From Nemertoderma westbladi (taxonomy: Eukaryota > Animalia > Xenacoelomorpha): a stretch of 64,000 nucleotides of DNA. The notes under the pieces were generated by a model. That model worked only from the letters and a program-made list of their open reading frames with translations. It had not been told where the DNA came from and did no database searches. Shown piece by piece: positions 1 to 64,000 of this stretch (position 1 is its first letter; the number at the start of each line of letters is the position of its first letter). The position numbers were made by a program, and so were the translations under genes. Location of the stretch: NCBI GenBank assembly GCA_032718475.1, contig JAUCBJ010000137.1, forward strand, positions 38,805-102,804. Reading direction: 5' to 3'.

Positions 1-220
1 CAGATCACTGTGAGGGCTATACTGCCTTCACAGAGGCAGTTAAGTTAGCAGCTGCAGAAACAGTTCCTGTATACCCTCGAAACAGGAAACGGGCCCCCTG
101 GACTGACAACAAAATTCAGAAGTGCCGAAATGACCTCTACAAGGCGCAGAAAGAGTCCCGACTCAAACAGACTACAGCGGCCAAGAATGCAGTTAAGGCT
201 GCATCTAGGTCCCTGACCAG

Positions 221-351
221 GCACACATCTCCAGCCAGACACTATATAACATTGGTGTCTCATTGGTTCCCTCAAGCTTGACACTAGAACAAAATCGCCT
301 CCACTTTGCAGGACATTGCTTTCGCCGTGAGGACCAGCCAGTGCATAATCT
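221..351 (+). mobile_element. Fragment of RTE-clade non-LTR retrotransposon 3' coding region
   Basis: Near-identical to the reverse complement of ~59026-59158 and to 43191-43249; encodes LEQNRLHFAGHCFRREDQPVHNL. Confidence 0.75.
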
Positions 352-3300
352 GAATCATGAACTGTTACATTACTTGAAGAAACATACCTTTAAATTTATT
401 TCCAATGGCTTCTTTCTCCGCTTCGACATTGTTTTCGATGATTAGAACAGGTTCAGCGATGAAATACAGTCAATAGAAACAAATTGGTAAAACAAATATT
501 TCACTGAAAATATTTAAGTAAAACTCGCGGAGAACACTAGCTCTCTCCTACCGGCAATAATAAAGCACAGACGTGTCTGTCCCCTATTATATTATTAATA
601 ACGAACTTACAAATTCACAAAACTAATATTCTCATTTTCCAAGAAATCGCACGGATATGTTACCATATCGCCATACCATTTCCCCTGCTGTCCCCACTTC
701 TACGTTAAAACCCTAACAAAGCTTAACACACAGATTATGTTTCCATGGGAACATTGTCTCATGCACCTGGAAAAGGCCAATTAAAAGTCCCCAGTTTGGG
801 GTGGGTAAGTTGGGTATCGTGGACTCGTACTGTAGGCCTACACAGTAGATACAACGCTGTAAAGTACATATGCCTATAATACAATGCGCTGCTCCTGCAA
901 TAGATGACGTTGAAACAATGTGCTTGCAATGACCCCTTATACGATGGATAACAGGCCCACCTACATAATTCTAAGCAACAAAAATTAAGTTTTAAAGGTA
1001 TTAAAAAAAATACATAGGTATTAAAATACCTGTGTTATCAATTGCCATTTGGGAAACAGCGGTTTTATATTGATATATTAATTAAAGTATTCAGTATTCA
1101 CACATTAGCCTATTGTATTATTTGTAGTTTCCTAGGAAAGGAGTCTAATTTATTTCTAACTTAATTCAAGATTAATAGTTAGGTTAGATAGATAATCAGA
1201 ATCCGTCAAAAAAATACTTAAAGCGCGATAACGGGGTACACCTAAAAATCAGTGTTTGGCTGCCGGAAGGCCTGATACAAAAATATTGAATATATCCAAT
1301 ATATGATGGTCACAATCCCCTGATTCGTATAAACTATGAAATTCATTGATATCGACTACACAGGACCAACAGGCCCTTCTATAGCCACACAAATTCAAAT
1401 TTGGTTTATTTAGAAGAGTTAGCGATTCATTCCCCGAGTAGTAGGTGGGAGGTGCAATCCGAAAGTATAAACACTTGTTGTATAAAAATGGAACATAATA
1501 TTTTGATGGAGACCGGAGTGACAATAATATGTCCCCATTTGGTTGGAGAAAAGTGGTTGACAGTGAAACGCTGTGTGACGTCAGAGATGTGTCCCCGTTT
1601 TGCTTTACTGGGGCGAGATCGAATAAAAACGAAATCTACAAATCGATACTATTGGAGGAAGTTAAGAGTAATAAAATTAAATGAAAAATGACATTAACTT
1701 TCGAAAAAAGTTATTTTTGTTGAAATATGAGCATGTCCCCAGTTTGGCTATCTCAGGCGGTTGTCCGCAATTTACACGTTTAGTACGTATGTGTGTGTGT
1801 GTGTGTGTCCAGAGCGATATCTCAGTTATTTATTAATCAATCGAAACAAAATTTGGACAAAAGTTAGATATAGGGATGGCGAAGGCTCATACAAAAAATT
1901 GGGTGTCGAGATGGTATTTGTGCGATGTGAGCGCTATATTTGCGTGTTTTCGCATGGTTTAGGAAAAAGCTATCTTGTCATAGGGAACGCAATGAATGAT
2001 TCTGATATTTGGCATGGAGGTACCTGAATTATTTGTAAATCGATTAACGGAGGCCGATTTTTAAATTTGGACCTACATTATGACCTAATTGAAGATTTAA
2101 TTAAGGTAATTAATTAGCACTGCTAGTACTGTCTGATTGTCTGCCTGTAGTAGGCATACCGGACCGGTACTACCTGACCACTGTAGGCCTATCTGCCTAT
2201 CTTCATACTGTCATAGGTCAGTACAGCAGTAGGTCCTAGCCTAGCCCTAGCAGTAAATATAATATTTCGCCATGTTCGCAGGCGACTTCGCACTGACTAC
2301 CAGTAGGCCTATGCAGCTATGCTATGAGATTAACCGTCCAGTCGTTCAGATGCATATGGTACCGGTACTGGAACGGGTTACGGTTTAATCCTGCATTTGT
2401 CAATTACGACAATACCGGTACGACTTTGAGTACCGCTGTACCGGTACGCGGTAGCCTACCGTTACCGGTTGACCGGTAGGCGTAGGCGGTAGACCTACGG
2501 TGCGATGGTAGCCAGCCGGTAGGTGGTAGGCTTACCGTACCAGTATAAATGTTGGCGGATGGCGGGATGACGTCGTGTGGCGCGTAATTACTTACCGGTT
2601 GCCGGTAGACGCCTACCCAACTCGTAACTGGTGGTCGTGGTCGTGGTGGGATGAGCACAGGAGCATGAGGTCGCCTACGATGGGAACAAGTGAAAAGGAA
2701 ACATAGGCCTACCCGAACGAAAACGTATTATTATTGTACTGATTAAGTAGGAGGACCGTGAACCTTCCAGGCTTGCCAGCTTGTTTTGTTATATTATTAT
2801 ATAAACTTATCGGCGTTCTTCTCATCTCTCAGCTCTCGCGGCAAATACCCCACCCTGATTTGCCATTCCACAGGGTGGGTATCACAGTATCTCTGAATAT
2901 ATACACCAGTATATCTGTACAGTAGATGGTTTCTACACACTCCAGACCTAATAATTAGGTTAAAAAATGCAACTCACAAGAAATATCAACAAACAAAACA
3001 CCGCTATAAATTGGCCTACTGATACTGTGCGTCATTAAATTTAACTTACATGCAAGAATTGTGGATATAAAGGAAGTAAAACACAACAAGAGTATAATAC
3101 TCATTGTACTTGAATCCTTATTCAAGAGGTTTGAATTTAGTAATGTTTGGTGTCTTTATCGCCAGTTAAAGATTTCGTAACAACTACTGTAGTTAGTAAT
3201 GTTTGATAAAAATCAGCTCATACAAACCGTTTTGTATCATGGGAACCCTAACAGCACTGTACTTTATAAAAAAAGGCAGCTGCATAATGAGTCGATTTTA

Positions 3301-4261
3301 GATACTGTAAGGAAGGGTGATTAAGTTGATTATTCATTTGGATTAAGACATAGATAGACTTGCTGTTGCGCAGATTATGTAATTATTTTATCATTAAAGT
3401 GATCCAGTTAATGGTCTGTGGTATTGTCTTAGCTTACTGCTGCTCACGCTTGTATAGTTGGTAAATTGCTGGTAACTACACTACGTTCGCTTTGACTTAA
3501 ATTATATGTAACGATTATATAAACCATTATCATATTATATGAAACAAATGATCTGTAATGAGATGTACTGTACGTACAGTATATTTATACTGCCTTAACG
3601 TTAGCAGCTTGTCATCACTATATCATAGGCATCAAAGCTAATAGAATAAATTGGTGTTGCGCAATCTTGATTATGATTCATGTTAACTGGAACTCCCATT
3701 CTAGAACAACACGGTATATTAGGCCTAAATAATAATTCGTTCATGGTTTTGCTGCACACGCTAACTGCATATCGAAATCTTATATTTTTTATCAGAGAAT
3801 CATTCAATTTCTGTGCGTATGATATTTATGCCTAACTCATGTTGTATACCACCGTGAACCTTGTTTATATGTTGCCTAGCAGCAGTTGTGGTAGTGCTGA
3901 ACTCTCATTGGTAACTACCGGTACAGGTATTCTTGCGTCCTATTGGCTGTTCTATTTTTGCAGTATTGCTTGTTTATAAAGTCGATGTTCATCCCATTAC
4001 TCTCAGGCATAATCTAACATCATATTAAGCCTGTTACGAGTCATGTAACTTGCATGACTCGTGATATTTCAGCTTGTTGCATACATTATTTATCATTGCA
4101 TGCAATGCACTGCATGCATTGTAGCTTGCTGTATTACATTATTTACTATTATTGCTTTACTATTGTTGATGAATATACAAGACCAGAGATTAAACCAACT
4201 CGATTTCCACACGGTTAGTGCTGACTGCGCCCTGTCTGTAATAGATTCGGTTTATTTTAGT

Positions 4262-4501
4262 ACGGCGGGGTAGCTCAGTTGGTTGAGCGCCGGGCCTGCA
4301 ATCTATTGGTTGTAGGTTCAGCCCCGCCAGGGTCCACTCAGCCTTTCATCCACTGGGGTCGATAAAATGAGTACCAGTTAAATAACTGGGAGCAAATCTT
4401 GGGATAGGAGTAGCGACCACCCCTACCCTCGGGTAGCAGCTATCGAAAGAGGAGCCTTCGGGTCGCCTCCGGCTTCGGCCGACTGTTTGCTTCGTTTTTT
4501 T
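4262..4501 (+). mobile_element. tRNA-derived SINE with Deu/Nin-like core
   Basis: A box TAGCTCAGTTGG and B-box-like GGTTCAGCCCC; core GGGTCCACTCAGCCTTTCATCC...GTCGATAAAATGAGTACC resembles the Deu/Nin SINE domain as recalled; T-rich tail; TSD TTTATTTTAGT at 4251-4261 and 4502-4512. Confidence 0.8.
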
Positions 4502-5573
4502 TTTATTTTAGTGCGAGTGTGTGCGTCCATAGTACTGCAATATTACTCCCCAACTAGTAAATATCATCTATTAACACTATGTATGCAGCGCGAGTGAACT
4601 GTGCGCTTACCACGCACTAAGTCCAACATAGTGTCCTACCTGTAATATATGTAAGTCACACGTACATTTACTCGCCAACAACACAATAACGGAACGGTTT
4701 ATACGTAACTGTCACTTTACTCCCTTGAAGCAGTTTATAAGCACCGAAACTACTGTATATACTTACAGTGATTGATTGTACACTCTGATCAGATATATAT
4801 ATTAGATAATATAGTAGACAAGATTGTGTGTTGCAGCTCGGCTAATCTAAATAATTAATGTAGTTTAACAAGGGAGATAGCCACTGTTGAAAAGAAAAGC
4901 AGTCATAGTTAAACCAAATTTTCGATCCTATTCCAGGACCGTTATTATTCTTATTATATATTTCTTTACTTTAGATAATGCTTTTTTGTTAATGGGTATA
5001 AATACAGTAGATACATGGTCTGCAATATTTAGCCATTACATGGGTTTCTACTGTGTAATGCCTTGTTTTTGGTTCTTGAGTAATAAATAAATAATAACTA
5101 TATTAATGTGTAAGGTTTTGCCATACTGCAACTTCCTAATATATACTGTCTAATGTGCGTTTGCTGTTCAGATGCCTACTTTATCTAATCAGATATATGG
5201 TTTCTACTGTATATCGTCGTTTAATTACTTATGAGTAACAAATATGCAATTTGTGGGTCTCTGTCTAGTTGTCTGCAATATTTAGCCATTACATGTGTTT
5301 CTACTGTGTAATGCCTTGTTTTTTGGTTCTTGAGTAATAAATAAATAATAACATTATTAATGTGTAACTATAATTAGTACTGTAATTAGTTAATAAGTAG
5401 TTAATAATTAGTTTTGCCATACTGCAACTTCCTAATATATACTGTCTAATGTGCGTTTGCTGTTCAGATGCCTACTTTATCTAATCAGATATATGGTTGC
5501 TACTGTATATCGTCGTTTAATTCCTTATGAGTAACAAATATGCAATTTGTGGGTCTCTGTCTAGTTATGCCTA

Positions 5574-6744
5574 TGTAAAAGCTTTTGCGGATATAATCAG
5601 TCCCCTCGCCCGCAAGGTACCGTTATAGGTGTTTTAACGGACATAAAAGTCATTCTTCTATATGTGTGCTTTGGCGGACATGGTAAGGCATAAAACCCGC
5701 AATGCGTCAAATACTCTGGCACAGCTTAGCCTTGATGATTCAGATTACGACATCTAACAGCTGGTTGCTGACATGGAAACGGCCATTGGACACATAGTTC
5801 TTTGTTTAGCTTAACAGCCAATCAGGGCGATTTTTACTGTCGAGGTGGAGATTTTCTGCAGATCGTGCTAGGAGTGTTCAGTCTTACTGTTTTTTGTGAT
5901 ACTGTTGTGTTGTTTCTATCTAGGCCAGGAACACCGGCTCTAGAGTCAATTCGTTTCAGACTTTAGAAGAAACATTAGTAGGCTTAGATTATAGAACGTA
6001 TAACTGTTATCGGCACATACATTGTCATATCATATCTTAACCTACCGTCTTAATGCTTTTTACTGTTGTTATTATTTTGTATCAGTTGGTTGAATATTAT
6101 TTGGAGAACATCTATAAAGAACCCAAATTTCCCAATTTTCTTGATACACTACAGGTTAGAGAGACAGGTTACATATAGCGATTGCGACTTATATTATCGT
6201 GGTTTGTAGTGAGTTTAATGCTATTTGATAGGCACTACATGAGTCAATTGCTGTTCTCTTTATATATGATAAAATTCATTGACAGTCGGCAGATTAGTGT
6301 GCAGCATTGTGTGTTACCGGTAGTGTGCATGATTGTGACTGATAACTAAGCATTTCCTAAAGAATGCGCCTCATACGTGAATCATAAGCCTTACCGACTT
6401 ACCGTTGTGTTTAGTATAAGTCATATCTCTGTTTACCTAGATAGAGCGCCACGTCCTAAAGGAACTGTTAATATTTCCCGAAAGTGAATAATATTGGTCA
6501 GAAATTATTTATTAACGATCAATCGAATAATACAGTAAGCTTACACTGCAATAACAATCTAAGCCCTCCGAATCCAGTCTCCCGGGTATATCCAGCGGGT
6601 GAATGGACGCGCACTAGGCTGGCTTCGGCTAATGTTGTGTTTATTGGTATTAAATACTTGTCATATGCTAAAGTCTATTTATAAACCAAAAGACATATAA
6701 ATTTTGGCAGGTTAAACTGCTAAAGGTCTTCAAAAGCGCGTACA
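5574..6744 (+). repeat. 5' LTR of element A
   Basis: TGTAAAAGCTTTTG...CAAAAGCGCGTACA (imperfect 14-bp terminal inverted repeat); direct repeat of 39669-40839; CCAAT at ~5818 and Inr-like TCAGTC at ~5878. Confidence 0.97.
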
Positions 6745-6753
6745 ATAACAGTT
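6745..6753 (+). promoter_or_regulatory. Non-canonical primer-binding position of A (ATAACAGTT), complementary to LTR 6002-6010
   Basis: Directly abuts the LTR end; no TGG; the reverse complement AACTGTTAT lies at 6002-6010 and 40097-40105. Confidence 0.5.
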
Positions 6754-6810
6754 TTTGTCTTTATTGCAGTAAGCAATAAAGTTGAAAGTACCGGTCGACC
6801 GGTAAACCTG

Positions 6811-7048
6811 AACCGGTACTGCTGTAGGTCCGTAGACCCAACTGCCAGAACCGGTACTGCTGTAGGTCCGTAGGCCCAACTGCCAGAACCGGTACTGCTG
6901 TAGGCCCGTAGGCCCAACTGCCAGAATCGGTACTGCTGTAGGTCCGTAGGCCCAACTGCCAGAATCGGTACTGCTGTAGGTCCGTAGGCCCAACTGCTTG
7001 AACCGGTACTGCTGTAGGTCTGTAGGCCCAACTGTCCTAACCGGTACT
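6811..7048 (+). repeat. 38-bp minisatellite (~6 copies) in the 5' UTR of A
   Basis: Unit AACCGGTACTGCTGTAGGTCCGTAGGCCCAACTGCCAG. Confidence 0.95.
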
Positions 7049-7224
7049 TCCAGTATAAGTACAATAGTATTATTCGATTTGATTATTGTATACCGGTAGG
7101 TCTTAGTACTTAATCAGGGAACGGCCGCCCTGGTTTTTTATTGAGATTTTACTTATTTCTGTCGGTTTTATTTACATGTAAGTTAATATTGAGCTGAAGA
7201 CGTGTAAGTCTGCTCAGATTGTTC

Positions 7225-7803
7225 AGATAATTGTAGGCTGGACTGTTGTCTGACTGTTGTTGAGTCTGGAGAGATTGCGGCGTGTGTGGAGTTTGTCCAA
7301 TAAAGTGCCAGTTAGTAAGTTGGGGCAGCCAGAGCTGTAAGGTCAATCCCCTCTTAAAGAATAAGTCGTACTACCGTGTTAGAACGCATACTAACTAACC
7401 ATTTTGGAATCTGCACATACTGTAGTTTATTTAGGCTTGATAGTAGTCTGCCAGCGTTTTTAGTCTGTGTTTGTTTGTGTGGTCTGTTCAGGTACCGTAA
7501 TAGTTATTACTCAGATATTTTGTAGGCTGGATTGTTGTCTAGCTATTATTAGGTCTGAAGAGATTGCTGCGTGTGTAGAGTTTGTCTGATAAAGTGCCAG
7601 TTAGTAAGTTGGGGCAGCCAGAGCTGTAAGGTCAATCCCCTCTTAAAGAATAAGTCGTACTACCGTGTTAGAACGCATACTAACTAACCATTTTGGAATC
7701 TGCACATACTGTAGTTTATTTAGGCTTGGTGGTAGTCTGCCAGCGTTTGGTTTGTATTTTGTTTGAGTATTCTGTACGGGTAGCGTAATATTTATTATTC
7801 AGA
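7225..7803 (+). repeat. ~289-bp tandem duplication in the 5' UTR of A
   Basis: 7225-7513 repeats at 7514-7803, with an identical central block (ATAAAGTGCCAG...TAGGCTTG). Confidence 0.9.
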
Positions 7804-9096
7804 GTTTATGCGATTATTCGCAACATTTATGTCCCCAAGTTTATTCCTACAGTAATTGTGCTTGTTACACATACCGTTATAGTTAAATTAACCCCGGTAC
7901 TACACGGGCTGCTTGGCGTAGGTAAAGACTGGTGACTTTGTGCTCTGGTCACTCCAGCAGATGCCGTGGTTCTTTTAACTGTTCAAGTATATTTAACTGC
8001 TAGTTATCTGTTTTAATAAGTACTTGTACCTAATTTAGGGTTTAGTGTACAGTACTTTCCGAAAGTAATTAGTGTGTAGGCAGTGTATTGTGTTGTAAAG
8101 TGGTTAATATGCACGTTGGATCTGGTAGTCCGCGGTAATTAACTTCTAGGTAGGAACACTCCGTGATACATAACGTAGTACCTATAGCGATACGGCTATA
8201 GGTCGTCAGGCGGTGGTATTTTCCTATCTGGACAGCGCAATATATTTACTACTACTTATTATTTTCAAATACCGTAGTACCCTGTCCGTTGTAATAACCA
8301 GAATTCTAACCCTTTGTTAGGCTGGTTTGTAGACTTCCTGTAAAATTACCCTAAAATTTCATACGTAATATTTTGTTGTGTTTTAATTAAAGAATTAATC
8401 TCACCCGTATCGTACGTAATTTGTAGTATTAAGTAACTTAGGTAAATTAGAATTATCTGTTTTAGTGTCCAATAAGTAGGTAGCACTTCACTGAGAGCGC
8501 ACAGCTTCTGTATAGTGACTCACCCAGAAATAATAACATTTATTTCCAATATTGACAAAACCCATTTTAAACGGTTATATATCTATTCTAAATCAACTCA
8601 AACGATTTATAAATAGTAGGCCTGCCATACAACAACTAGGTCTCAATATCAGTTGGACTACTGCTTAAATAACGGTAATAAAGTAAGTTAAAGTAACTAA
8701 GTAACCTTTAAAATTCAGAAATTCAATTATTTAAATAATTGATATACCGGTATTTACGATAGCCCTATTATCTTTATTTCTATAAATTTAGGCTGAAATT
8801 ATACCGGTATTCTGTAATTAATTCTCGTCCAGAATTATACTTATATATACTATAGGTGCAAGCTGCATACCGGTATTCACGATAAGCCTATTATATATTT
8901 ATATATATTTGTGCTAAAATTATATACCGGCATTCTGTGACAAACCTAGTTTACAATACTTATATATATTATAAGTGTATACCGGTATTCTAATATATTG
9001 TAATTAATTACCGGTACTAGGCCAACGGTCATACTGAATTACTAGACTTGCTTTAACTGTAACTATAGCAGTAAGTATTCCACTGTATAGCTAAAC

Positions 9097-12000
9097 ATGT
9101 CTGACACCCAGCAAAACCTGTCAGACAGTCTAATCGATACAACCATCTGTGACACAGATAGGAGTGTGCAGCGATTAAGAAAGGGGTTCAGCTCACCTCC
9201 TACTGAAAGAAAGGTCATCCCTCCAGTAGTAGTATCAGACCCTAGGCTAATCCAACACCGTAGGTCTATCATCGGCACTCGGGCCCAAGTCAAACGGAAC
9301 CAGGAAGCAGCTGTCCAACAGCAGCAACATCCTAGTCAAGAAACTTGTTCCCAGCGACCCGATACCTCCAGTAGTTCGGATACTGTAGAGCTGACCCCCG
9401 AACGCGGAGTGCAGATGGCGGCTACAGCCTACTCGGATCCCCTTCTCACCCTTCCTGCCGCAGTGCTAACTACTATATTGATTGCGGTGGAGGAACATCA
9501 AGCCGATTGGGCGAGAAGTAAGCGAGCGACCCAAGATAGTTATGCGGGATACGCCAGGGAAGAATTGATGTCTATTGTCGAGTCACAATGGAACTTTCCC
9601 AGACCCGGACTCCCGTTAGATTTGTCCGAAGCTACTTGGGAAGACATACACAGGATGGGAGTGACTAAAGATACGATGGATCCAGCTGTTTGGAAGAGGT
9701 CGGCAGCAGGATATGTGCAGGGATTCTTCGGCTCCTTAGAGCGATTAGAAGAACAACTGTTTCGACAACCCCAAGGACCTCAAGAGCAGGAAGAGCTGCT
9801 ATATCAAGTACGCGAAAGAACCCTACGCATTAGACTAATCCTATCAGCCTTTGAGGAAACTTCCAAAAGAAGACAGGACACGTCGCTGCAGGTTGCTGTC
9901 AAGACTTGGTTCCAGTGGGTAGGTCTCAAAGAACAAGAAACGGCCCAGTGGAAATCCCAGCTGGCTGAAAGACCAACCTATGAAGAACCAACAGATGCCA
10001 CCCTTTCTCAAGAGGAAAGTGAAGGGATAGCAGAGAGACCGCGAACGAGAGACGCCATCGACATCTATCTGTCAGACTATCAACGCTTCTTGGGTGATGA
10101 AGAGTTGAGGAGACGACTGGCTGGACTTCGCCCCAATAGTGAAGGAGCCAAGCTTGTGTTGGACTCAATCGATGCGGAAATGTCAGCTGCAAACCAAGCT
10201 AAATTTGATGAAAAACTCCGCCTCGCTAGAGTCCAAGAAGAACAAGTAAAGAAAAAACGGATAGAGGGCAGAAAGGCAGTAGCAGCGGCGAAAGCGGCAG
10301 CGTCAGTGGAAGAGGCAAAAGCGGCAGCGGCAGTGGAAGCGGCAGAAGCAAAAGCGGCAGCGGCAGTGGAAGCAGCCAAAGCAGCAGCAGCAATGGCATT
10401 GGCAGAAGCAGAACAGAGGGCGTCTGAAGAGACCACACAACTGGAGTTGGAAAATCTTCAAGAGACGCAAGATTGCATAAATAAACAGTTAACTGCTAGT
10501 CAAATGCAGATGAGGAGTCGATCTACTCCCAAGCGCCAAGGATACACATCATCGGAGGAAGGCGAGACCACCGATCCTGAAGGCGGAGGAAATAGATCTC
10601 ATCTAAGCAGGCGTAGAAAAACATATCACCGTCACCAATTGCCTGATTTGCCCCCGGCGGTTAGAAGACAACTAACTAGCACAGACTTAGGTAGTACAGA
10701 ACCCACAGACCAAATTATTAAGGTCAAAGGACTCCCTACCATAGTTGATGAGCCTGAAATAATTAGGCCTGTCGTTCCCAAATCCACTCCTGTGCTAGAG
10801 ACCCCTGTACTTCCAGAGCTTAACTCTAAATTCCCTCTACACAGTACTACACTGCCTGTACCCGGTAGAACAGTCCATGCGAATATCCCTGTCCTGGGCA
10901 CTGAGAGAGAAATCAAAGATTTGTCTCCCGTCGTCCCGCTTCGGCCCGCTACAATGTTAGCGACTCCCGCTTCGGCGGTCGAGTGGGTAGAGGAGGGATG
11001 GCGGGGGATGAATCTCCTGCTCGGACAGATGCAGGAGACTGTCCACCAACTTAAGGGAACAGTAAGGGAAAGTAGGTTAGAATTGCAAGACGTGCAGCAA
11101 AGTATCACGCTGGAACGCGACAAATTAGTCAATATACAAAAGGGTATACCAATACCCCCTGTAGCATTGTGTCAACCTGTTAGGTCTGAAGTATTACATG
11201 CGCAAGGTGTGGAGCCTACACGCATCTATACTGCTAGTGAAGTAGAAACTCCTATAGCAAACCCTATTAAGGGTGATTATAAACCTGTTGTTAATGATAT
11301 TCCCTATAGACCTGATAATGATCCGAGAAATTTATATACCGATAATTCGATATTAAATAACACGATGGCCCAAGAAAGCTTTACGCGTCAGATGGCTAGA
11401 ACAGAAGCCCGCCAAGCGGTCAAAGTGGGAGAGATCGTCAAATTCAATGGAGATGAGATGAAATGGTTACCTTTCAATGAATATTACAAAGACAGCATAC
11501 AGAACTCTGTACTATCTAACGGAGAGAAACTTAGGTTCCTCATCAAGTGCTTGGAAGGACCTCCCAAGTTAATGGCGTTAAAGTTTATTGGACATCCAGA
11601 AGGATTAAGACAAGTTTGGGATACATTAAACATCAGGTATGGTAACAAGGATAACATAGCTAAGTATTTGTATGCAAAATTAGTAGCCCCCCGAAACTTC
11701 CTTAGTAGCGGGATTATAGAGTTTTCCGATGAGATTCAGGAGATCTGTAGACAATTGGACTGGTTAGGTAAGTCTCATGAATATCAGAGTTCCATGGTTA
11801 TTGGAGCAGTAGTCTCTACTTTACCAAAGGGTGGAGTATGTACACACTGGGACAAGAAAGTGTTGTATATGAATGAGCAGCAACGACGAAGCCCTACCAT
11901 GGCTGATCTCATGTCCTTCTTAGATGGTGAAGTAAAACTACAACTCATCAAGCAGTCCAGAGAGAAAACATCGGAAAATAAGGTAAGTGAGAAACCCGTT

Positions 12001-13542
12001 TCTAGGAGAAGAGTAACACCGGTGTGTTACACTGACGACGGCGAAAGCCAAGCTTCTCAAGAAGAGGACAGCGGGAAAGACACTGACCGATCTTACTACG
12101 TTAGCAAAACCTCAAAGGACGTAAGTAAATACAAGGCTCGAACCAAAGATAGGAGAGAACAGGTTGCCAAGACTCCTCCTCAGTCTCCTAACAGAATGCA
12201 CGGAAGAAAGACCGAAGAAAGAACGAGAGTGCATCAAGTTACCCAAGGTAAAGTGAGTAACATCAAACCAAACTGTGCGCTGTGCGACGGGACCCACCGT
12301 TTGAGTGCGTGTGCTGAATTTCTAAAGAAATCCCTTGTAGACAGACGTGCAGTCATGTGGGATAAGCGGTTATGCTATAATTGCCTCAGATCAGGACACC
12401 AACGGCGAACCTGTTACTCCGACGTAAAGTGTGCAAAGTGTGGCGCGAAACATCACATCTTGTTACACAGTGAGTTCGAACGAGACAACCCGAGTCAGGT
12501 AAGTGAGCCCGAACTACATGTCCAATTCAGTGATGTAAATGACACTGATCAAGAATCTGAGATGGAAGGATTCTATACGGACGAATTCTCCGACGCCAAC
12601 GAATCCTGTTACCTAATAAATACCGCAGTGTATCGAGCACTTACGTATGAAAAGGACACTGACAATGAGTTCCCCCCAACTACCTTTGACAGACAACCAT
12701 CTTGGAAAGCGCCAACTTCCAACGTAGGAATCAGAGAATTTCCTGTAGTACAGGTAAGAGTTCACGGTCCTAACAAAAGTTACATAGTGAACGCCCTCCT
12801 TGACTCCGGCAGCACAGGAACATTCATCGATCAAGAACTAGCCGAAGATATCTTTGCTGGACAACCCAAATTCCGGACTAAATTGAATATGTCAGGAATT
12901 ATGCAGGTTTGGAAATCTACCCTAACAGCAGATTACTATGTAGGTGTGTTGTCCACCCCCCAGGATAAATTAGGAGCACAAGGTATAAGGTCGGTAAAAA
13001 TGGTGGCTATAAAGAACTTCGCTACTACCCAAGCAGACCTTTATAATTGGGACGAGGATGAGAGCATCCAACATCTTAAGATACCTCGATTCCAGACAGA
13101 TTATCCTGGAGTGCAAATACTCATCGGCCAAAACGCGCATGAGGCGCTCGAGACATTGGAGAAACGGCCTGCTCAACCGCAGCCACTGCAAACCTATGCG
13201 GTAAGAACTAGAGTAGGTTGGTACTTTACTGGCCCTTCCCGCAGAACTCTCGAAGAGAGAATGCCACAAGAACGAATATACCAAGTAAACGATTGGGAAG
13301 TGGAGAGCAGTGAGGTGGAAGAACTAACTGAGGGAACACCATACTCCTCAGATAATGACGACATCTACCAACACTTCGATGAAGAGAACACAATCGACCT
13401 ACTTACAGAAAACAAAACGTGGAAAAACCAGGTGAACCTATGTCAACTGATTCGCCCATCTGGACCCATTGATTACAATGACGAACTAAATGATGAGATA
13501 GAGCGCTACAACGCTAGAACTCGGGACGAACTCGCCGTATGA
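9097..13542 (+). CDS. gag: Element A Gag + aspartic protease (1481 aa)
   Basis: BEL gag core (KFNGDEMKWLPF...LSNGEKLRFLIKCLEG); knuckles CALCDGTHRLSAC, CYNCLRSGHQRRTC, CAKCGAKHHILLH; protease ALLDSGSTGTFI; Ala-rich coiled-coil repeats. Confidence 0.95.
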   Translation: MSDTQQNLSDSLIDTTICDTDRSVQRLRKGFSSPPTERKVIPPVVVSDPRLIQHRRSIIGTRAQVKRNQEAAVQQQQHPSQETCSQRPDTSSSSDTVELTPERGVQMAATAYSDPLLTLPAAVLTTILIAVEEHQADWARSKRATQDSYAGYAREELMSIVESQWNFPRPGLPLDLSEATWEDIHRMGVTKDTMDPAVWKRSAAGYVQGFFGSLERLEEQLFRQPQGPQEQEELLYQVRERTLRIRLILSAFEETSKRRQDTSLQVAVKTWFQWVGLKEQETAQWKSQLAERPTYEEPTDATLSQEESEGIAERPRTRDAIDIYLSDYQRFLGDEELRRRLAGLRPNSEGAKLVLDSIDAEMSAANQAKFDEKLRLARVQEEQVKKKRIEGRKAVAAAKAAASVEEAKAAAAVEAAEAKAAAAVEAAKAAAAMALAEAEQRASEETTQLELENLQETQDCINKQLTASQMQMRSRSTPKRQGYTSSEEGETTDPEGGGNRSHLSRRRKTYHRHQLPDLPPAVRRQLTSTDLGSTEPTDQIIKVKGLPTIVDEPEIIRPVVPKSTPVLETPVLPELNSKFPLHSTTLPVPGRTVHANIPVLGTEREIKDLSPVVPLRPATMLATPASAVEWVEEGWRGMNLLLGQMQETVHQLKGTVRESRLELQDVQQSITLERDKLVNIQKGIPIPPVALCQPVRSEVLHAQGVEPTRIYTASEVETPIANPIKGDYKPVVNDIPYRPDNDPRNLYTDNSILNNTMAQESFTRQMARTEARQAVKVGEIVKFNGDEMKWLPFNEYYKDSIQNSVLSNGEKLRFLIKCLEGPPKLMALKFIGHPEGLRQVWDTLNIRYGNKDNIAKYLYAKLVAPRNFLSSGIIEFSDEIQEICRQLDWLGKSHEYQSSMVIGAVVSTLPKGGVCTHWDKKVLYMNEQQRRSPTMADLMSFLDGEVKLQLIKQSREKTSENKVSEKPVSRRRVTPVCYTDDGESQASQEEDSGKDTDRSYYVSKTSKDVSKYKARTKDRREQVAKTPPQSPNRMHGRKTEERTRVHQVTQGKVSNIKPNCALCDGTHRLSACAEFLKKSLVDRRAVMWDKRLCYNCLRSGHQRRTCYSDVKCAKCGAKHHILLHSEFERDNPSQVSEPELHVQFSDVNDTDQESEMEGFYTDEFSDANESCYLINTAVYRALTYEKDTDNEFPPTTFDRQPSWKAPTSNVGIREFPVVQVRVHGPNKSYIVNALLDSGSTGTFIDQELAEDIFAGQPKFRTKLNMSGIMQVWKSTLTADYYVGVLSTPQDKLGAQGIRSVKMVAIKNFATTQADLYNWDEDESIQHLKIPRFQTDYPGVQILIGQNAHEALETLEKRPAQPQPLQTYAVRTRVGWYFTGPSRRTLEERMPQERIYQVNDWEVESSEVEELTEGTPYSSDNDDIYQHFDEENTIDLLTENKTWKNQVNLCQLIRPSGPIDYNDELNDEIERYNARTRDELAV

Positions 13543-16308
13543 TTCTTTACTCAAGAATTGGTAGAGCCCAATTCATACGATAAGGCCCTATCGATAGAAG
13601 AAGAAAGAGCCAAGCAAATCCAGGAAACATCTACCCGTTTTTTAAAAGATCAAGGCAGATATGAAATCGGCCTACCATTGCGAAAACGAGAACCTAGATT
13701 TATAAATAACAGACCCTTGGCAGAGAAAAGAATCACTCAATTACATCGACGCCTTACGGCTAACGCTTCAGCTAAAGAAATGTACCAAACTCAATTGAAG
13801 AAATTTATTACAAAGGGATACGCGGAGCGAGTACCGGAAGGAACACCAGTAACTGAGAGAACGTATTACTTAACACATCATTACATTCCCAAACCCGGTA
13901 AACCCCATGAAGTACGAGTCGTATTCGATGGCTCTGCTCTATATATGGGCCAATCCCTCAATTCCGAGTTGTTACCAGGACCCAACTTACTCCAATCCTT
14001 GTTGGGAATACTTTTAAGATTAAGACAATATTCCATCGCGTTCGCCTCCGATATAGAAGGAATGTTCTTACAAGTCAAGGCGCTGGATAGAGATAGAGAC
14101 AGCCTGAGATTTCTGTGGTGGCCTGAAGGAGATCTCAACCAGAAACCGGTAGAGTACTGGATGACCATCCAGGCTTTTGGGATCATATCAAGCCCTTCCA
14201 ACGCCTGCTCCGTGGTGCGGACCACTGCGAATGACAACCAAGACGCCTTCTCAAAAGAGGTGATAGACAACATCAAGCGTAATATATACATGGACTATAA
14301 TTTAAGGTCCCTTCCATCAGTAGAAGAAGCCATTGATGTCGCGAAAGGAACGGTAGAGTGTTTGAAAAGAGGTGGATTTCGACTGACGAAATTCACTAGC
14401 AACTCCCGTGAGTTTCTGGAAGCGATACCGGTAGAAGACCGAGGAGCGAAAGACCTAGACTTAATAAAGGATGATCTTCCAGAAACCAAGACGCTTGGCT
14501 TGAAGTGGGACACTGAAAGAGATATCCTGTTTTTTCAGCTAAAACAGCGAGATAATCCAGTTCAGACCAAACGGATTTGTTTAAGTATCCTGAGCACTTA
14601 TTTCGACCCATTGGGATTTATTAGCCCAGTTATATTGATTGCTCGGAGTTTAGTACAACAAATGTGGCTTGAAAACCACTCATGGGACGATCCACTTAAG
14701 GGAGAACTGTTAAAGAAATGGATGAAATGGGAAGATTCTCTACCTGCCATCGAGAGCTTTGTAATTTCCCGTGCATATTTTGGTCATGTTCTTCCTACGT
14801 ATTCCTATCAACTCCATGTGTTTGGAGACGCCAGCGACATGGGAATAGGTATAGTAGCATATCTGCGAGTCGAAACTCCTGATGGAATCAAAGTCGCCTT
14901 GGTTACCTCTAAGGCATTGATTAACAACAAGTTAAAGGTTCCTCGAGCGGAGTTAAAAGCTGCTTTATACGCTACAGCCATCGGCCGGAACGTAACAGAA
15001 CAAATCGACTATTCACTGGAGAAAACTGTTTATTGGACCGACGCCTTACTCGTGTTGGAGTATATAACCAATGAAGTCTGTCAGTTCAGCGTTTTTGTTA
15101 CTAACAGGGTAGCTATTATTCTTAGTCGCACAAAGATAGATCAATGGAGACATTGCCCTGGTACGATTAATCCAGCCGATATCGCCTCCAGGGGAGCGAC
15201 TCCACAGGAACTGATAGATACTCCAGACTGGTTGAGTGGACCCGACTTCCTGAGTAAGGAAGAGGATGAATGGCCTCCTCACCTTACTACTGCGGAGATT
15301 AGACAAGCCAAGGGAGCGGAGAAAGTCAAACCTAAAACCCGGGCGAGTAAATCGAAGTTATTTAAACCGACGATCGATCTATCTGTATTACATACTTCCG
15401 GAAACGATGCTTCGGATCCACAATCCCTCGCCACAAATAAGTCTGTTGTGGAAATTAGAGATAGAGATTGGAAATCTGGAACACCAGACGTCTCGCAAGG
15501 AATCTCACCCCTGCTGCAGAGAGCAATGCATAACTACAGTTCCTGGAATCGGCTCTGTAAAGCCGTCACATATTTAAGGCAATGTTTTCATCATCACTAC
15601 TCCAAGACGAAGACCATTAGTGATAACGCTCCATTGACATCTGCGCAAGTTCATGTTATTAAAAATTTACCCAAATATAAGACATCCGACCGGTTTCTAA
15701 AGGAAAAAATCAGTTACCAAGAGCATGAAGAAACCAATAAGCAGATACTGAGACTCCTGCAATGCTATGAGGATTCCGATAAGTACTTCCTGTTGTTGAG
15801 AAATCCGCAGATGCGCTTAAGGGATCGCTTCTCTAGCACAATGATAGATGGGTTAATACGTGTTGGAGGAAGGCTCACCAATGCGCCATTATCCTTTGAC
15901 ACTAAATTCCCCACACTCATTAGAAATCTTGAAGTACAAATCAAGATGATTGTAGATGTTCACAGTAAACTTTATCATGCTGGTAGAGAACGAGTTCTTA
16001 GCGAAATTCGAACTCGCTATTATTTTGATAAACCCCGTAGAGCTCTGAACCAAGTTCTTAGGAACTGCATACCCTGTAGGAAAGCATTCAGTAGGCCTTT
16101 AACACAGCGAGAGGCAGAATTACCTAGGGAACGAGTAAGCTTCTATGAACCACCTTTTACCAATACTGGTGTAGATTTATTTGGCCCTATTGAAGTATAT
16201 CGTGCTAGGACTATAGTCAAGAGATGGTGTGTCATCTTCGTATGCATGACTTGTAGAGCCATCCATCTCGATATGGTGAACGATCTATCTACCAACAGCT
16301 TCGTCTTA
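13543..16308 (+). pseudogene. pol: Element A RT, RNase H and N-terminal integrase; in frame after a TGA; RT motif YMDY; cut by B
   Basis: RVVFDGS, SLNSELLPGPNL, SDIEGMFLQV, NIYMDY (second catalytic Asp lost), HVFGDAS, PRAEL, WTDA, NPADIASRG, HHCC motif, GVDLFGP. Confidence 0.95.
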
Positions 16309-18325
16309 TGTTAAACAAACTACCCCGGCCTAACCAATAAAGACACAAAACTGCTCTATTTATTAGACAGGGCAATCAGGAGCGTATTATTGCTAATGTG
16401 AGGGGCTGCTAAATACAAAACCGCTACTTACCATTAGATGGCGCTAACCTGCCGTCCGCTAATATGTTTTACTAATTTTCTACGGCTCCTGCTAATTTCT
16501 TGTTCCTTTCTCTACCAATTACTCGATAGAGAGCTAACTGTTCGAATATATGAGCCACGCGGGAATAACCAAAACAACAAACCCGAATCGGCTCCCTAAG
16601 CTGACTTAAAACGAGTGTGAGAGGTTTTACACTCAGAGTATATTCTTACGCCTAATCTTACTGTTAAAGTACGCCAATGCCTACGTCTTTTCTAATCGCG
16701 AATACTGGGGGTTCCCTAACGGAATGTGTGAATGCGAGAATATTTAAAATAATCAAAGTGGTACAGTGTTTATTAGGGCTAATACCTATAGTGGGACTAA
16801 ACTTGTCTGCGGCTGGCTTTAGGCCAGCAAATTACTAATGCGTTTTGCGTACTGAATACTGCTATCTAGCTTATTGCCCGCTAATTCAAATAACCGCCCA
16901 GCGTGAATAGTTAACGGTACTCTAATTATTACCTTAGCTACTCTCCGCTATGCTGCGTACTAATTCTTAATTTTACTAATTAATTACAGTCACAAATATG
17001 TAACAGCCTAAAATACTGTATTACTTTGACCTAATCAGTAATTATTTACAGTAAACTAAGAGATAGAAATCAATCAAAGGGAAAAGAGCGCCTATCTAAG
17101 CATTCGTAATCTTAGGCACACTTTAGTAACACACCAATCAGCGTCAGCAATCACAGCTCGCAATGCGCGATTCGCAATTGTACAATCCGCAATGCACGCA
17201 ATTCGCAATTACACAGCACAATATAATAATTCGCAATACATGCAATTCGCAATTGTAAAGCACGCAGACCTCTCCCAGGTACATCTAGGCTTCCTAACTA
17301 ACCCAATTTCTGCCCCCTAACGCTACAAATTGAGACAAAATCTGGATCATCAGCCCCCTAATTACTGTACCAGCGAGCTGCCCCCACGATACAATGCAAA
17401 TTGCCCGACCGCAACGGTGACCCCCCGCCAGCGTTGCTCGCCTTTGAATCCTCCGCTCCCTTCGTCGCTAACCCCCCGATGTGCCCACCGCCTACTGGCA
17501 CCTTAGCCCTCCATTATGCTAATAGCTACCGTAGCGGCGCATGCAAATCACAAAGTCTGACAGTCTAAAGAAATCCCGTGGGATTATTGCGTAGAAAGGA
17601 ATCACATAGAACCATTAACAAAAGGTAGAAATCATAGTTCCGGTTGTAATTAGCAGTAATCGATAGGATTAATTGAGAAACACAATCAAGAATAATCGCA
17701 CTAGCAAATCATTTTAAGAAATTAATCGAAAATAGCAAATTGCAGAAATACGCTAAAATATCCGTCAAAAAGGTGAATAGGGACAGCTCAGCAAGTACAG
17801 GGGTGATAGCATGAGCTCTACCGGCAAGCCGCCAATTTATAGGTGATCCGAATGGGGTGATGCAATAGGGTGACTCAATCGCTCTCCTATTGGCTCTCCA
17901 GTCCGCGCTAGCATTAGACCAAGCTGGAAGCAGTTAGTCCAATAAGGAGGCCGGATTGTAGCCCTATTGCTGCCCAAACCTCAAATTATTACCATATATG
18001 GTAATGGATCATGTCCCTGGCTGCTGAATGGCCAGGACAGCGTCCCTATATGCTAGCCCTATTGATGCTAATATCAGCAAGCACAAAATCCAGGGTCCGA
18101 CTAAACTTGCTACCCTGGAACTATCTACATATATCCTAAAACAAAATTACGTAGGTAGGGCTACATATTATACAAAATGGATGGATTCAAATATATGGGC
18201 GTTTTGGTTTCCTTATCTAAATGTCACCGCACTGTGCCTTATCTAAATAATTATACTGCACAATAACAAACATATTATACTGTATGATGGCTAATAATGT
18301 GGATACAGCGCCATATACCGTAACA
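16309..18325 (-). repeat. 3' LTR of element B (2017 bp)
   Basis: Direct repeat of 30828-32843; preceded on the minus strand by the PPT. Confidence 0.97.
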
Positions 18326-18332
18326 CCGCTCC
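18326..18332 (-). promoter_or_regulatory. Short polypurine tract of B (GGAGCGG)
   Basis: Plus-strand CCGCTCC abuts the LTR; same heptamer as A's PPT at 39662-39668. Confidence 0.75.
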
Positions 18333-19587
18333 AAGGGAAATCATACAATGTTTCCCTCCAATTGTAGAAGAGTATAAGGTGATGTATACAAAACAAAATA
18401 AATTTCTTTCAAATAATCTAAAATAACTTGATACTATAATAATGATGCTACTATTTACAAATATTGCCATAGATATTGCATAATGATTACTACATACAAA
18501 TTAAATTTACAAAATATTATCTCTCTTACTGTTTAACGATAATTACATACAAATTAAATTTACAAAATATTGTTTCTCGTTCGTTCTACATAATTACATA
18601 CATACAAAATACAGGTAACTACATACAAAATTAAAATTACAAAAATATTATCTCTTTCATGTCCCCCATTTCCCATCTCAAATTAACGATCAACATTAAC
18701 AAGATAAACTAAATATAAACGTATTTGAGGCTAGATTTTTAACTAAATTGCATTAAAGGCCGATAATCAAACTAAATATAAAATACGTAATAATTTCTTT
18801 CATTTTCGGACTTTACTTAATTTCTTATAAAAAACGCAAATCATCTTGGTTTGATGATTGCTCAGGTAAGTGAAAGGAGTAAGCCAAACCCGCGGGTTTG
18901 TCTCCCCAATCACTTCCTTTGCCTCTTTCAATAAACTTTAGAGCAAATAAAGTCATATACACAAAATCAAATATAGTATAGGCTCAAAATCATATTTCCA
19001 ACGGACTATAAAATAAAATTATTTCCTTCCAATATTTTTGGCCTTCGAAAATAAAATTCTAAAATATGGATATGACTAGTGTATATGAGTCCAGTCGAAT
19101 GATTGATCAAAACCTACGATATACATCAGAGCGACGATGATGTATATGTCTAGAGTCTGTCGCTCCGTGATATTATAGTCTCATCGGCTAGCTCCTGGGT
19201 CTCTCGGGCTCGCTCCCTTCTCCAGATACACCAGTCTACCCCCTGTAGACTCTGTTGACGGCGTCCTTGAGGCGTCACTTCCCGGAACCGGCGACGACGT
19301 TCCCTGGGCACCGACTATCTCCCGACTGGTGCTCCTCCCTCGGCCTCGTCCCATTTGCCGTGTCCCTGTGGGCGCCTCCGCCAACTCCTCTTTCTTCAAC
19401 TATAGAATGGGACTGCTCGTCCTTGGCTTGACGCTTGCCAAGGACTCCTCCTTCTGGTACTTGCCGCGAGCTGTGAGCTCCGGCTGTTGTCTCTGTGGGC
19501 GCGGCGGTCCTGATCCTCCACTCGTTCAGAGGTCAATGACCCCAAACGAGTCTCCTTAGGCCGCCAATTGTGCGCTGGGTAATAAAT

Positions 19588-20579
19588 CTAGACGTATATA
19601 TCAGAGCGACGATGATATATAAAGGATTGGACATATTCGGGCTTAGTAATGCGTTCGTCGAAACTTCCCGAAATAATTTGGAGTAAATATCGTATAAACC
19701 GCGGATCGTGGGTATAGTTAGTAGACGGATGGACGGCGCGAATCTCGTCTGGATACTCAGGCGTGAGCTTCCTCTCCTGGTGAAGCGAAGTGAACGTGAT
19801 CCAGGAACTCGAGTCCCGTGCCGCTTCGCGCCGCGCCTCTAGGTCCTTATAGGCTCGGTATAGCGAAATGGCCGCTGCCGTCTCTATCAAACTGGGTGTC
19901 GAACAGGGTTTAATCTCCGTATATGGATCTAAAGTCGTAACGGTCGGCGTAATGGGTCTCGGAGGTCGCTTTCCGCTGAAGTCGATACTGATCATCGGGT
20001 GCTCATCGGGTAACCTCCCTCGTTATATCTAAGGAACTGGTGAGCTTGACATCGCGTTAATATCGGTTCTGGATGTTGCTCGTCTAGTCGGTCGGGAATC
20101 GCCACGTCTTGCTTATTCATGCATTCACCACACTTGTAGAACAGCTTGAACACGCTGAAGACTTTCGGCGTCTCCTGATCCTCGCCTCGAGTCCTCCGGT
20201 ACAGATGCATTCCGTCGAACTGATCTCGGATTGCAGGTAGAGGTTCTTCGTGTCGTAAATACATATTCATATGGTACAGTCGTGCGATCTCCTCATCCGG
20301 GTCTGCACAAATGTCACATACGTCCAAAGCGAAGTCGTAAGGATACCGAGTGCGATACTCTCTCCGCAAAACTTCCATCCGGTCCCCCAACGCTCTCATT
20401 CTTTCCCTCCGTAATTCCTTATCATAAGTCGGTTTATATTTTCCGTTTAGCTCCATCACGGACCGCCCATGGTAGTAAACGTTAGAGTCTTTACATCCTG
20501 GTCGCGCGAATGGTAGCTCCGCCTCCTCTCTGGCAGTAAATCCTCTGCGCGGTTGCGCTCTAATATCCTTCTCCATCAT
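19588..20579 (-). CDS. Element B accessory ORF3 (195 aa + 135 aa, AUGA overlap/frameshift at ~19995); homologous to the N-terminal part of A ORF3
   Basis: TRYP...DPDEEIARLYHMNMYL...PLPAIRDQF...FYKCGEC...RCQAHQFLRY then PMI...RPP...TLDP align with A ORF3. Confidence 0.85.
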
Positions 20580-21339
20580 GCCTCGCGTATATACATATAT
20601 ATATATCCCAATAAGTGCCGTTACGTAACCAATTACACTGTGGGTAAATCAGTTAGATGTCGCCGAAGGACAGACCTCCCGAACCCCCCCGCCTTCCAGC
20701 AGTTCAGGTTCGACTCTCTAGATCCCGTATCTTCCTAACTAACTATCCTCTAACCTATTCCCATGCATAGCGCAAAAACTTTGGAGATAAACTGGCCGTG
20801 ACCAACTCACTTTTTGATGCCCAAACTACTCCCATTACTCGTACTAAACTACAGTAGTTAGAAAGGACTATAGCCACAATACTCGACTATACCAAACCCA
20901 CAGGTTTGATAATCGAACATCACACATCCTGCAAACTACTGAGTGGGGTCCATGTACGCCTCTGGTGCTACTAACCTTTAGCACCTTAGTTGCACTGTTG
21001 GCACCAATCTGTGGAAGTTGCTAAACTCAATTTACACTCCTACGTAATATAGCCGTCACCATGGTTTTCTAAATGCTATTTTCCAGGCTTCACGACTTTT
21101 CAAATTACTGTTTATCTATAGACGAATTCTAAAACGCGTCTATACACAGCGTCTGGAATTGTCTTGGGTTCACTTTTCTAAATTTTTAAAATTTTAATTT
21201 TTCCAAAAATTTTGAAGATAAAATTTTGTTTTTTGATACCCACCAGACAAAACTTAACGCAAATCACCACAACCCCGCTCCTATGCATTTCCTTGTATTT
21301 GCATACGAGGAATGCATACGAAGTGAGTTGCGTCCAACA

Positions 21340-24300
21340 CTAATTCTGTTTTGAGGCAGGAGACAAACTATAATCTCCCGTCTCGATACGTGTCTCCTCT
21401 AACAACACGATATCTTGGACCGGTCGGTCCAAGGTGTGTAAACCATTAGTTTTACACTTCTTTGGGTGCGGACACTTGCACCTAATTTTCACAGTGACTG
21501 TGCGCACTATGTTTTGCACGTCTGGGTGTATATGCAAGATCACTCCCGTCTCCCAATACTTTCTCTTGACAATAGGTTCGGTTATCAGTACGTAATCTCC
21601 CTTTTGGAGACTCCGAACCGTTTTGTACCACTTTGTTCTGGTGGATATGGTGGGAAGATAATATTCCCGCCAATATTCCCAGAATGTGTACGCCACAAAT
21701 TGTGTTACTTTCCAGCTTTTACGACTATATAGGTCGGCACTAATGGGTTCTGATGCCGGCACAAGAAATGCTGGACTCTGCATTAGCAAATGATTCGGCG
21801 TTAATGCAACACCGTCTGGCAACATAGCTATCGGCCTCGAGTTTAGGGTATGCTCGATTTCAATGAAAGCTGTGACCAGTTCGTCGTCGGTAAGTTGTTT
21901 GTTCACAGGCAATGTTTTGGCAATGGCCTGCTTTACAGAGCGAACTAAACGCTCCCAACTTCCTCCTCTCCAAGGACTTTCTGGAGTATTAAATCTCCAC
22001 TCTACTCGTTGCGGCAAAAGTGCTGCAGAAATTTCCTTATTCTGTGCCGCTTTATGAGCCGCGTTCAACTCGCATATTCCCCCCGACAAAGTTTGTACCC
22101 TTATCGGAGTAGAACGCCTTTACTAGTCCTCTCCTGGCCATAAATCTCTTTAAGGCCAGGAGCAGAGATTTGGTCGACATGTCTGCCACACGCTCAATAT
22201 GTATGGCTCTACTAGCCATGCATGTCAGTAGCAGACCCCATCGCTTGTGGGTCAGCCGTCCACTCTTTGCTTCAATCGGACCAAAACAGTCCACCCCTGG
22301 GTTCGTAAAGGGTGGGTCATATGCCTGCACTCTCGCTTCCGGGAGTTCAGCCATCTCCTGTTCCAATACTCTGGCGTTCACCCTCTTGCAAACCAGACAG
22401 GCGTCATACATAGTGCCTGCTGCCCTGCTTGGCTGCAATAGAATGAATCGCTGTCTCGCTGCCGACAAACAGTGTAACCTTCCCGCGTGATGCAACCTCT
22501 TATGTATATCCCATAAAATCGCTCTTTGCAATTCTATTGGGTGACTAGGGATTATCACTGGGAACCTAAACTGTGAGTTAATGTCGACAGTCTGGATTCT
22601 CGATCTATGACAAATCAAACCCTTATGGATTAATGGACTCCATTTTCTAAGGGGTTTATAGAGAACTGGTCGTTGAGCCGATAATAGATGGAATTATTTT
22701 GGGAAGGCACACATTTGATAATGTTTCAAATGCTTTAATTCCGCTTGATCAATCTCATCCTCTGTCAGAGGTTGTTTCAATTTTCGAATTCGCTCACTAT
22801 TAGTGCTCAATGGTTCTCTCAAATGTTCCGAATGTTTTATACAAAGGTACGAAACGTATCGGCTTAACCACGCAGTTCTTTTACAAATTGTCAGCCAAGA
22901 GGCAGACGAATTTAGTAATTTGTCATAAACACTGCATGACTCTAATGCCAGCGACGGTTGTCCGCTAACTAATGGAAGTTTCGAATCCAAACCCGCAGGT
23001 TTGGAAACCAAAGGCTCCATTGTGTCGGTCATTTTCTGTCCGTCACTTACCAATTGTGACTCCGATTTAGTCTGTAAGGGTGGTTTTATGTCATAACTTA
23101 CCCTTCCGGACCTAGTAGTCACGTAAGTCTGTTGGTCTGACAGGTCTCCGGGCCGCTCCAATGACTCTTCAGGCCGCTCCAATGACTCTTCAGGCCGCTC
23201 CAATGACTTAAGTTTGGCTTTAGACTTCGACTTAGAGACTTTCTCCACCTTAACTTCTGCATCTTCAGGCATCGGATTGGTCACTATCTTTAGTCGCTCT
23301 GGCCAATGTTCCTGTGTCCTCGTTAGAAAATCAGGTCCATGCAACCAAAACTCCTGCGACTCTTCCTGACAGAATTCCGCCGGCATTGCACCTCTCGAAG
23401 TTATGTCGGCCGGGTTCAACACTCCCGGACAATGTCTCCATTGTTCCTTCGTCGAAAAATCAACGATCTGAGCGCGTCTGTTGGCCACAAATGTCTTTAG
23501 TGCAATATTGTCAGCCGCAATGTATACTAACACCAAGGATGCATCCGTCCAATAGAATAAGGTCAATGTCGTGTCTAATTCCTCTGTTATTTGCTTACTT
23601 ACCTCGACCGAAACTACAGCCGCCTGTAACTCTGCATGAGGGACAGTCATGTATTTGACCGGCATTGTCTTTGATCTAGAAGTCACAAAAGCCGTCTCAA
23701 ATTTGTCCTGACTTACCTCTCGGCGAAGGTAGGCTACCATACCAAAGCCGGTGTCACTTGCGTCGCTAAATAGATGCAGTTCTAAATCAGCTGGGAATAC
23801 CAGCTGATTCGGAAAGTAGGAACGGGGTACATCTATATTTTTCAATAGATGCAACTCGGCTTCCCACTCCCTGCACTGCTTTGCATGTATAGGAGATATT
23901 GGTTCGTCCCACTCTAGGTCGGATAACCAAATTTTCCTCATGCACGCTCGTGCCTGTAATATAACCGGACTGATAAAGTTCATCGGGTCAAATAGTCTAC
24001 TCAAAGTTGATAAGCAAATTCTCTTTGTCAAAACTTTGTCTGGGCTACTGGGCTCAAATCTAACTCTTACCTGGAACTTATCTGAGTTCGGGTTCCAAGC
24101 GAGTCCCAGTACTCGCGCCATGGGAATTGGTTCTACCCCCAATTCTATGTCTCCGCTCCCGCGATCTTTCACCGGGAACGATTCTAATAGGGCCTCCGAG
24201 TTTGTAGTGAACTTGGTTAGAGGAAAACCCCCTGTAGCCAAGCACTCCTGTAGGCCGTGAGCCACTTCTATGGCTTGTTCCGCTGTGTCCTTGGACACCA

Positions 24301-27300
24301 ATCCGTCGTCCATATAGAAGTTTCTCAAGATGGACTCGATAACCTCTACTGGATACTTACCAATCTGGGCTGTTGCCGTTTTCTTTAAAACAAACAGCGT
24401 GCCATTTGGACTATCGCGGGCGCCAAATATCCTAACGTACATCTGATATGTAACCACTGGGCCGGATAAGTCTTCATTCTCAAACCAGAGAAATCGAAGG
24501 CTATCCTGGTCTGCCTTACAGGCTCTTACCTGGTGGAACATCGCCTCGATGTCACAAGTAAATGCGAATCGCCGCTGTCTAAAACGCAACAGTATTCCAA
24601 TCAAATAATTATTCAGGTTGGGACCATCCATCAACTCTGAATTCAGGGACATACCTCTATAGACTGCTGCGCAGTCGTTGACTACTCGGACTTTGTCTGG
24701 CTTGTCAGGGTGAGTCACATAGTGGTGTGGAAGGTAATAAGTCTGGTCTGTCACTAAGTCAGGGTCCTCTACCTTCCCAGCAAATCCCTTGGCGAAATAG
24801 TTGTTGATCTGGGCGCAATACTTCTCCCTAATGTCCGGATTCTTCAACAACCGAGCCCTTACTCCGTTTAATCTTTTCAAGGCTAAGTTGTAGTTGTTCT
24901 CCAGCTTAGGTGGTTGTCGACGCCACAACATTCCAGCTTCAAAATGTCCAGTCGGTAGCAGACGTATGGTGTCTTCCATCATCTCCAACGACCGTTTCTC
25001 ATCAGTAGACATGGCTAGGTCATATCCACCGGGTTCCATTGCGTCCCTATCCAGCCATTCGACGGTTCTGGCTCCTGTCTCGAGGTCCTGGTGTATCAAT
25101 TCCTTCTGTAATTCCTCCTCACTGTATTGGAAAATGTCTAGGTCTCGATATTTAGCCACTTGACCCTCCACTATGTCTGTATAAGTCAAAACGTTAGTCA
25201 GATAAGTAGCGTGGGCCGCTAAACCAGACCCACGGGTCTGATAACAGTAGTGCTCGGGTTCACTATCTGTCTGGTCGTTGTGAAGTGGTTCCGACAACCT
25301 AACATTATCGGGAATCAACTCCTCGTCCGACTCGCTAAAGTCACTATAGTGGTCAATACAGGTTCTCCTAAACTCGTCTAAGTCTGGTGGTTCTACTAAC
25401 GGTGGTTGAATTATAGGCTGTAATTCGTCGTATCTGTCTATTGGCTTGTCGCCACCTGTAAACTCATAAGACATGGGTACTCTTGTATACCAACCTAGTA
25501 TGGTCCTATGGGCATGCGGTCCATTGACATGCGGCTCAGCTGGTCTCGTTTCCCATATCTGGTGTGCGATCAGCTGTTCTGCACCAATCAACATAGAAAC
25601 ATTCCTATAACCTACCTGGTGTCTCGGTATCCTGAGCTTGTCAAAATACTCCTGTGCTATGGGACTCATCGGCGGCACCTTACCTAACTGCCTGCCGAAT
25701 CCCTTCATAGCTAGACACTTAAATCCGTCCAATGGCAAAGCTTTCCGTTCTTGTCGAGTATGTTGGTCTCTCGGAAGTAGGGAATCTAGTTCCACTGAAA
25801 TTCTGTGTCCCTTGAGGTCTCCTACCCCATGCATAGACTTCAACTCTATTTGGATCTCCTCTGCGTCCTGGAAGCTAGAAATGGCTCTCGCCACTTCCTC
25901 GTCGATATAAGATAATGTGGACGCAGTGTCCAACATCACATATATTCGCTTCGATCCCTTATCGCCAGTAAGTTTCACCGGAATCACGCTAAATATTTCC
26001 GACGTGGCCAATGATAAATACGTCCGCGCGCTGGTCGATGAACTATCCGCGGTGAAACCTTGGCAGGTCACTTCTCTTGCGCTCGACTCGCCATCCTCAT
26101 CCGACGAACCTGGTTGGTAACCATCGTCCTGGATGCCGGTGTACGTATTTCTCCTTATCGATACGGGTTCTTTGCTCCCCTTCCTGTGAGGATTTCGCTG
26201 TAAGTAACGGTCCGTCGGGGTGTGGAAATCCGCATGTAGCAACTTGTGATGTAGTCTGCCGCATTCCATGCATCCGTCATTGCTGTTCGGGCACTGCCGC
26301 CGTACATGGCCTGGCGCAAGACATGCCCAACAGGTGTCCAACGTCCGCACTTGAACTCTTCTCTGTTGCGAATTTAATTCTTTGAACCGTCTGCAACTAT
26401 CTAACTTATGATCGTCAGATCTTACCTCCTTTAGTAAACAGTATTGGCAACCTACAAATCCATCCGGCAACTCCTGTTGCTTTAACCTAGGTCTATCTAA
26501 CCGCTCACCTGACCATACTCGCGAGTCTGATCTAAAGGCTGGGGTACTCGAATTATATCTGTCTACTGAGTTATAAGTCACAGTGGTCCTGTCATTGTCA
26601 AAACTTACCATAGACTTACCGGTAACAGGTTTAGACTCCCTCATATTCTCCTCTGAGAAGTTTGATTTCATCTCTGCTACTGCGTCTGTGGCTATCATGT
26701 CATGAATGTGCTGAAGTGTCAACACCTTACCTTGACCCTCCAACTTATTCTCTAATTTGCGCCATTTCTGTCGATAACGCATGTTTAAACGTCTTATTAC
26801 ACTCTTCAAAACTTCGGCGTGATCACCATGATAGAGGTAGATTCACCGTCCTCAAGATGTCCAATGCGTTCGAAATAGCGTTCGCTAAGTTCAACAGCTC
26901 TAACGGAGTTGTAATCCTTCCGCCCTTACCCAAGTCTTCCACTATCGACTGCGCCATCTTGGTTTTATTCCCGTAGATGTCACTAAGCGTCTTCATTGCC
27001 AACTCAAATGCCCTTTCATTGCCGACGAAGTTATCAGCAATGGCTCTAGGTTCTCGATGGAGCATCTGAAGCAAATAGTTGAACTTCTCGTTGGGAGTAA
27101 AGGTGCTGTTGGTTAGCTGCTCGTCGACATAGGTTTTAAAGGTCCTCCAGTGCTTATGGTTGCCCATAAACTTCTGGGGTTGTTGCGTCGGCAGTCCTTG
27201 CCTAGCAGCAAACTTACCTATGTCCCTAAGGGTTGCGTCGTTCCGGGTTAACAAATGGTTTAGTTCCGCAGGGTTGTTAAGTCTGGTCCTTTCCCGGGGA

Positions 27301-29643
27301 TTGAAACTTACCTGCTCCGCGTCCGTCCTTCTTTCCTTATAGTTTCGGGACTTCTGACGTCTCATGTCTTCCTCTTCATCACTTGACTCGGTGTCAGTCC
27401 TTAGCGCTCGCGATGGTTTGCGCGCCGAGGCCCTGACCCAAGCATCTTGTATAATTTTCTCAGCCGAATTTTCGAAATTGGGATTATGAATATTCGGGAC
27501 AGGCGTCCTTACCTGAGGTCTATGTGGTATAGTCTCCTCCGATATGCGTACTCGTTGACTAGGCTGGACTTTATCTAACTCAGGCCTGCTAGGATTTGAA
27601 TTACTTCTTACCTGGGCTGCTTCCTTTAACCGTAGGTTGCTAAGCATGTCCATTATAGGTTGGATGTGCGGCGATATAGCTTGCGCTAAACTAGCACTTA
27701 ACTCATCCCTCGTAATAAATTCCTGGCTAGGGTTCTGTTGTATAGTCGGCTCTATCTGAGTAATCCGCTGTCTCTCATATGATCGCTCTTCCGGTTTAAC
27801 CCGGAAGTTCTCCGTCGAACTGGGTCGGCGCTCCGTCCGCGTATTCCAAACCCGCGGGTTTGGTTCGCCAAGTACCGTCGGAGTTTCTCTAAACTCTTCA
27901 TCGTCGTGTTCGGTGTGTAGTGGTGCGGTGTTCTGATGCCGTGGATTCTGCGCGATAGGTGAAGCACTAATACCAACTGGCGTGCGATATGTAGAGAACG
28001 GTTTAGCGATCCGTGTACTCGTAATAGCTGGACCGGGTATAGGAATTCTGGTCGTCGTCGTCTCGCGTATGGTCGGAGTTCTCGCTTCCTGTTCGGCCTT
28101 CTGCAGTGCGAACAGTTCTCGCAACTCGGTCCCTACACTCGCCCCACATTCTTCGATCATTCGCATCCCCTTCTCGGCGATTTCATTCGCCTTCCTGGTC
28201 CGTTCTTCGCTCTCTAAATTTAATCTCGCACTTTCTAACTGCGCCAGTTTACGTTCTTCTTCTTCCCTCGCTCGTCTCGCTGCGCTCTCTTCTTCCACAC
28301 GCGCCTTTTCTTCATACAATGCGCGTCTTCTTTTTTCGATCTCGAGTTCGCGTTCCTTGCGTTCGCGTTCGAGTTGAAGCTCGCGTTCCTTCTGTTCACG
28401 TTCGAGTTTCTTGCGCTCGCGTTCGAGTTGAAGTTCGCGTTCGAGTTGAAGTTCGCGTTCTCTCTGTTCGCGTTCGAGTTCCTTGCGCTCGCGCTCGGCT
28501 TGAAGCTCGCGTTCCTTTTGCTCGCGTTCCGCTCGTTCGCGCTTACTTATGTCCTCCAACTCTCGTAGCTCTGCGTCCAACTTACGTGTGCGCTTCCGCC
28601 TGTTGTTCGTCCAGTCGGCGTCTTCTCTCCTCCGCCAAGTTGTGAGAAACAAGGGATCTGGCACATATAACTTTCCCTCGCGCGTGACTAACCTGGGAAT
28701 CGCCACTGTCTCTAGATGCATCGTCGGGTGGAGTTAACGTTCTCTGTTGGATATTCTCCGTCGTCGGTAGCACCTGGCCTGGTACCACCACTCCATTCTG
28801 CATCAGCCAGCTAGTAACTTCCCTCTGATAACGGCGCTCTTCTTTATCTTGGATCTCTTCCCGCTCCACTAAGTCTCTCAACTCTGCGTCACTCACCTGA
28901 GTCGCCTGCGCTTGTGATGCCCATAGCAGCCAGTTCTCCGTCCTTACTCGTCGGAATCGCTCCGATAACTCGCGGTGCTCCAACAAGGCTGCTAAAACCC
29001 TGTCGTAAATCCTCATCGCCACGTCGCTCGACTGAGACTCTACTGCCTTCTTCGCTAGGACTGCAAGCTCCTCCGTCTGCTTGAATAACGCTGAGTTGTA
29101 TCCTCTTCTAATCTCTACTAACTCTACCCTCCCGATGTTGGCTGAGTCAGCTAACATCTTCCTTACCTTGTCCGTCGTCCGAGTTATATGTCCGGCATGT
29201 GCGCGAAGTTTCTTCTTTATCGCGATATCAAGTTCTCTCTCGCTTACCTGACTCACACTCGGTGGACTTGAAGGATTATTTCGGGAACTACGGGTACTCC
29301 TAACAGCCGTCGGGACCACGGCACTTACCATACCCACAGGTCTGGAAACCGGGCTCCGGGCTCTCGCTTCTGCTACACTACTCTCCCTATCACTCACCTC
29401 TGTCCGGGCTGCTGTGCGGTCCTTCCTTACAGTAGCGGTAGGGGATCCTAATACTATTATCTCTGGTTGTTGTTCTTCCTCACTAGTCACTGTCTCATCC
29501 TCCTGTTCACTTACGTCAGCGTCGCTCGCTGCGTCGTCATAGTCGGCATTGTCGTCAACAGTTATGTTTACGCTATCGTCAGTCGGTGGTCCAGCCGCCG
29601 TCTCGTAGCTGTCCTCTAGTGCCTCTTTGTCTGAGACACTCAT
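21340..29643 (-). pseudogene. gag-pol: Element B gag-pol, disrupted by frameshifts (~28590, ~26840, ~22080) and an in-frame TAA (22694-22696)
   Basis: E/R-rich coiled coil, KFMGNHKHWRTF, three Cys/His knuckles, MLDTAS protease, FYMDD RT, LFSDAS RNase H, GVDCFGP / SDKGTNF / GSWERLV integrase. Confidence 0.95.
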
Positions 29644-30489
29644 AGTCTAAATAATGTTTGCCTTCCGGCAAAATATCTCGCAAAAGTTCGAGATATAATT
29701 ATAATTTAACCGAAATATGGTCAAATTATTTGTCTAATAATCAGTTGGTCCAAAATGTCAAATAAATTCGCAATGCAATATTGTGAATTTAATGGGGTAT
29801 AGTTATAGCAAATACTAGCACAATATTTAAACAAAATATTATTATATAGCTACTATATAGTATTAAATACCGGTATGACACAAAATAACTTTGAATCTAA
29901 TACAAAATATTCAAAATAAACTTGCCACCCGAATATTTCTAATTTTATATATATAGCTCTAATCAACGTAATTTTAATTTCAAATATTATATGTATCCAC
30001 TAGCGCGTGGCTACATCTTCGGGTTGCGACTCTCTCTAACTCTCTCTCTAACTTGAGCGATTCAAAAAACCATGGCCGGCTAAACCTAAATATCCTAACT
30101 AATAAATTGAGTTCAGCTTCGCAGTTAAACAACCGATAATTTTTACTGCTTCCACAAACACAATGGTGCCAACAGAACAACTAACCTTGTTTGCTGTGAG
30201 ATTCCACGTCCGCATCCAAAGATTCAGGCCCTTCGCTGATTGCAAACCGAACCCGCAGATCCACACGAACCCCAAACTCAGAAGTATCTCCAGATGGTAT
30301 AAAATAACTAAGCGGTTACCTAACATACCGGTACAATACTCTAGAATTTTACAAATAATTTTGACCGAAACTGAATTCTCGCAAACCTAGCTAAAATTTT
30401 CAAAACTTACTAATTACAGTTTGCCCTAAGGCCTAAGGAACTGCTGTATTCGCAATTAGTAAAAACGCACTACCGTACATCCACTGTAT

Positions 30490-30827
30490 GCAGCACAGTA
30501 AGTAAAACAGTACACCAACCTAACAGCCTAAAGAATACTGTATGTGGTACAGCAAAACAAATGTCCTTTCTACCGTACGCAGTAACAGCAATCAGCCTAA
30601 TGTACTGCTGTACTATTGTACGCAACCAGTGAATACAGTAATCTAAACTAACAGCCTAAGAAAGAATACACTCAATGTCCTACTGTACGCGGTAGGCCTA
30701 CAGCAGACAAGAAACGTGCTTTACTGTTGAAGTAACAGTAAATAATACAGTAATCTAATTTAACAGCCTAAAAGAATATACTCTCTGTCTTACTGTACGC
30801 AGTACAGCAAAACAAAACGTGCTTTAC
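30490..30827 (-). repeat. Degenerate tandem repeats in the 5' UTR of B, including a second copy of the LTR-end/PBS motif
   Basis: AACAGCCTAA-containing units; AAACGTGCTTTACTGTT occurs at 30712-30728 and 30815-30831. Confidence 0.8.
30818..30827 (-). promoter_or_regulatory. Non-canonical primer-binding position of B (sense GTAAAGCACG), complementary to an LTR-internal sequence
   Basis: Abuts the 5' LTR; no TGG; the complement lies inside the LTRs at 31773-31782 and 17255-17264. Confidence 0.55.
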
Positions 30828-32843
30828 TGTTAAACAAACTACCCCGGCCTAACCAATAAAGACACAAAACTGCTCTATTTATTAGACAGGCAATCAGGAG
30901 CGTATTATTGCTAATGTGAGGGGCTGCTAAATACAAAACCGCTACTTACCATTAGATGGCGCTAACCTGCCGTCCGCTAATATGTTTTACTAATTTTCTA
31001 CGGCTCCTGCTAATTTCTTGTTCCTTTCTCTACCAATTACTCGATAGAGAGCTAACTGTTCGAATATATGAGCCACGCGGGAATAACCAAAACAACAAAC
31101 CCGAATCGGCTCCCTAAGCTGACTTAAAACGAGTGTGAGAGGTTTTACACTCAGAGTATATTCTTACGCCTAATCTTACTGTTAAAGTACGCCAATGCCT
31201 ACGTCTTTTCTAATCGCGAATACTGGGGGTTCCCTAACGGAATGTGTGAATGCGAGAATATTTAAAATAATCAAAGTGGTACAGTGTTTATTAGGGCTAA
31301 TACCTATAGTGGGACTAAACTTGTCTGCGGCTGGCTTTAGGCCAGCAAATTACTAATGCGTTTTGCGTACTGAATACTGCTATCTAGCTTATTGCCCGCT
31401 AATTCAAATAACCGCCCAGCGTGAATAGTTTACGGTACTCTAATTATTACCTTAGCTACTCTCCGCTATGCTGCGTACTAATTCTTAATTTTACTAATTA
31501 ATTACAGTCACAAATATGTAACAGCCTAAAATACTGTATTACTTTGACCTAATCAGTAATTATTTACAGTAAACTAAGAGATAGAAATCAATCAAAGGGA
31601 AAAGAGCGCCTATCTAAGCATTCGTAATCTTAGGCACACTTTAGTAACACACCAATCAGCGTCTGCAATCACAGCTCGCAATGCGCGATTCGCAATTGTA
31701 CAATCCGCAATGCACGCAATTCGCAATTACACAGCACAATATAATAATTCGCAATACATGCAATTCGTAATTGTAAAGCACGCAGACCTCTCCCGGGTAC
31801 ATCTAGGCTTCCTAACTAACCCAATTCCTGCCCCCTAACGCTACAAATTGAGACAAAATCTGGATCATCAGCCCCCTAATTACTGTACCAGCGAGCTGCC
31901 CCCACGATACAATGCAAATTGCCCGACCGCAACGGTGACCCCCCGCCAGCGTTGCTCGCCTTTGAATCCTCCGCTCCCTTCGTCGCTAACCCCCCGATGT
32001 GCCCACCGCCTACTGGCACCTTAGCCCTCCATTATGCTAATAGCTACCGTAGCGGCGCAGGCAAATCACAAAGTCTGACAGTCTAAAGAAATCCCGTGGG
32101 ATTATTGCGTAGAAAGGAATCACATAGAACCATTAACAAAAGGTAGAAATCATAGTTCCGGTTGTAATTAGCAGTAATCGATAGGATTAATTGAGAAACA
32201 CAATCAAGAATAATCGCACTAGCAAATCATTTTAAGAAATTAATCGAAAATAGCAAATTGCAGAAATACGCTAAAATATCCGTCAAAAAGGTGAATAGGG
32301 ACAGTTCAGCAAGTACAGGGGTGATAGCATGAGCTCTACCGGCAAGCCGCCAATTTATAGGTGATCTGAATGGGGTGATGCAATAGGGTGACTCAATCGC
32401 TCTCCTATTGGCTCTCCAGTCCGCGCTAGCATTAGACCAAGCTGGAAGCAGTTAGTCCAATAAGGAGGCCGGATTGTAGCCCTATTGCTGCCCAAACCTC
32501 AAATTATTACCATATATGGTAATGGATCATGTCCCTGGCTGCAGAATGGCCAGGACAGCGTCCCTATATGCTAGCCCTATTGATGCTAATATCAGCAAGC
32601 ACAAAATCCAGGGTCCGACTAAACTTGCTACCCTGGAACTATCTACATATATCCTAATACAAAATTACGTAGGTAGGGCTACATATTATACAAAATGGAT
32701 GGATTCAAATATATGGGCGTTTTGGTTTCCTTATCTAAATGTCACCACACTGTGCCTTATCTAAATAATTATACTGCACAATAACAAACATATTATACTG
32801 TATGATGGCTAATAATGTGGATACAGCGCCATATACCGTAACA
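30828..32843 (-). repeat. 5' LTR of element B (2016 bp)
   Basis: Direct repeat of 16309-18325; sense-strand TATAAA at ~32354-32359 and CCAAT at ~32408-32412. Confidence 0.97.
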
Positions 32844-32848
32844 TCTTA

Positions 32849-33712
32849 AGTTTACGCCGACAGATCGCTCGCTTCGGGACGAGTAATACCATGAGATCGG
32901 ATAAGGGAACGAACTTCATTGGTGCCAACAACGAAATCCAGGCTTACGTGAAGGACTGGAACCAAAGACAGGTGGACGATCAGCTAAGGATAACAGCGTC
33001 TAGCTGGACCTTCAACGCCGCCGACGCCCCTTGGTGGGGAGGAAGTTGGGAGAGATTAATTAGAAGTGTCAAGACCGCATTTCACTTTATAGTGCCATGC
33101 CGCGCGTATCTCACCGACGAACTTTTGCGGACATTAATGGAGGAAATAGCTGCCTATCTCAACGAGAGACCGCTTATGCCAGTCTCATCGAGTCCCGATT
33201 CCCTGGAAGCGCTAACACCCGCACACTTCCTACTGAAGAAACATGTAGCCATGCTCCCACGATCGGAGATTGCCGACGGAGACGAATACTGCCGTCGAAC
33301 TTGGCAACTTATGCAGTTGCTATCCCTTCGTTTCGCTGACCATTTCGAGAAACATTATCTGCCCACGCTACAACTTCGAACTAAGTGGTTTGCGCAGCAA
33401 GAAAACGTCAGCGCCGGAGATATGGTGCTTATTGTAGATTCAGACCTTCCACGTAAACGGTGGCAGACAGGTCGTATCATCGAGACTCACATCTCGGATG
33501 ATGGTTTAGTACGCTCGGTAGAACTCGTCGTCATGCGGCGTAACTTCAAGAAGCCAGGTATAATCTTTGAGACGCAACAACTCAACCGCCCAGTTGGTCG
33601 TTTATGTTTACTGGAAAGAGACAGAGAACTCACCGGAAACTATGGAAGGCAAGACACTCTTCCCACGACCACCTCCCTAATTCCTCAAACATCTAGGGAC
33701 TCCCCAACGTGA
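32849..33712 (+). pseudogene. pol: C-terminal part of element A integrase
   Basis: RSDKGTNFIGA, APWWGGSWERLIRSVK, LNERPL, LTPAHFL, GDMVLI, DGLVRSV, RPVGRLCLL. Confidence 0.95.
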
Positions 33713-35337
33713 TACGTCTGGAGTGGGTGTATGACTATATTATTTTATCTATTTTATTATATTTTATATGTGAACATTATTATGTACTTTATTATAATCG
33801 TTTTTATTCAATTTTATTTAGTAGAAGGTTATTTTAGATTATTTGGTAGATTAGTGCAATATATTAGTGTTTATTACGTAATTACATATATATAATATAT
33901 ATTTAGTGTGACGGCGAGAAATAATTTTTCCTTTTCCTTACGGTCCGTATTATATTATAAACACGAGACTACAGTAAGATGAAATATCCGTACTTATTAA
34001 AGTACAATAAAGCCACTACTATATTCAAGTATTATTGGTAGGCAGAGTATTAGGAATGCAAAGTTCAGATCCTCGTGTCTCGGCTAAACCAAGCTCTGGG
34101 TAGACCTTGGAAACGACTTGCCTCTTCACACTGACATTGCTTCGTGCGATATTGCTCTTCTACCTTATATTAAATAATACATGTAGTAGCGTGATGTCCC
34201 TCTAACAGTAGCGTAAAACGCAAATAAATCTGTTAAACCTTTTGACCATCTGTAATTCTAGTCGATTAAGATATCGCGGCACCCACCGATATACTTGAAA
34301 GACAAATTCTAGAATCAGTGGTTAACGTCCCCAGACAAGTTCTGGAATAAATCGGTGCCCATCTTAAATATTAATTTAATATTTATTAAAATCTGTAAAA
34401 TTCAGATCCTTTAAAATTTCTAGTCAATTAAGATATCGCAGCACTTACCGATACTCTTAAAGGACAATTTTATAGAATTAAGGATCCTCAGTCCCCAGAC
34501 ATGCTCTGGAATAAAAATTGTGTCAATTTTAACATCAAATAATAAAATTCACGGGAATAAATTTAAATTCATATTTTTAAATGAATTTCATAAATTGTCA
34601 TTTTGTGCAATTTATAACATTCCCAAAATTCCATTAATTAATAGATCATGGGAGCGGAGATTCATCCTATTGAGTGTATTAGAGTGCGAGAATCTCCAAC
34701 ATATAGTCAATAGCCGATAAAATTAATAAAATCATGCATAAAGAGGATATTGACAATTAAAGAATTATTATTAAATAGCATTCCAGATCTGTATGCATGA
34801 GAATTACCCTAATTCTACCGCTAGCATTCCATAATGTCACCATAGCAACACCCACGCTAGAGCATTAGAAGCAAGTTAAAAGAACAATAGAAAGCTTGTC
34901 CCATTGCATAGCATAGAGAATACATAGCACACTGTTAGTATCCAAGGATACACAGTAATAACGTGACATTCTGGAAGGCACTGACTAACGGACAAATGGC
35001 CTGTATGTGTACAATTGGTGACAGTTGTGTGGAATTTGTGCGTTTATAGGTGAATGTTACTGCTAAAGTATGTTTACAGTAGCTAGTCGCAATTGTAAAA
35101 GTAGCCCAACTCTCCTATAGAAATAACCTAAAGTGGATCCAAGCCTTTGGGACGGACAGTGGAGTGACTTGTGCCGGTTATCGTTGTCGTGCTGTTGCTA
35201 CATGTTGGCGTAAACACCGCGACGACGGTACATCGGCGCTGAGAATCCCACTGTCCGGGGGCAAAGAGAGGTAGGCAGCGATGCCCGCTCGCCTAAACAT
35301 AAACTCATTTTGATATTAATAAACTCAGATAGCAGAT

Positions 35338-38300
35338 ATGACGGAGTTGATAGAAGATGATCTTGCTATTAGGGAGCGATATACTCTACCTTTACAAGCA
35401 TTTGTGGATAGCTTAATACGCGGTGAAGCCGATCCAACCATTACAGAGGACGATGGTCGTTATATCGAACCGCCGATGTCCCAAGAGCAACTTGCGCGTG
35501 AATTGGATTATCGAAAATTCACCGCTCGCTATACGAATCGTAATGGTACGTATATGGACTTCTTAACTACCGGCCATCCTATCGATTTACATGATACGGA
35601 CGATGTAGATACAGAGAGGGAAATGGTTCTATTTAAATATCATACCCAGCGGAGTCGTAACGATAAACCGAGAATGGATCACGAAAATTCTATTCGTAAT
35701 AGACTGAAAAGAGAAAACGTTGAAGAACCGGATAAACGCATCGACTTCAACGAATACCTAGAATTTTTGAGAGAAACCTATCTCAACATCGCCAGTCAGC
35801 AGAACCTAGAGACTCGATATCCTCAAGGTATACATCATGACCCTGTGGTAGAACTCAAACGGCTCTATTTCACTATGATGTATCTTACCGCCGATCGTCC
35901 ACTACCTGTTATCCCGGATAGTTTTGAACAAATGGAAGAATATTGCAAAACTGGAGAACGATCACCCGCATTTCCTCTACAGGACGTACGTCTTTGGTAT
36001 TATTGTGACGAATGCCCTAGACCCAAACAACAAACTGAAAGACATAAACATCCGCGGAGACGTTGCGCTAAACACAGCTTTACGCGTTACACTTACGGGA
36101 GTTTCGAGCGAAACCTGTTCGACGTACCACCTACGATCGCTCGTCTTAAACGATCACTGAATAAACCCATGATCAGAGTTCCGGAATACTCGGTCAGGCC
36201 TCCTCATTCCCTAGTGAGACCTCAAACTCTTGATCCTAACAGTATCACTGATCCTCCCGAACTATATTCCCTGTTCAAAGACTTAGTGTTACCCGAACAA
36301 TTAATCGGTGGTGCTCCGGTAGTGGGTTCGTTAGACATTCGCCCATCCTACTTAGCCGGACTGGGACGCGGGCAGCTAATATCACCCTTTGATCCTTACA
36401 ATCGTCCAGGATTAAACCCGATGCAACCCGCCACGGAAGTCGAGGAGAGCGTTATAAGAAACGCTTTAGACGCTATTCGACAGAAGATCGGAAAGGGAAC
36501 ACAAGATTGTTTAGAGAAACGTAAATTACAACAACAAGTCCAATCGGTGAAGGAGTTAGCCTTGCCACAGTTCGATAGAGAAATCCAAAACCTCGAGGAG
36601 GACATCGAGCTTGGACGCACGTATTCTCTACAAGAATTTTTAGATGAACGCTTACAGAGACAAGCGGAAGAAAATCTACTCGAAGAGAAACACACGAAAA
36701 TGGACGAGAGAGAAGAAGCCGCTTTAGCCCAACCTGAAGCTCAAATCCTTATGACGGATCTCTACTCTAAAACCGTCCGTCATCCCTCGATGATTCCACA
36801 TTTCGGAGACAAACTCTTCGCGACGATACAACCTCAACCGGTTGATATCAGTACAGGATCGCAAAATCTTATCGCTGACGCCCCTATGTTACAGCGTCCG
36901 CCGATCGAGGCCGCTCGTGTTGACGGTATACTCGTTGAACCTCCGGACAATCGAGCGGATCTTGTCCGTCGTATGGTACACGATGTCAACATACGCGCTA
37001 GACCTTTACAGAACTCGTTTTATGGGATTAAAGACCACCCTTATTACGTTAATCTGACTCAATATTATATGGTAAAACCAGAAGACCCGACGCATAATTT
37101 AAAGTTTCTACCACTAATAAATCCTCTAGACATTGTCGAGCTCGAACAATTGCAGAAACATCTGGATCAGTTAGTAAAGGTAAACTCATTTAGAAAACCA
37201 TATAACATTTCTCGAATCGAGAAGGATATAGAACCTCCTTATAATCTCGATGGATTTATTAAAACTCGACTAGTCCATTGGAATCTAGATGTATTATTTG
37301 AAGAAGAGAAAATACAAAGATATGGAAATGTGGAGACGTATACCACTCGGCACATGAAGTATAGTGATCTCCCTGACGCTAACCAATGCGCCACCTTGTG
37401 GCATCCAGTAGGAATGACCCTAGAGAACGCCACCAAGGAGTGGAATGAAACTCTTAATGTTATTGAGATGTATGGAGTTGTCACCTACGATAATGAAGGT
37501 AGCGTTCCGGTCGGAGAACTAGGAACTACGCGCATGATCCACATACGCGGATTAGCTGGTTCTACCCACGTGTTTACTCGAGCGTGTTCCGACGTGATTG
37601 ATTATTCCTTTGAAACTCTCACCGAAACACAAAAGAATCTCCGACATGGACAATTCGAACTCGCGCAGCGTTACGTCATTGACACCGAACGCAAACCGGC
37701 CATGGGTATCGATGGATCGATGTTACCCAGCCCGTACTCGAGATGTTGTTCAATGAAAGAATCCTTAAAATTGGCTCAGCTGTTTATGGAGATCTCCAAA
37801 ACGACTTTCGGAATATGGAGAACATTCCATACCCTTTCGTTGATACTCAGCTGATTGCTCCCTGGGCAGAAGGTCGAGGTTTCTTCCGCACCATGTATGC
37901 TAATACGTCTAGCAACATTACAAAGGTGCAACGAACTTCCATCGGACATCTTGCCTTTCAGGAATACGGATGGAATTTCAAAGTCGGAAATCCCATCAAC
38001 TATCAACAAGTATACGGAGATCATTATTCTCGATTATACTTTGATGGACCATTAACCGCACCTGGCGCCGTGTATAGCTTCATGAGTGTTCCACTCCGTC
38101 CCTCCTTAGCTATCTACACAATCTTTGAAAACACCGCACTTGCCGGTTGGCTAGCCGATGTGTGCAGTCGTACTATACGCGCCCATCCATTAATACTTGG
38201 GACCAAACTCGCTAAGCTAGATGAACATAATAAATTCATCCGCTTCGAATGTTTCCGGCGCTTTTTAACCCCGTTCCGCAACGTGGATAGCCAATTTAAA

Positions 38301-39590
38301 GACCGCGCTTTGACCAAGCTCAGCCTAAGAAACTCAGCTGCAGAGAAGTTGGATAGTGCTGGATTCGCCATTTTCAAAGAGATTTGTATATCGAACTTGC
38401 ACTCCTCTGTTATACAAAGACCTCGAATCCCCACAGGTTATTCTGTCGTGGAAATTCAGACAATAGGTCCACTTGAAGAGACAGACACGCCTACCTCAGC
38501 TATGCACTTGGAAGACGAACCAATATGTCTAGAATCTGAGGAAATTCAGCCTATCGCGCCCCGGAACAGCGACAACGATTACATCATAGAATGGTATCAA
38601 GGTCCACAGTGTCTCACTGCGTACGATTATCGACATGCCAACTATGTTTCTAGGCAACGTTGTCGGTTATGCGAATCGAGAGACCATGTTACGCCCATGG
38701 ACACAAACGTCCGCTGTTCCTATTTCCAAGAACAACCGACGATGGAAATTTATTGCGCATATTGCAGACTCAATAACTTGCATATTTTTGCGGTTTGCCC
38801 TCAATTTATGACTCAATGTCACCATTGTCAACTAAAGGGACACGCCAGTTTCGATTGCCCTTTTAATCACGATTTGGAAAGCGTAGATGAAATGATCACA
38901 CTACGTTACATCAGAGCTTGGGAAGCGAACGCTGATTTACATTGTGATTCGCGCCATCGTTATTATCCTGGACGCGCTTACGAAGGAATTTATGCGTTCC
39001 ATCCTTATCTATTCGCTTCTGTCGAACAGAAATCACGCATATCGAGTTACGAATTACTGAAGCGCGTCGGAGAATGTATTTCAACCAAGTTCGTACGCAA
39101 ATTTCTCAGGAGTGTTAATCCTAGCGACCTTCATTCCTATAACTTAATCAATTATATCCGTCAGGATCCGGACTATGGAGACTTATTTGTTAACTCACAC
39201 CCCGAGTTACAGGAAGTATATCGACGGCCTTACGAATACCGAGCCCGCGAACGCGAGTTGGAAAGAACCATTAAACCCCGGAGGTTTCTAACTGCCTATG
39301 GTCCACCCACGGCTCTCGTTCAGACCACTCGTAAAGGACCCGTAAGAGCGGCTGTCTTAAAACGCGCTCTCAAAGCCGTTAGACCCCTCTCCCCCGACGT
39401 TGATGTCAATCAACCCGGCACTTCGACTGGCGGATACACCGACCATAATCCTACACCCTCTGATGCAATTATATTGCACCCTTCACCCAGGAGTTATAGC
39501 CCTCCTTGTAAAGTGGCTCGCCCCAAAGAGAAAAGGACTCTGGCCAGCTTTAAAAAACTGCGTAAACGCCGTCCGCGCAAGAAAGACTAA
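35338..39590 (+). CDS. Element A accessory ORF3 (~1417 aa if the 1-nt frameshift at ~37731-37733 is repaired): Cys/His domain + coiled coil + DEDDy-like exonuclease + 3 zinc knuckles + basic tail
   Basis: Overlapping 838-aa and 615-aa ORFs join as LPSP-VLEMLFNERILKIG on adding one C; motifs VVTYDNEG, KIGSAVYGD, FVDTQLIA, PLTAPGAVYS; CHHCQLKGHASFDC; KKLRKRRPRKKD; no signal peptide or TM segment. Confidence 0.85.
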
Positions 39591-39660
39591 CTGTTTAGAG
39601 TATTTACATATATTAGAAACTGTGATTTTTGTATATTTATAGACTTGAATCCCATTTTCT

Positions 39661-39668
39661 GGGAGCGG
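39661..39668 (+). promoter_or_regulatory. Short polypurine tract of A (GGGAGCGG)
   Basis: Immediately precedes the 3' LTR. Confidence 0.75.
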
Positions 39669-40839
39669 TATAAAAGCTTTTGCGGATATAATCAGTCCCC
39701 TCGCCCGCAAGGTACCGTTATAGGTGTTTTAACGGACATAAAAGTCATTCTTCTATATGTGTGCTTTGGCGGACATGGTAAGGCATAAAACCCGCAATGC
39801 GTCAAATACTCTGGCACAGCTTAGCCTTGATGATTCAGATTACGACATCTAACAGCTGGTTGCTGACATGGAAACGGCCATTGGACACATAGTTCTTTGT
39901 TTAGCTTAACAGCCAATCAGGGCGATTTTTACTATCGAGGTGGAGATTTTTTGCAGATCGTGCTAGGAGTGTTCAGTCTTACTGTTTTTTGTGATACTGT
40001 TGTGTTGTTTCTATCTAGGCCAGGAACACCGGCTCTAGAGTCAATTCGTTTCAGACTTTAGAAGAAACATTAGTAGGCTTAGATTATAGAACGTATAACT
40101 GTTATCGGCACATACATTGTCATATCATATCTTAACCTACCGTCTTAATGCTTTTTACTGTTGTTATTATTTTGTATCAGTTGGTTGAATATTATTTGGA
40201 GAACATCTATAAAGAACCCAAATTTCCCAATTTTCTTGATACACTACAGGTTAGAGAGACAGGTTACATATAGCGATTGCGACTTATATTATCGTGGTTT
40301 GTAGTGAGTTTAATGCTATTTGATAGGCACTACATGAGTCAATTGCTGTTCTCTTTATATATGATAAAATTCATTGACGGTCGGCAGATTAGTGTGCAGC
40401 ATTGTGTGTTACCGGTAGTGTGCATGATTGTGACTGATAACTAAGCATTTCCTAAAGAATGCGCCTCATACGTGAATCATAAGCCTTACCGACTTACCAT
40501 TGTGTTTAGTATAAGTCATATCTCTGTTTACCTAGATAGAGCGCCACGTCCTAAAGGAACTGTTAATATTTCCCGAAAGTGAATAATATTGGTCAGAAAT
40601 TATTTATTAACGATCAATCGAATAATACAGTAAGCTTACACTGCAATAACAATCTAAGCCCTCCGAATCCAGTCTCCCGGGTATATCCAGCGGGTGAATG
40701 GACGCGCACTAGGCTGGCTTCGGCTAATGTTGTGTTTATTGGTATTAAATACTTGTCATATGCTAAAGTCTATTTATAAACCAAAAGACATATAAATTTT
40801 GGCAGGTTAAACTGCTAAAGGTCTTCAAAAGCGCGTACA
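39669..40839 (+). repeat. 3' LTR of element A
   Basis: 1171 bp; begins TA rather than TG; about 5 substitutions versus the 5' LTR by eye; followed by TSD GCCTA. Confidence 0.97.
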
Positions 40840-41944
40840 GCCTACTTTGACTAATCAGATATATGCTTTCTACTGTATATCGTCGTTTAATTCCTTATGA
40901 GTAACAAATATGCAATTTGTGGGTCTCGGTCCAGTGGTGTGCAATATTTAGACATTATATGGGTTTTTACTGTGTAATACCTTGTTTTTGGTTCTTGAGT
41001 AATAAATAATAACTATATTAATGTGTAAAGTTTTACCATTGCAACTTCCTAAGACAGTATATACTGTCTAATGTGCGTTTGCTGTTCATTTGCCTACTTT
41101 TTCTAATCAGATATATGGTTTGTACTGTATGTCGCCGGTTAATTTTTTTATTTTTGATATTGCTTTTTTGTTAATGGGTATAAATAGATACAGTATATAT
41201 ATGCCTACAGTCATTGTACATGCCTACAGTCATTGTTTTTGCATTCTGTCATTTTAACAGACTTTAGACTGATTTAATACAATATATCCTTGATAACGGT
41301 CCTGGAATAGGATCGAAAATTTGGTTTAACTATGACTGCTTTTCTTTTCAACAGTGGCTATCTCCCTTGTTAAACTATATTAGATAATATATACAGTATA
41401 TATAAACAAACTTTCATGAGCGTTCCTGCTATGCGGCAGGTACCCCAAGGCACTTGATAACACTCATAAGAGTTACAGACAGACTCGTAGTGGCGGAAGT
41501 GGGTTAGCGTCTCGTAAAAGCCTTGACACATGGATACAATGGTTGACCACCAAAGTCAAACAAGTTTGATTGGTTGTTTGTAGCTAGGCACCAAAGAAAG
41601 GGCTAAACAACAAACTGTATTGTAATAGTTAATAAAACTGAAATATAATGTTGGTTGCTCATACATGACCCCCCGCAACAAAAGCGATGGACCGGGCATG
41701 GTAAATAATTAATCGAGGCCCTGTCCATCATTCATCCTACTGTATAAATATTTGGCACGCATCAATTTATGAGTGTAATGTGTATTCTTTGTGGGAATTG
41801 GTAATATGGATGGCCTTAAACTGACTTACTGTAGTAATCTACTACCTACAGTATCTACACCTGTACGGCTACACGCATTGTTACCTGTTGTTGGTGTTGC
41901 ACGTATTGTTATTTTACGAATATACTGTACATACGTTTTACACT

Positions 41945-42400
41945 AATATAATATTGAATTATATTTTAATAGAATATATATTGCAGTATATTTCTATATA
42001 TTATATATTACAATATATTGCAATATATTACATAATATATATTGCAATATATTACTGTACAATAATATATATTGCAATATATTACAATATAATATATATG
42101 GCAATATATTACAATCATATATATTGCAATATATTACAATATAATATATATTGCAATATATTACAGTAATATATAGTTGCAATATATTAGAATATAATAT
42201 ACATAGCAATATAATAAACAGTATATTCAATATAAAATATTGCACTAAAATAATCAATAATGAACCATAAAATTTGCGTATACAATATACTGTATATATT
42301 TCAATATTTTATATTGCAATATATAATGTATTATATTGAAATATAATTCCATATTACAATATATTAAAAGTATAAAATATGATTACTTTTGTATATATTA
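41945..42400. repeat. AT-rich degenerate tandem repeat
   Basis: Repeated ATATTGCAATATATTAC-like units. Confidence 0.85.
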
Positions 42401-43193
42401 TACTTCCATTACTTTATTTAACTGTTGTTTAATTGTAAATAAATGGTGATCCCTGTCTGTTAATTCATGTTTGTCTGTCAGTAATGTAGATACTGTAGTG
42501 TACATTAATCTATTATTATTATTATTTATTATTATTAACAAACAAACAATTCACTACAAATTAGATATTAAATTAACACGATAAATTGAAATAATATAGT
42601 TAATAAAGTAGTCGGTGGCTAGTCGGATGTGACCCATCACACCAGCGGCAGCCACCGTTGACAAATACAGTACGAAAACATAACAATAAATTACAACAGC
42701 GTTTCAGGATGTGCCCACACTGTAGTTATGATTAGTGATGTAGGTTTATATACCTACAGTACACACTGTAGGTTTATGTTATAATGAAGGTCTATACTCA
42801 GTAGTCATTGCTTATAGTAGAAGTAGACGCGTCCTATACCGGCGTGACGGCGCTATAGCAGATTTTCACCCCACTAGGACCAAATTTGCTAGCAGATATC
42901 GTCCCTTTTGCACAGATTTTGTCCCCCTTGAATCTTCTGTAGTCTAAACTACCTGAATGATGAATAGCCTACCAACAAAAATAACTATAGAAGCTTGACG
43001 ATCATCGGATAATTGAGTAACCAATTACAGAATTCGGGAAACGAAAAGGTTACAGAGGCAGGGTTTTCTAACCAAAACAATCAAAGATATTGTTACCGTA
43101 TTCATTTCCTGTAGTAGCCTACTGTATTGGTATTGTACAGTCTGATAAAAGTATAGTATACTGTACACTGTAATCTATAATCTGATAATTAAT

Positions 43194-43454
43194 CGCCTCC
43201 GCTTTGCAGGACATTGCTTTCGCCGTGAGGACCAGCCAGTGCATAATCTTGTACTTTGGCAGCCTCATGGAGTAAATAAGCATGGTGGACAGCCCATGAC
43301 TTTCTTGAGACGCATCTTAAAGGGACACTGGCCTTGAAGATGCGGATGATCTAGCAAATGTCATGTGTGATAGGGGGCGGCGCAATTTTGTCGACAAGCC
43401 GGCACAGCATTCTTAAAAATGCAGCTGGAATGCAGCATGCCGATCCTAGTAGTA
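43194..43454 (+). mobile_element. 5'-truncated RTE-type LINE copy with (TAG)n tail
   Basis: Same family as 221-351 and 58987-59520; ends TAGTAGTAG; TSD GATAATTAAT at 43184-43193 and 43455-43464. Confidence 0.85.
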
Positions 43455-44360
43455 GATAATTAATACTACTGCCTGACTGCTGCAGTCCTGTTAGGGCCGA
43501 TTTGTCTCAAGTTTTACATAGACATTCGCGGACCTATGTGTAACTTCATAGAAAAACAAATTTGTAATTTAGGCCTAGTTGATTTCTGGATTTTCCGCTT
43601 CGAGCAGCACGATTGAAAATAGTGAGTTTGGGTTATTTTTTCTCGAAATAGGCCTATACCAGTACTGCACTGCAGTATACTGAAATTTAAATTTTTGCCT
43701 GTTTTTAAATGTGCACCGTTTCCTCAGTTTTCCTTCAATTTCACTGAAAGTGTTGCCTATAGAAAAGACACCCGAGGTCGGGTGTCACAATTGTTTTTAG
43801 TGATGGTTTACTGTGATGAAAATTTTAGGGCAGGAGGTGCCCTTCGCGCAGCACGTGAAGAAATCATTTGTAGAAAAATACCTTGACATATTTATTCGTA
43901 ATTTGACCTAAGCAGCTAAAAGTACGAACAACATACAATATCTGCTTTCAGATACTCACCAACTCACCCCCTAGGACAATTTACTGATTTATGCTAGCAT
44001 ATTCAGATATTTCATCGTGGGGCAGTGGGGTAGGGGTCATAATACACTGTAGTCTGTAATGCAGTAATTCGCTACCGGTAGCGGATTTTAACCTGTTAAC
44101 CAGGGGGGAGGGGGGAGGGGGGGGGGGGGGGTGGCCTAATCTTCAGGCTGTCAGGGGGCAAAATATGATGTGACATCGGTACCACAGCATTACAGTACTG
44201 CAGTAGTATTACCGTTATCTGTTATATTTCTGTATCTTGTAGGCCTAGCTAAAACCTCTGAACTGTCGGTCTGTATCTACCATAATGCTTAACCCTGTAA
44301 CCTTGTTCATCCTTGTGTAGGCTATTTCAGTACTTACAATGTTATAAGTTAATATTATAT

Positions 44361-44846
44361 ATGAAGAGTACCCGTAGCATATTTACCCGCCCAGTGGTCA
44401 TTGTTTCATTTATTGTGTGTTTGGTGATCGCATCTTTAATACTGCAACAGCTATGGCGTTTCCGAAGGTTGAATGTGACTGAAACCAGTAGTAAATCCAA
44501 TTTCATTAACAGGATGGCTTCAAGTAAACAACTTGCTCTGGCTTCCAAGGGTATCCATTCGTTTGACTTCGAGATTTTTGGAAAAGTCCAAAATGTGTTC
44601 TTCCGCAAACAAACTATGAAGAAAGCAAGGACATTGAATGTGGTTGGCTGGGTGCAAAACACGAGACGGGGTACTGTAATAGGGGTGGCTCAGGGCCAGA
44701 CTAGCAAGTTAGCAGTGCTGAAACATTGGTTGGAGAAGGAAGGAAGTCGGGCCTCTCGGATAGATCGAGCCGAGTTCACCAACGAGAGAGACATTGACAA
44801 GGCGGAATACTCAGGTTTCAATGTGGATTCCCGAGATGCTGTTTGA
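44361..44846 (+). CDS. ACYP: Acylphosphatase (start 44361 with hydrophobic N-terminal extension, or 44514)
   Basis: FEIFGKVQNVFFRK and GWVQNTRRGTVIG signatures with catalytic Arg and Asn; GSRASRID; uninterrupted domain. Confidence 0.92.
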   Translation: MKSTRSIFTRPVVIVSFIVCLVIASLILQQLWRFRRLNVTETSSKSNFINRMASSKQLALASKGIHSFDFEIFGKVQNVFFRKQTMKKARTLNVVGWVQNTRRGTVIGVAQGQTSKLAVLKHWLEKEGSRASRIDRAEFTNERDIDKAEYSGFNVDSRDAV

Positions 44847-45491
44847 TTTATTTATTTACTGCTGCTCGTTTGTTGGCTTCCTGGTTATAAATTTATTTAG
44901 AATCTCTATTAATTACATTTGTTAAATTTGTCCCTAGCTCGATTCATAATTTAGTAATTTTGATTTGTTTTTATTTGATGTTCTTGTAGTTTACCTTTAA
45001 TTTAATGTAAAAATATTCCTGCAGCTAGAGTAGAATTTTAATTGTAATATTTGATATAGGTACCGGTATTGATTGTTGTATATAGTAGACCTATAGTACA
45101 GTACGGTATAGTTAATTATTATATTTTATAATGTATATAGTTTATTTATTTATTTTTATGGAAAACAACCGACCACGAGATGTACAATTTGCCGAGCAAG
45201 GTTTTAATTATACAACAAGAGGTCATTAAAATTACCGTACTTTTTAAAAAGCTATTTTTTAATATAATTTTATTCCACAAACGATTTACAGTACGTTGGC
45301 TTTGGTATTTCTGATAGTATCAGTATGTAACTACCAGAAATACTGAGAATACCGGTTGTAGCACACACGACACGGTACAGAACACGATGCACAGTGAACA
45401 TGATGCAATTTAGGAAAAAAATTCAGCTGTTGTATTATTAGGCCTACCTAATTATCCAACCAATGAATTTAATAATAAATTAATGAGTCCC

Positions 45492-45720
45492 ACCTTGGTG
45501 TAGTGGTTACATTGAATTTACATCTCTCCGAGGTCGTGGGTTCGACCCCGCATTGGGGTCAGGGCAGTTTTCGTTTTGGAATGAATGCTTTAGGGACTAA
45601 CCAGGGAGCATCACTGCCCTGCATCCTTAAATGGTAGCTAAATGAGTACTGGAGTTAGCTCTAGTAGGGAATCTAGTTCTGGGTGGACCGCACTGGAAAT
45701 AAGTCGTCAGACTTTGTGTG
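45492..45720 (+). mobile_element. tRNA-derived SINE (second family)
   Basis: A box TGGTGTAGTGG, B box GGTTCGACCCC, downstream AAATGAGTAC core; no intact cloverleaf; 3' boundary uncertain. Confidence 0.65.
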
Positions 45721-46397
45721 TAATACCTCACGTATTTTCCTCCATTTAAACTTTAATTTAAAACTATCCCTCCACCCTCTACACCCCCTCCACCCTCTCC
45801 ACATAGGTAAATTTATGATCCCTATGATAATGTCGTTGGTTCCATTTTGAAACCACCTTAACTCCAAATGTGACATTTTCCAGAAAACAACATGATTCAT
45901 AATATAATTTCGTTGTGGAGTAAAATTAAATGAGTTTAGACATATTGGTAATCTTACTAGAAAGATTACCAATATGTCTAAACTCATTTAATTTTACTCC
46001 AAAACGAAATTTGTTCTGGAAATTGTCACAACAACCACGAAGCTAAGGAAAATTAAACAAGCTTTTACTCTTTCGTACGTTACTTAATATCTTTAAGAGG
46101 TAGGCCTATTTGCCTTTATTCAACTCCTATTGTCATAGAAACTAGAGTATTCTCAAATAGTTTTTTAAGCTTTAAGAAAAGATCCAGATTGTGGTTCAGT
46201 TCAGATGACATATTTGCGTTTCAGAAAATATTATTGTATAGTTTATTTACAAATTAACTATTTTCTATCAAAACGTCTGTTTGAAGTGGTTGTCATGGGA
46301 AACTGAGAAATAGTAGAACCTCAATCGGATTCAGAATAAGTTATATAGTGGAGTAAGGCATTGTCGGTACCGTACTGGTGTAGGGGTATCGTAATGC

Positions 46398-47485
46398 TGG
46401 TAGGGGTTGGTCCCAAGTCGTAACACCTTAACCGTAGTAGGGGTTGGTCCCAAGTCGTAACACCTTAACCGTAGTAGGGGTTGGTCCCAAGACGTAACAC
46501 CTTAACCGCAGTAGGGGTTTGTCCCAAGTCGTAACACTTTAACCGTATGCTTTATTTGGGTGGAGTAAGGCATTGGTCCCAAGTCGTAGCACCTTAACCT
46601 TAGTAGGGGTTGGTCCCAAGTCGTAGCACCTTAACCGTATGCTTTATATGGGTGGACTAAGGCATTGGTCCCAAGTCGTAACACCTTAACCGTATGCGTT
46701 ATGTGGGTGGAGTAAGGCATTGATCCCAAGTCGTGGCACCTTCACCGTAGTAGGGGTTGGTCCCAAGTCGTAGCACCTTAACCGTATGCTTTATGTGGGT
46801 GGAGTAAGGCATTGGTCCCAAGTCGTAACACCTTAACCGTAGTAGGGGTTGGTCCCAAGTCGTAACACCTTAACCGTATGCTTTATGTGGGTGGAGTAAG
46901 GCATTGGTCCCAAGTCGTAGCACCTTAACCGTAATATAAGTGGGTGGAGTAAGGCATTGGTCCCAAGTCGTAGCACCTTATCCGTAATAGGGGTTGGTCC
47001 CAAGTCGTAACACCTTAACCGTATGCTTTATGTGGGTGGAGTAAGGCATTCGTCCCAAGTCGTAACACCTTAACCGTAGTAGGGGTTGGTCCCAAGTCGT
47101 AACACCTTAAACGTAGTAGGGGTTGGTCCCAAGTCGTAACACCTTAACTGTAGTAGGGGTTGGTCCCAAGTCGTAGCACCTTATCCGTAATAGGGGTTGG
47201 TCCCAAGTCGTAACACCTTAACCGTATGCTTTATGTGGGTGGAGTAAGGCATTCGTCCCAAGTCGTAACACCTTAACCGTAGTAGGGGTTGGTCCCAAGT
47301 CGTAACACCTTAAACGTAGTAGGGGTTGGTCCCAAGTCGTAACACCTTAACTGTAGTAGGGGTTGGTCCCAAGTCGTAACACCTTAACCGTTGTAGGGGT
47401 TGGTCCCAAGTCATAACACCTTAACCATATGCTTTATGTGGGTGGAGTAAGGCATTGGTCCCAAGTCGCACCGGTAGCACCTTAA
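46398..47485 (+). repeat. Compound minisatellite of 37-bp and 55-bp units sharing a ~27-bp core
   Basis: Core TGGTCCCAAGTCGTAACACCTTAACCGTA followed by either GTAGGGGT or TGCTTTATGTGGGTGGAGTAAGGCAT. Confidence 0.95.
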
Positions 47486-48688
47486 TGTTCTGTGTAAAGG
47501 CTTATTATAAAAGTATGTGGACATTTTTTTTATATAAATTTGAATGTTTGTTAAGTTTGTCTCATTATTCCATGACTATTTATTACTAAATGACGAAATG
47601 GTAGCCTATGCGACGTGCTGTGCTATGCTGTACTATGCTTCACGTGCTGCGCGAAGTGTTTTTTGGCAAGCACTCTAAAATTATTTTAACAGGTTGTTAA
47701 AAGTGGGTAGGGGTTTATTTGAACCAAATTTCATGAAATCCATTGAGAAATCACAAAATGGATAGGGGATAACCAATGGGAAAAGAAAAGGAGATACCAG
47801 TACGTGAAAATCCCCATACCCCATTCCTTTAAAGTTTTTAATTAGTTCAAGTGATTTGCTTTAAGAAATGTGTTTTTAATTGATCTAAACGTAATTAGGT
47901 CATAAAATGCCCCCGTCACTCTATACCTCCTTCATTCCTTGGCATACTAGCTATTGCCTATTAGTTGGAACCAGTCCAATCAACTCATCACTACTACACT
48001 ACTTGGCAACGGGTAATTACATCTAGGACATAGGCAAGGCAGGCACTACTAGTGTAAAGTGACTAATAAGCCAGCTTGCTTATTATTTATCTCGCAAAAT
48101 GATTGCCTTGAGTATTTAATCATATTCTTTAGAATCATTAGCTAATTAATTTCTTTGAGTGGTTGACCTTATAAATTAATATTTCTGGAGTATAAAACTT
48201 GCCTAGCTAATCGAATGACGAATGAATGTAAGGGATTCTTAGAACCATGAATCAGCCATCTGCGTAGCAACTTCCAATAAAACGCTTAACATGCTGCATT
48301 GTTTACAAGAGCTGGCTCGGAGCCAAGAAAATGAAAAATAGCTCCAGTTGGCTGTATTTCAGTGGAACAATCAAATGTATACCAGAATTGAACACGTCGG
48401 GGCGTGTGGATTTTATGAATCTTAACCGCATAGTACGTTGTAGTACAAAAGCTTTAACACTGTATAATACATTATTTCCACACAGCTTATTGGCATGCTA
48501 ATTGACATAATGTGTGGCATATCCTTATAAAATCGTATTATTCTTGTAATCCTATAATAATAATAATATTATTGAATATTATGGAATAATATTTTTTGCT
48601 ACTTCTTGTCAAGAGTTTGTAAATGATTGTATCAGTTGCATTGCAGTTCGTACATCTATGCCTCATTCTTGTATCCCAAGCACTCAAA

Positions 48689-48943
48689 TTGAAATTTAAT
48701 ATAATAAAATTTTATCTGAAATTTAATATAATAATATTTTATCTGAAATTTAATATAATAAAATTTTATCTGAAATTTAATATAATAAAATTTTATCTGA
48801 AATTTAATATAATAAAATTTTATCTGAAATTTAATATAATAAAATTTTATCTGAAATTTAATATAATAAAATTTTATCTGAAATTTAATATAATAAAATT
48901 TTATCTGAAATTTAATATAATAAAATTTGATCTGAAATTTAAT
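48689..48943 (+). repeat. 27-bp minisatellite (~9.5 copies)
   Basis: Unit CTGAAATTTAATATAATAAAATTTTAT. Confidence 0.95.
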
Positions 48944-49169
48944 TAAATATAACGAAAATATCGTGTCGTTTTTAGCAAAAAATACAAGATGAAAAGGCTA
49001 TCCAAATAAAGGATATTATATACAAATATACTTAAAATCATGCCGCCATAAAGTGGTAAATGATCGTTTGTTTTGGTTAGAAATGACCACCTTTGTAGCC
49101 TTCTCATTTCTCGTAATTGTTAAGGTGATATTTTATTGTTTTGCTTAGAAATACCCGTACCTGGAACCT

Positions 49170-52100
49170 GCTCCTTTCCCTCAATTGTCAATTTCGAAGG
49201 CGTATGACATGGTAGTACATTGGAGAGCGAATCTGTTTTTGGTTCCCATGGGAGTGGTGGGAAGCGACTTCGTATCAGAGTTGACCCGTCTCCTAAGATT
49301 GTATGCTGAGGAGTCTCCACAACGATTTGTGCGCTAGCAGCTTTAATGATTATACCGTCATTACTCCTCCAGAAACCGAGTAAGACCTCCACTATGGCAA
49401 CACATAGAAAAATTATAGAACGGAGGGTAGTTGACTGGAAACAAGGGAGATTCGCTGTCTTAGTGGCAGAGGCATGGGCAATACAGGCGCATCTACCCAG
49501 GCGCAAGAACCGCGACTCACAGGATGCAGTGTTACAAAAACAGTTTGTTGAACACATGCTGACGGTAAACTTGACAGCAGCAACAAGATGTCTTGGTGAG
49601 TTTAGTAGAGGTGCGCCTCTTGATCTCAACCAGGCTTTCAGAGATAAAGATGGCACTACCAAGACTGTTCGTGAGGTACTGGTTGAGAAACACCCGGCAG
49701 CTGCACAGGCAGAGATGCCTTGGTCTTGGTCAAGGAGTTTTGTCGAGCCCCTCAATACCATAGTATAGTATTCGAAAAGATAGACAGTGGAGTCATCTTT
49801 TCCAGCTTACTAGCTATGAGGGGGAAGGCAGCGGGGCCCTCTCCGGGCTTGATGTCCAAGGTTAGAAACACCTACAGTATTAACCAAGTTCAGCACCCAC
49901 TCGGTAGATCTATGCCATGAGATAGGAAATCTTGCTAAACAAATGGCACAGGAGGTATTGCACCCAGGAGGTCTATCCCTTCTCTTATCGGTCCGACTAG
50001 TGGCTCTAGATAAGTGTCTAGGGGTGAGGCGAATTGGTATTGGGGAAGTGCTACGATGGGTAGTTGGTATGGCAGTAATGTAGTATATTGGGGATGACTT
50101 ACAGGCGATTGGGGGCGCTACGCAGCTCTCTATGGGGCAGAAGTCTGGCATAGAATATGCTATACATAGCATGAGTGATGTGTTTGCCTCCGAGGAATGC
50201 TATGCGGTCCTTCAAATAGATGTTCGAATGCCTTCAATGCTCTGAACATGGTGGCCACAATACGCAACATCCGGAAAGTTTTCCATCGCTGGAATCCATT
50301 GTTAGAAATTGTAAATCAGAACCTTCCTGCAATATAGACCCTCCTTAAAACCGGAAGAATGAAAGCTAATCTCCTTACCCACGAGGAATGGTGGTCTTGG
50401 AATTCCATTGCCATCCGATCTTCAGTCTTAATACGCCAATTCCCGGCGTATTTGTGAACCCTTCAACAGTGCGGACGTCGACGACATGCCGGAAGACTTA
50501 GAAGCCCAGCGGGTAATTGCGAAAATGATTAAGTGTGAAACTATTGTTACTCTAAAACAGAAAACACACTAAATAACCTGCCAGCACACCAAAATAAGTT
50601 ATCCGAACTTGGTACAGAGAAAGGTGTGTCAGCTTGACTGAATACTAAACTGGTTACCCTACACAGTACTCACCTCTCCAACTGTCCAAGGAAGAGTTCC
50701 GGGATGTGCTGTGTCTCTGGTACGGATGGCAACCCAAATCCCTCCCATCTCGTTGTGCCTGTGGTGTACAATTTTCTGCTACACACGTTCTGTGATGCCC
50801 CACCAGAGATTATCCTTCAATACGACACAATGAAATTAGGGATTTCTTCTTCAAAACTCTCACTGAGGTAGCCCACAACGTAGCAGTAGAGCCGCTACTC
50901 CAACCGCTAACAGGAGAGACTTTCGAACATTGGTCTACAACAACAGACCAGCAGGCGAGGCTTGATATATCGGTATCTGGGTTCTGGGGCAGCTGCTACC
51001 AGAAAACGCACATCGATGTATCAGTTTTCAACCCGCTGACAGATACAAATGCAGCGATGTCATTAGAAGCTGCTCATCAGTACCATGTTGATGCAAGTAT
51101 AAACTTGAATATTTTAGATTACTTATTTTGCTAATTATAAGCTCAAAACACCATTTTTATAGATAAAGTTGGTTGCGTTATAATATTGGTTATCTTTCAG
51201 TCGATTTAAGCATTATCAAAGGTTTGACACCATCTAGTGCCATTATCTGAATATCCAACTTGTATTATTGCCTTATTGGCTATGTTCCTTACTGATTGGC
51301 TGATATATAAGTACGATTAGTTCTGCGGTTTACTCACTCTTCTTTTGTTATTGTTGGACAGAAGAAGTCACATTGCCCATGCAGAGAAACTGATCTCTGG
51401 ACAGGTTTAAATGACTGGTTATTATTACAGGCCTAAGGTCTAAAGTCAAAGTGTTAATAATTGAATTATAATTATTTATCGTTATATTTGATATTCTACT
51501 GATAAACTCAATTTGTTATTGTAATTTGCTTAATATATCACCGATATTACGGAATCAAGGAAGTTTTACACACACCACAACCAGGTAGGTCGCTATAGCT
51601 GAGCGTTAGTGGTAATCTGGACAATTGCATCAAATACATGTGTGCCGTCGTACCTCTAACTTAATAAATAATTAATATATGGCGATATTTCAGACCATAA
51701 TTGTAAGCGAAGCTCTTATTATTAATTACATCACGATTGAGAGTTGTCACAAATTGAATACTGAGGTGAAATCAATATAATTAGACCAGAGACTTGTCAC
51801 AATACGTTTCTTCTAAAGGGAAACACAGTCACCAGACTTGAGTCCTTACAAAATTAATTAGTCAGACATTTGCGTTTATACTATGTTGCCACACCCTCCT
51901 GGTACTGTATACTAGTGAAAGATAATAGATGATCAAATACCATATTAGACTTAGCGAAATATAGAGCAAATCAATACATCGAATGGAGAAAGGGGAGATA
52001 AACAGATATACTAGAGCGGCCTTCGTTGAAGGTACACTAGCGCCATTCCCGCTTGGTGTATCAGACCGGACATTTTGCTTCATTATTGCATGGTTTATTA

Positions 52101-52510
52101 AATGACAGGAAGAAGTCACAATATATTAAAATTGAGATTGAAAGAACATCTTTTTTATCAAATGTGCTAACATACCATGAACGACAGAAGTAGTTGAAGT
52201 ATGAGGACCGTGTCCGAGAAGTCGAGCTATCCACTTTTACACCCATCATCTTCTCGGCCTTCAGGGGAATGGTGCCAATAACCCTGCAGTTTGTAAAACG
52301 TTTATCGTTAAAAATAGCTGACAAGCGCGGGATGGGCTATTCCAATTGCGTTTCATGGACACGGAGGCAGTTAAATTTCTCACTGTTGAGATTTTCCCTA
52401 ATGTGCCTTCGTGGGAACCGCTCTGCTTCGAGGCGTCCAGTCCACCATGCTATAGTGGAGACCTCAATCGTATTATCAAATGCTGATACCTGTAGTGGTA
52501 TCATGACATA
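49170..52510 (+). mobile_element. Degenerate CRE-like non-LTR retrotransposon (RT + restriction-like endonuclease), interrupted by a solo LTR
   Basis: Frame-broken motifs PSLLLQKP, RLVALDK..GVR.IGIGEVLR, NAFN, PTRNGGLGIP, CACG, RHNEIRD, VEPLLQPLTGE, RLDI...DVSVFNP, KYEDRVREVELSTFTPIIFS. Confidence 0.8.
51086..52172. mobile_element. Solo LTR (1087 bp), probably BEL- or Gypsy-type
   Basis: TGTT...AACA termini; TSD TACCA at 51081-51085 and 52173-52177; removal rejoins the CRE reading frame AHQYH-ERQK. Confidence 0.88.
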
Positions 52511-53101
52511 AACAGCCCAACTGCCTAATAAAAGCATCATTGTATTGCATGGTTGCCCAGTGACGGGGTATTTACTGGTACCAAGACATTCTGGCCTACG
52601 TCTGACAGTTCTTTTTAATACTGGTTTTTGCTTGAACTCTGTTGCTTTGGTGAATTTCTGTATTTTGTTACTGATATACTTTCGTTCAATAAAAATCCTA
52701 TTATATTTCCAAAGGTTGAAAGGTAGATGGAAAATAAGAGGACAAAGTTCTACTTTCTCCAATGTAATTATTTCATTTGGGAAAATGTAGAAATTTTTCA
52801 CTATTCTCAGTCATTTTATGTATTGTATTGTAATTATTGTATGTATTATTATGTATTGTATTGTATCTATTGTTATGTATTGTACAGTACGTATTTCACC
52901 AGCGAGTTTAATGAAGGGTCGAAACATTCAAGTTGCAATAGCACAGATGCCTCTGCTCCTGTCTAGGATTATTAAATTAACTTTCATGTTTGGAAAGTTT
53001 TATGAGGTACAGATCATTACAGAAATAGTCACTTCGCAAACTATTACATTATATTGAAGTAGATTAAAACTTTCCACATTGTGCAATAAATATTTTTCTA
53101 T

Positions 53102-53833
53102 CTAAACTACACTTAATAAAACCAACACCAAAACCATCCAAATTAGCGGAATAGCAACGACTGAACTGCTTTTCGTGGTGTGGTCAACCGCTGTTGTTTC
53201 AATGCTTGGCCTGGTTGTAGTTGTTGTTGTACCTAAACCAACTTCCCAGGTGGGTCGGGGACAGACACCAGCACAGCACATCGTCTGACAAGATTCGTAA
53301 GTGATGGATAACCCGAATAGCATATGTTCCCTTAGAGAATTTAACTGACGAAAAGTACGAACCTGATCGTGATCTATGACACTATCCCCAGAGAGGGTGA
53401 TGTCTTGCCGAAATTTTTCCTCGAGGAGTCGGCAACTCTTTTCATCAAGAGCCAAGCAAAACTGTTCTTCCAAGTTACTACTTCCGTTATTAATACATCT
53501 CTCACCAGATAGATCAATCATGATCTCATCACCACTACCTTCATTAAAACCGATACTTCGATATAAAGCTTCACCGCATTCTTCGCAATGATGACGAATT
53601 CCTTTCTCATGCCAAGATGTTGTGAACCCAATGAAGTCAGATACTCCTTGATTGCTGTTTCGCAGATTTTCCAATTTGCCAAGCATCTCTTGTTTTAAAT
53701 CCTTATTAGTAGAAGTAAAATTTACTCTAACTTCGTTATAACATGTTATACTGTAACTAGCGTTAATGTTTACCGCCATGAAAAGAGCACAGATGGACCT
53801 CCTGGTATGACAATAGCCCATTGTTGAATACAT
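53102..53833 (-). CDS. Predicted secreted, Cys-rich, GPI-anchored surface protein (Ly6/uPAR-like termini)
   Basis: Signal-like N-terminus then ITCY; about 10 Cys ending CQTMCCAGVC; Thr-rich stalk; SSS plus hydrophobic C-terminus; single exon. Confidence 0.7.
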   Translation of the reverse strand: MYSTMGYCHTRRSICALFMAVNINASYSITCYNEVRVNFTSTNKDLKQEMLGKLENLRNSNQGVSDFIGFTTSWHEKGIRHHCEECGEALYRSIGFNEGSGDEIMIDLSGERCINNGSSNLEEQFCLALDEKSCRLLEEKFRQDITLSGDSVIDHDQVRTFRQLNSLREHMLFGLSITYESCQTMCCAGVCPRPTWEVGLGTTTTTTRPSIETTAVDHTTKSSSVVAIPLIWMVLVLVLLSVV

Positions 53834-54009
53834 CAACTAGATATGATGCTTACATATGATTTATTTGTCAGACAATTATGTATCTGCTATATTATACACT
53901 TTATAACTAATATAACTATCTAGAACTTAATAGATAAATAAAAAGATTACAGTATTGCATACTAATATCTAACAGTTTTATATTATCAATAATTATAATT
54001 TGTTATAAT

Positions 54010-55390
54010 GTCAACAACACCAACTCCACTCCCACCCAACATCGACCACCTTCTGGCCCGACGACCTACTCAGTGGAGGACGTGCTGAAGCTGCTCCAAA
54101 ACTCCCACGTGAAGCAGCTAAACCTCGCGGACATCCTCTCTGAAGTCCTCTCCAAGACTCATCCTCACAGACAATCCAACCTGCGTCGAGTTGTGGGTCA
54201 AACTCCTTCTGCTCTGCCACCACTGTATTCCAACACTGAAACGAGGAGGCAGGTGGCAAACTTGATCCCTCACGCCCCACATCAACGGATTGATACGAGT
54301 TCCAGGATAGTCCACTAGACACCCCGGAAGACGCCAGAAGACGTGAACTTCGCTGGTGACTACTTAGTTTGTCTGGAGGATTTTCGAATCATGATCAAGG
54401 AGGGAAGAAAGTGCGGACTCACAATAAACCCAGCGAGAAGCAAACAAATATGCCTTGGAGCCAAGTCCAACGAGTCCCGTGAGCACATCCATGCCACATT
54501 TGACAAGGTCTGTGGGGGAATTCAGGTTCTCCCACTAGAGAACCTAACGATGCTCGGTGCTCCCATTGGTGGCACTGCCACCGTATCCTGCCTTTGGGAG
54601 AAGGCAGGGGACTTTGCCATTCTTGCCAACCAGTTGCCCCTCCTTGACTCCCACCATGCGTTCCTTCTCCTCCGCAATTCCTTTGCCATCCCCCAGCTCA
54701 CCTACTTTCTCTGTGCCACTCCGTGTTTCCAACACCCGGAACTCCTGGAGGAATACGGCCAAATCAATGCGACGCCAGCCAGGAGATTGCCAACTCAGTG
54801 ATCATGAACTCGGCTTGGACTCAGGAGAGCCTCCCAGCATGGATGGGTGGCCTCGGGTTGAGCTCCGCATTGCAGCCAGCACCTTCTGCCTATTCGCCCT
54901 CAACTGCTGCGTGCACTGCTCTCTCGGGCCGCCTCCATGAACCATCGGTTCCTCAACCCTCTATTTCCCCACGCCCATGAGGAGTGGAAGGACACCCTCC
55001 CGACCATAACCCAAACTCTAACAGACCCAGACGCAGTGAGACAGCATGCATGGATGAAGCCACTGCATGACGCAAACCACGCAGCTCTTCGGGCCACCAC
55101 CACAACGCAACTGGAGATTGCCCGTCTCAATGTGGTTGATGATCCAGTCTCTAGTTGCTGGCTCGAAGCCATTCCTATCAGTTCGTTGGGACTGAAACTC
55201 ACTGACACCCAGTTCCGAGTTTTAGCTACCACCCATGCCTCAGTTGCAAGGTAACAGAACCATACAGGTGCTCCTGGTGCAGAACCACTAACATACGATC
55301 AGACGGCCTCCATGGTCTGTCATGTCAGAGAAGCGCTGGGAGGATGGCACGTCACTCTATGTTGAACGACATAGTGCGGTGAGCCATTTC
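54010..55390 (+). mobile_element. Degenerate non-LTR retrotransposon fragment (CRE-like RT thumb and zinc knuckle)
   Basis: GLTINPARS, MLGAPIG, AFLLLRNS, GGLG, WLEAIPISSLGLKL, HGLSC...RH..LND spread over several frames. Confidence 0.7.
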
Positions 55391-58300
55391 TCAATTCTTA
55401 GTGGTACATCATTTTTGGTGCACCACAATTAGGGCGTGGCATGTAGGCTTACTTCAAATTTTCAAAATTATGATAATCAGAAAATACCACAAGGTTATCA
55501 TTTCAACACATTTTTATAGGTTATCTGGACCGCTGAGTCCATTGAAAGTAATATTGAAGCCTCAAGTCTTAGTGGTACATCATTATTGGAACACAAAAAT
55601 TAGGGCGTGGTACTTTTTCAAAATTTGAATAAGTGCCACTTGTAAATGGATTCAATTCCATTGCATTATCCACCCGAAAATGGGACCAGTGGTATTTTAC
55701 CAATATAGTTGGCGATACGAGATTACCAATAATAATCTCGCCTCATAACCAACTTTGGGGGGGGGGGGGGGGGGGGCGACACAAGCCCTAAAGCCACAGA
55801 GAGAGGTGAGAGGTCAAACCACCTCGGAGGGAGAACATAGCTAGTAAAGGCTAGCGGCGGGGGGAAACACTCACAGGGAGTGCCAAAGTGACAATTAGTA
55901 TATAAGCCAATAGCAGGCAGGGAAGCACGTGAACAGAGATAGGAAAGCATCCACTGGGTACAGAAGGCCATGTAGAGTAAGAGGTGAAACCAATATCTGT
56001 GTGTATCAATCATATAATTATTCTGTATTACTGATTTACCGGTCAGTTCATTAATCACAGAGTTGCAGACCGGTCATAGTTTTCGACCGTCACCAAGTGA
56101 TCATATATTATTCTATCTGCTGTTATTCTGTATTGTGATATCAATTACATACTAATTCTGTGCTATTATAATTTGGCTATTATAATTATAAATTATAATT
56201 ATAATTTAACATTGAGAGACACAAACTCTGTTATTTTCCCCAACGGCCTTCGGCCAAAAGGACAGTAGCTCAGCAGCCCCAGCAGAACGGTGACGCATAC
56301 TAAAGCTTACCCGGTTGGGATCTACGATCCCGTCACACCACTCCCTAACTTTGGTGCACCAAAAATGCCGAAGCCCGAAGTCTTCAGGCTTCTATAATAC
56401 TTTCAATTGATTCAGCGGTCCAGAAAACCTGTAAATGTGCGTTGAAATCTGAACTTTGGTTTATTTTCCGAATCTCGTATTTTCAATATTTGAAGTGCCA
56501 CACCCTAATTTTGGTGTGCCAAAAAGGACAATCCACTAAGTCTTCAGGCTTCGATAATATTTTCAATCGATTCAGCGGTCCAGAAAACCTATAAAAACGC
56601 GTTGAAATCAAAAGATGGGGGCATTTTCCGAATATCATATTTTTCAAAATTTGTAGTGCCACGCCCACTTCTAAGGTGCACGAAAAATAGCATCCAGTTA
56701 AAATTTCGGAAATGGAATATAATCACCTACTAATGCTACCCAACAATGCCACACTATCCGTTTTTAGAATATCAAAAAGAATGTATATTTTGTCTTGGGA
56801 CTACTTCTATTTTTCATGAAAATTATTATACCCACCTTATAAAATTTTCATTTTTTTGGATTTGAGAATGTTCTTCGATAATTTTTTCACCTACAGCCTA
56901 AATGTCGTAGGATTTTATTGGATGATTACCAAATTACAGTGGGGGGGGGGGGGCGAATCGACCCTCCGCCAGTGCTGCTAATGGTCTAAACACCCCAGTG
57001 GTAATAGGGTTAACGTTTCGAAATCTGTTTAAAATCAATACAAAACATGACTGAAAGATAGCCCATTAAAATGAGAACTCATATTAAACAAGAGTAAACA
57101 GATTGGAAGATATGAGCGTATTAGACAAAAACATGTCAAAAGTCCCTACCCTTCCCTACAATAATAACACCAAATCAAGCGGCTTGGCTCGGGGTCTGTC
57201 GGTCCTCCACAGATCCACTGTTACCATCGCACCCTGAGTCCTTTTCAGGCTCATTGTACACCAGGCAGCAAACAGCTTGGGCCGTCCATAGTCTGGTCTG
57301 AAGTCTTTCGACCCTATGCATGTCCACTCGCCCCTCAAAATCCTTTCGGGATTGGTCCTCAGGCAAGCCAAGTGGCTTGGGTCAGGGACTGTTGGGCGTC
57401 CGTAAATCCGCTGTTACCAGCACACCACGAGTCCTTTTTCAGGCTCAGTGTATGTCAGGCAGTGGACTACTCACTCATGCTGCCCAGAGTCCAGTTATCG
57501 CCCCTTAGGTATAAAATCCGACACAATTTGTTGTCAGCTAATCCGAAAAAGCCCGTATTTTCGGCGGCTAAAGGTTGGTTAAAGGTTAAGGTGGCGGCAA
57601 CTTTTTAGTTTGGGGTTCTCGGGACTTATTAGACTTTTCATATTAGTAGAGTTTATTAAATCAATATGCACCCAGGTCCCAAATTGAAAATAACGTGAAC
57701 AGTTTTTGCAAAAGTTAAAATATTAAACTACAATTATTCTGTAAATTTAATAAGTTCATAAGAAATAAAGTATACTGGTTTAATATATGATAATAATGCA
57801 TACGCATGCATATTACTGTATATGTAAACTTGGCTAAATAATGTTAAAGTACGAGCTGCCGTATATCATTGTGAACTACAGAGTACATTTCATAAGTCTT
57901 ATTGATGTAAATTTTTATGTTACATAGGAGGAACCAACGTTATGGCATTCCATTGTAAATTACAACATTGATTTACTTTTCCCAACTTAACTCAAACACT
58001 TCTACGAATAGGAGTATAAGGCATCTGTCGTATGTTGTTTTCTCACAACATGTCGTCTCAATTTATGTTGTATTGTACAATCTTAAGAATTAAATTGCAT
58101 TGAAGACAATAACTTGCACCTTAAGTTTAATTGATGCATATCTCAGAAAGGTAGATTTAATCATGTTAAAATATTATATTCCTATAAAAAACATACGCAT
58201 TACTTTAATAAAAACCTGTTATCAGAAATTTGGACCACAAATGAAGGTACTGACAAAACACCTGTAAGACATGGAAGGCGCCCCACTAACTACTGTAACT

Positions 58301-58416
58301 ACATACAGTACAGTAGGTTGAAGTTACAAAATTGTACAGTAGGCCTAACATTGTGGCAAGGGATCCTTTTGTAAAACTTGTTCCAAAAGTGCCTGCCTGA
58401 TAGGTTCAGCCCCGCC

Positions 58417-58974
58417 GGAGTTAGGACAATTGCGACCCAAAAAAAATATTAAATAAAATTATCCAAATTAAACAAGAGTAAAAGCAATTTAAGGCATCAA
58501 CAATGTTAACAATATTCGCACAGTAGACGATGCTAATTTTTAGAGCAACAGTTAAATAATTAATTTAATTAATTGTAAGCATTCCAGAATTATTTAATTG
58601 GGAATAACATCCACATCCAACATCTCCTTATGCTAAGATGTAGCTTCAGTAAATTAAATATAGCTGCAGTAATTAGAGTTTAATTAAATAGTACATTTAA
58701 TATAAAATCATTGCAGAATAATTTATCATAGAGAATAATGTGTGGTCAACATCTCCTTACATACATATGTTAAAGTATTACTAGCAATCAAATTGAGTAT
58801 AATTATATAAATGTACAGTATCCGGACAATTGCGACCCGGACAATTGTGACACAAAAAATTTAGCTAAAATCATGGGTCGCAATTGTCGTCAGGGTCGCA
58901 ATTGTCCGGGTCGCTTTTTTCATGGTCGAAATTTTCCGGGTCTCAATTGTCCGGGTCTCCATTGTCCGGACTCC
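58417..58974. mobile_element. Non-autonomous Mutator/MULE-like element with subterminal repeats
   Basis: Imperfect TIR GGAGTTAGGACAATTGCGACCC / GGGTCTCCATTGTCCGGACTCC; repeated GGACAATTGCGACC; 9-bp TSD AGCCCCGCC / AGCCACGCC. Confidence 0.8.
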
Positions 58975-58986
58975 AGCCACGCCAGG

Positions 58987-59520
58987 GTCCATGCTTATTC
59001 ACTCCATGAGGCTGCCAAAGTACAAGATTATGCACTGGTTGGTCCTCACGGCGAAAGCAATGTCCTGCAAAGCGGATGCGATTTTGTTCTAGTGTCAAGC
59101 TTGGGGGAAACAATGAGACACCTCCAATGTTATATAGTGTCTGGTTGGAGATGTGTGCATTGTACTTGACACAATGAACCCGGCGTAGCATTCTTGTGAA
59201 TGTGCCATTCAGAGATTTGGTGTCCTCAGCAGTTAGAGCCCAGCATGGACTCCCATAGAGGAGTACTGGAACTACTGCTGCTCTAAATAATCGGACCTTA
59301 AGTTTCCGATTAATTCTCGGTGACTTCCAAATCCTGGAAAGCCTATTCAAGGCTGCCCATGCCTTTCCCTTACGTATTCGAAGGTCCTCACCTGACTTCC
59401 AGATCCATGATCCCAGGTAACAGAAGTCGTCCACATGCTCAAGCATACCATCTTTTGAGATTATGCTCATCCGATCAGAGACTTGCTGAGGACTTTCAAA
59501 GTTAACTGTCAAAATTTTGG
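58987..59520 (-). mobile_element. RTE-clade LINE fragment (C-terminal RT region)
   Basis: EHVDDFCYLGS...IRKGKAWAALNRLSRIWKS...KVRLFRAAVVPVLLYGSPCWAL...RFAGHCFR. Confidence 0.85.
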
Positions 59521-60083
59521 TCTTTCTGCGCCAGACCCCCTATGGGTGTCTAGCATGGCCTGTGGATATATGGGGTGAAGGATGAACCGGTCGGTAGGCG
59601 GGATGCCTATTCATTCTGGCTTAGAGATAAAGGACTCTGTATCCGACTCCATTCTGTCCAGCTATCTGCCTGTCTGCACTTCCCGCAGTACAGCAGTGCC
59701 GGTACTCGTCGGGCTGTCAGGTACAGATACCATACCTCGCGCTGACGTCTCCCCAGCAACCCGGCCTATCTACCTGGCCGTGTAGTACCAGTATCTAACC
59801 GGTATCTACCAACCGGTATCGCTACGTATTCATTACCCGCCTACCCGGCCTACCTACCTGGCCGGGCGTCCGCCAATACATTGCCCTACCTATATACTGA
59901 CGTACCGGTACACTTTACCTGCTTTGTGTTATATATATACATATATATCTATATATTCTTATCGTTGTGTTGTGTACTGATATGCCCTTGCTTGAATCAT
60001 ATATATCAGTATATAGTAAGCCTATGTAACAGAACTATATATATATCGTTTTATACCGCCTCAGATACACTTCCACTCTGGCG

Positions 60084-60095
60084 TGGTGGCAGCGG
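60084..60095 (+). promoter_or_regulatory. PBS complementary to the tRNA-Leu 3' end
   Basis: TGGTGGCAGCGG just after the Gypsy LTR. Confidence 0.75.
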
Positions 60096-61070
60096 CCTCG
60101 GAAACGAATTCCAATCACAACGGTAAACTACTTTACTCGTACGGTACCCTACCTGCCTACGGTAATAGGCCTATCGGTATCGTGAATGCGGGTACCTGAT
60201 CGGTACTGTGCACTGAAATACTGAAATTGACCACTATACGTTGATCAAGCTTCCGGTACGCATTACTTCTGTACTTACTGCCTTTGATTATATTCAAAGT
60301 TATATATAATTATATTGCAGAGGGGTCCAGGTGGACTAAAGCTTCAGCTCAACACCCCACTCGAGGCCTGGTTGATGATGACCACACTGTGCCAGCTGCA
60401 CACGAGAAAGCACAGCACTTCAGAAAGTCACAGCTCTTGAACTATTACTCGGTCAAATTGCAAATTATGCTCCGATCATTTCGCGTAACTCTATTGTACG
60501 AGCGTCTACCTCACTACCAGCTATCTGGCAAGCATTACGTTTACATTTCGGATTCGAGTCATCTGGGGCTCATTTTCTCGATTTTAATTCAATTCAATTG
60601 CAGCATGAAGAACGTCCAGAAGACCTCTATCAGCGCATTGTTGCCTTTGTCGACGACAACCTGCTCACTCGTGATGGAGGCATAACACACTTCAACGAAA
60701 CCCCTACTTCTGATGATGAAGTTTCCCCTTCTTTGGAGAACTTCATAGTCATTACGTGGCTTCGACTAATCCATGAAGACCTCCCCAACTTGTAAATCAA
60801 AGGTATGGTACTGAGCTCCGCTCACGTACTCTTGCCACGATTAAGCAGGAGATTAGCCAAGCACTGCCTTCCCTGCTCGATGAACTTCGAGCATCTGCCG
60901 ATGTCCGCACCTTCCGTACCAATGTTTCAAATAAACCACGATACAACTTGTCACGCACATCTTCAAGTATATCCCGTCGAGATCCACCCCGATCCCGAAC
61001 TCAATTGCCATGACCAAGCAAGGTATGCCCTGTATGTCAGCAGGCCAACCGGCCAACCACTGATCACTAT

Positions 61071-62529
61071 TTGAGTGCTTGTCTGTACTTACCTGAACAG
61101 GATCGACAGTATTTTGTGCAAACCAGGTGCGTTGATCTATACGACTATGATGAATACTCCGAGGAAGAAATCGATCAATCAGGTGATCCCATAGGCACTG
61201 TACCTACCCCTAATGTTAACCGAGTTGCTGTTATTCGGTCACCATATCTAGATGTTATGTATGGACCACGCCCCTTACAGCTCTTACTTGATTGTGGTGC
61301 AGAGAGTGACTTGATACGTGAGTCATTTGCCCATGAGCTAGGTCTTACTATAACACCTAGTAAATGCCAGGTTCCAGCCCTTGCCGATGGTCAATCCACT
61401 CTGCTTGTGTCTGGGGAAACCCGCTTCTGTCTAAACCGTGGCAAACTAAAGTTTGACTTCCAGGGACTGGTTATCCCCAACCTGGGTTCACCGATAATTG
61501 GTGGAATGCCTTTCCTCAGTACAAATGATGTTGGAATCCGTGCAGCCAACAACCAGATTACTTTCAGAGATGGGTCGAGTACGTCATATGGGACTCATCC
61601 TCATAATGTAAGACATGCTCGCCACCATGATGCACCAATCCTCCGTGCCTCTGCACGATCTGTTATAGTATGGCCTGGCAATAGCCTGCAATTAGCTCTA
61701 CCACCAGCTGTAATTTATGAGGATTCTCTGTTGTTAGCACCACACATCCCAATAGGTGATCATAATATACTAAAACAACAGTGGTTTTCACCAATTTTGT
61801 CCCAGCCTTGTGATGGATATGTTAGTATTATGAATACCACAACTATACCAGTGTCAATCAAACGACACTCTCATGTGTGCACTGCTACCCCTGTTGGAGT
61901 CCTACCTAATTCTGAGTATTCCCCTGTAATACCACATACACCCATCATACGTTCAGTAACCTCAGCTAAACAGCCAAATATTGGTGCCATTAAACTTGAC
62001 CCTGACCATCTCTTAACCCAGCCACAGCGGGATGATTTGATGGCCATTATCATACGTTATTCTTCAGTTTTCGATGCCCAGTACCCTGGCTACAATGGAG
62101 CAGTTGGACCTTTTGAGGCTGTGGTTAACATGGGCCCCACCCTACCCCCCCAACAAAAGGGCCACATCCCACAGTATGGAAGGAATAGACTTGTAGAATT
62201 ACAGGACCGCTTCGACGAATTAGAAAACCTTGGTGTCTTCTCCACCCCTGAAAGAGCTGGCATCCAAGTTGAATACCTCAGACCGTCATTTCTTGTCACC
62301 AAGCCTAGTGGAGGTACACGCTTAGTAACCGCACTCAATGAGATCGCACGTTATGCGAAGCCACAACCTTCCCTTCTACCAGACGTTAGTTCAACCCTTC
62401 GAGCTGTAGGCAGATACAAATACATTGTAAGAACTGACTTAGTCAGCACCTTTTATCAAATTCCCTTAAAACGTGAATCAATGCGATATTGTGGAGTTGT
62501 TACTCCTTTCCGAGGAGTACGGGTATACA
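61071..62529 (+). pseudogene. pol: Gypsy protease + N-terminal RT
   Basis: 487-aa ORF with DCG protease and first RT motifs; ends abruptly at GVRVY. Confidence 0.88.
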
Positions 62530-64000
62530 AGTAGTATAAGAAGCTATGACACTGCGCCATGGTCACCCGTAGCCCATCATTACCATCAATTTCTACTCCT
62601 TCCTCCAATCAGAAGCCACCATTTCAACCATTAGCTGTGGTCGTTATTATTTCAACCAATCAGATGTCAGCATTTCATCCGTAATCATGGTAACTTCTCA
62701 AGTTCCCGCTTATTCCGCTAGAGGCGTTATTAGCCACCCATCGCTACTCCTTCCTCCAATCACCAACCTTTATTTTACAGGTGTTCGGGTGTCTACACTT
62801 AGCATCAGGTAACTTCTACTATTTTTCAAATCGCTACTATTTTTCACCAACCATTGCATATTCATCTTCACATAGCCTAACCTCACGATGCAAGGCTAGC
62901 CCCCCCAACCCATCGCTACTCAATCCACAGCTGTTACCCACCCAACCACCCACAAACCAACCAATCAACAGCGATGTTTACCTAACCCTACGGTTATTCA
63001 CCTTTTCGCCACGTTACCACCACTGCCACGTTACCACCACCACTGTATACTGTATATGGTGACGACGTGGCCATCTACACGCATCACATATATATTATAT
63101 TATATTGATTGCCAACTCCACGACTGCTGTCACCAAATCAACCACCCAGTATGATACATGAAATTCCACCACGTTCCAGCTACGCGTATACGAGCATTAG
63201 TGATTATTATTATTACGCAATAATTTTTGTTTATACAGTAGTTCCCTACCGGCTAATCAACCAATCAATAATCCGAATTTAGGCTATTTCTCAGTTTAAG
63301 ACCTGTATTATTTTTGAAAATATCTTATATATAATCTCTTGCTTTAATCACAATTAATCATTTGTAATGGTTTTAGTTTAAAAGTTTTTACTTTGTTTGT
63401 TTGATTTACAATAAAATAAATTAAATAATGTCTTCTGATTCCGATATGGTTATGCCAATAGTAAGGCATTCATTTTTTGCAGAAGATGGTGAAGCCTATA
63501 TTGTTATTGATTATACAATTTACCGTCAGGGAGATGATAAATATAAAATTGAGTTTTCTGAAAAAGCCAGGAAAGTTTTAACCTCAATTGATATTGATGC
63601 TTCTGATAATAGTATTCATCTCTTAGATTACAACCTGAAAGTTGAGCATGAGGGAAAATTAATCAACATCTTACTATTATCCATAATAGAGGGATTAATT
63701 GTTATTACACAATACAACGAAGCTGGTGAAAAGTTTGAAATATGGCTAAATCGCCATAATCCCTACGAAATTATGTCTTTCTTTATTGTAATGATTTCAA
63801 AAGAATCCTTTGTCGAAACTGAAGAATCAACAGATAATGTTGAATATGTTGATAATATCATTGATTCTTGACTTTTCCCTCTATATTATAAATATTTTAT
63901 GATTATTTATAAAATTTTAATGTTTTTAAATAATCGAAAATTGTAGTAGTAATTGTATATACAGTATAACAGATTTGTTTGTTGTTGTTGTGTATTGAGG
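62530..64000. mobile_element. Possible left end of a Polinton/Maverick
   Basis: Foreign sequence begins AGTAGT exactly at the RT break; ~0.7 kb non-coding region with repeated CCAATCA; then a compact AT-rich ORF. No hallmark gene lies in the window. Confidence 0.45.
63428..63871 (+). CDS. Hypothetical acidic protein (147 aa), possibly Polinton/virus-like
   Basis: Intact single-exon ATG-TGA ORF with globular-looking composition between very AT-rich flanks; no family recognised. Confidence 0.55.
   Translation: MSSDSDMVMPIVRHSFFAEDGEAYIVIDYTIYRQGDDKYKIEFSEKARKVLTSIDIDASDNSIHLLDYNLKVEHEGKLINILLLSIIEGLIVITQYNEAGEKFEIWLNRHNPYEIMSFFIVMISKESFVETEESTDNVEYVDNIIDS

Follow-up and report, generated by a model that had tools for sequence, protein, structure and literature searches.

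Two nested BEL/Pao retrotransposons with primer-binding positions complementary to their own LTRs: candidates for self-priming

What starts the minus strand of an LTR retrotransposon whose 5' LTR is followed by no tRNA-type site? This question is raised by element A, which lies together with a second element, B, in the window, the whole 64-kb stretch of DNA that was analysed. By definition, BEL/Pao elements, to which A and B belong, are primed by tRNA, and how they replicate is described as poorly understood (PMC8742986). An earlier note had put A forward as a candidate for self-priming. This interpretation is supported by a self-complement that sits flush with the LTR end and by its recurrence in relatives. 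Judging from the letters, we give a chance of about three in four to the reading that A and B prime their minus strands from a stretch of their own LTR, independently of tRNA.

Anatomy and classification of the two elements

A and B are both young BEL/Pao retrotransposons, one nested in the other. Their parts are located as follows.

5569..5573, + strand: left target-site duplication of A, GCCTA (right copy at 40840-40844)
5574-40839, + strand: element A, a BEL/Pao retrotransposon with two LTRs, a target-site duplication and Pol domains
5574..6744, + strand: 5' LTR of A, 1171 bp, TG...CA
9091..13542, + strand: gag-region frame of A (DUF1759), closed by a stop codon
13543..16314, + strand: RT, RNase H (Peptidase_A17) and integrase zinc finger of A, with the RT motif YMDY, broken by element B
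16304-16308 and 32844-32848: target-site duplication of B, TCTTA
16309-32843, − strand: element B, inside the integrase region of A
16309..18325, − strand: 3' LTR of B
22052..29646, − strand: gag-pol frames of B with DUF1759, Peptidase_A17 and integrase zinc finger, interrupted by frame changes and a stop
30828..32843, − strand: 5' LTR of B, 2016 bp, with a TATA box at about 32359, some 590 (587) nt before the primer end
32816..33712, + strand: remainder of the A integrase region (DUF5641), the frame resuming past B
39661..39668, + strand: polypurine-tract-like GGGAGCGG of A
39669..40839, + strand: 3' LTR of A, beginning with TA instead of TG and the same as the 5' LTR at the primer site

The Pfam search found DUF1759, Peptidase_A17, the integrase zinc finger and DUF5641 in both elements, so that each has the Gag and Pol domains tested for in BEL/Pao (Belpaoviridae). 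The domain search gave no chromodomain match in A or B, but these BEL/Pao domains instead. The RNase H motifs D-E-D-D are present in A and in B, and all listed best homologues carry PF05380. Two LTRs, a target-site duplication and a polypurine tract, likewise tested for in BEL/Pao, were also found. The best database relatives show 27-43% identity, and the RT-RNase H regions of A and B are 44% identical to each other. In both trees, which contain no outgroup, A and B are sisters. When the 5' and 3' LTRs of A were compared, 5 differences were seen in 1171 nt; those of B (2016 and 2017 bp) differ by 11 mismatches and 1 gap. A is 18.7 kb long without B and is damaged by the stop at 13540-13542, the RT motif YMDY and the B insertion, and B has a length of 16.5 kb.

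Both elements have long leaders rich in repeats. That of A contains an array with a 38-bp unit in about 6 copies (6769-7072), followed by a 289-bp duplication (7231-7748). In its 3' part, A carries two overlapping extra frames (35323-39590, + strand) of 843 and 635 aa. No membrane segment was found in them and they are therefore not env-like; they also gave no Pfam, PDB or sequence match. A weak atlas lead (0.81) pointed to a 3'-5' exonuclease and CCHC knuckles, and by eye the exonuclease-like stretch crosses the frame change. The 3' region of B at 20010-20351 (− strand) matches residues 164-261 of the first of these frames at 35% and is thus part of extra cargo common to both families. The insertion site of A is an array of 253-296-bp repeats on both sides (5016-5573, 40840-41144). 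Elsewhere in the window, a 506-aa frame at 61014-62534 (+ strand) has a weak aspartyl-protease match, and there are tandem arrays with units of 37 bp and 27 bp as well as a near-perfect palindrome of 106 bp (46363-47521, 48636-49006, 45906-46011).

Complementarity between the primer-binding position and the LTR

The following sites of A and B bear on the priming of the minus strand.

5878..5883, + strand: Inr-like TCAGTC, putative start site of A, with CCAAT boxes 60-93 nt upstream and the primer end about 130 nt further on
6000..6010, + strand: candidate self-primer of A, pairing exactly with the primer-binding position over 6002-6010, with the 3' end AT
6113..6119, + strand: TATA-like box, downstream of the candidate primer
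6460..6470, + strand: second, wobble-containing complement, less favoured
6545..6554, + strand: 10-nt exact complement of leader 6761-6770, a possible LTR-leader helix next to the primer-binding position
6649..6654, + strand: ATTAAA poly(A)-like signal, located 3' of the primer end, the order that strand transfer needs
6745..6755, + strand: primer-binding position of A, without TGG, flush with the LTR end
30817..30827, − strand: primer-binding position of B, without TGG, flush with the LTR end
31773..31783, − strand: candidate self-primer of B, 10 Watson-Crick pairs and 1 G-U pair, with the 3' end AC

The earlier note was right that A has no tRNA-type site at its LTR end: 6745-6753 reads ATAACAGTT, and TGG is absent from the 356 nt past the LTR. 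In B, TGG is absent from the 199 nt past the 5' LTR. The complement at 6002-6010 of A is exact over 9 nt and, as had been claimed, the pairing stops at the LTR edge, with 6744 and 6011 unpaired. When 6745-6755 and 6000-6010 are laid against each other, 10 of the 11 positions pair, the single exception being a T-T mismatch at 6754/6001. The caution that a 9-mer is weak by itself was justified, since the match was found in 11 of 1000 LTR shuffles and is modest on its own. A complement of at least 9 nt in the own LTR was seen for 32 of 8421 internal positions of A, and one of 11 nt for 2 of 8421. Among unrelated pairs of primer-binding position and LTR, 9 nt were reached in 29 of 400 at offsets 0-8 and in 0 of 210 at offset 0. 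The 11-mer of A is a near-palindrome and hence also a direct repeat.

In B, the pattern returns with letters unrelated to those of A, as 10 Watson-Crick pairs and one G-U that begin at the first post-LTR base. This match occurred by chance in 8 of 3000 and in 0 of 1000 shuffles and, unlike that of A, its primer motif is not palindromic. For short repeats past the primer end, B ranks within the top 1.2% of windows, an enrichment that A (21%) does not show. By the rule of at least 10 nt with a start 0-5 nt past the LTR, B has 10 nt exact and A has 11 with the base of most copies; the exact match of 9 nt in the present copy of A stays below the 10-nt criterion of PMC6317226.

The leaders also match their LTRs at other places, over 10 nt in A and 8-13 nt in B, so that complementarity is not peculiar to the primer-binding position. 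These matches are barely populated in whole-region folds and may represent either a supporting structure like that of Tf1 or the sign of a purely structural helix. In the leader of B, the LTR end and the primer-binding region recur as a diverged second copy at about 30632-30834 (− strand), some 100 nt downstream.

Other copies of family A were analysed with contigs from four public runs of four studies (X1, X3, X4 and X5) mapped over 5450-7250, where X1 may be the source sample of the present sequence and X4 may be RNA. In X1 and X3 the contig depth was about 1000-fold higher over the LTR than over the flank, which indicates that family A is very large. The base complementary to 6001 was found at 6754 in 55608 of a depth of 56175 in X1 (99%, 23 contigs), 20383 of 20779 in X3 (98%, 8 contigs) and 12.9 of 12.9 in X4 (3 contigs); X5 had no coverage at this position, and the depth share rests on the other three runs. 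Since 98-100% of the depth pairs at 6754, the typical family A duplex is probably 11 nt long. Among the differences listed (40 of 295), none falls at 6000-6010 or 6745-6753, and the lone one in the primer-binding position extends the self-complement and does not give TGG. Outside the 38-bp array 12 breakpoints are listed, and three of them lie at 6011, directly after the last base of the candidate primer. No random draw of 200000 matched this, assuming independence, although the three may be dependent and breakpoint joints may be unreliable at low likeness. Such a hot spot is what a strand-transfer boundary would give.

Where the transcript of A starts was considered from promoter motifs and from RNA folding. 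The Inr-like site that had been noted near 5878 is present as TCAGTC at this position. If, on the other hand, the TATA-like box at 6113 is the real promoter, 6000-6010 would lie in U3 and would not be transcribed. In folds of the present copy, the duplex appeared only if the RNA began at 5990 or 6000, with 7.5-7.8 expected pairs, whereas starts at 5800-5975 gave 0.0 expected pairs, folds of more than 750 nt being unreliable. Promoter motifs thus point upstream, but folding favours a start near 6000. By its motifs, the candidate primer is probably not the 5' end of the transcript, unlike in Tf1.

Candidate primer sites in related BEL/Pao families

With an alignment of 27 Pol sequences as the query, 90 BEL/Pao loci were collected. 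Of these, 80 are the best of 506 loci confirmed in 12 of the 64 parts of a metagenome collection, and 10 are stray contigs from genome bins. The latter (L081-L090) lie inside bacterial metagenome-assembled genomes and are most likely host contamination. No relative was found in the viral contigs scanned. Across the 90 loci two tRNA calls were obtained, both doubtful. A bounded 5' LTR end was available in 16 loci, of which 13 were used. L011, L021 and L084 were left out, as their repeat ends are not LTR-like, and duplicates were removed (L010 of L008; L015 and L016 of L013). Loci that appear in none of the comparisons below had no usable LTR repeat.

Two of the 13 relatives (L041 and L048) have tRNA-type TGG sites, and their self-match is 4 nt at most. 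Of the other 11, nine match their own LTR over 10-15 nt, one contiguously and eight across a GT-AG junction. The contiguous match, in L057, is 11 nt long. The eight that match at the junction only are L002, L008, L029, L046, L047, L052, L087 and L088, with 0-1 of 25 shuffles each; the introns of the junction type have a GT donor close to the consensus and an AG acceptor rich in pyrimidines. L081 has 10 of 11 pairs across a junction, and L077 allows two readings, a contiguous duplex with a bulge or a junction match of 9 nt. In 9 further loci only the LTR start was known; a blind scan of them revealed a 10-11-nt junction match in 7 (5 new families and 2 duplicates), against 3 of 90 shuffles in the control. 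One further family was L058, and no junction match was observed in L026, L055 and L022. Altogether, 15 related families have a junction-complementary primer-binding position, a count biased by the six scan-found families that were picked by their match. Mismatched pairs of primer-binding position and LTR reached 10 nt in 8 of 400 cases, 4 of which are sister families that share a primer.

The matches are alike in their geometry. Like A and B, 15 of the 16 resolved relatives have a predicted primer that finishes in AC or AT at its 3' end, and 12 of the 16 have, again like A and B, a poly(A) signal downstream of it. The distance from the LTR end to the first pair of the helix is 0-4 nt in both elements and in all resolved relatives but L088, where it is 8 nt and the LTR end is doubtful. 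The length of the helix stays at 10-12 nt, with 15 nt in one case. Covariation between primer-binding position and LTR, which the earlier note had named as a check, was observed, as self-complementarity persists with wholly different letters. The sister families, whose lack of complementarity would have spoken against the proposal, are themselves self-complementary.

A splice-built primer was also sought in A and B. When any GT-AG was allowed, the best junction match reached 8 nt, shorter than their contiguous match, and with donors limited to the consensus it was 0. In the tree, junction types occur near A and B (L058, L046) and in a separate group of 14 rows, and contiguous types in at least 2 places. 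The trees contain neither an outgroup nor named BEL/Pao reference elements; in such an unrooted tree, the scattered contiguous types are consistent with repeated intron loss, A and B possibly being forms that have lost the intron. The distance from the start motif to the donor is 91-142 nt in four junction-type relatives, comparable to the about 130 nt between the Inr-like motif and the primer end in A. It is shorter in two others, where the motif above the donor is a TATA box at 36 nt (L046) and an Inr at 23 nt (L088). In these two, the short distance implies a very short first exon, and the spliced primer would be at or near the cap as in Tf1.

Alternatives, proposed route and known systems

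The LTR-PBS helix could be real and selected but structural or regulatory (in packaging, dimerisation, translation or a splicing check), with priming by other means. The additional LTR-leader complements, a site that apparently lies 130-590 nt inside the transcript and the near-palindromic motif of A are compatible with this. Near-palindromic motifs of this kind resemble dimerisation signals. Against it stand the constant start of the helix near the LTR end, its constant length and AC or AT end, and its being missing exactly where a TGG site occurs (L041, L048), and no alternative primer candidate was found. We regard this explanation as unlikely.

A could also prime itself from the second site at 6460-6470, with a transcript that starts below the TATA-like box at 6113. 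The earlier note had already pointed to this wobble-containing site, which is confirmed with 8 Watson-Crick, 2 G-U and 1 Watson-Crick pairs at offset 1. In the present copy its duplex energy is lower than that of the first site (-10.9 vs -8.9 kcal/mol). In 3 of the 4 runs (X1, X3 and X4) the LTR depth peaked at 6426-6486, which spans the second complement and may be the most conserved LTR segment, and the bin of the primer site was below its upstream neighbour in X1 and X3; summed contig depth is, however, a poor gauge of conservation. With the majority base at 6754 only 8 pairs are left to the second site, its 3' end is TA and not AC or AT, and one X3 contig end differs within it. Priming from this site is therefore quite improbable.

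Hardly better placed is priming by half of a host tRNA or by some other small RNA of the host, the LTR match being incidental. Between 6 and 8 nt of each primer-binding position may resemble anticodon loops, of Asn for A and of Val for B. Half-tRNA priming is described for the copia lineages Osser, Bryco, Gymco-II and Bianca in the available part of PMC6317226. The letters of the primer-binding position vary freely among the families, though, and each follows its own LTR or splice junction, so a fixed host RNA cannot account for them; this route seems very improbable. That the match of A arose by chance or as a by-product of its near-palindromic, A+T-rich motif is the least credible, since other copies extend the match to 11 nt and the sister B has a non-palindromic match at the same offset, even though the shuffles and the unrelated pairs at offsets 0-8 yield 9-mers.

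We therefore retain self-priming from 6000-6010 in A and from 31773-31783 in B, for which the following route is proposed. Transcription would begin upstream, at about 5880 in A and about 555 nt upstream of the primer in B, and the primer would form the 3' end of a long capped fragment instead of its first 11 nt. The LTR site would then fold onto the primer-binding position, possibly aided by the further LTR-leader helices. By analogy with Tf1, the RNase H of the element would cut the RNA just 3' of the duplex. There was no Rfam family and no tRNA anywhere in the 64-kb window, so no known ribozyme accounts for this cut. The reverse transcriptase would copy from the LTR end to the cut (about 6011 in A) and jump to the 3' R, whose poly(A) signal downstream of the cut would fit the jump. 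In most relatives the primer would be assembled across an exon-exon junction; a contiguous primer as in A and B would arise if the spliced 3' LTR had once been copied. More tentatively, and at somewhat less than even odds, a broad BEL/Pao lineage may have replaced the tRNA with a self-primer built across an LTR intron, with splicing licensing reverse transcription, while A and B would be intron-lost, with an 11-nt primer deep in R that is released as the tip of a long capped RNA.

No case of BEL/Pao self-priming was known to the earlier note, and none was found in the literature searched, whose scope excluded Repbase Reports, most subscription journals and supplements; within the same scope, no splice-built primer for BEL/Pao was found. 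The available parts of PMC3601003, PMC3118150, PMC554778, PMC2774666, PMC8220671, PMC4558846, PMC6238403, PMC6934838 and PMC7472051 contain no BEL/Pao self-priming, and a passage on the primer-binding site is absent from those of PMC3118150, PMC554778, PMC2774666 and PMC6238403. If the reading is true, BEL/Pao would be the third self-priming superfamily of LTR elements, after Ty3/gypsy (shown, Tf1) and Ty1/copia (predicted, TAR). Such elements would be missed by tRNA-based finders of primer-binding sites and might escape silencing by tRNA fragments. A splice-built primer would link reverse transcription to splicing, as the intron of the 5' LTR must go and the 3' copy must stay, and A and B would be the intron-free counterpart. 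With a depth about 1000 times the flank, the primer and the cut site of family A should be directly mappable in host RNA.

Belpaoviridae, according to the ICTV, have the order PR-RT-RH-IN, LTRs of 0.2-1.2 kb, a polypurine tract, genomes of 4.2-10 kb and an 18-nt primer-binding site for tRNA-Arg or tRNA-Gly (PMC8742986). A and B share with them DUF1759, Peptidase_A17, the integrase zinc finger and DUF5641, arranged in this order of PR-RT-RH-IN, together with the LTRs and the polypurine tract. They differ in their lengths of 18.7 and 16.5 kb, in the 2.0-kb LTR of B and in lacking the 18-nt tRNA-complementary site. Since membership in BEL/Pao is set by Pol phylogeny, the missing tRNA site marks a variant.

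Elements without a tRNA-type site are also the fungal copia GalEa and the bivalve biv-TRIM, for which the available part of PMC6934838 leaves the priming route unexplained and describes an inverted-repeat hairpin in the internal domain, in contrast to an LTR-PBS duplex. In the plant Ty1/copia lineage TAR (Houba, Osr-1) and in plant Tcn1, self-priming is predicted from LTR-PBS complementarity of at least 10 nt with a start 0-5 nt past the LTR, as stated in the accessible text of PMC6317226. TAR belongs to another superfamily and to other hosts, and a splice-built primer is not mentioned for it in that text.

The closest likeness is to Tf1 and Tf2 of Schizosaccharomyces pombe, Tj1 of S. japonicus, the Tf1/sushi group and Tcn1, which have no tRNA site and a primer-binding site of about 11 nt complementary to their own LTR (PMC7175516, PMC4600332, PMC5341516, PMC6317226; available parts). 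The primer of Tf1 is the first 11 bases of its own RNA, freed by an RNase H cut between bases 11 and 12 (PMC7175516, in the part available), and the same mode is given for Tj1, Tf2 and the Tf1/sushi group in the corresponding parts of PMC4600332 and PMC5341516. In A and B the 3'-OH would by analogy also have to be freed by cleavage, but by their motifs the primers would lie about 130 nt (A) and 555 nt (B) inside the RNA, and most of their relatives would assemble the primer by splicing, unlike Tf1. The Tf1 type consists of Ty3/gypsy chromoviruses, whereas the Pol domains of A and B are those of BEL/Pao. In conclusion, A and B resemble the Tf1-type self-primers in their sequence, yet they are BEL/Pao elements outside the Tf1/sushi group.

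Follow-up and report, generated by a model that had tools for sequence, protein, structure and literature searches.

A Cys/His Domain of No Recognised Family Shared by the Accessory ORFs of Two Nested BEL/Pao Retrotransposons in Nemertoderma westbladi

Two nested BEL/Pao retrotransposons of Nemertoderma westbladi, elements A and B, carry accessory ORFs downstream of pol that share a Cys/His domain of ~100 residues ending in CxxC-x16/23-CxxH (Table 1). Non-env accessory ORFs of LTR elements are already known; the domain itself is real, its variation points to selection on the protein sequence, and it belongs to no recognised family. The original prediction had taken this domain for the core of the two accessory ORFs, and this held: it is the part common to both, homologous, not of env type, and, as it seems, selectively maintained, and we found neither a confident match to a host or env domain nor a lack of significance in the pairwise alignment. 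All positions refer to the window, i.e., the whole 64-kb stretch of DNA analysed.

Host elements

Element A spans 5574-40839 on the plus strand (18,726 nt without B), and element B, which spans 16309-32843 on the minus strand (16,535 nt), is inserted within the integrase of A. Both show the hallmarks of BEL/Pao elements, namely paired LTRs with TG...CA ends and a target-site duplication, and Pfam detects DUF1759, Peptidase_A17 (E ~1e-36), Integrase_H2C2, and DUF5641 in each, arranged in the PR-RT-RH-IN order of a BEL-type gag-pol. Both Gags bear Cys-His boxes. Over 1171 nt, the two LTRs of A show 5 mismatches and 1 gap, the 3' LTR deviating at its first bases; the LTRs of B, over 2016 nt, show 11 mismatches and 2 gaps (>99% identical in either pair). 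Judging from these few differences, both insertions are young. Each has a target duplication of 5 bp. The pol region is frame-broken in both copies: the 5' part of the A gag-pol has one in-frame stop at ~13540 and is broken off by the insertion of B, and the B gag-pol is split into five frames or pieces in this copy.

BEL/Pao elements are known from animals only, according to the account drawn on here (PMC554778), and published ones usually measure 4.2-10 kb, with LTRs of 0.2-1.2 kb (PMC3118150). At 18.7 and 16.5 kb, A and B are therefore giants, about twice the usual size, with long leaders and Gags and, in B, 2-kb LTRs. The leader of A measures ~2.3 kb and contains 38-nt and 289-nt repeats. 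A strong hairpin at the junction of the B 5' LTR and leader (30714-30843, minus strand), which ranked third of 874 windows, may be a primer-binding or packaging structure.

Table 1. Positions of the features of elements A and B in the window.
Feature	Position	Strand	Remarks
A 5' LTR	5574..6744	+	~1.17 kb; 5-bp target duplication GCCTA
A gag-pol, 5' part	9091..16311	+	DUF1759, protease, RT/RNase H, integrase H2C2
B 3' LTR	16309..18324	-	2016 nt; 5-bp target duplication TCTTA
B accessory ORF, second frame	19588..20022	-	PMI..RPP..TLDP and C-terminal part
B accessory ORF, first frame, from first ATG	19992..20579	-	Arg-rich stretch, then shared domain
Shared domain in B	20010..20351	-	TRYP, helical part, CxxC-x23-CxxH
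B gag-pol	21340..29646	-	DUF1759, Peptidase_A17, H2C2 integrase, DUF5641
B 5' LTR	30828..32843	-	
A integrase, C-terminal part (DUF5641)	32844..33712	+	Resumes beyond B
Imperfect hairpin, ~45 bp, A spacer just 5' of accessory ORF	35152-35257	+	Candidate cis RNA element
A accessory ORF, first frame	35338..37854	+	Open frame 35323-37854, 843 residues
Shared domain in A	35812..36105	+	CxxC-x16-CxxH; basic loop; conserved H-P, R before third Cys
A accessory ORF, second frame	37683..39590	+	Frame break within overlap 37683-37854
A 3' LTR	39670..40839	+	

A and B likely form a clade. They grouped together against the database relatives in a FastTree phylogeny of 122 RT-RH sequences (support 0.999) and again under IQ-TREE with LG+C20 (100/99), where the set comprised A, B, and every fourth pol match (30 of 120); as no outgroup was included and A and B sit on long branches, this grouping falls short of proof. 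The best 120 pol relatives listed all carry PF05380 and are 39-45% identical, and those with names come from fish and marine invertebrates. Since A and B group together against all database pol relatives, the simplest account would be that the domain was inherited once from a common ancestor, as opposed to two independent captures. The argument from retention in two divergent families thus survives in part: the domain is retained in both, but because A and B group in the pol trees the retention is probably not independent. Element B probably either lost A's further modules or never had them.

Elsewhere in the window, an uninterrupted acylphosphatase ORF (44301-44846, plus strand; PF00708, E 3.6e-20) with a hydrophobic N-terminal stretch is probably a host gene, and a Cys-rich ORF (53102-53836, minus strand), whose ends are hydrophobic and which includes a Thr run, resembles a GPI-anchored surface protein and has no Pfam match. 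There are also a gypsy-like protease/RT fragment and two probable non-LTR RT remnants (61014-62534, plus; 54319-54801, plus; and 58943-59539, minus), as well as tandem repeat arrays at 46363-47521, 48636-49006, and 41940-42336 with 37-nt, 27-nt, and AT-rich units.

Accessory ORFs

Between pol and the accessory ORF lies non-coding DNA, 1.6 kb of it in A and 0.76 kb in B, and both ORFs are frame-broken in these copies. The first frame of A contains the shared domain, a predicted coiled coil, an unassigned middle, and, near its end, the first exonuclease motif, while the second frame contains an RNase D-like exonuclease, Cys clusters with a CCHC knuckle, and a basic C-terminal tail (15 K/R in the last 40 residues). 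The domain heads the A accessory protein, upstream of the RNase D-like region and the knuckle. TIGR01388 (RNase D) matched 48 residues of the second frame (E 4.6e-4), with a score well short of the cut-off for the family, and the Exo motifs were placed by eye on either side of the frame break; Pfam gave no exonuclease match in the A accessory ORF. The knuckle (38817-38858) is a weak match to zf-CCHC_3 (E 0.006), and the long helix or coiled coil downstream of the domain is predicted by a low-confidence model.

In B, the region 19588-20579 is made up of two frames here, 19992-20648 and 19588-20022, which overlap by 31 nt. A length difference inside this overlap was observed in a large share of the family contig depth in all four runs, which suggests that the frame break is confined to this copy or to some of the copies and is not family-wide. 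A tblastn search of the B accessory region with the second frame of A gave no match to the exonuclease/knuckle region, in line with the expectation that B is without these modules. B also has no clear basic C-terminal tail inside its ORF, and a suspected likeness between the C-termini of B and A was not significant in shuffles. The B stop is followed by a GC-rich stretch (19181-19587, minus strand) that contains short open frames and has a short direct repeat on either side, near 19125 and near 19600. In some family B contigs ~650-750 nt are skipped here, and the six variants within it favour no single coding frame.

The ORFs had been said to occupy the env position without a signal peptide or transmembrane segment, and so they do. 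The maximum 19-residue Kyte-Doolittle hydropathy of the four frames was 1.21, 1.10, 0.36, and 0.70, which leaves no membrane or signal-like stretch; the signal peptide and transmembrane anchor expected of an env or fusogen were thus found by hydropathy in none of the four, and the accessory ORFs gave no Pfam match to F-, G-, or gB-type glycoproteins. Upstream of the accessory ATGs, a loose splice-acceptor pattern did not exceed background, and a strict one was present in B only.

The imperfect hairpin in the A spacer had a z score of -4.5, was matched in stability by none of 200 shuffles, and ranked second of the 874 windows taken across both elements. It is a candidate response element or small-RNA precursor. 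Because the structure in the B spacer is weaker (z -3.35) and without sequence likeness to it, we regard the A hairpin as a lead only. Rfam gave no match over 5500-41000 at E 0.1.

The shared domain and its homology

The motifs quoted in the original prediction were recovered where they had been placed in both elements. In A they lie in one open frame (TRYP at 35812, CxxC at 36004-36015, RCxxH at 36061-36075, PMI at 36166, and TLDP ending at 36237), and in B, on the minus strand, TRYP is at 20351, CxxC at 20132-20121, and RCxxH at 20054-20040. The aligned core runs in the order TRYP, DPxxE, a helical part, CxxC, a loop with a common H-P, and RCxxHxFxRY, with a loop of 16 residues in A and 23 in B. 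The first frames of A and B aligned by blastp with E 3e-13 (32% over 163 columns), and their alignment score of 142 was reached by none of 2000 shuffles (mean 37, maximum 73), so the likeness of the Cys/His domain in the two accessory ORFs goes far beyond chance. It had also been supposed that B could be read continuously as far as TLDP. The motifs are indeed present, but PMI..RPP..TLDP lies beyond the frame break: the second-frame piece of B scored no better against the whole first frame of A than 526 of 2000 shuffles, which is not significant, and against the collinear segment of A alone the result was marginal (p ~0.025).

The four putative zinc ligands are aligned between A and B. In the 843-residue frame of A the only CxxC and CxxH motifs are the two of the domain, and B has one additional CxxC, within an insertion. 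The most basic 20-residue stretch in the first 340 residues of A (8 K/R) falls on the zinc loop. The domain likely binds one zinc ion through CxxC...CxxH, which we judge from the ligand pattern, the structure models being of pLDDT 45 and 34. Searched with a profile of the domain, the 64-kb window yielded only the copies of A and B.

Constraint on the protein sequence

Identity between A and B in the domain core (41% over 98 residues) is at the level of the integrase segments (40% and 42%), between those of RT-RH (47%) and gag (30%). Identity at third codon positions is near saturation in the domain (32%), as it is in RT-RH (33%), which indicates that the likeness is at the protein level and is not due to recent copying.

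For variation within family B, we used 40 of 144 differences, chosen by the program as those with the best support; 14 of the 40 fall within the first frame. All eight sites segregating at 10-97% of X1 depth in this frame were synonymous, as against 29% expected (p 5e-5); the figure applies to family B only, contig depth is not copy number, and X1 and X2 are one sample. At five other listed sites this copy differs from nearly all others, so that the changes are likely private to it; four of these five are non-synonymous, which fits decay after insertion, and the one rare listed site is synonymous. In the second frame, 4/7 segregating sites were synonymous (p 0.12), and the other six listed sites comprised four non-synonymous and two synonymous ones. 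The integrase, taken as a control, had 6/7 segregating sites synonymous (p 0.003; 40 of 347 differences). No variant site among the 40 best supported of 144 lies in a ligand codon. The excess of synonymous sites, together with integrase-level conservation at near-saturated third positions, argues for selection on the domain, and to this extent the supposition of a real function was borne out.

Family B contigs lacking residues 50-160 are present in all four runs. Their internal deletion, which corresponds to 20102-20430 of the window, preserves the frame and removes most of the shared domain, and the deleted form is the only one there in X5. Such a deleted form speaks against essentiality in cis; it fits action in trans and also a dispensable gene.

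Searches for relatives

That the domain matches no known host or env domain was upheld in every library searched. Pfam, NCBIfam, and PHROGs gave no match to it; no PDB sequence matched it below E 0.2 (best E 0.23); and an HMM built from the two sequences found no relative among 1.84 billion representatives at E 0.001. In a 90% protein database, none of 275 candidates (lengths 463-1476 only) was confirmed for residues 100-330 of A. For the A exonuclease/knuckle region, none of 1875 candidates was confirmed. The ESM Atlas yielded no usable match for A, and leads under 0.9 for B only. In IMG/VR, none of 133 pattern matches was confirmed for the domain, and a search for related BEL loci with flanks found none. 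Two metagenome loci (2 of 68 matches) were rejected as chance matches of 22-23 residues in bacterial DNA without BEL genes. Because a two-sequence profile is short-reaching and unannotated animal transposons are poorly represented in the libraries, 'orphan' is to be understood here as undetected. The AlphaFold2 models (pLDDT 44.6 and 34.2) were too poor for a fold search, and those run with them were uninformative (best Z 4.0, rmsd 4.9, 72 aligned in a wide search; best E 2.1 in BFVD). We found no published account of the domain or of such a BEL/Pao ORF in the literature covered, the scope of which excluded Repbase, Dfam, GyDB, and most subscription journals.

Two known families were considered and rejected. 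The THAP signature has CCCH ligand order, a C10 to C54 spacing with ~43 residues between the second and third Cys, invariant Pro and Trp, and an AVPTIF box (PMC3479173). Both copies of the domain share the C,C,C,H order, but the THAP loop is far longer than their 16 and 23 residues, they are without the invariant Trp, the AVPTIF box is not common to both, and Pfam THAP does not match the domain at E 10. A THAP-like box in B was discarded since it depends on residues in the two-frame overlap, and as regards the beta-alpha-beta fold of THAP, the domain model had a pLDDT of 44.6. Membership in Erv1/ALR was rejected likewise: the weak matches to ALR chains among PDB sequences had E 0.23-0.26, and PF04777 matched one B fragment at E 0.12, with 13.2 bits against a gathering cut-off of 27.6, and no A fragment.

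Possible roles of the domain

Our preferred reading, to which we give a probability of about 0.4, is by analogy: the domain may be a trans-acting, zinc-stabilised RNA-binding regulator of the element's own unspliced RNA, working like CERV. In Cer1 of C. elegans, the CERV ORF takes the place of env; CERV is reported to have no homologues outside nematodes, and genomic RNA export depends on its Cys loop and on an Arg next to the loop (PMC10309623). The ORFs of A and B resemble it in position, after pol, and in not being env, and CERV is likewise restricted to one lineage. They differ in that Cer1 is a Ty3/gypsy element while A and B are BEL/Pao; in that the CERV finger is described as C4 while the domain is C3H; in that CERV is joined to gag-region exons while the domain ORF has its own ATG; and in that the function of CERV is established while that of the domain is proposed by analogy. 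The profile search, which found no relative of any kind, detected no kinship with CERV, beside which the domain is set by description.

On this reading, the accessory ORF would be expressed from an RNA of its own, spliced or subgenomic, given the non-coding DNA between pol and the ORF. Zinc would steady the basic loop, which would bind RNA; the protein would enter the nucleus, where the basic tail of A may serve it, and recognise a structured part of the full-length RNA, whose export or stability it would thereby license. The most plausible role would be to help unspliced genomic RNA out of the nucleus, the part that CERV plays for Cer1. B would be the minimal form, to which A would add oligomerisation and RNA-processing modules. 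The reading is supported by the RNA-type modules neighbouring the domain in A (RNase D and knuckle, both weak matches), and also by the homology and constraint described above, the aligned ligands, the basic stretch on the zinc loop, the lack of a membrane segment, the hairpin in the A spacer, and the precedent of CERV. Against it speak the C3H ligands as opposed to C4, the splice-acceptor patterns, the absence from B of a sequence counterpart to the hairpin and of a clear basic tail, and, in part, the deleted forms of family B.

The domain has also to be weighed as an anti-silencing factor, in which the module's partner would be a silencing protein or small RNAs, and the A exonuclease would trim or destroy guide RNAs, so that the family would be shielded from piRNA or RNAi control. 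Counter-defence proteins usually evolve fast. The domain, unlike them, is as conserved as the integrase, and B retains it without the exonuclease, so we consider this role unlikely, if worth pursuing in view of the RNase D-like domain fused in A, the great abundance of family B (8731 X1 contigs aligned to 5.9 kb), and the occurrence of related DEDD proteins in small-RNA pathways, a role considered for rotifer ORF3s (PMC5408684). We are similarly doubtful of a DNA-binding transactivator of the long LTRs (1.17 and 2.0 kb) with a C2CH-type finger: the ligand order is as in THAP (PMC3479173) and A has a basic tail, but the THAP spacing, Trp, and Pfam match are absent as described above, and the partner modules in A are of RNA type.

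A basic, putatively zinc-binding module, which in A comes with a knuckle and a predicted coiled coil, might be a nucleocapsid-like extra module that helps particle assembly or RNA packaging with Gag in the cytoplasm. This is quite improbable, because both Gags already have Cys-His boxes and the basic C-terminal tail of A suggests a nuclear protein. It is very improbable that the ORFs are non-functional relics or a divergent env or fusogen. Their position, the broken frames, and the circulating deleted forms of B would agree with it, but pol is likewise broken in both copies, no signal or membrane segment is found, and neither the synonymous excess in the family variants nor the integrase-level conservation with saturated third positions fits a relic. 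Erv1/ALR oxidases carry an FAD-binding His-Asn motif. This is absent here, and in A the CxxC is followed by Pro-Arg-Pro, so that a degenerate Erv1/ALR-like thiol oxidase using CxxC as its redox site, suggested by the sub-threshold matches in B, is hardly credible.

The LTR retrotransposons Juno and Vesta of bdelloid rotifers, like A with its weak RNase D match, have a non-env ORF with an exonuclease downstream of pol; their ORF3s include DEDDy (RNase D-like) proteins and are typically made from spliced messages (PMC5408684). In the section of that report cited here, no upstream CxxC...CxxH domain is described for them and their within-genome variation looked neutral, while the domain studied here is under apparent purifying selection; B, in turn, has the domain and no exonuclease. 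Other BEL/Pao elements, such as roo, Tas, Cer7, and the elements with a chuvirus glycoprotein, have a third ORF after pol as well (PMC554778, PMC13524379, PMC3118150), but theirs are described as envelope or fusogen ORFs whereas the accessory ORFs of A and B are predicted to be soluble.

Significance

Where an LTR retrotransposon has an ORF other than env in the env position, the function of that ORF is mostly unknown, according to the account of CERV (PMC10309623), itself a clear solved case. The present domain is small, intact in A, without detectable relatives, and constrained at the level of the integrase, and since B has it in minimal and A in elaborated form, a direct test is easy. Should it be an RNA-export or anti-silencing factor, BEL/Pao elements would regulate their RNA like complex retroviruses, and a new zinc-binding fold may accompany this. 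It is conceivable, though rather doubtful and again by analogy, that a giant BEL/Pao lineage has evolved its own Rev/CERV-like regulator, an undescribed C3H module recognising an RNA element such as the A hairpin; if so, complex-retrovirus-style export control would have been invented independently once more, in Belpaoviridae.

Follow-up and report, generated by a model that had tools for sequence, protein, structure and literature searches.

A BEL/Pao-type retrotransposon of Nemertoderma westbladi may prime reverse transcription from its own LTR transcript

Two nested BEL/Pao-type elements

The window analysed here, a stretch of 64,000 nucleotides from Nemertoderma westbladi, holds two nested BEL/Pao-type LTR retrotransposons, with element B (minus strand) located inside the integrase of element A (plus strand). 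The main features of the two elements are as follows.

5574..6744, plus strand: 5' LTR of A, the element that hosts B (repeat pair)
39669-40839, plus strand: 3' LTR of A (repeat pair)
30828..32843, minus strand: 5' LTR of B, 2016 bp, with TG..CA ends
16309..18325, minus strand: 3' LTR of B, with an A-like purine-rich tract directly before it on the sense strand
21340..29646, minus strand: gag-pol of B, in several frames in this copy, with DUF1759, Peptidase_A17, Integrase_H2C2 and DUF5641

Element B spans 16.5 kb, and its two LTRs of 2.0 kb share 99.4% identity, carry TG..CA termini and are accompanied by a 5-bp target duplication. B is multicopy in contigs from DNA sequencing runs of the host. 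Both A and B encode DUF1759, Peptidase_A17 and integrase domains. In B, Peptidase_A17 (E 9e-37), DUF1759, Integrase_H2C2 and DUF5641 are found in the PR-RT-RH-IN order, and PF05380 is carried by all 120 homologs among the matches listed; the paired TG..CA LTRs, the target duplication and the purine tract are likewise those of a BEL/Pao element. The RT-RNase H regions of A and B are just 42% identical. The database proteins nearest to the two elements show 35–41% identity, and the named ones among the matches listed belong to marine invertebrates and a single fish. On the minus strand (window 30949 to 29647), a strong GT donor close to the LTR end of B and an AG immediately preceding the gag ATG could allow splicing to remove the primer-binding site (PBS) from a translated B mRNA. 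Elsewhere in the window, a third element (61014-62534) carries a retropepsin-like ORF of 506 aa, and a 53-bp perfect-loop palindrome (45906-46011) adjoins a 37-bp tandem array (46363-47521).

Pairing of the B primer-binding position with its own LTR

The features of B that bear on priming lie in and around its LTRs.

30818..30827, minus strand: primer-binding position of B, 10 nt directly 3' of the 5' LTR, without TGG
31773..31783, minus strand: candidate self-primer in the 5' LTR, contiguous and not split by an intron, with 10 Watson-Crick pairs at 31773-31782 and a G:U pair at 31783
17255..17264, minus strand: copy of this segment in the 3' LTR, identical to that in the 5' LTR
30712..30728, minus strand: 17-mer duplicate of the LTR end plus PBS, within a 5' UTR tandem repeat, exact in this copy
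32353..32359, minus strand: TATAAAT, candidate promoter, with CCAAT/ATTGG boxes upstream
31287..31292, minus strand: AATAAA, 480 nt downstream of the primer segment
30878-30883, minus strand: second AATAAA, in the 5' LTR

Past the 5' LTR, the sense strand of B reads GTAAAGCACG (plus 30827-30818). TGG is absent from its first 12 nt, and an 18-nt PBS of the ICTV type, matching a tRNA 3' end, was thus not found in B. A preliminary description of the window had claimed that the 10 nt after the LTR are instead exactly complementary to LTR positions 31773-31782, with a G:U pair extending the match to 11 bp, and the sequence confirms this. The exact complement occurs once per LTR (LTR positions 1062-1071 of 2016), and it forms the strongest duplex between the B LTR and the post-LTR 14-mer (-17.6 kcal/mol versus -13.4 kcal/mol for the runner-up). 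Dinucleotide shuffles equalled the match in 7 of 3000 cases at offset 0, in agreement with the earlier chance estimate of about 0.2%, and in 25 of 3000 cases at offsets 0-6. Nearby sequence gives a higher background: among 500 offsets downstream, 10 reached at least 10 bp, two of them being the site itself and its duplicate, and the remaining 8 of 498 (about 1.6%) exceed the shuffle level because the leader is repeat-rich. Post-LTR sequences swapped in from other elements paired over at most 8 bp with the B LTR, with 0 of 16 reaching 10 bp. An intron splitting the B segment was also looked for, and the best spliced pairing was 6 bp, so B carries no splice-built match of this kind.

The duplicate at 30712-30728 had been taken as a sign of constraint. 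It is exact in this copy, as described; its exactness is weak evidence, because the contigs of other B copies include a UTR repeat unit with two changes inside the 10-mer. The TATA noted earlier near 32355 is real, and with transcription from the TATAAAT there, about 550 nt of RNA would precede the primer segment. The segment would then be internal to the RNA, a position that also holds in relatives with a visible TATA, where it ranges from near the RNA start (L023) to roughly 100 nt in.

The match of element A is weaker.

6002..6010, plus strand: 9-nt complement, in the A LTR, of post-LTR positions 6745-6753, weak on its own

This 9-bp match is equalled by 37 of 3000 shuffles and by the opposite-strand control, which also gives 9 bp. 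It lies near background, and the earlier proposal that A and B amount to covariation between families was not upheld. The best spliced pairing found when an intron splitting the A segment was looked for was 7 bp. A second candidate primer site in A, at about 6455-6470 of the window, comprises 11 bp including two G:U pairs, at offset 1 and about 280 nt from the LTR end. Taken by itself, the window provides a modest and only suggestive case for B; since the B match alone is modest, the case is carried by relatives of the two elements.

Own-LTR pairing in related elements

The search alignment was composed of A, B and 13 homologs and yielded 79 metagenome loci (from the best 80 of 485 relatives, in 27 of the 64 parts of the collection); the viral contigs searched contained no relatives of A or B. 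Both LTR ends were fixed by a repeat pair in 17 loci, and removal of two duplicate families left 15. These 15 together with A and B were the 17 elements of the first pass, in which one GT-AG intron was allowed. The final set consisted of 13 metagenome families plus A and B, 15 elements in all, with three families of common PBS collapsed. The acceptor filter was loosened from 8 to 7 pyrimidines after one locus (L006) had been read by eye, and the null was recomputed with the loosened filter.

In this first, stricter pass, 14 of 17 elements paired with their own LTR over 10–15 Watson-Crick bp, compared with 2 of 266 swapped pairs. The final set gave own-LTR pairing of at least 10 bp in 13 of 15 elements with differing post-LTR sequences, while the same length was reached by 0 of 210 swapped pairs, 1 of 15 opposite-strand controls and 0 of 14 sham flanks. 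The preliminary description had proposed that further families be checked for the same geometry; the relatives keep it, and own-LTR RNA priming is thereby supported more strongly than from the window. The two elements below 10 bp are A (9 bp) and L067, which is tRNA-type and lacks the pairing. TGG follows the LTR in only 2 of the 15 fixed-end metagenome elements. The locus L003 (1-90, 6462-6876) combines a TGG at offset 1 with a 10-bp spliced self-match at offset 3; because of this TGG and a weak donor it may be tRNA-type, possibly an intermediate between the tRNA type and the self type. Two further runs, on loci whose LTR ends are not independently fixed, are exploratory; one-LTR loci extend the pattern, more cleanly in the second run than in the first. 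Spliced matches of at least 10 bp occurred in 11 of 13 loci in the first exploratory run, with opposite-strand controls reaching at least 10 bp in 6 of 13 (all contiguous), and the second, on one-LTR loci, gave matches in 11 of 27 versus 0 of 27 controls, 8 loci being too short and many lacking an LTR.

Downstream of the segment, 14 of the 17 elements in the first-pass table carry a poly(A) signal (L023 and L063 are without one, and L006 is mis-placed there), and in most relatives it is located 12–97 nt behind the segment. B has a GT start like that of 9 of the 12 metagenome primers listed. At their 3' ends the inferred primers have at most AC in common, and each relative's primer shares only 0–5 3' nt with that of B, so no single host RNA fits.

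The RT identity of the relatives is 35–44%. In the RT tree, obtained by a quick search, unrooted and with 7 of the 79 loci left out, A and B form a long-branch pair with no settled position among the relatives. At this identity and with such long branches, the relatives serve as an analogy for B and not as its sister families. L075 and L076 consist of head-to-tail tandem copies of one BEL/Pao element that repeat every 6138 bp, which may be an artefact of assembly.

A predicted LTR intron splits the primer in most relatives

In most relatives the primer segment is split by a predicted LTR intron, a feature missed in the preliminary description. The first clue came from L043 and L062, in which a partial match begins directly after a pyrimidine-rich AG. 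Only across a predicted GT-AG junction in the LTR do 9 of the 13 metagenome families reach 10–15 bp, their unspliced pairing being 5–9 bp. The predicted introns of the fixed-end set are 71–186 nt long, with GTAAG donors in most. The junction-matching site sits 0–5 nt from the LTR end, the usual position of a tRNA PBS, and since it matches an exon junction, the complementarity can act only on RNA.

The spliced type is spread over several separate clades of the quick, unrooted RT tree. One fully supported clade (L043, L048, L062, L024 and L068) has five different PBSs, each matching its own junction. Between L023 and L031 the exon-1 half differs, and the PBS changes match. In another clade (L013, L014, L020, L026, L030, L059, L064 and L065) the PBS is near-constant and the exon-2 start has the same 7 nt, with the intron varying from 96 to 371 nt.

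Contiguous own-LTR pairing of at least 10 bp was observed in L056, L063 and L068. The 3' LTR of L068 is an exact join of the donor side of L037 and the acceptor side from its own 5' copy (L068:100-326 and 6694-7103; L037:6683-6977), as expected if a spliced LTR had been reverse transcribed, although the 5' copy of L068 may be an assembly mosaic. The L068 3' copy thus appears to be a natural intron-less LTR, pointing at the DNA level to splicing of the LTR intron and copying back. The intron is kept in 10 of the 13 distinct families with pairing (nine splice-dependent families plus L068 with its intron-bearing copy).

The PBS of B begins with GTAAA, as in the clade of L043, L048, L062, L024 and L068. 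B resembles the intron-less forms L056, L063 and the L068 3' copy and is probably of the intron-less type. We infer that it descended from an intron-bearing ancestor, a step that goes beyond the tree, because A and B are long branches without a settled position; no intron-bearing form of B was seen.

Proposed priming mechanism and alternatives

Priming of B from its own LTR RNA, whether in cis or in trans, is likely. Our preferred reading, with a probability of roughly 0.55, is that an LTR RNA segment folding back in cis, and not a tRNA, starts the reverse transcription of B; this priming, like the cut and the splicing, is deduced from sequence. Transcription of B would start upstream of the segment, and the segment would pair with the PBS by folding back within one RNA molecule. 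The RNA would then be cut where the duplex ends on its 3' side, probably by the element RNase H, and the freed 3' OH, with AC as the last two nucleotides, would prime minus-strand DNA. Such a cut would be needed because the TATA places the segment inside the RNA and not at its start. Strand transfer of the strong-stop DNA would use the sequence from the cut to the poly(A) site, an overlap provided by the poly(A) signals downstream of the segment. Where relatives carry the intron, the segment would be put together by host splicing, and intron-less forms (B, L056, L063 and the L068 3' LTR) would have been fixed when a spliced 3' LTR was copied. In Tf1, the primer cut is made by RNase H. Flanking helices like those of the Tf1 'pretzel' were looked for in B in 40–60 nt windows and did not exceed shuffles (80–264 of 300 shuffles were equal or better).

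On a wider scale, it seems fairly probable that a wide branch of animal BEL/Pao elements swapped tRNA priming for an LTR-encoded, spliceosome-assembled primer, with splicing licensing reverse transcription. B would be a derivative that lost the intron by copying a spliced LTR, leaving its primer ready-made.

ORF3 had been assigned an exonuclease fold with a speculative role in cleaving or trimming the primer RNA.

19588..20648, minus strand: ORF3 pieces of B, with a Cys/His-rich block related to A ORF3 residues 164-261; the exonuclease part was not detected

The ORF3 of A (window 35323-39590) has about 1400 codons in two frames and a late CCHC-like region, and the ORF3s of both elements belong to one orphan family with the Cys/His-rich block, for which the searches found no homologs. 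A ORF3 had 0 homologs among 1.84 billion representatives, and B ORF3 had none among longer proteins. No Pfam family supported an exonuclease at E<=1, the Atlas search gave 0 matches, and the single-sequence structure model had a pLDDT of 31. B ORF3 matches only residues 164-261 of A ORF3, with no match to the part of A where the exonuclease had been seen, and in the relatives the 3' LTR follows the integrase match after only 45–384 nt, which leaves ORF3 unnecessary for priming. An ORF3 exonuclease as a required primer-trimming enzyme was accordingly rejected, as ORF3 is absent from the relatives and B lacks a match to that region of A.

Among the alternatives, the one that survives best, as a less probable but serious candidate, is an own-LTR primer acting in trans. 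Here the LTR alone would give rise to a short transcript, terminated at its poly(A) site and, in families with the intron, spliced. This transcript would anneal to the PBS on another, unspliced genomic RNA molecule and be cut or trimmed to the duplex edge. This would explain why the intron persists in 10 of the 13 distinct pairing families, and it fits the poly(A) signals 12–97 nt behind the segment in most relatives. It would also sidestep two features of B, namely a 945-nt loop between segment and PBS, compared with 47–216 nt in the relatives, and a segment-PBS pairing probability of only 0.04 in a whole-leader fold. Against these points, the trans primer rests on a putative short LTR transcript, and no precedent for it was found in the literature covered; Tf1 acts in cis (bioRxiv 2022.12.06.519325).

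We consider it improbable that the B match is a chance occurrence or a vestige, aided by the repeat-rich LTR and UTR, and that B is primed otherwise. The long LTR of B, the match length reached by about 1.6% of nearby offsets (8 of 498), the near-background match of A and the loose tree position of B would all suit such an explanation, but chance must then combine the placement at offset 0, the loss of TGG and a GT start like that of 9 of the 12 metagenome primers listed, and the swapped PBSs stay at or below 8 bp on the B LTR (0 of 16). The weakest alternative is priming by the 5' half of host tRNA-Val(UAC) cut just past the anticodon, whose anticodon arm the last 8 nt of the inferred B primer resemble; it is very improbable, since the 0–5 3' nt shared with the primers of relatives fit no single host RNA, the longer own-LTR match would be left unexplained, and half-tRNA priming does exist in Ty1/copia but, in a plant survey, with halves cut in the anticodon stem and only in Ty1/copia lineages (PMC6317226). 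No tRNA genes were found in the window or in the 79 loci.

Comparison with known systems

Self-priming in BEL/Pao would bring a third superfamily to the self-priming elements, after the Tf1/sushi gypsy group and, by prediction, one plant copia lineage, and would account for elements annotated as lacking a PBS. A splice-completed primer would couple reverse transcription to host RNA processing and might make the element independent of the tRNA supply and of silencing by tRNA fragments. This reading predicts exact RNA ends and splice junctions that can be checked in existing host RNA-seq. In the literature covered, neither self-priming nor a splice-built primer is described for BEL/Pao; a prior mention elsewhere, for example in Repbase, GyDB or subscription papers, is possible. 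In their accessible portions, the BEL/Pao surveys PMC3118150, PMC554778 and PMC6238403 make no mention of a PBS or primer binding, and those of PMC13524379 and PMC11042837 hold nothing further on BEL/Pao self-priming.

Judged by its proteins, B is BEL/Pao-type, yet it deviates from the priming described for this group. For Belpaoviridae, the replication of which is called poorly understood, the ICTV gives an 18-nt PBS for tRNA-Arg or tRNA-Gly, LTRs of 0.2–1.2 kb and genomes of 4.2–10 kb (PMC8742986). B is similar to Belpaoviridae in having DUF1759, Peptidase_A17, integrase and DUF5641 in the PR-RT-RH-IN order, TG..CA LTRs and a purine tract, and differs from them in lacking a tRNA-type PBS, in its 2.0-kb LTRs and in its span of 16.5 kb.

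Elements of the half-tRNA class, to which copia and Ty5 belong, offer a partial parallel. The Ty1/copia lineages Osser, Bryco and Bianca resemble B in a PBS without a TGG start. Their PBS tracks one invariant host tRNA, whereas the PBS of B and its relatives changes with their own LTR; constancy of the PBS across a lineage, as expected of half-tRNA priming, is not seen among the relatives of B, where it varies.

Elements that prime themselves with a fragment cleaved from their LTR transcript form an established class (PMC6317226); such self-priming is reported for Tf1/sushi and Tcn1 (PMC6317226, bioRxiv 2022.12.06.519325, PMC5443660, PMC3601003) and predicted for the TAR lineage of copia (PMC6317226). 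In that plant Ty1/copia lineage (Houba, Osr-1), as in B, self-priming is predicted from PBS-LTR complementarity alone; superfamily and host kingdom differ, and the available part of the source describes no splice-built primer there (PMC6317226). The closest parallel in function is with Tf1/Tf2 of Schizosaccharomyces pombe and the Tf1/sushi chromoviruses, including Tcn1 (Ty3/gypsy), which lack a tRNA PBS and in which an LTR-adjacent site pairs over about 10–11 nt with the element's own LTR transcript (bioRxiv 2022.12.06.519325, PMC6317226). B shares with them a PBS complementary to its own LTR (10 bp plus G:U). Unlike these chromoviruses, B has a Pao-type Pol, in which no chromodomain match was found. 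In Tf1 the extreme 5' terminus of the RNA serves as the primer, accompanied by two flanking helices, whereas the B segment appears internal, judged by the TATA position, and its flanking helices were not found; the relatives of B further differ from Tf1 in that their segment is split by an intron. B is thus similar in function to Tf1 self-priming, but stands outside the Tf1/sushi group.

Follow-up and report, generated by a model that had tools for sequence, protein, structure and literature searches.

A third gene with a predicted DEDDy-type exonuclease domain and three zinc knuckles in a BEL/Pao retrotransposon of Nemertoderma westbladi

Organization of the locus and the accessory gene

The window, a stretch of 64,000 nucleotides from a Nemertoderma westbladi contig (GenBank JAUCBJ010000137.1), contains two nested LTR retrotransposons. 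Element A (5574-40839) is a young, recently inserted BEL/Pao element. Its LTRs (5574-6744 and 39669-40839, forward strand) are 99.7% alike, with 4 mismatches in 1169 nt, and a 5-nt target-site duplication, GCCTA, precedes the 5′ LTR at 5569-5573 and recurs after the 3′ LTR. The 5′ LTR has TG...CA ends, while the 3′ LTR starts with TA instead of TG and ends with CA. Besides the paired LTRs and the 5-nt duplication, the element shows the BEL/Pao domains DUF1759, Peptidase_A17 and DUF5641. DUF1759 (E 3e-12) lies in the gag-protease frame (9097-13542, forward), which has an in-frame stop at its end; Peptidase_A17 (Pao; E 1e-36) and Integrase_H2C2 (E 2e-7) lie in the following frame for reverse transcriptase, RNase H and the integrase N-terminus (13543-16308, forward), and DUF5641 (E 1e-20) lies in the remainder of the integrase (32849-33712, forward), giving the domain order PR-RT-RH-IN. 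The integrase is cut by element B (16309-32843, reverse strand), also of the BEL/Pao type, with LTRs of 2017 nt that are 99.4% alike and a duplication TCTTA.

Between pol and the 3′ LTR, i.e., in the position of env and after a gap of ~1.6 kb from pol, element A carries an accessory gene. It consists of two overlapping forward frames, 35338-37854 (838 aa from the ATG) and 37683-39590 (635 aa), which combined comprise 4,250 nt or ~1,416 codons. The part before the break (35338-37725) contains an N-terminal domain, a linker and the ExoI half of a nuclease; the part behind it (37728-39590) contains ExoII, ExoIII, a knuckle domain and a basic tail. The original prediction had proposed that one small frameshift at ~37731-37733 separates the two frames, and this is borne out: the homology switches frame within 37725-37733, and in all four runs the contigs of other copies deviate by an indel at 37,725. 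By depth, the share of contigs with this indel is 10% in run X2, 15% in X3, 78% in X4 and 100% in X5, the last of which may be an RNA run. Since the break falls in the middle of the nuclease domain, a relative (P0001) has the nuclease in one frame and other copies carry the indel, the sequences support a single gene that is split by one frameshift in this copy. Given the low shares in X2 and X3, a widespread frameshifted subfamily may nevertheless exist.

The coding sequence of the family is under selection. Among the differences listed (40 in all, 39 of them coding, with 1,378 further ones outside this set), 28 of the 39 coding ones leave the amino acid unchanged, whereas random transitions would do so in ~34% of cases (P 6e-6). 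As 35 of these 39 sites are located upstream of the break, the signal comes mostly from there; within the nuclease all three listed differences are synonymous. Sequence comparison thus supports conservation of the accessory gene among the copies of the multi-copy element A family, as had been anticipated. Its placement in lieu of an env gene is likewise confirmed, and the protein contains no membrane segment (best 19-residue hydropathy 1.21). The accessory gene gives no Pfam fusogen match, and the signal peptide, fusion peptide and transmembrane anchor that characterize retroelement env proteins are not found.

Domains of the accessory protein

The N-terminal domain (35812-36105, forward) has a CxxC...CxxH pattern and is predicted to bind zinc. 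It has no match in Pfam or the PDB, but is common to element A and a piece of an accessory ORF in element B (19995-20648, reverse strand; tblastn E 2.9e-9, 35% over 114 aa). The nuclease is absent from element B.

Judging from motifs and profiles, the middle of the protein very likely forms a 3′-5′ exonuclease domain of the DEDDy (RNase D/WRN) type. The ExoI motif (37477-37500, forward), with Asp 37489 and Glu 37495, matches in alignment the D-x-E motifs of RNase D and Pol I as well as P0001, and the ExoII region with the DTQ motif (37728-37859, forward) contains Asp 37791 and fits the reference DEDDy profile better than any other stretch. Both the D-x-E of ExoI and the Asp of ExoII are therefore present, and the order and spacing of ExoI, ExoII and DTQ agree with the family. 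All motifs originally quoted for this region are found, i.e., VVTYDNEG at 37477, RMIHIRG at 37531, the ExoII block at 37728-37793 and FVDTQLIA at 37836. With a custom profile made from 12 exonucleases (RNase D/Pol A) the X read-through scores 8.0 bits and P0001 19.4 bits, values that none of 2000 shuffles reaches, and the same profile puts the accessory ORF first among 1095 six-frame segments of the window. HHalign gives probabilities of 90.3% and 94.2% for the DEDDy match, with the HHalign and HMMER matches spanning ExoI to ExoII only. In the ESM Atlas, 25 of 30 matches of the P0001 domain belong to the PF01612 set (best 0.94); for the window piece the top three matches are PF01612 clusters (0.88-0.89), which are to be regarded as a lead only. 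An exonuclease domain at ~37470-38130 is thus in line with the profile, HHalign and Atlas results, whereas Pfam DNA_pol_A_exo1 (PF01612) matches neither window piece, and P0001 only at E 0.2, below the gathering cut-off. PDB profile searches with the nuclease, knuckle and N-terminal alignments return nothing under E 0.1 and no nuclease. AlphaFold single-sequence models reach mean pLDDT values of only 29.8 and 33.2.

At ExoIII the domain departs from the canonical Y-x3-D. In the original prediction this motif was placed at PLTAPGAVYSFMS, with the Asp replaced and the protein perhaps a pseudo-nuclease. This placement is probably wrong on alignment with P0001, which supports a register 14 residues further on, PLRPSLAIYTIFEN (38091-38132, forward), ending in Tyr (38115) and Glu (38127). 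Compared with P0001, the new register has 9 of 25 identical residues and a score of 30, versus 4 of 25 and a score of -1 for the first one. Against 11 bacterial references the first register has a small advantage (-0.8 vs -6.0), and when bacterial references are aligned jointly it is this register, with its Ser, that falls in the ExoIII column; as the bacterial sequences favour the first register, the new one rests on a single relative. The motif reads Y-x3-E in the P0001-supported register and Y-x3-S in the other, and the domain is classed here as a variant rather than a canonical DEDDy member, the Asp of the family being exchanged for Glu. The literature entries listed on DEDDy enzymes name none that has Glu in this motif. 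In the register favoured by P0001, D, E, D and E occupy the four acidic positions, accompanied by the Tyr, and the final Glu is common to P0001, which is ~30% identical to the window over the aligned nuclease stretch. With all four acidic positions filled, a pseudo-nuclease becomes less likely, and the retention of these positions plus the Tyr in both sequences suggests selection on metal binding.

Three Cys/His knuckles, at 38661, 38754 and 38817, together with a conserved extension that contains invariant E, A, R and G residues, occupy 38661-39000 (forward). This knuckle domain, with 13 invariant columns in 6 sequences, is by sequence the most constant module of the accessory protein, and a knuckle profile to which the window does not contribute picks up this ORF alone (E 5.9e-7; next match E 2). 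The triple zinc knuckle foreseen here is present in number, but the canonical C-x2-C-x4-H-x4-C spacing (zf-CCHC, PF00098) occurs in the third knuckle only, the last gap of the first knuckle being 9 residues, and the Pfam match to zf-CCHC_3 reaches only E 0.39, below the cut-off. That they arose simply by recent copying of the knuckles in gag is rejected, as the knuckle profile misses the gag of elements A and B. The knuckle extension, like the Cys/His domain at the N-terminus, is a domain unmatched in Pfam and the PDB. The protein ends in a basic tail, KKLRKRRPRKKD (39552-39587, forward), whose basic residues are confirmed and which resembles a nuclear localisation signal; P0001 likewise terminates in a basic run.

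Relatives and comparison with known systems

P0001 is a naturally intact relative with the exonuclease followed by three knuckles, as in the window. Word-index protein searches reveal no relatives of either accessory frame, and a profile search returned P0001 alone. In P0003 the ExoI motif reads D-F-K and no ExoIII can be clearly made out; of the three HMMER matches, P0002 was dropped as a repetitive acidic protein. At locus L003 the knuckle domain lies behind another BEL/Pao pol, and the accessory ORFs of L003 and L004 contain neither the nuclease nor the N-terminal domain. L003 is the one of four fetched loci that has pol, none being detected on L001, L002 and L004 (best E 0.13-0.65). Compared with these four loci, nuclease and BEL/Pao pol occur together at the window locus only. 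Because relatives keep the knuckle domain and lose or degrade the nuclease, the nuclease seems to be an optional addition. Searches of viral contigs, prokaryote genomes and plasmids found no relatives, and the best phage matches to P0001 have E values of 5-7 (7 records, 1 annotated as DNA polymerase family A).

The cellular DEDDy family (PF01612) includes RNase D, the WRN exonuclease, MUT-7/Nibbler, Rrp6 and EXD1. The element A protein shares with it the ExoI D-x-E, ExoII and DTQ motifs in the same order, but differs by its score below the Pfam cut-off, the ExoIII Glu, long insertions and the absence, by Pfam, of HRDC, MUT7-C and Lsm domains. Among mobile elements, the rotifer LTR clades that bear a DEDDy ORF3 are of the Ty3/gypsy type. 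As far as the available text describes them, the bdelloid elements Juno, Vesta and Athena/Terminon carry this ORF3 (PMC5408684, PMC6431247), with an acidic set DEED, no membrane segment and undemonstrated activity (PMC5408684). The precedent named for rotifer elements is thus in print, whereas the nematode one did not emerge from the literature searched; the available portions of PMC7998251 and PMC5718144 contain nothing on DEDDy third genes beyond the rotifer case. The element A gene resembles these ORFs in having an RNase D-like DEDDy domain in a third, env-position frame, an altered acidic set and no membrane segment. By description it is set apart by its BEL/Pao host, by the change at ExoIII (Asp to Glu) versus DEED, and by its ~1,416-aa protein with N-terminal Cys/His domain, three knuckles plus extension and basic tail. 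Dada DNA transposons of Laccaria and Ectocarpus also carry a DEDDy exonuclease, but there, in the text available, it is inserted in a DDE transposase and retains an intact DEDD (PMC3706591). CERV of the C. elegans element Cer1, likened here by its available description, also belongs to the accessory proteins of LTR retrotransposons and combines a Cys finger with a candidate nuclear localisation signal, but has no exonuclease and shares exons with gag (PMC10309623). The env genes of roo and mosquito BEL elements occupy the same post-pol slot in the parts available (PMC13524379), whereas the element A protein is devoid of fusogen features and a membrane anchor. The architecture was initially not recognised in BEL/Pao, and no such exonuclease was found described in the mainly open-access literature searched. 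A nuclease third gene in BEL/Pao, conserved in its family and fused to knuckles, suggests repeated independent capture.

Possible function

Env genes are expressed from subgenomic RNA, and the accessory protein may similarly be made from its own subgenomic RNA. The basic tail would drive nuclear import, the knuckle domain would bind RNA, and D, E, D and E would support two-metal catalysis in the 3′-5′ direction on small RNAs, their precursors or antisense transcripts, a trimming or decay that would blunt host RNA-based silencing of the element. The third-gene product is thus tentatively proposed to bind RNA through its zinc knuckles and, by a DEDDy exoribonuclease that is likely active, to destroy or trim silencing host RNAs in the nucleus, a reading that has a real, though not quite even, chance of being right. 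It would make the gene a compact candidate counter-silencing enzyme of an animal retrotransposon. Analogies for counter-silencing, in the text available, are an arenaviral ExoN that suppresses innate signalling (PMC7968707) and a retrotransposon-borne helicase that is a weak suppressor of silencing (PMC6338049).

Less probable, but to be taken seriously, is a real nuclease fold that is weak or dead, the protein acting as an EXD1-like RNA adaptor or as a Rev-like protector or exporter of unspliced element RNA. The Glu (or, in the first register, Ser) at ExoIII, the degenerate P0003 and the nuclease-free L003, L004 and element B are in accord with it, as are, in the available text, EXD1 as an inactive DEDD RNA binder (PMC4712191) and the nuclear Cys-finger protein CERV, which is required for export of Cer1 genomic RNA (PMC10309623). 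It is opposed by the acidic positions and Tyr kept in the window and P0001, where EXD1 orthologues, as far as described, have SDLN or AELE. Rather improbable is an active nuclease in replication, trimming primer or cDNA 3′ ends or acting in the particle as a proofreader for the reverse transcriptase. In its favour, WRN and the proofreading domains of polymerases are DEDDy enzymes, the P0001 knuckles weakly match retroviral nucleocapsid (E 1e-4), and neither element A nor B has a TGG primer-binding start directly 3′ of its 5′ LTR. The available text on Dada proposes 3′-end processing for its DEDDy domains (PMC3706591). Against this stand the very large protein with its basic tail, the related BEL/Pao elements without nuclease (B, L003) and the ~1.6 kb between the gene and pol, which also makes proofreading, among the roles first suggested, unlikely.

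It is very unlikely that the frames, although each is long and open and few contigs of X2 and X3 carry the indel, are separate genes, are joined by a programmed frameshift or are a passively carried host fragment: the break falls inside one domain, synonymous differences are in excess, the sole slippery-type heptamer in 37,600-37,860 lies at 37,832, past the frame change of the homology, and related modules occur in other elements. A chance DEDDy resemblance of another fold would fit the insignificant Pfam and PDB matches, but is just as improbable in view of the concurring shuffle controls, HHalign, Atlas and motif spacing; an env-like fusogen is remote as well, for want of a transmembrane segment.

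Returning to the proposed exoribonuclease, a wider and more speculative extension, doubtful at present, is that third genes other than env form a modular family in BEL/Pao elements, as yet undescribed, whose core is an RNA-binding domain of knuckles plus helix. Here this domain would be fused to an active D-E-D-E-y exoribonuclease. The product would be a single-protein mimic of nuclear machines for RNA decay or small-RNA trimming (Rrp6 with Air2, or Nibbler/MUT-7), by which an animal retrotransposon would suppress piRNA silencing enzymatically. With P0001, an intact relative, the nuclease question can be put to a direct test.

The accessory gene in element A and its nested neighbour

The accessory gene occupies the position of env in A, one of two BEL/Pao LTR retrotransposons in the window. 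It begins at 35338, downstream of the end of A's pol at 33712, and stops 79 nt short of the 3' LTR. The env slot is thereby filled by a conserved gene for a non-membrane protein (maximum hydropathy 1.21). Self-comparison of the window reveals two LTR pairs. The LTRs of A (5574-6744 and 39669-40839) show 4 mismatches over 1169 aligned nt, and A is flanked on both sides by the target duplication GCCTA. Element B lies within A's integrase, on the minus strand at 16309-32843 and with the duplication TCTTA; without it A measures ~18.7 kb. The BEL/Pao markers DUF1759 and Peptidase_A17 are present in both elements, DUF5641 is also found in A, and the RT regions of A and B are 44% identical.

An in-frame stop (13540-13542) lies between the gag-protease and RT frames of A, and the gag-pol of B is likewise split into several pieces; both copies look defective, though their LTRs are young. 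Directly after the 5' LTRs of A (6745-6770) and B (30800-30827) a TGG primer-binding start is absent, so that priming may be unusual or the primer site may lie further inside. Within the 2.35-kb leader of A (6745-9096), 38-nt units are arrayed in tandem at 6769-7072, and a block of about 290 nt is duplicated at 7223-7803. The flanks of A (5016-5566 and 40840-41144) resemble each other (78-93%), which indicates that A inserted into a tandem-like repeat. Elsewhere in the window, all on the plus strand, lie what we take, from their motifs, to be an acylphosphatase-like frame (44301-44846), non-LTR RT-like fragments (54319-55254) and a Ty3/gypsy-like protease-RT frame (61014-62534).

One gene with modular relatives

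In the window the accessory gene is divided over two overlapping frames (35338-37854 and 37683-39590), which the original prediction had joined as a single gene split by a frameshift. Contigs of four sequencing runs (X2-X5), which stem from four studies and carry two organism labels, cover every one of the 30 bins, showing that A's family is multi-copy, and an indel relative to the window is found at 37,725 in all four runs. By depth it accounts for 547 of 705 in X4 (4 contigs) and 11.9 of 11.9 in X5 (2 contigs); the low shares in X2 (14,967/153,723; 13 contigs) and X3 (18,783/127,293; 9 contigs) are hard to interpret because contigs ending near the site cannot show the gap, and a common frameshifted subfamily may exist. 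Among the 40 substitutions listed (1,378 further differences lie beyond these), 39 are coding and 28 of these are synonymous, whereas random transitions would give about 34% (P 6e-6); 35 of the 39 are upstream of the break, and the three listed within the nuclease are all synonymous. The sole slippery-type heptamer near the frame overlap (37,832) follows the frame change indicated by homology, making a programmed frameshift unlikely. With the indel in all four runs and a relative, P0001, that carries nuclease to tail in one frame, the accessory gene is one gene, broken in the window copy. Contigs of three of the four runs also contain, among many other internal deletions, a derivative lacking 2,803 nt (35706-38510), including the middle and the entire nuclease of the accessory gene, which is possibly a non-autonomous subfamily.

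Word-index protein searches returned no relatives. When 1.84 billion representatives were searched exhaustively with HMMER, three matches reached E 0.001 or better, one of which was discarded as a chance match to a repetitive protein. In P0001 (648 aa, E 7e-5) a linker joins the nuclease to three knuckles, after which comes a basic tail; in P0003 the nuclease is degenerate and the knuckle module is present in two copies. A metagenome scan yielded four loci, L001-L004. In L003 an ORF of 929 aa, 1.7 kb downstream of a BEL/Pao pol, carries the knuckle module, and the nuclease was not found in it; pol was not found on L001 (the P0003 contig), L002 or L004. An alignment of six knuckle modules contains 13 invariant columns, some of which form a C-terminal extension (E-x2-A...R...G), and a knuckle profile made without the window matches only the accessory ORF within it (E 5.9e-7), gag being unmatched. 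Residues 159-256 of the protein from A, in the N-terminal Cys/His domain, match a piece of the env-position ORF of B (E 2.9e-9), which has neither nuclease nor knuckles. The gene is thus modular. The Cys/His domain of A recurs in B; the nuclease is shared with P0001 and, in degenerate form, with P0003; and the knuckle module is common to A, L002-L004 and both of these proteins.

The accessory gene of B (19184-20648, minus strand) runs on in several short frames to an Arg/Ser-rich end. Besides the knuckle module, the ORFs L003:5423-8209 and L004:615-3326 share a different N-terminal motif and a C-terminal W-P-x-M-T-x-R-x2-W-G-H-T motif, for which Pfam gave no significant match; they constitute a second branch of the family that is so far undescribed.

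The DEDDy-like nuclease and its active site

A search for DNA_pol_A_exo1 (PF01612) failed to bear out the predicted exonuclease at the level of Pfam: the window pieces have no such match, PF01612 reaches only E 0.2 on P0001, below the Pfam cut-off, and a PDB profile search found no nuclease. Other comparisons favour the assignment. Against a profile of 12 exonuclease domains, from RNase D and Pol A, the window sequence, with an X bridging the break, scores 8.0 bits and P0001 19.4 bits, values reached by none of 2000 shuffles; P0003 scores 3.4, attained by 12 of 2000. By this profile the accessory ORF ranks first among 1095 six-frame window segments, though with E 0.56. For the ExoI-ExoII stretch HHalign gives 90.3% when two sequences are used and 94.2% for three. 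Of 30 ESM Atlas matches to the P0001 domain, 25 belong to the PF01612 set; the best of these (0.94) has 174 features in common and lies in a cluster with PF01612 on 34% of its members. Three unnamed fungal clusters rank higher. The window piece reaches PF01612 clusters at 0.88-0.89, which offers only a lead. Profile, HHalign and ESM Atlas agree in pointing to a probable DEDDy nuclease.

ExoI, with Asp 37489 and Glu 37495, and ExoII, with Asp 37791, can be aligned to the references. The ExoIII spacing P-L-x6-Y occurs in two stretches. The downstream stretch (Tyr 38115, Glu 38127) scores 30 against P0001, with 9 of 25 residues identical, and is the top 25-mer of the entire second frame (runner-up 7); the register of the original prediction scores -1. 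Against 11 bacterial references both fit poorly (downstream -6.0, original -0.8), and a joint alignment adopted the original register. Giving precedence to the closer relative, the downstream register is preferred. The window protein and P0001 would then both contain D, E, D, E plus Tyr, so that the ExoIII Asp does appear replaced, as had been proposed, but by Glu and in another register. This set would differ from canonical DEDD at one position, and catalysis with Glu is putative.

Comparison with known systems and possible functions

DEDDy ORF3 proteins occur in the rotifer elements Juno and Vesta and in Terminons, with an acidic set DEED and no demonstrated activity in the available parts of PMC5408684 and PMC6431247; excerpts of PMC3706591 place a DEDDy exonuclease in Dada transposons. 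With D, E, D, E in the preferred register, the window protein and P0001 would differ from the rotifer DEED. The third genes of BEL/Pao named in the accessible part of PMC13524379 are viral fusogens, and a literature search, with Repbase, most subscription journals and supplements outside its coverage, found no exonuclease described in BEL/Pao. New here are the occurrence in BEL/Pao, the modular architecture, two domains that no library matched and the ExoIII Glu common to the window protein and P0001. The accessory gene is a real feature, whose function can be proposed as follows.

The protein would be made from a subgenomic RNA, its basic tail would bring it into the nucleus, its knuckles would bind RNA and its nuclease would trim RNA 3' ends. 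For RNA binding, weak matches link the knuckles of P0001 to retroviral nucleocapsid (E 1e-4) and to AIR2 (E 0.064). A selfish element retains such a gene only when its spread benefits. Sister elements do without the gene, which lies outside pol; counter-silencing is therefore the best guess, albeit a tentative one. A role as an RNA adaptor without activity, akin to the pseudo-nuclease RNA binder considered originally, or as a Rev-like factor comes second and is rather unlikely: the D, E, D, E set is unlike that of dead EXD1 (SDLN, AELE; PMC4712191, in part). End-trimming in replication ranks third and is improbable. Just upstream of the accessory ATG, the stretch 35290-35337 contains CTAAAC, which resembles a branch point, and a pair of CAG triplets; noticed by eye, they weakly suggest a possible splice acceptor for the subgenomic RNA.
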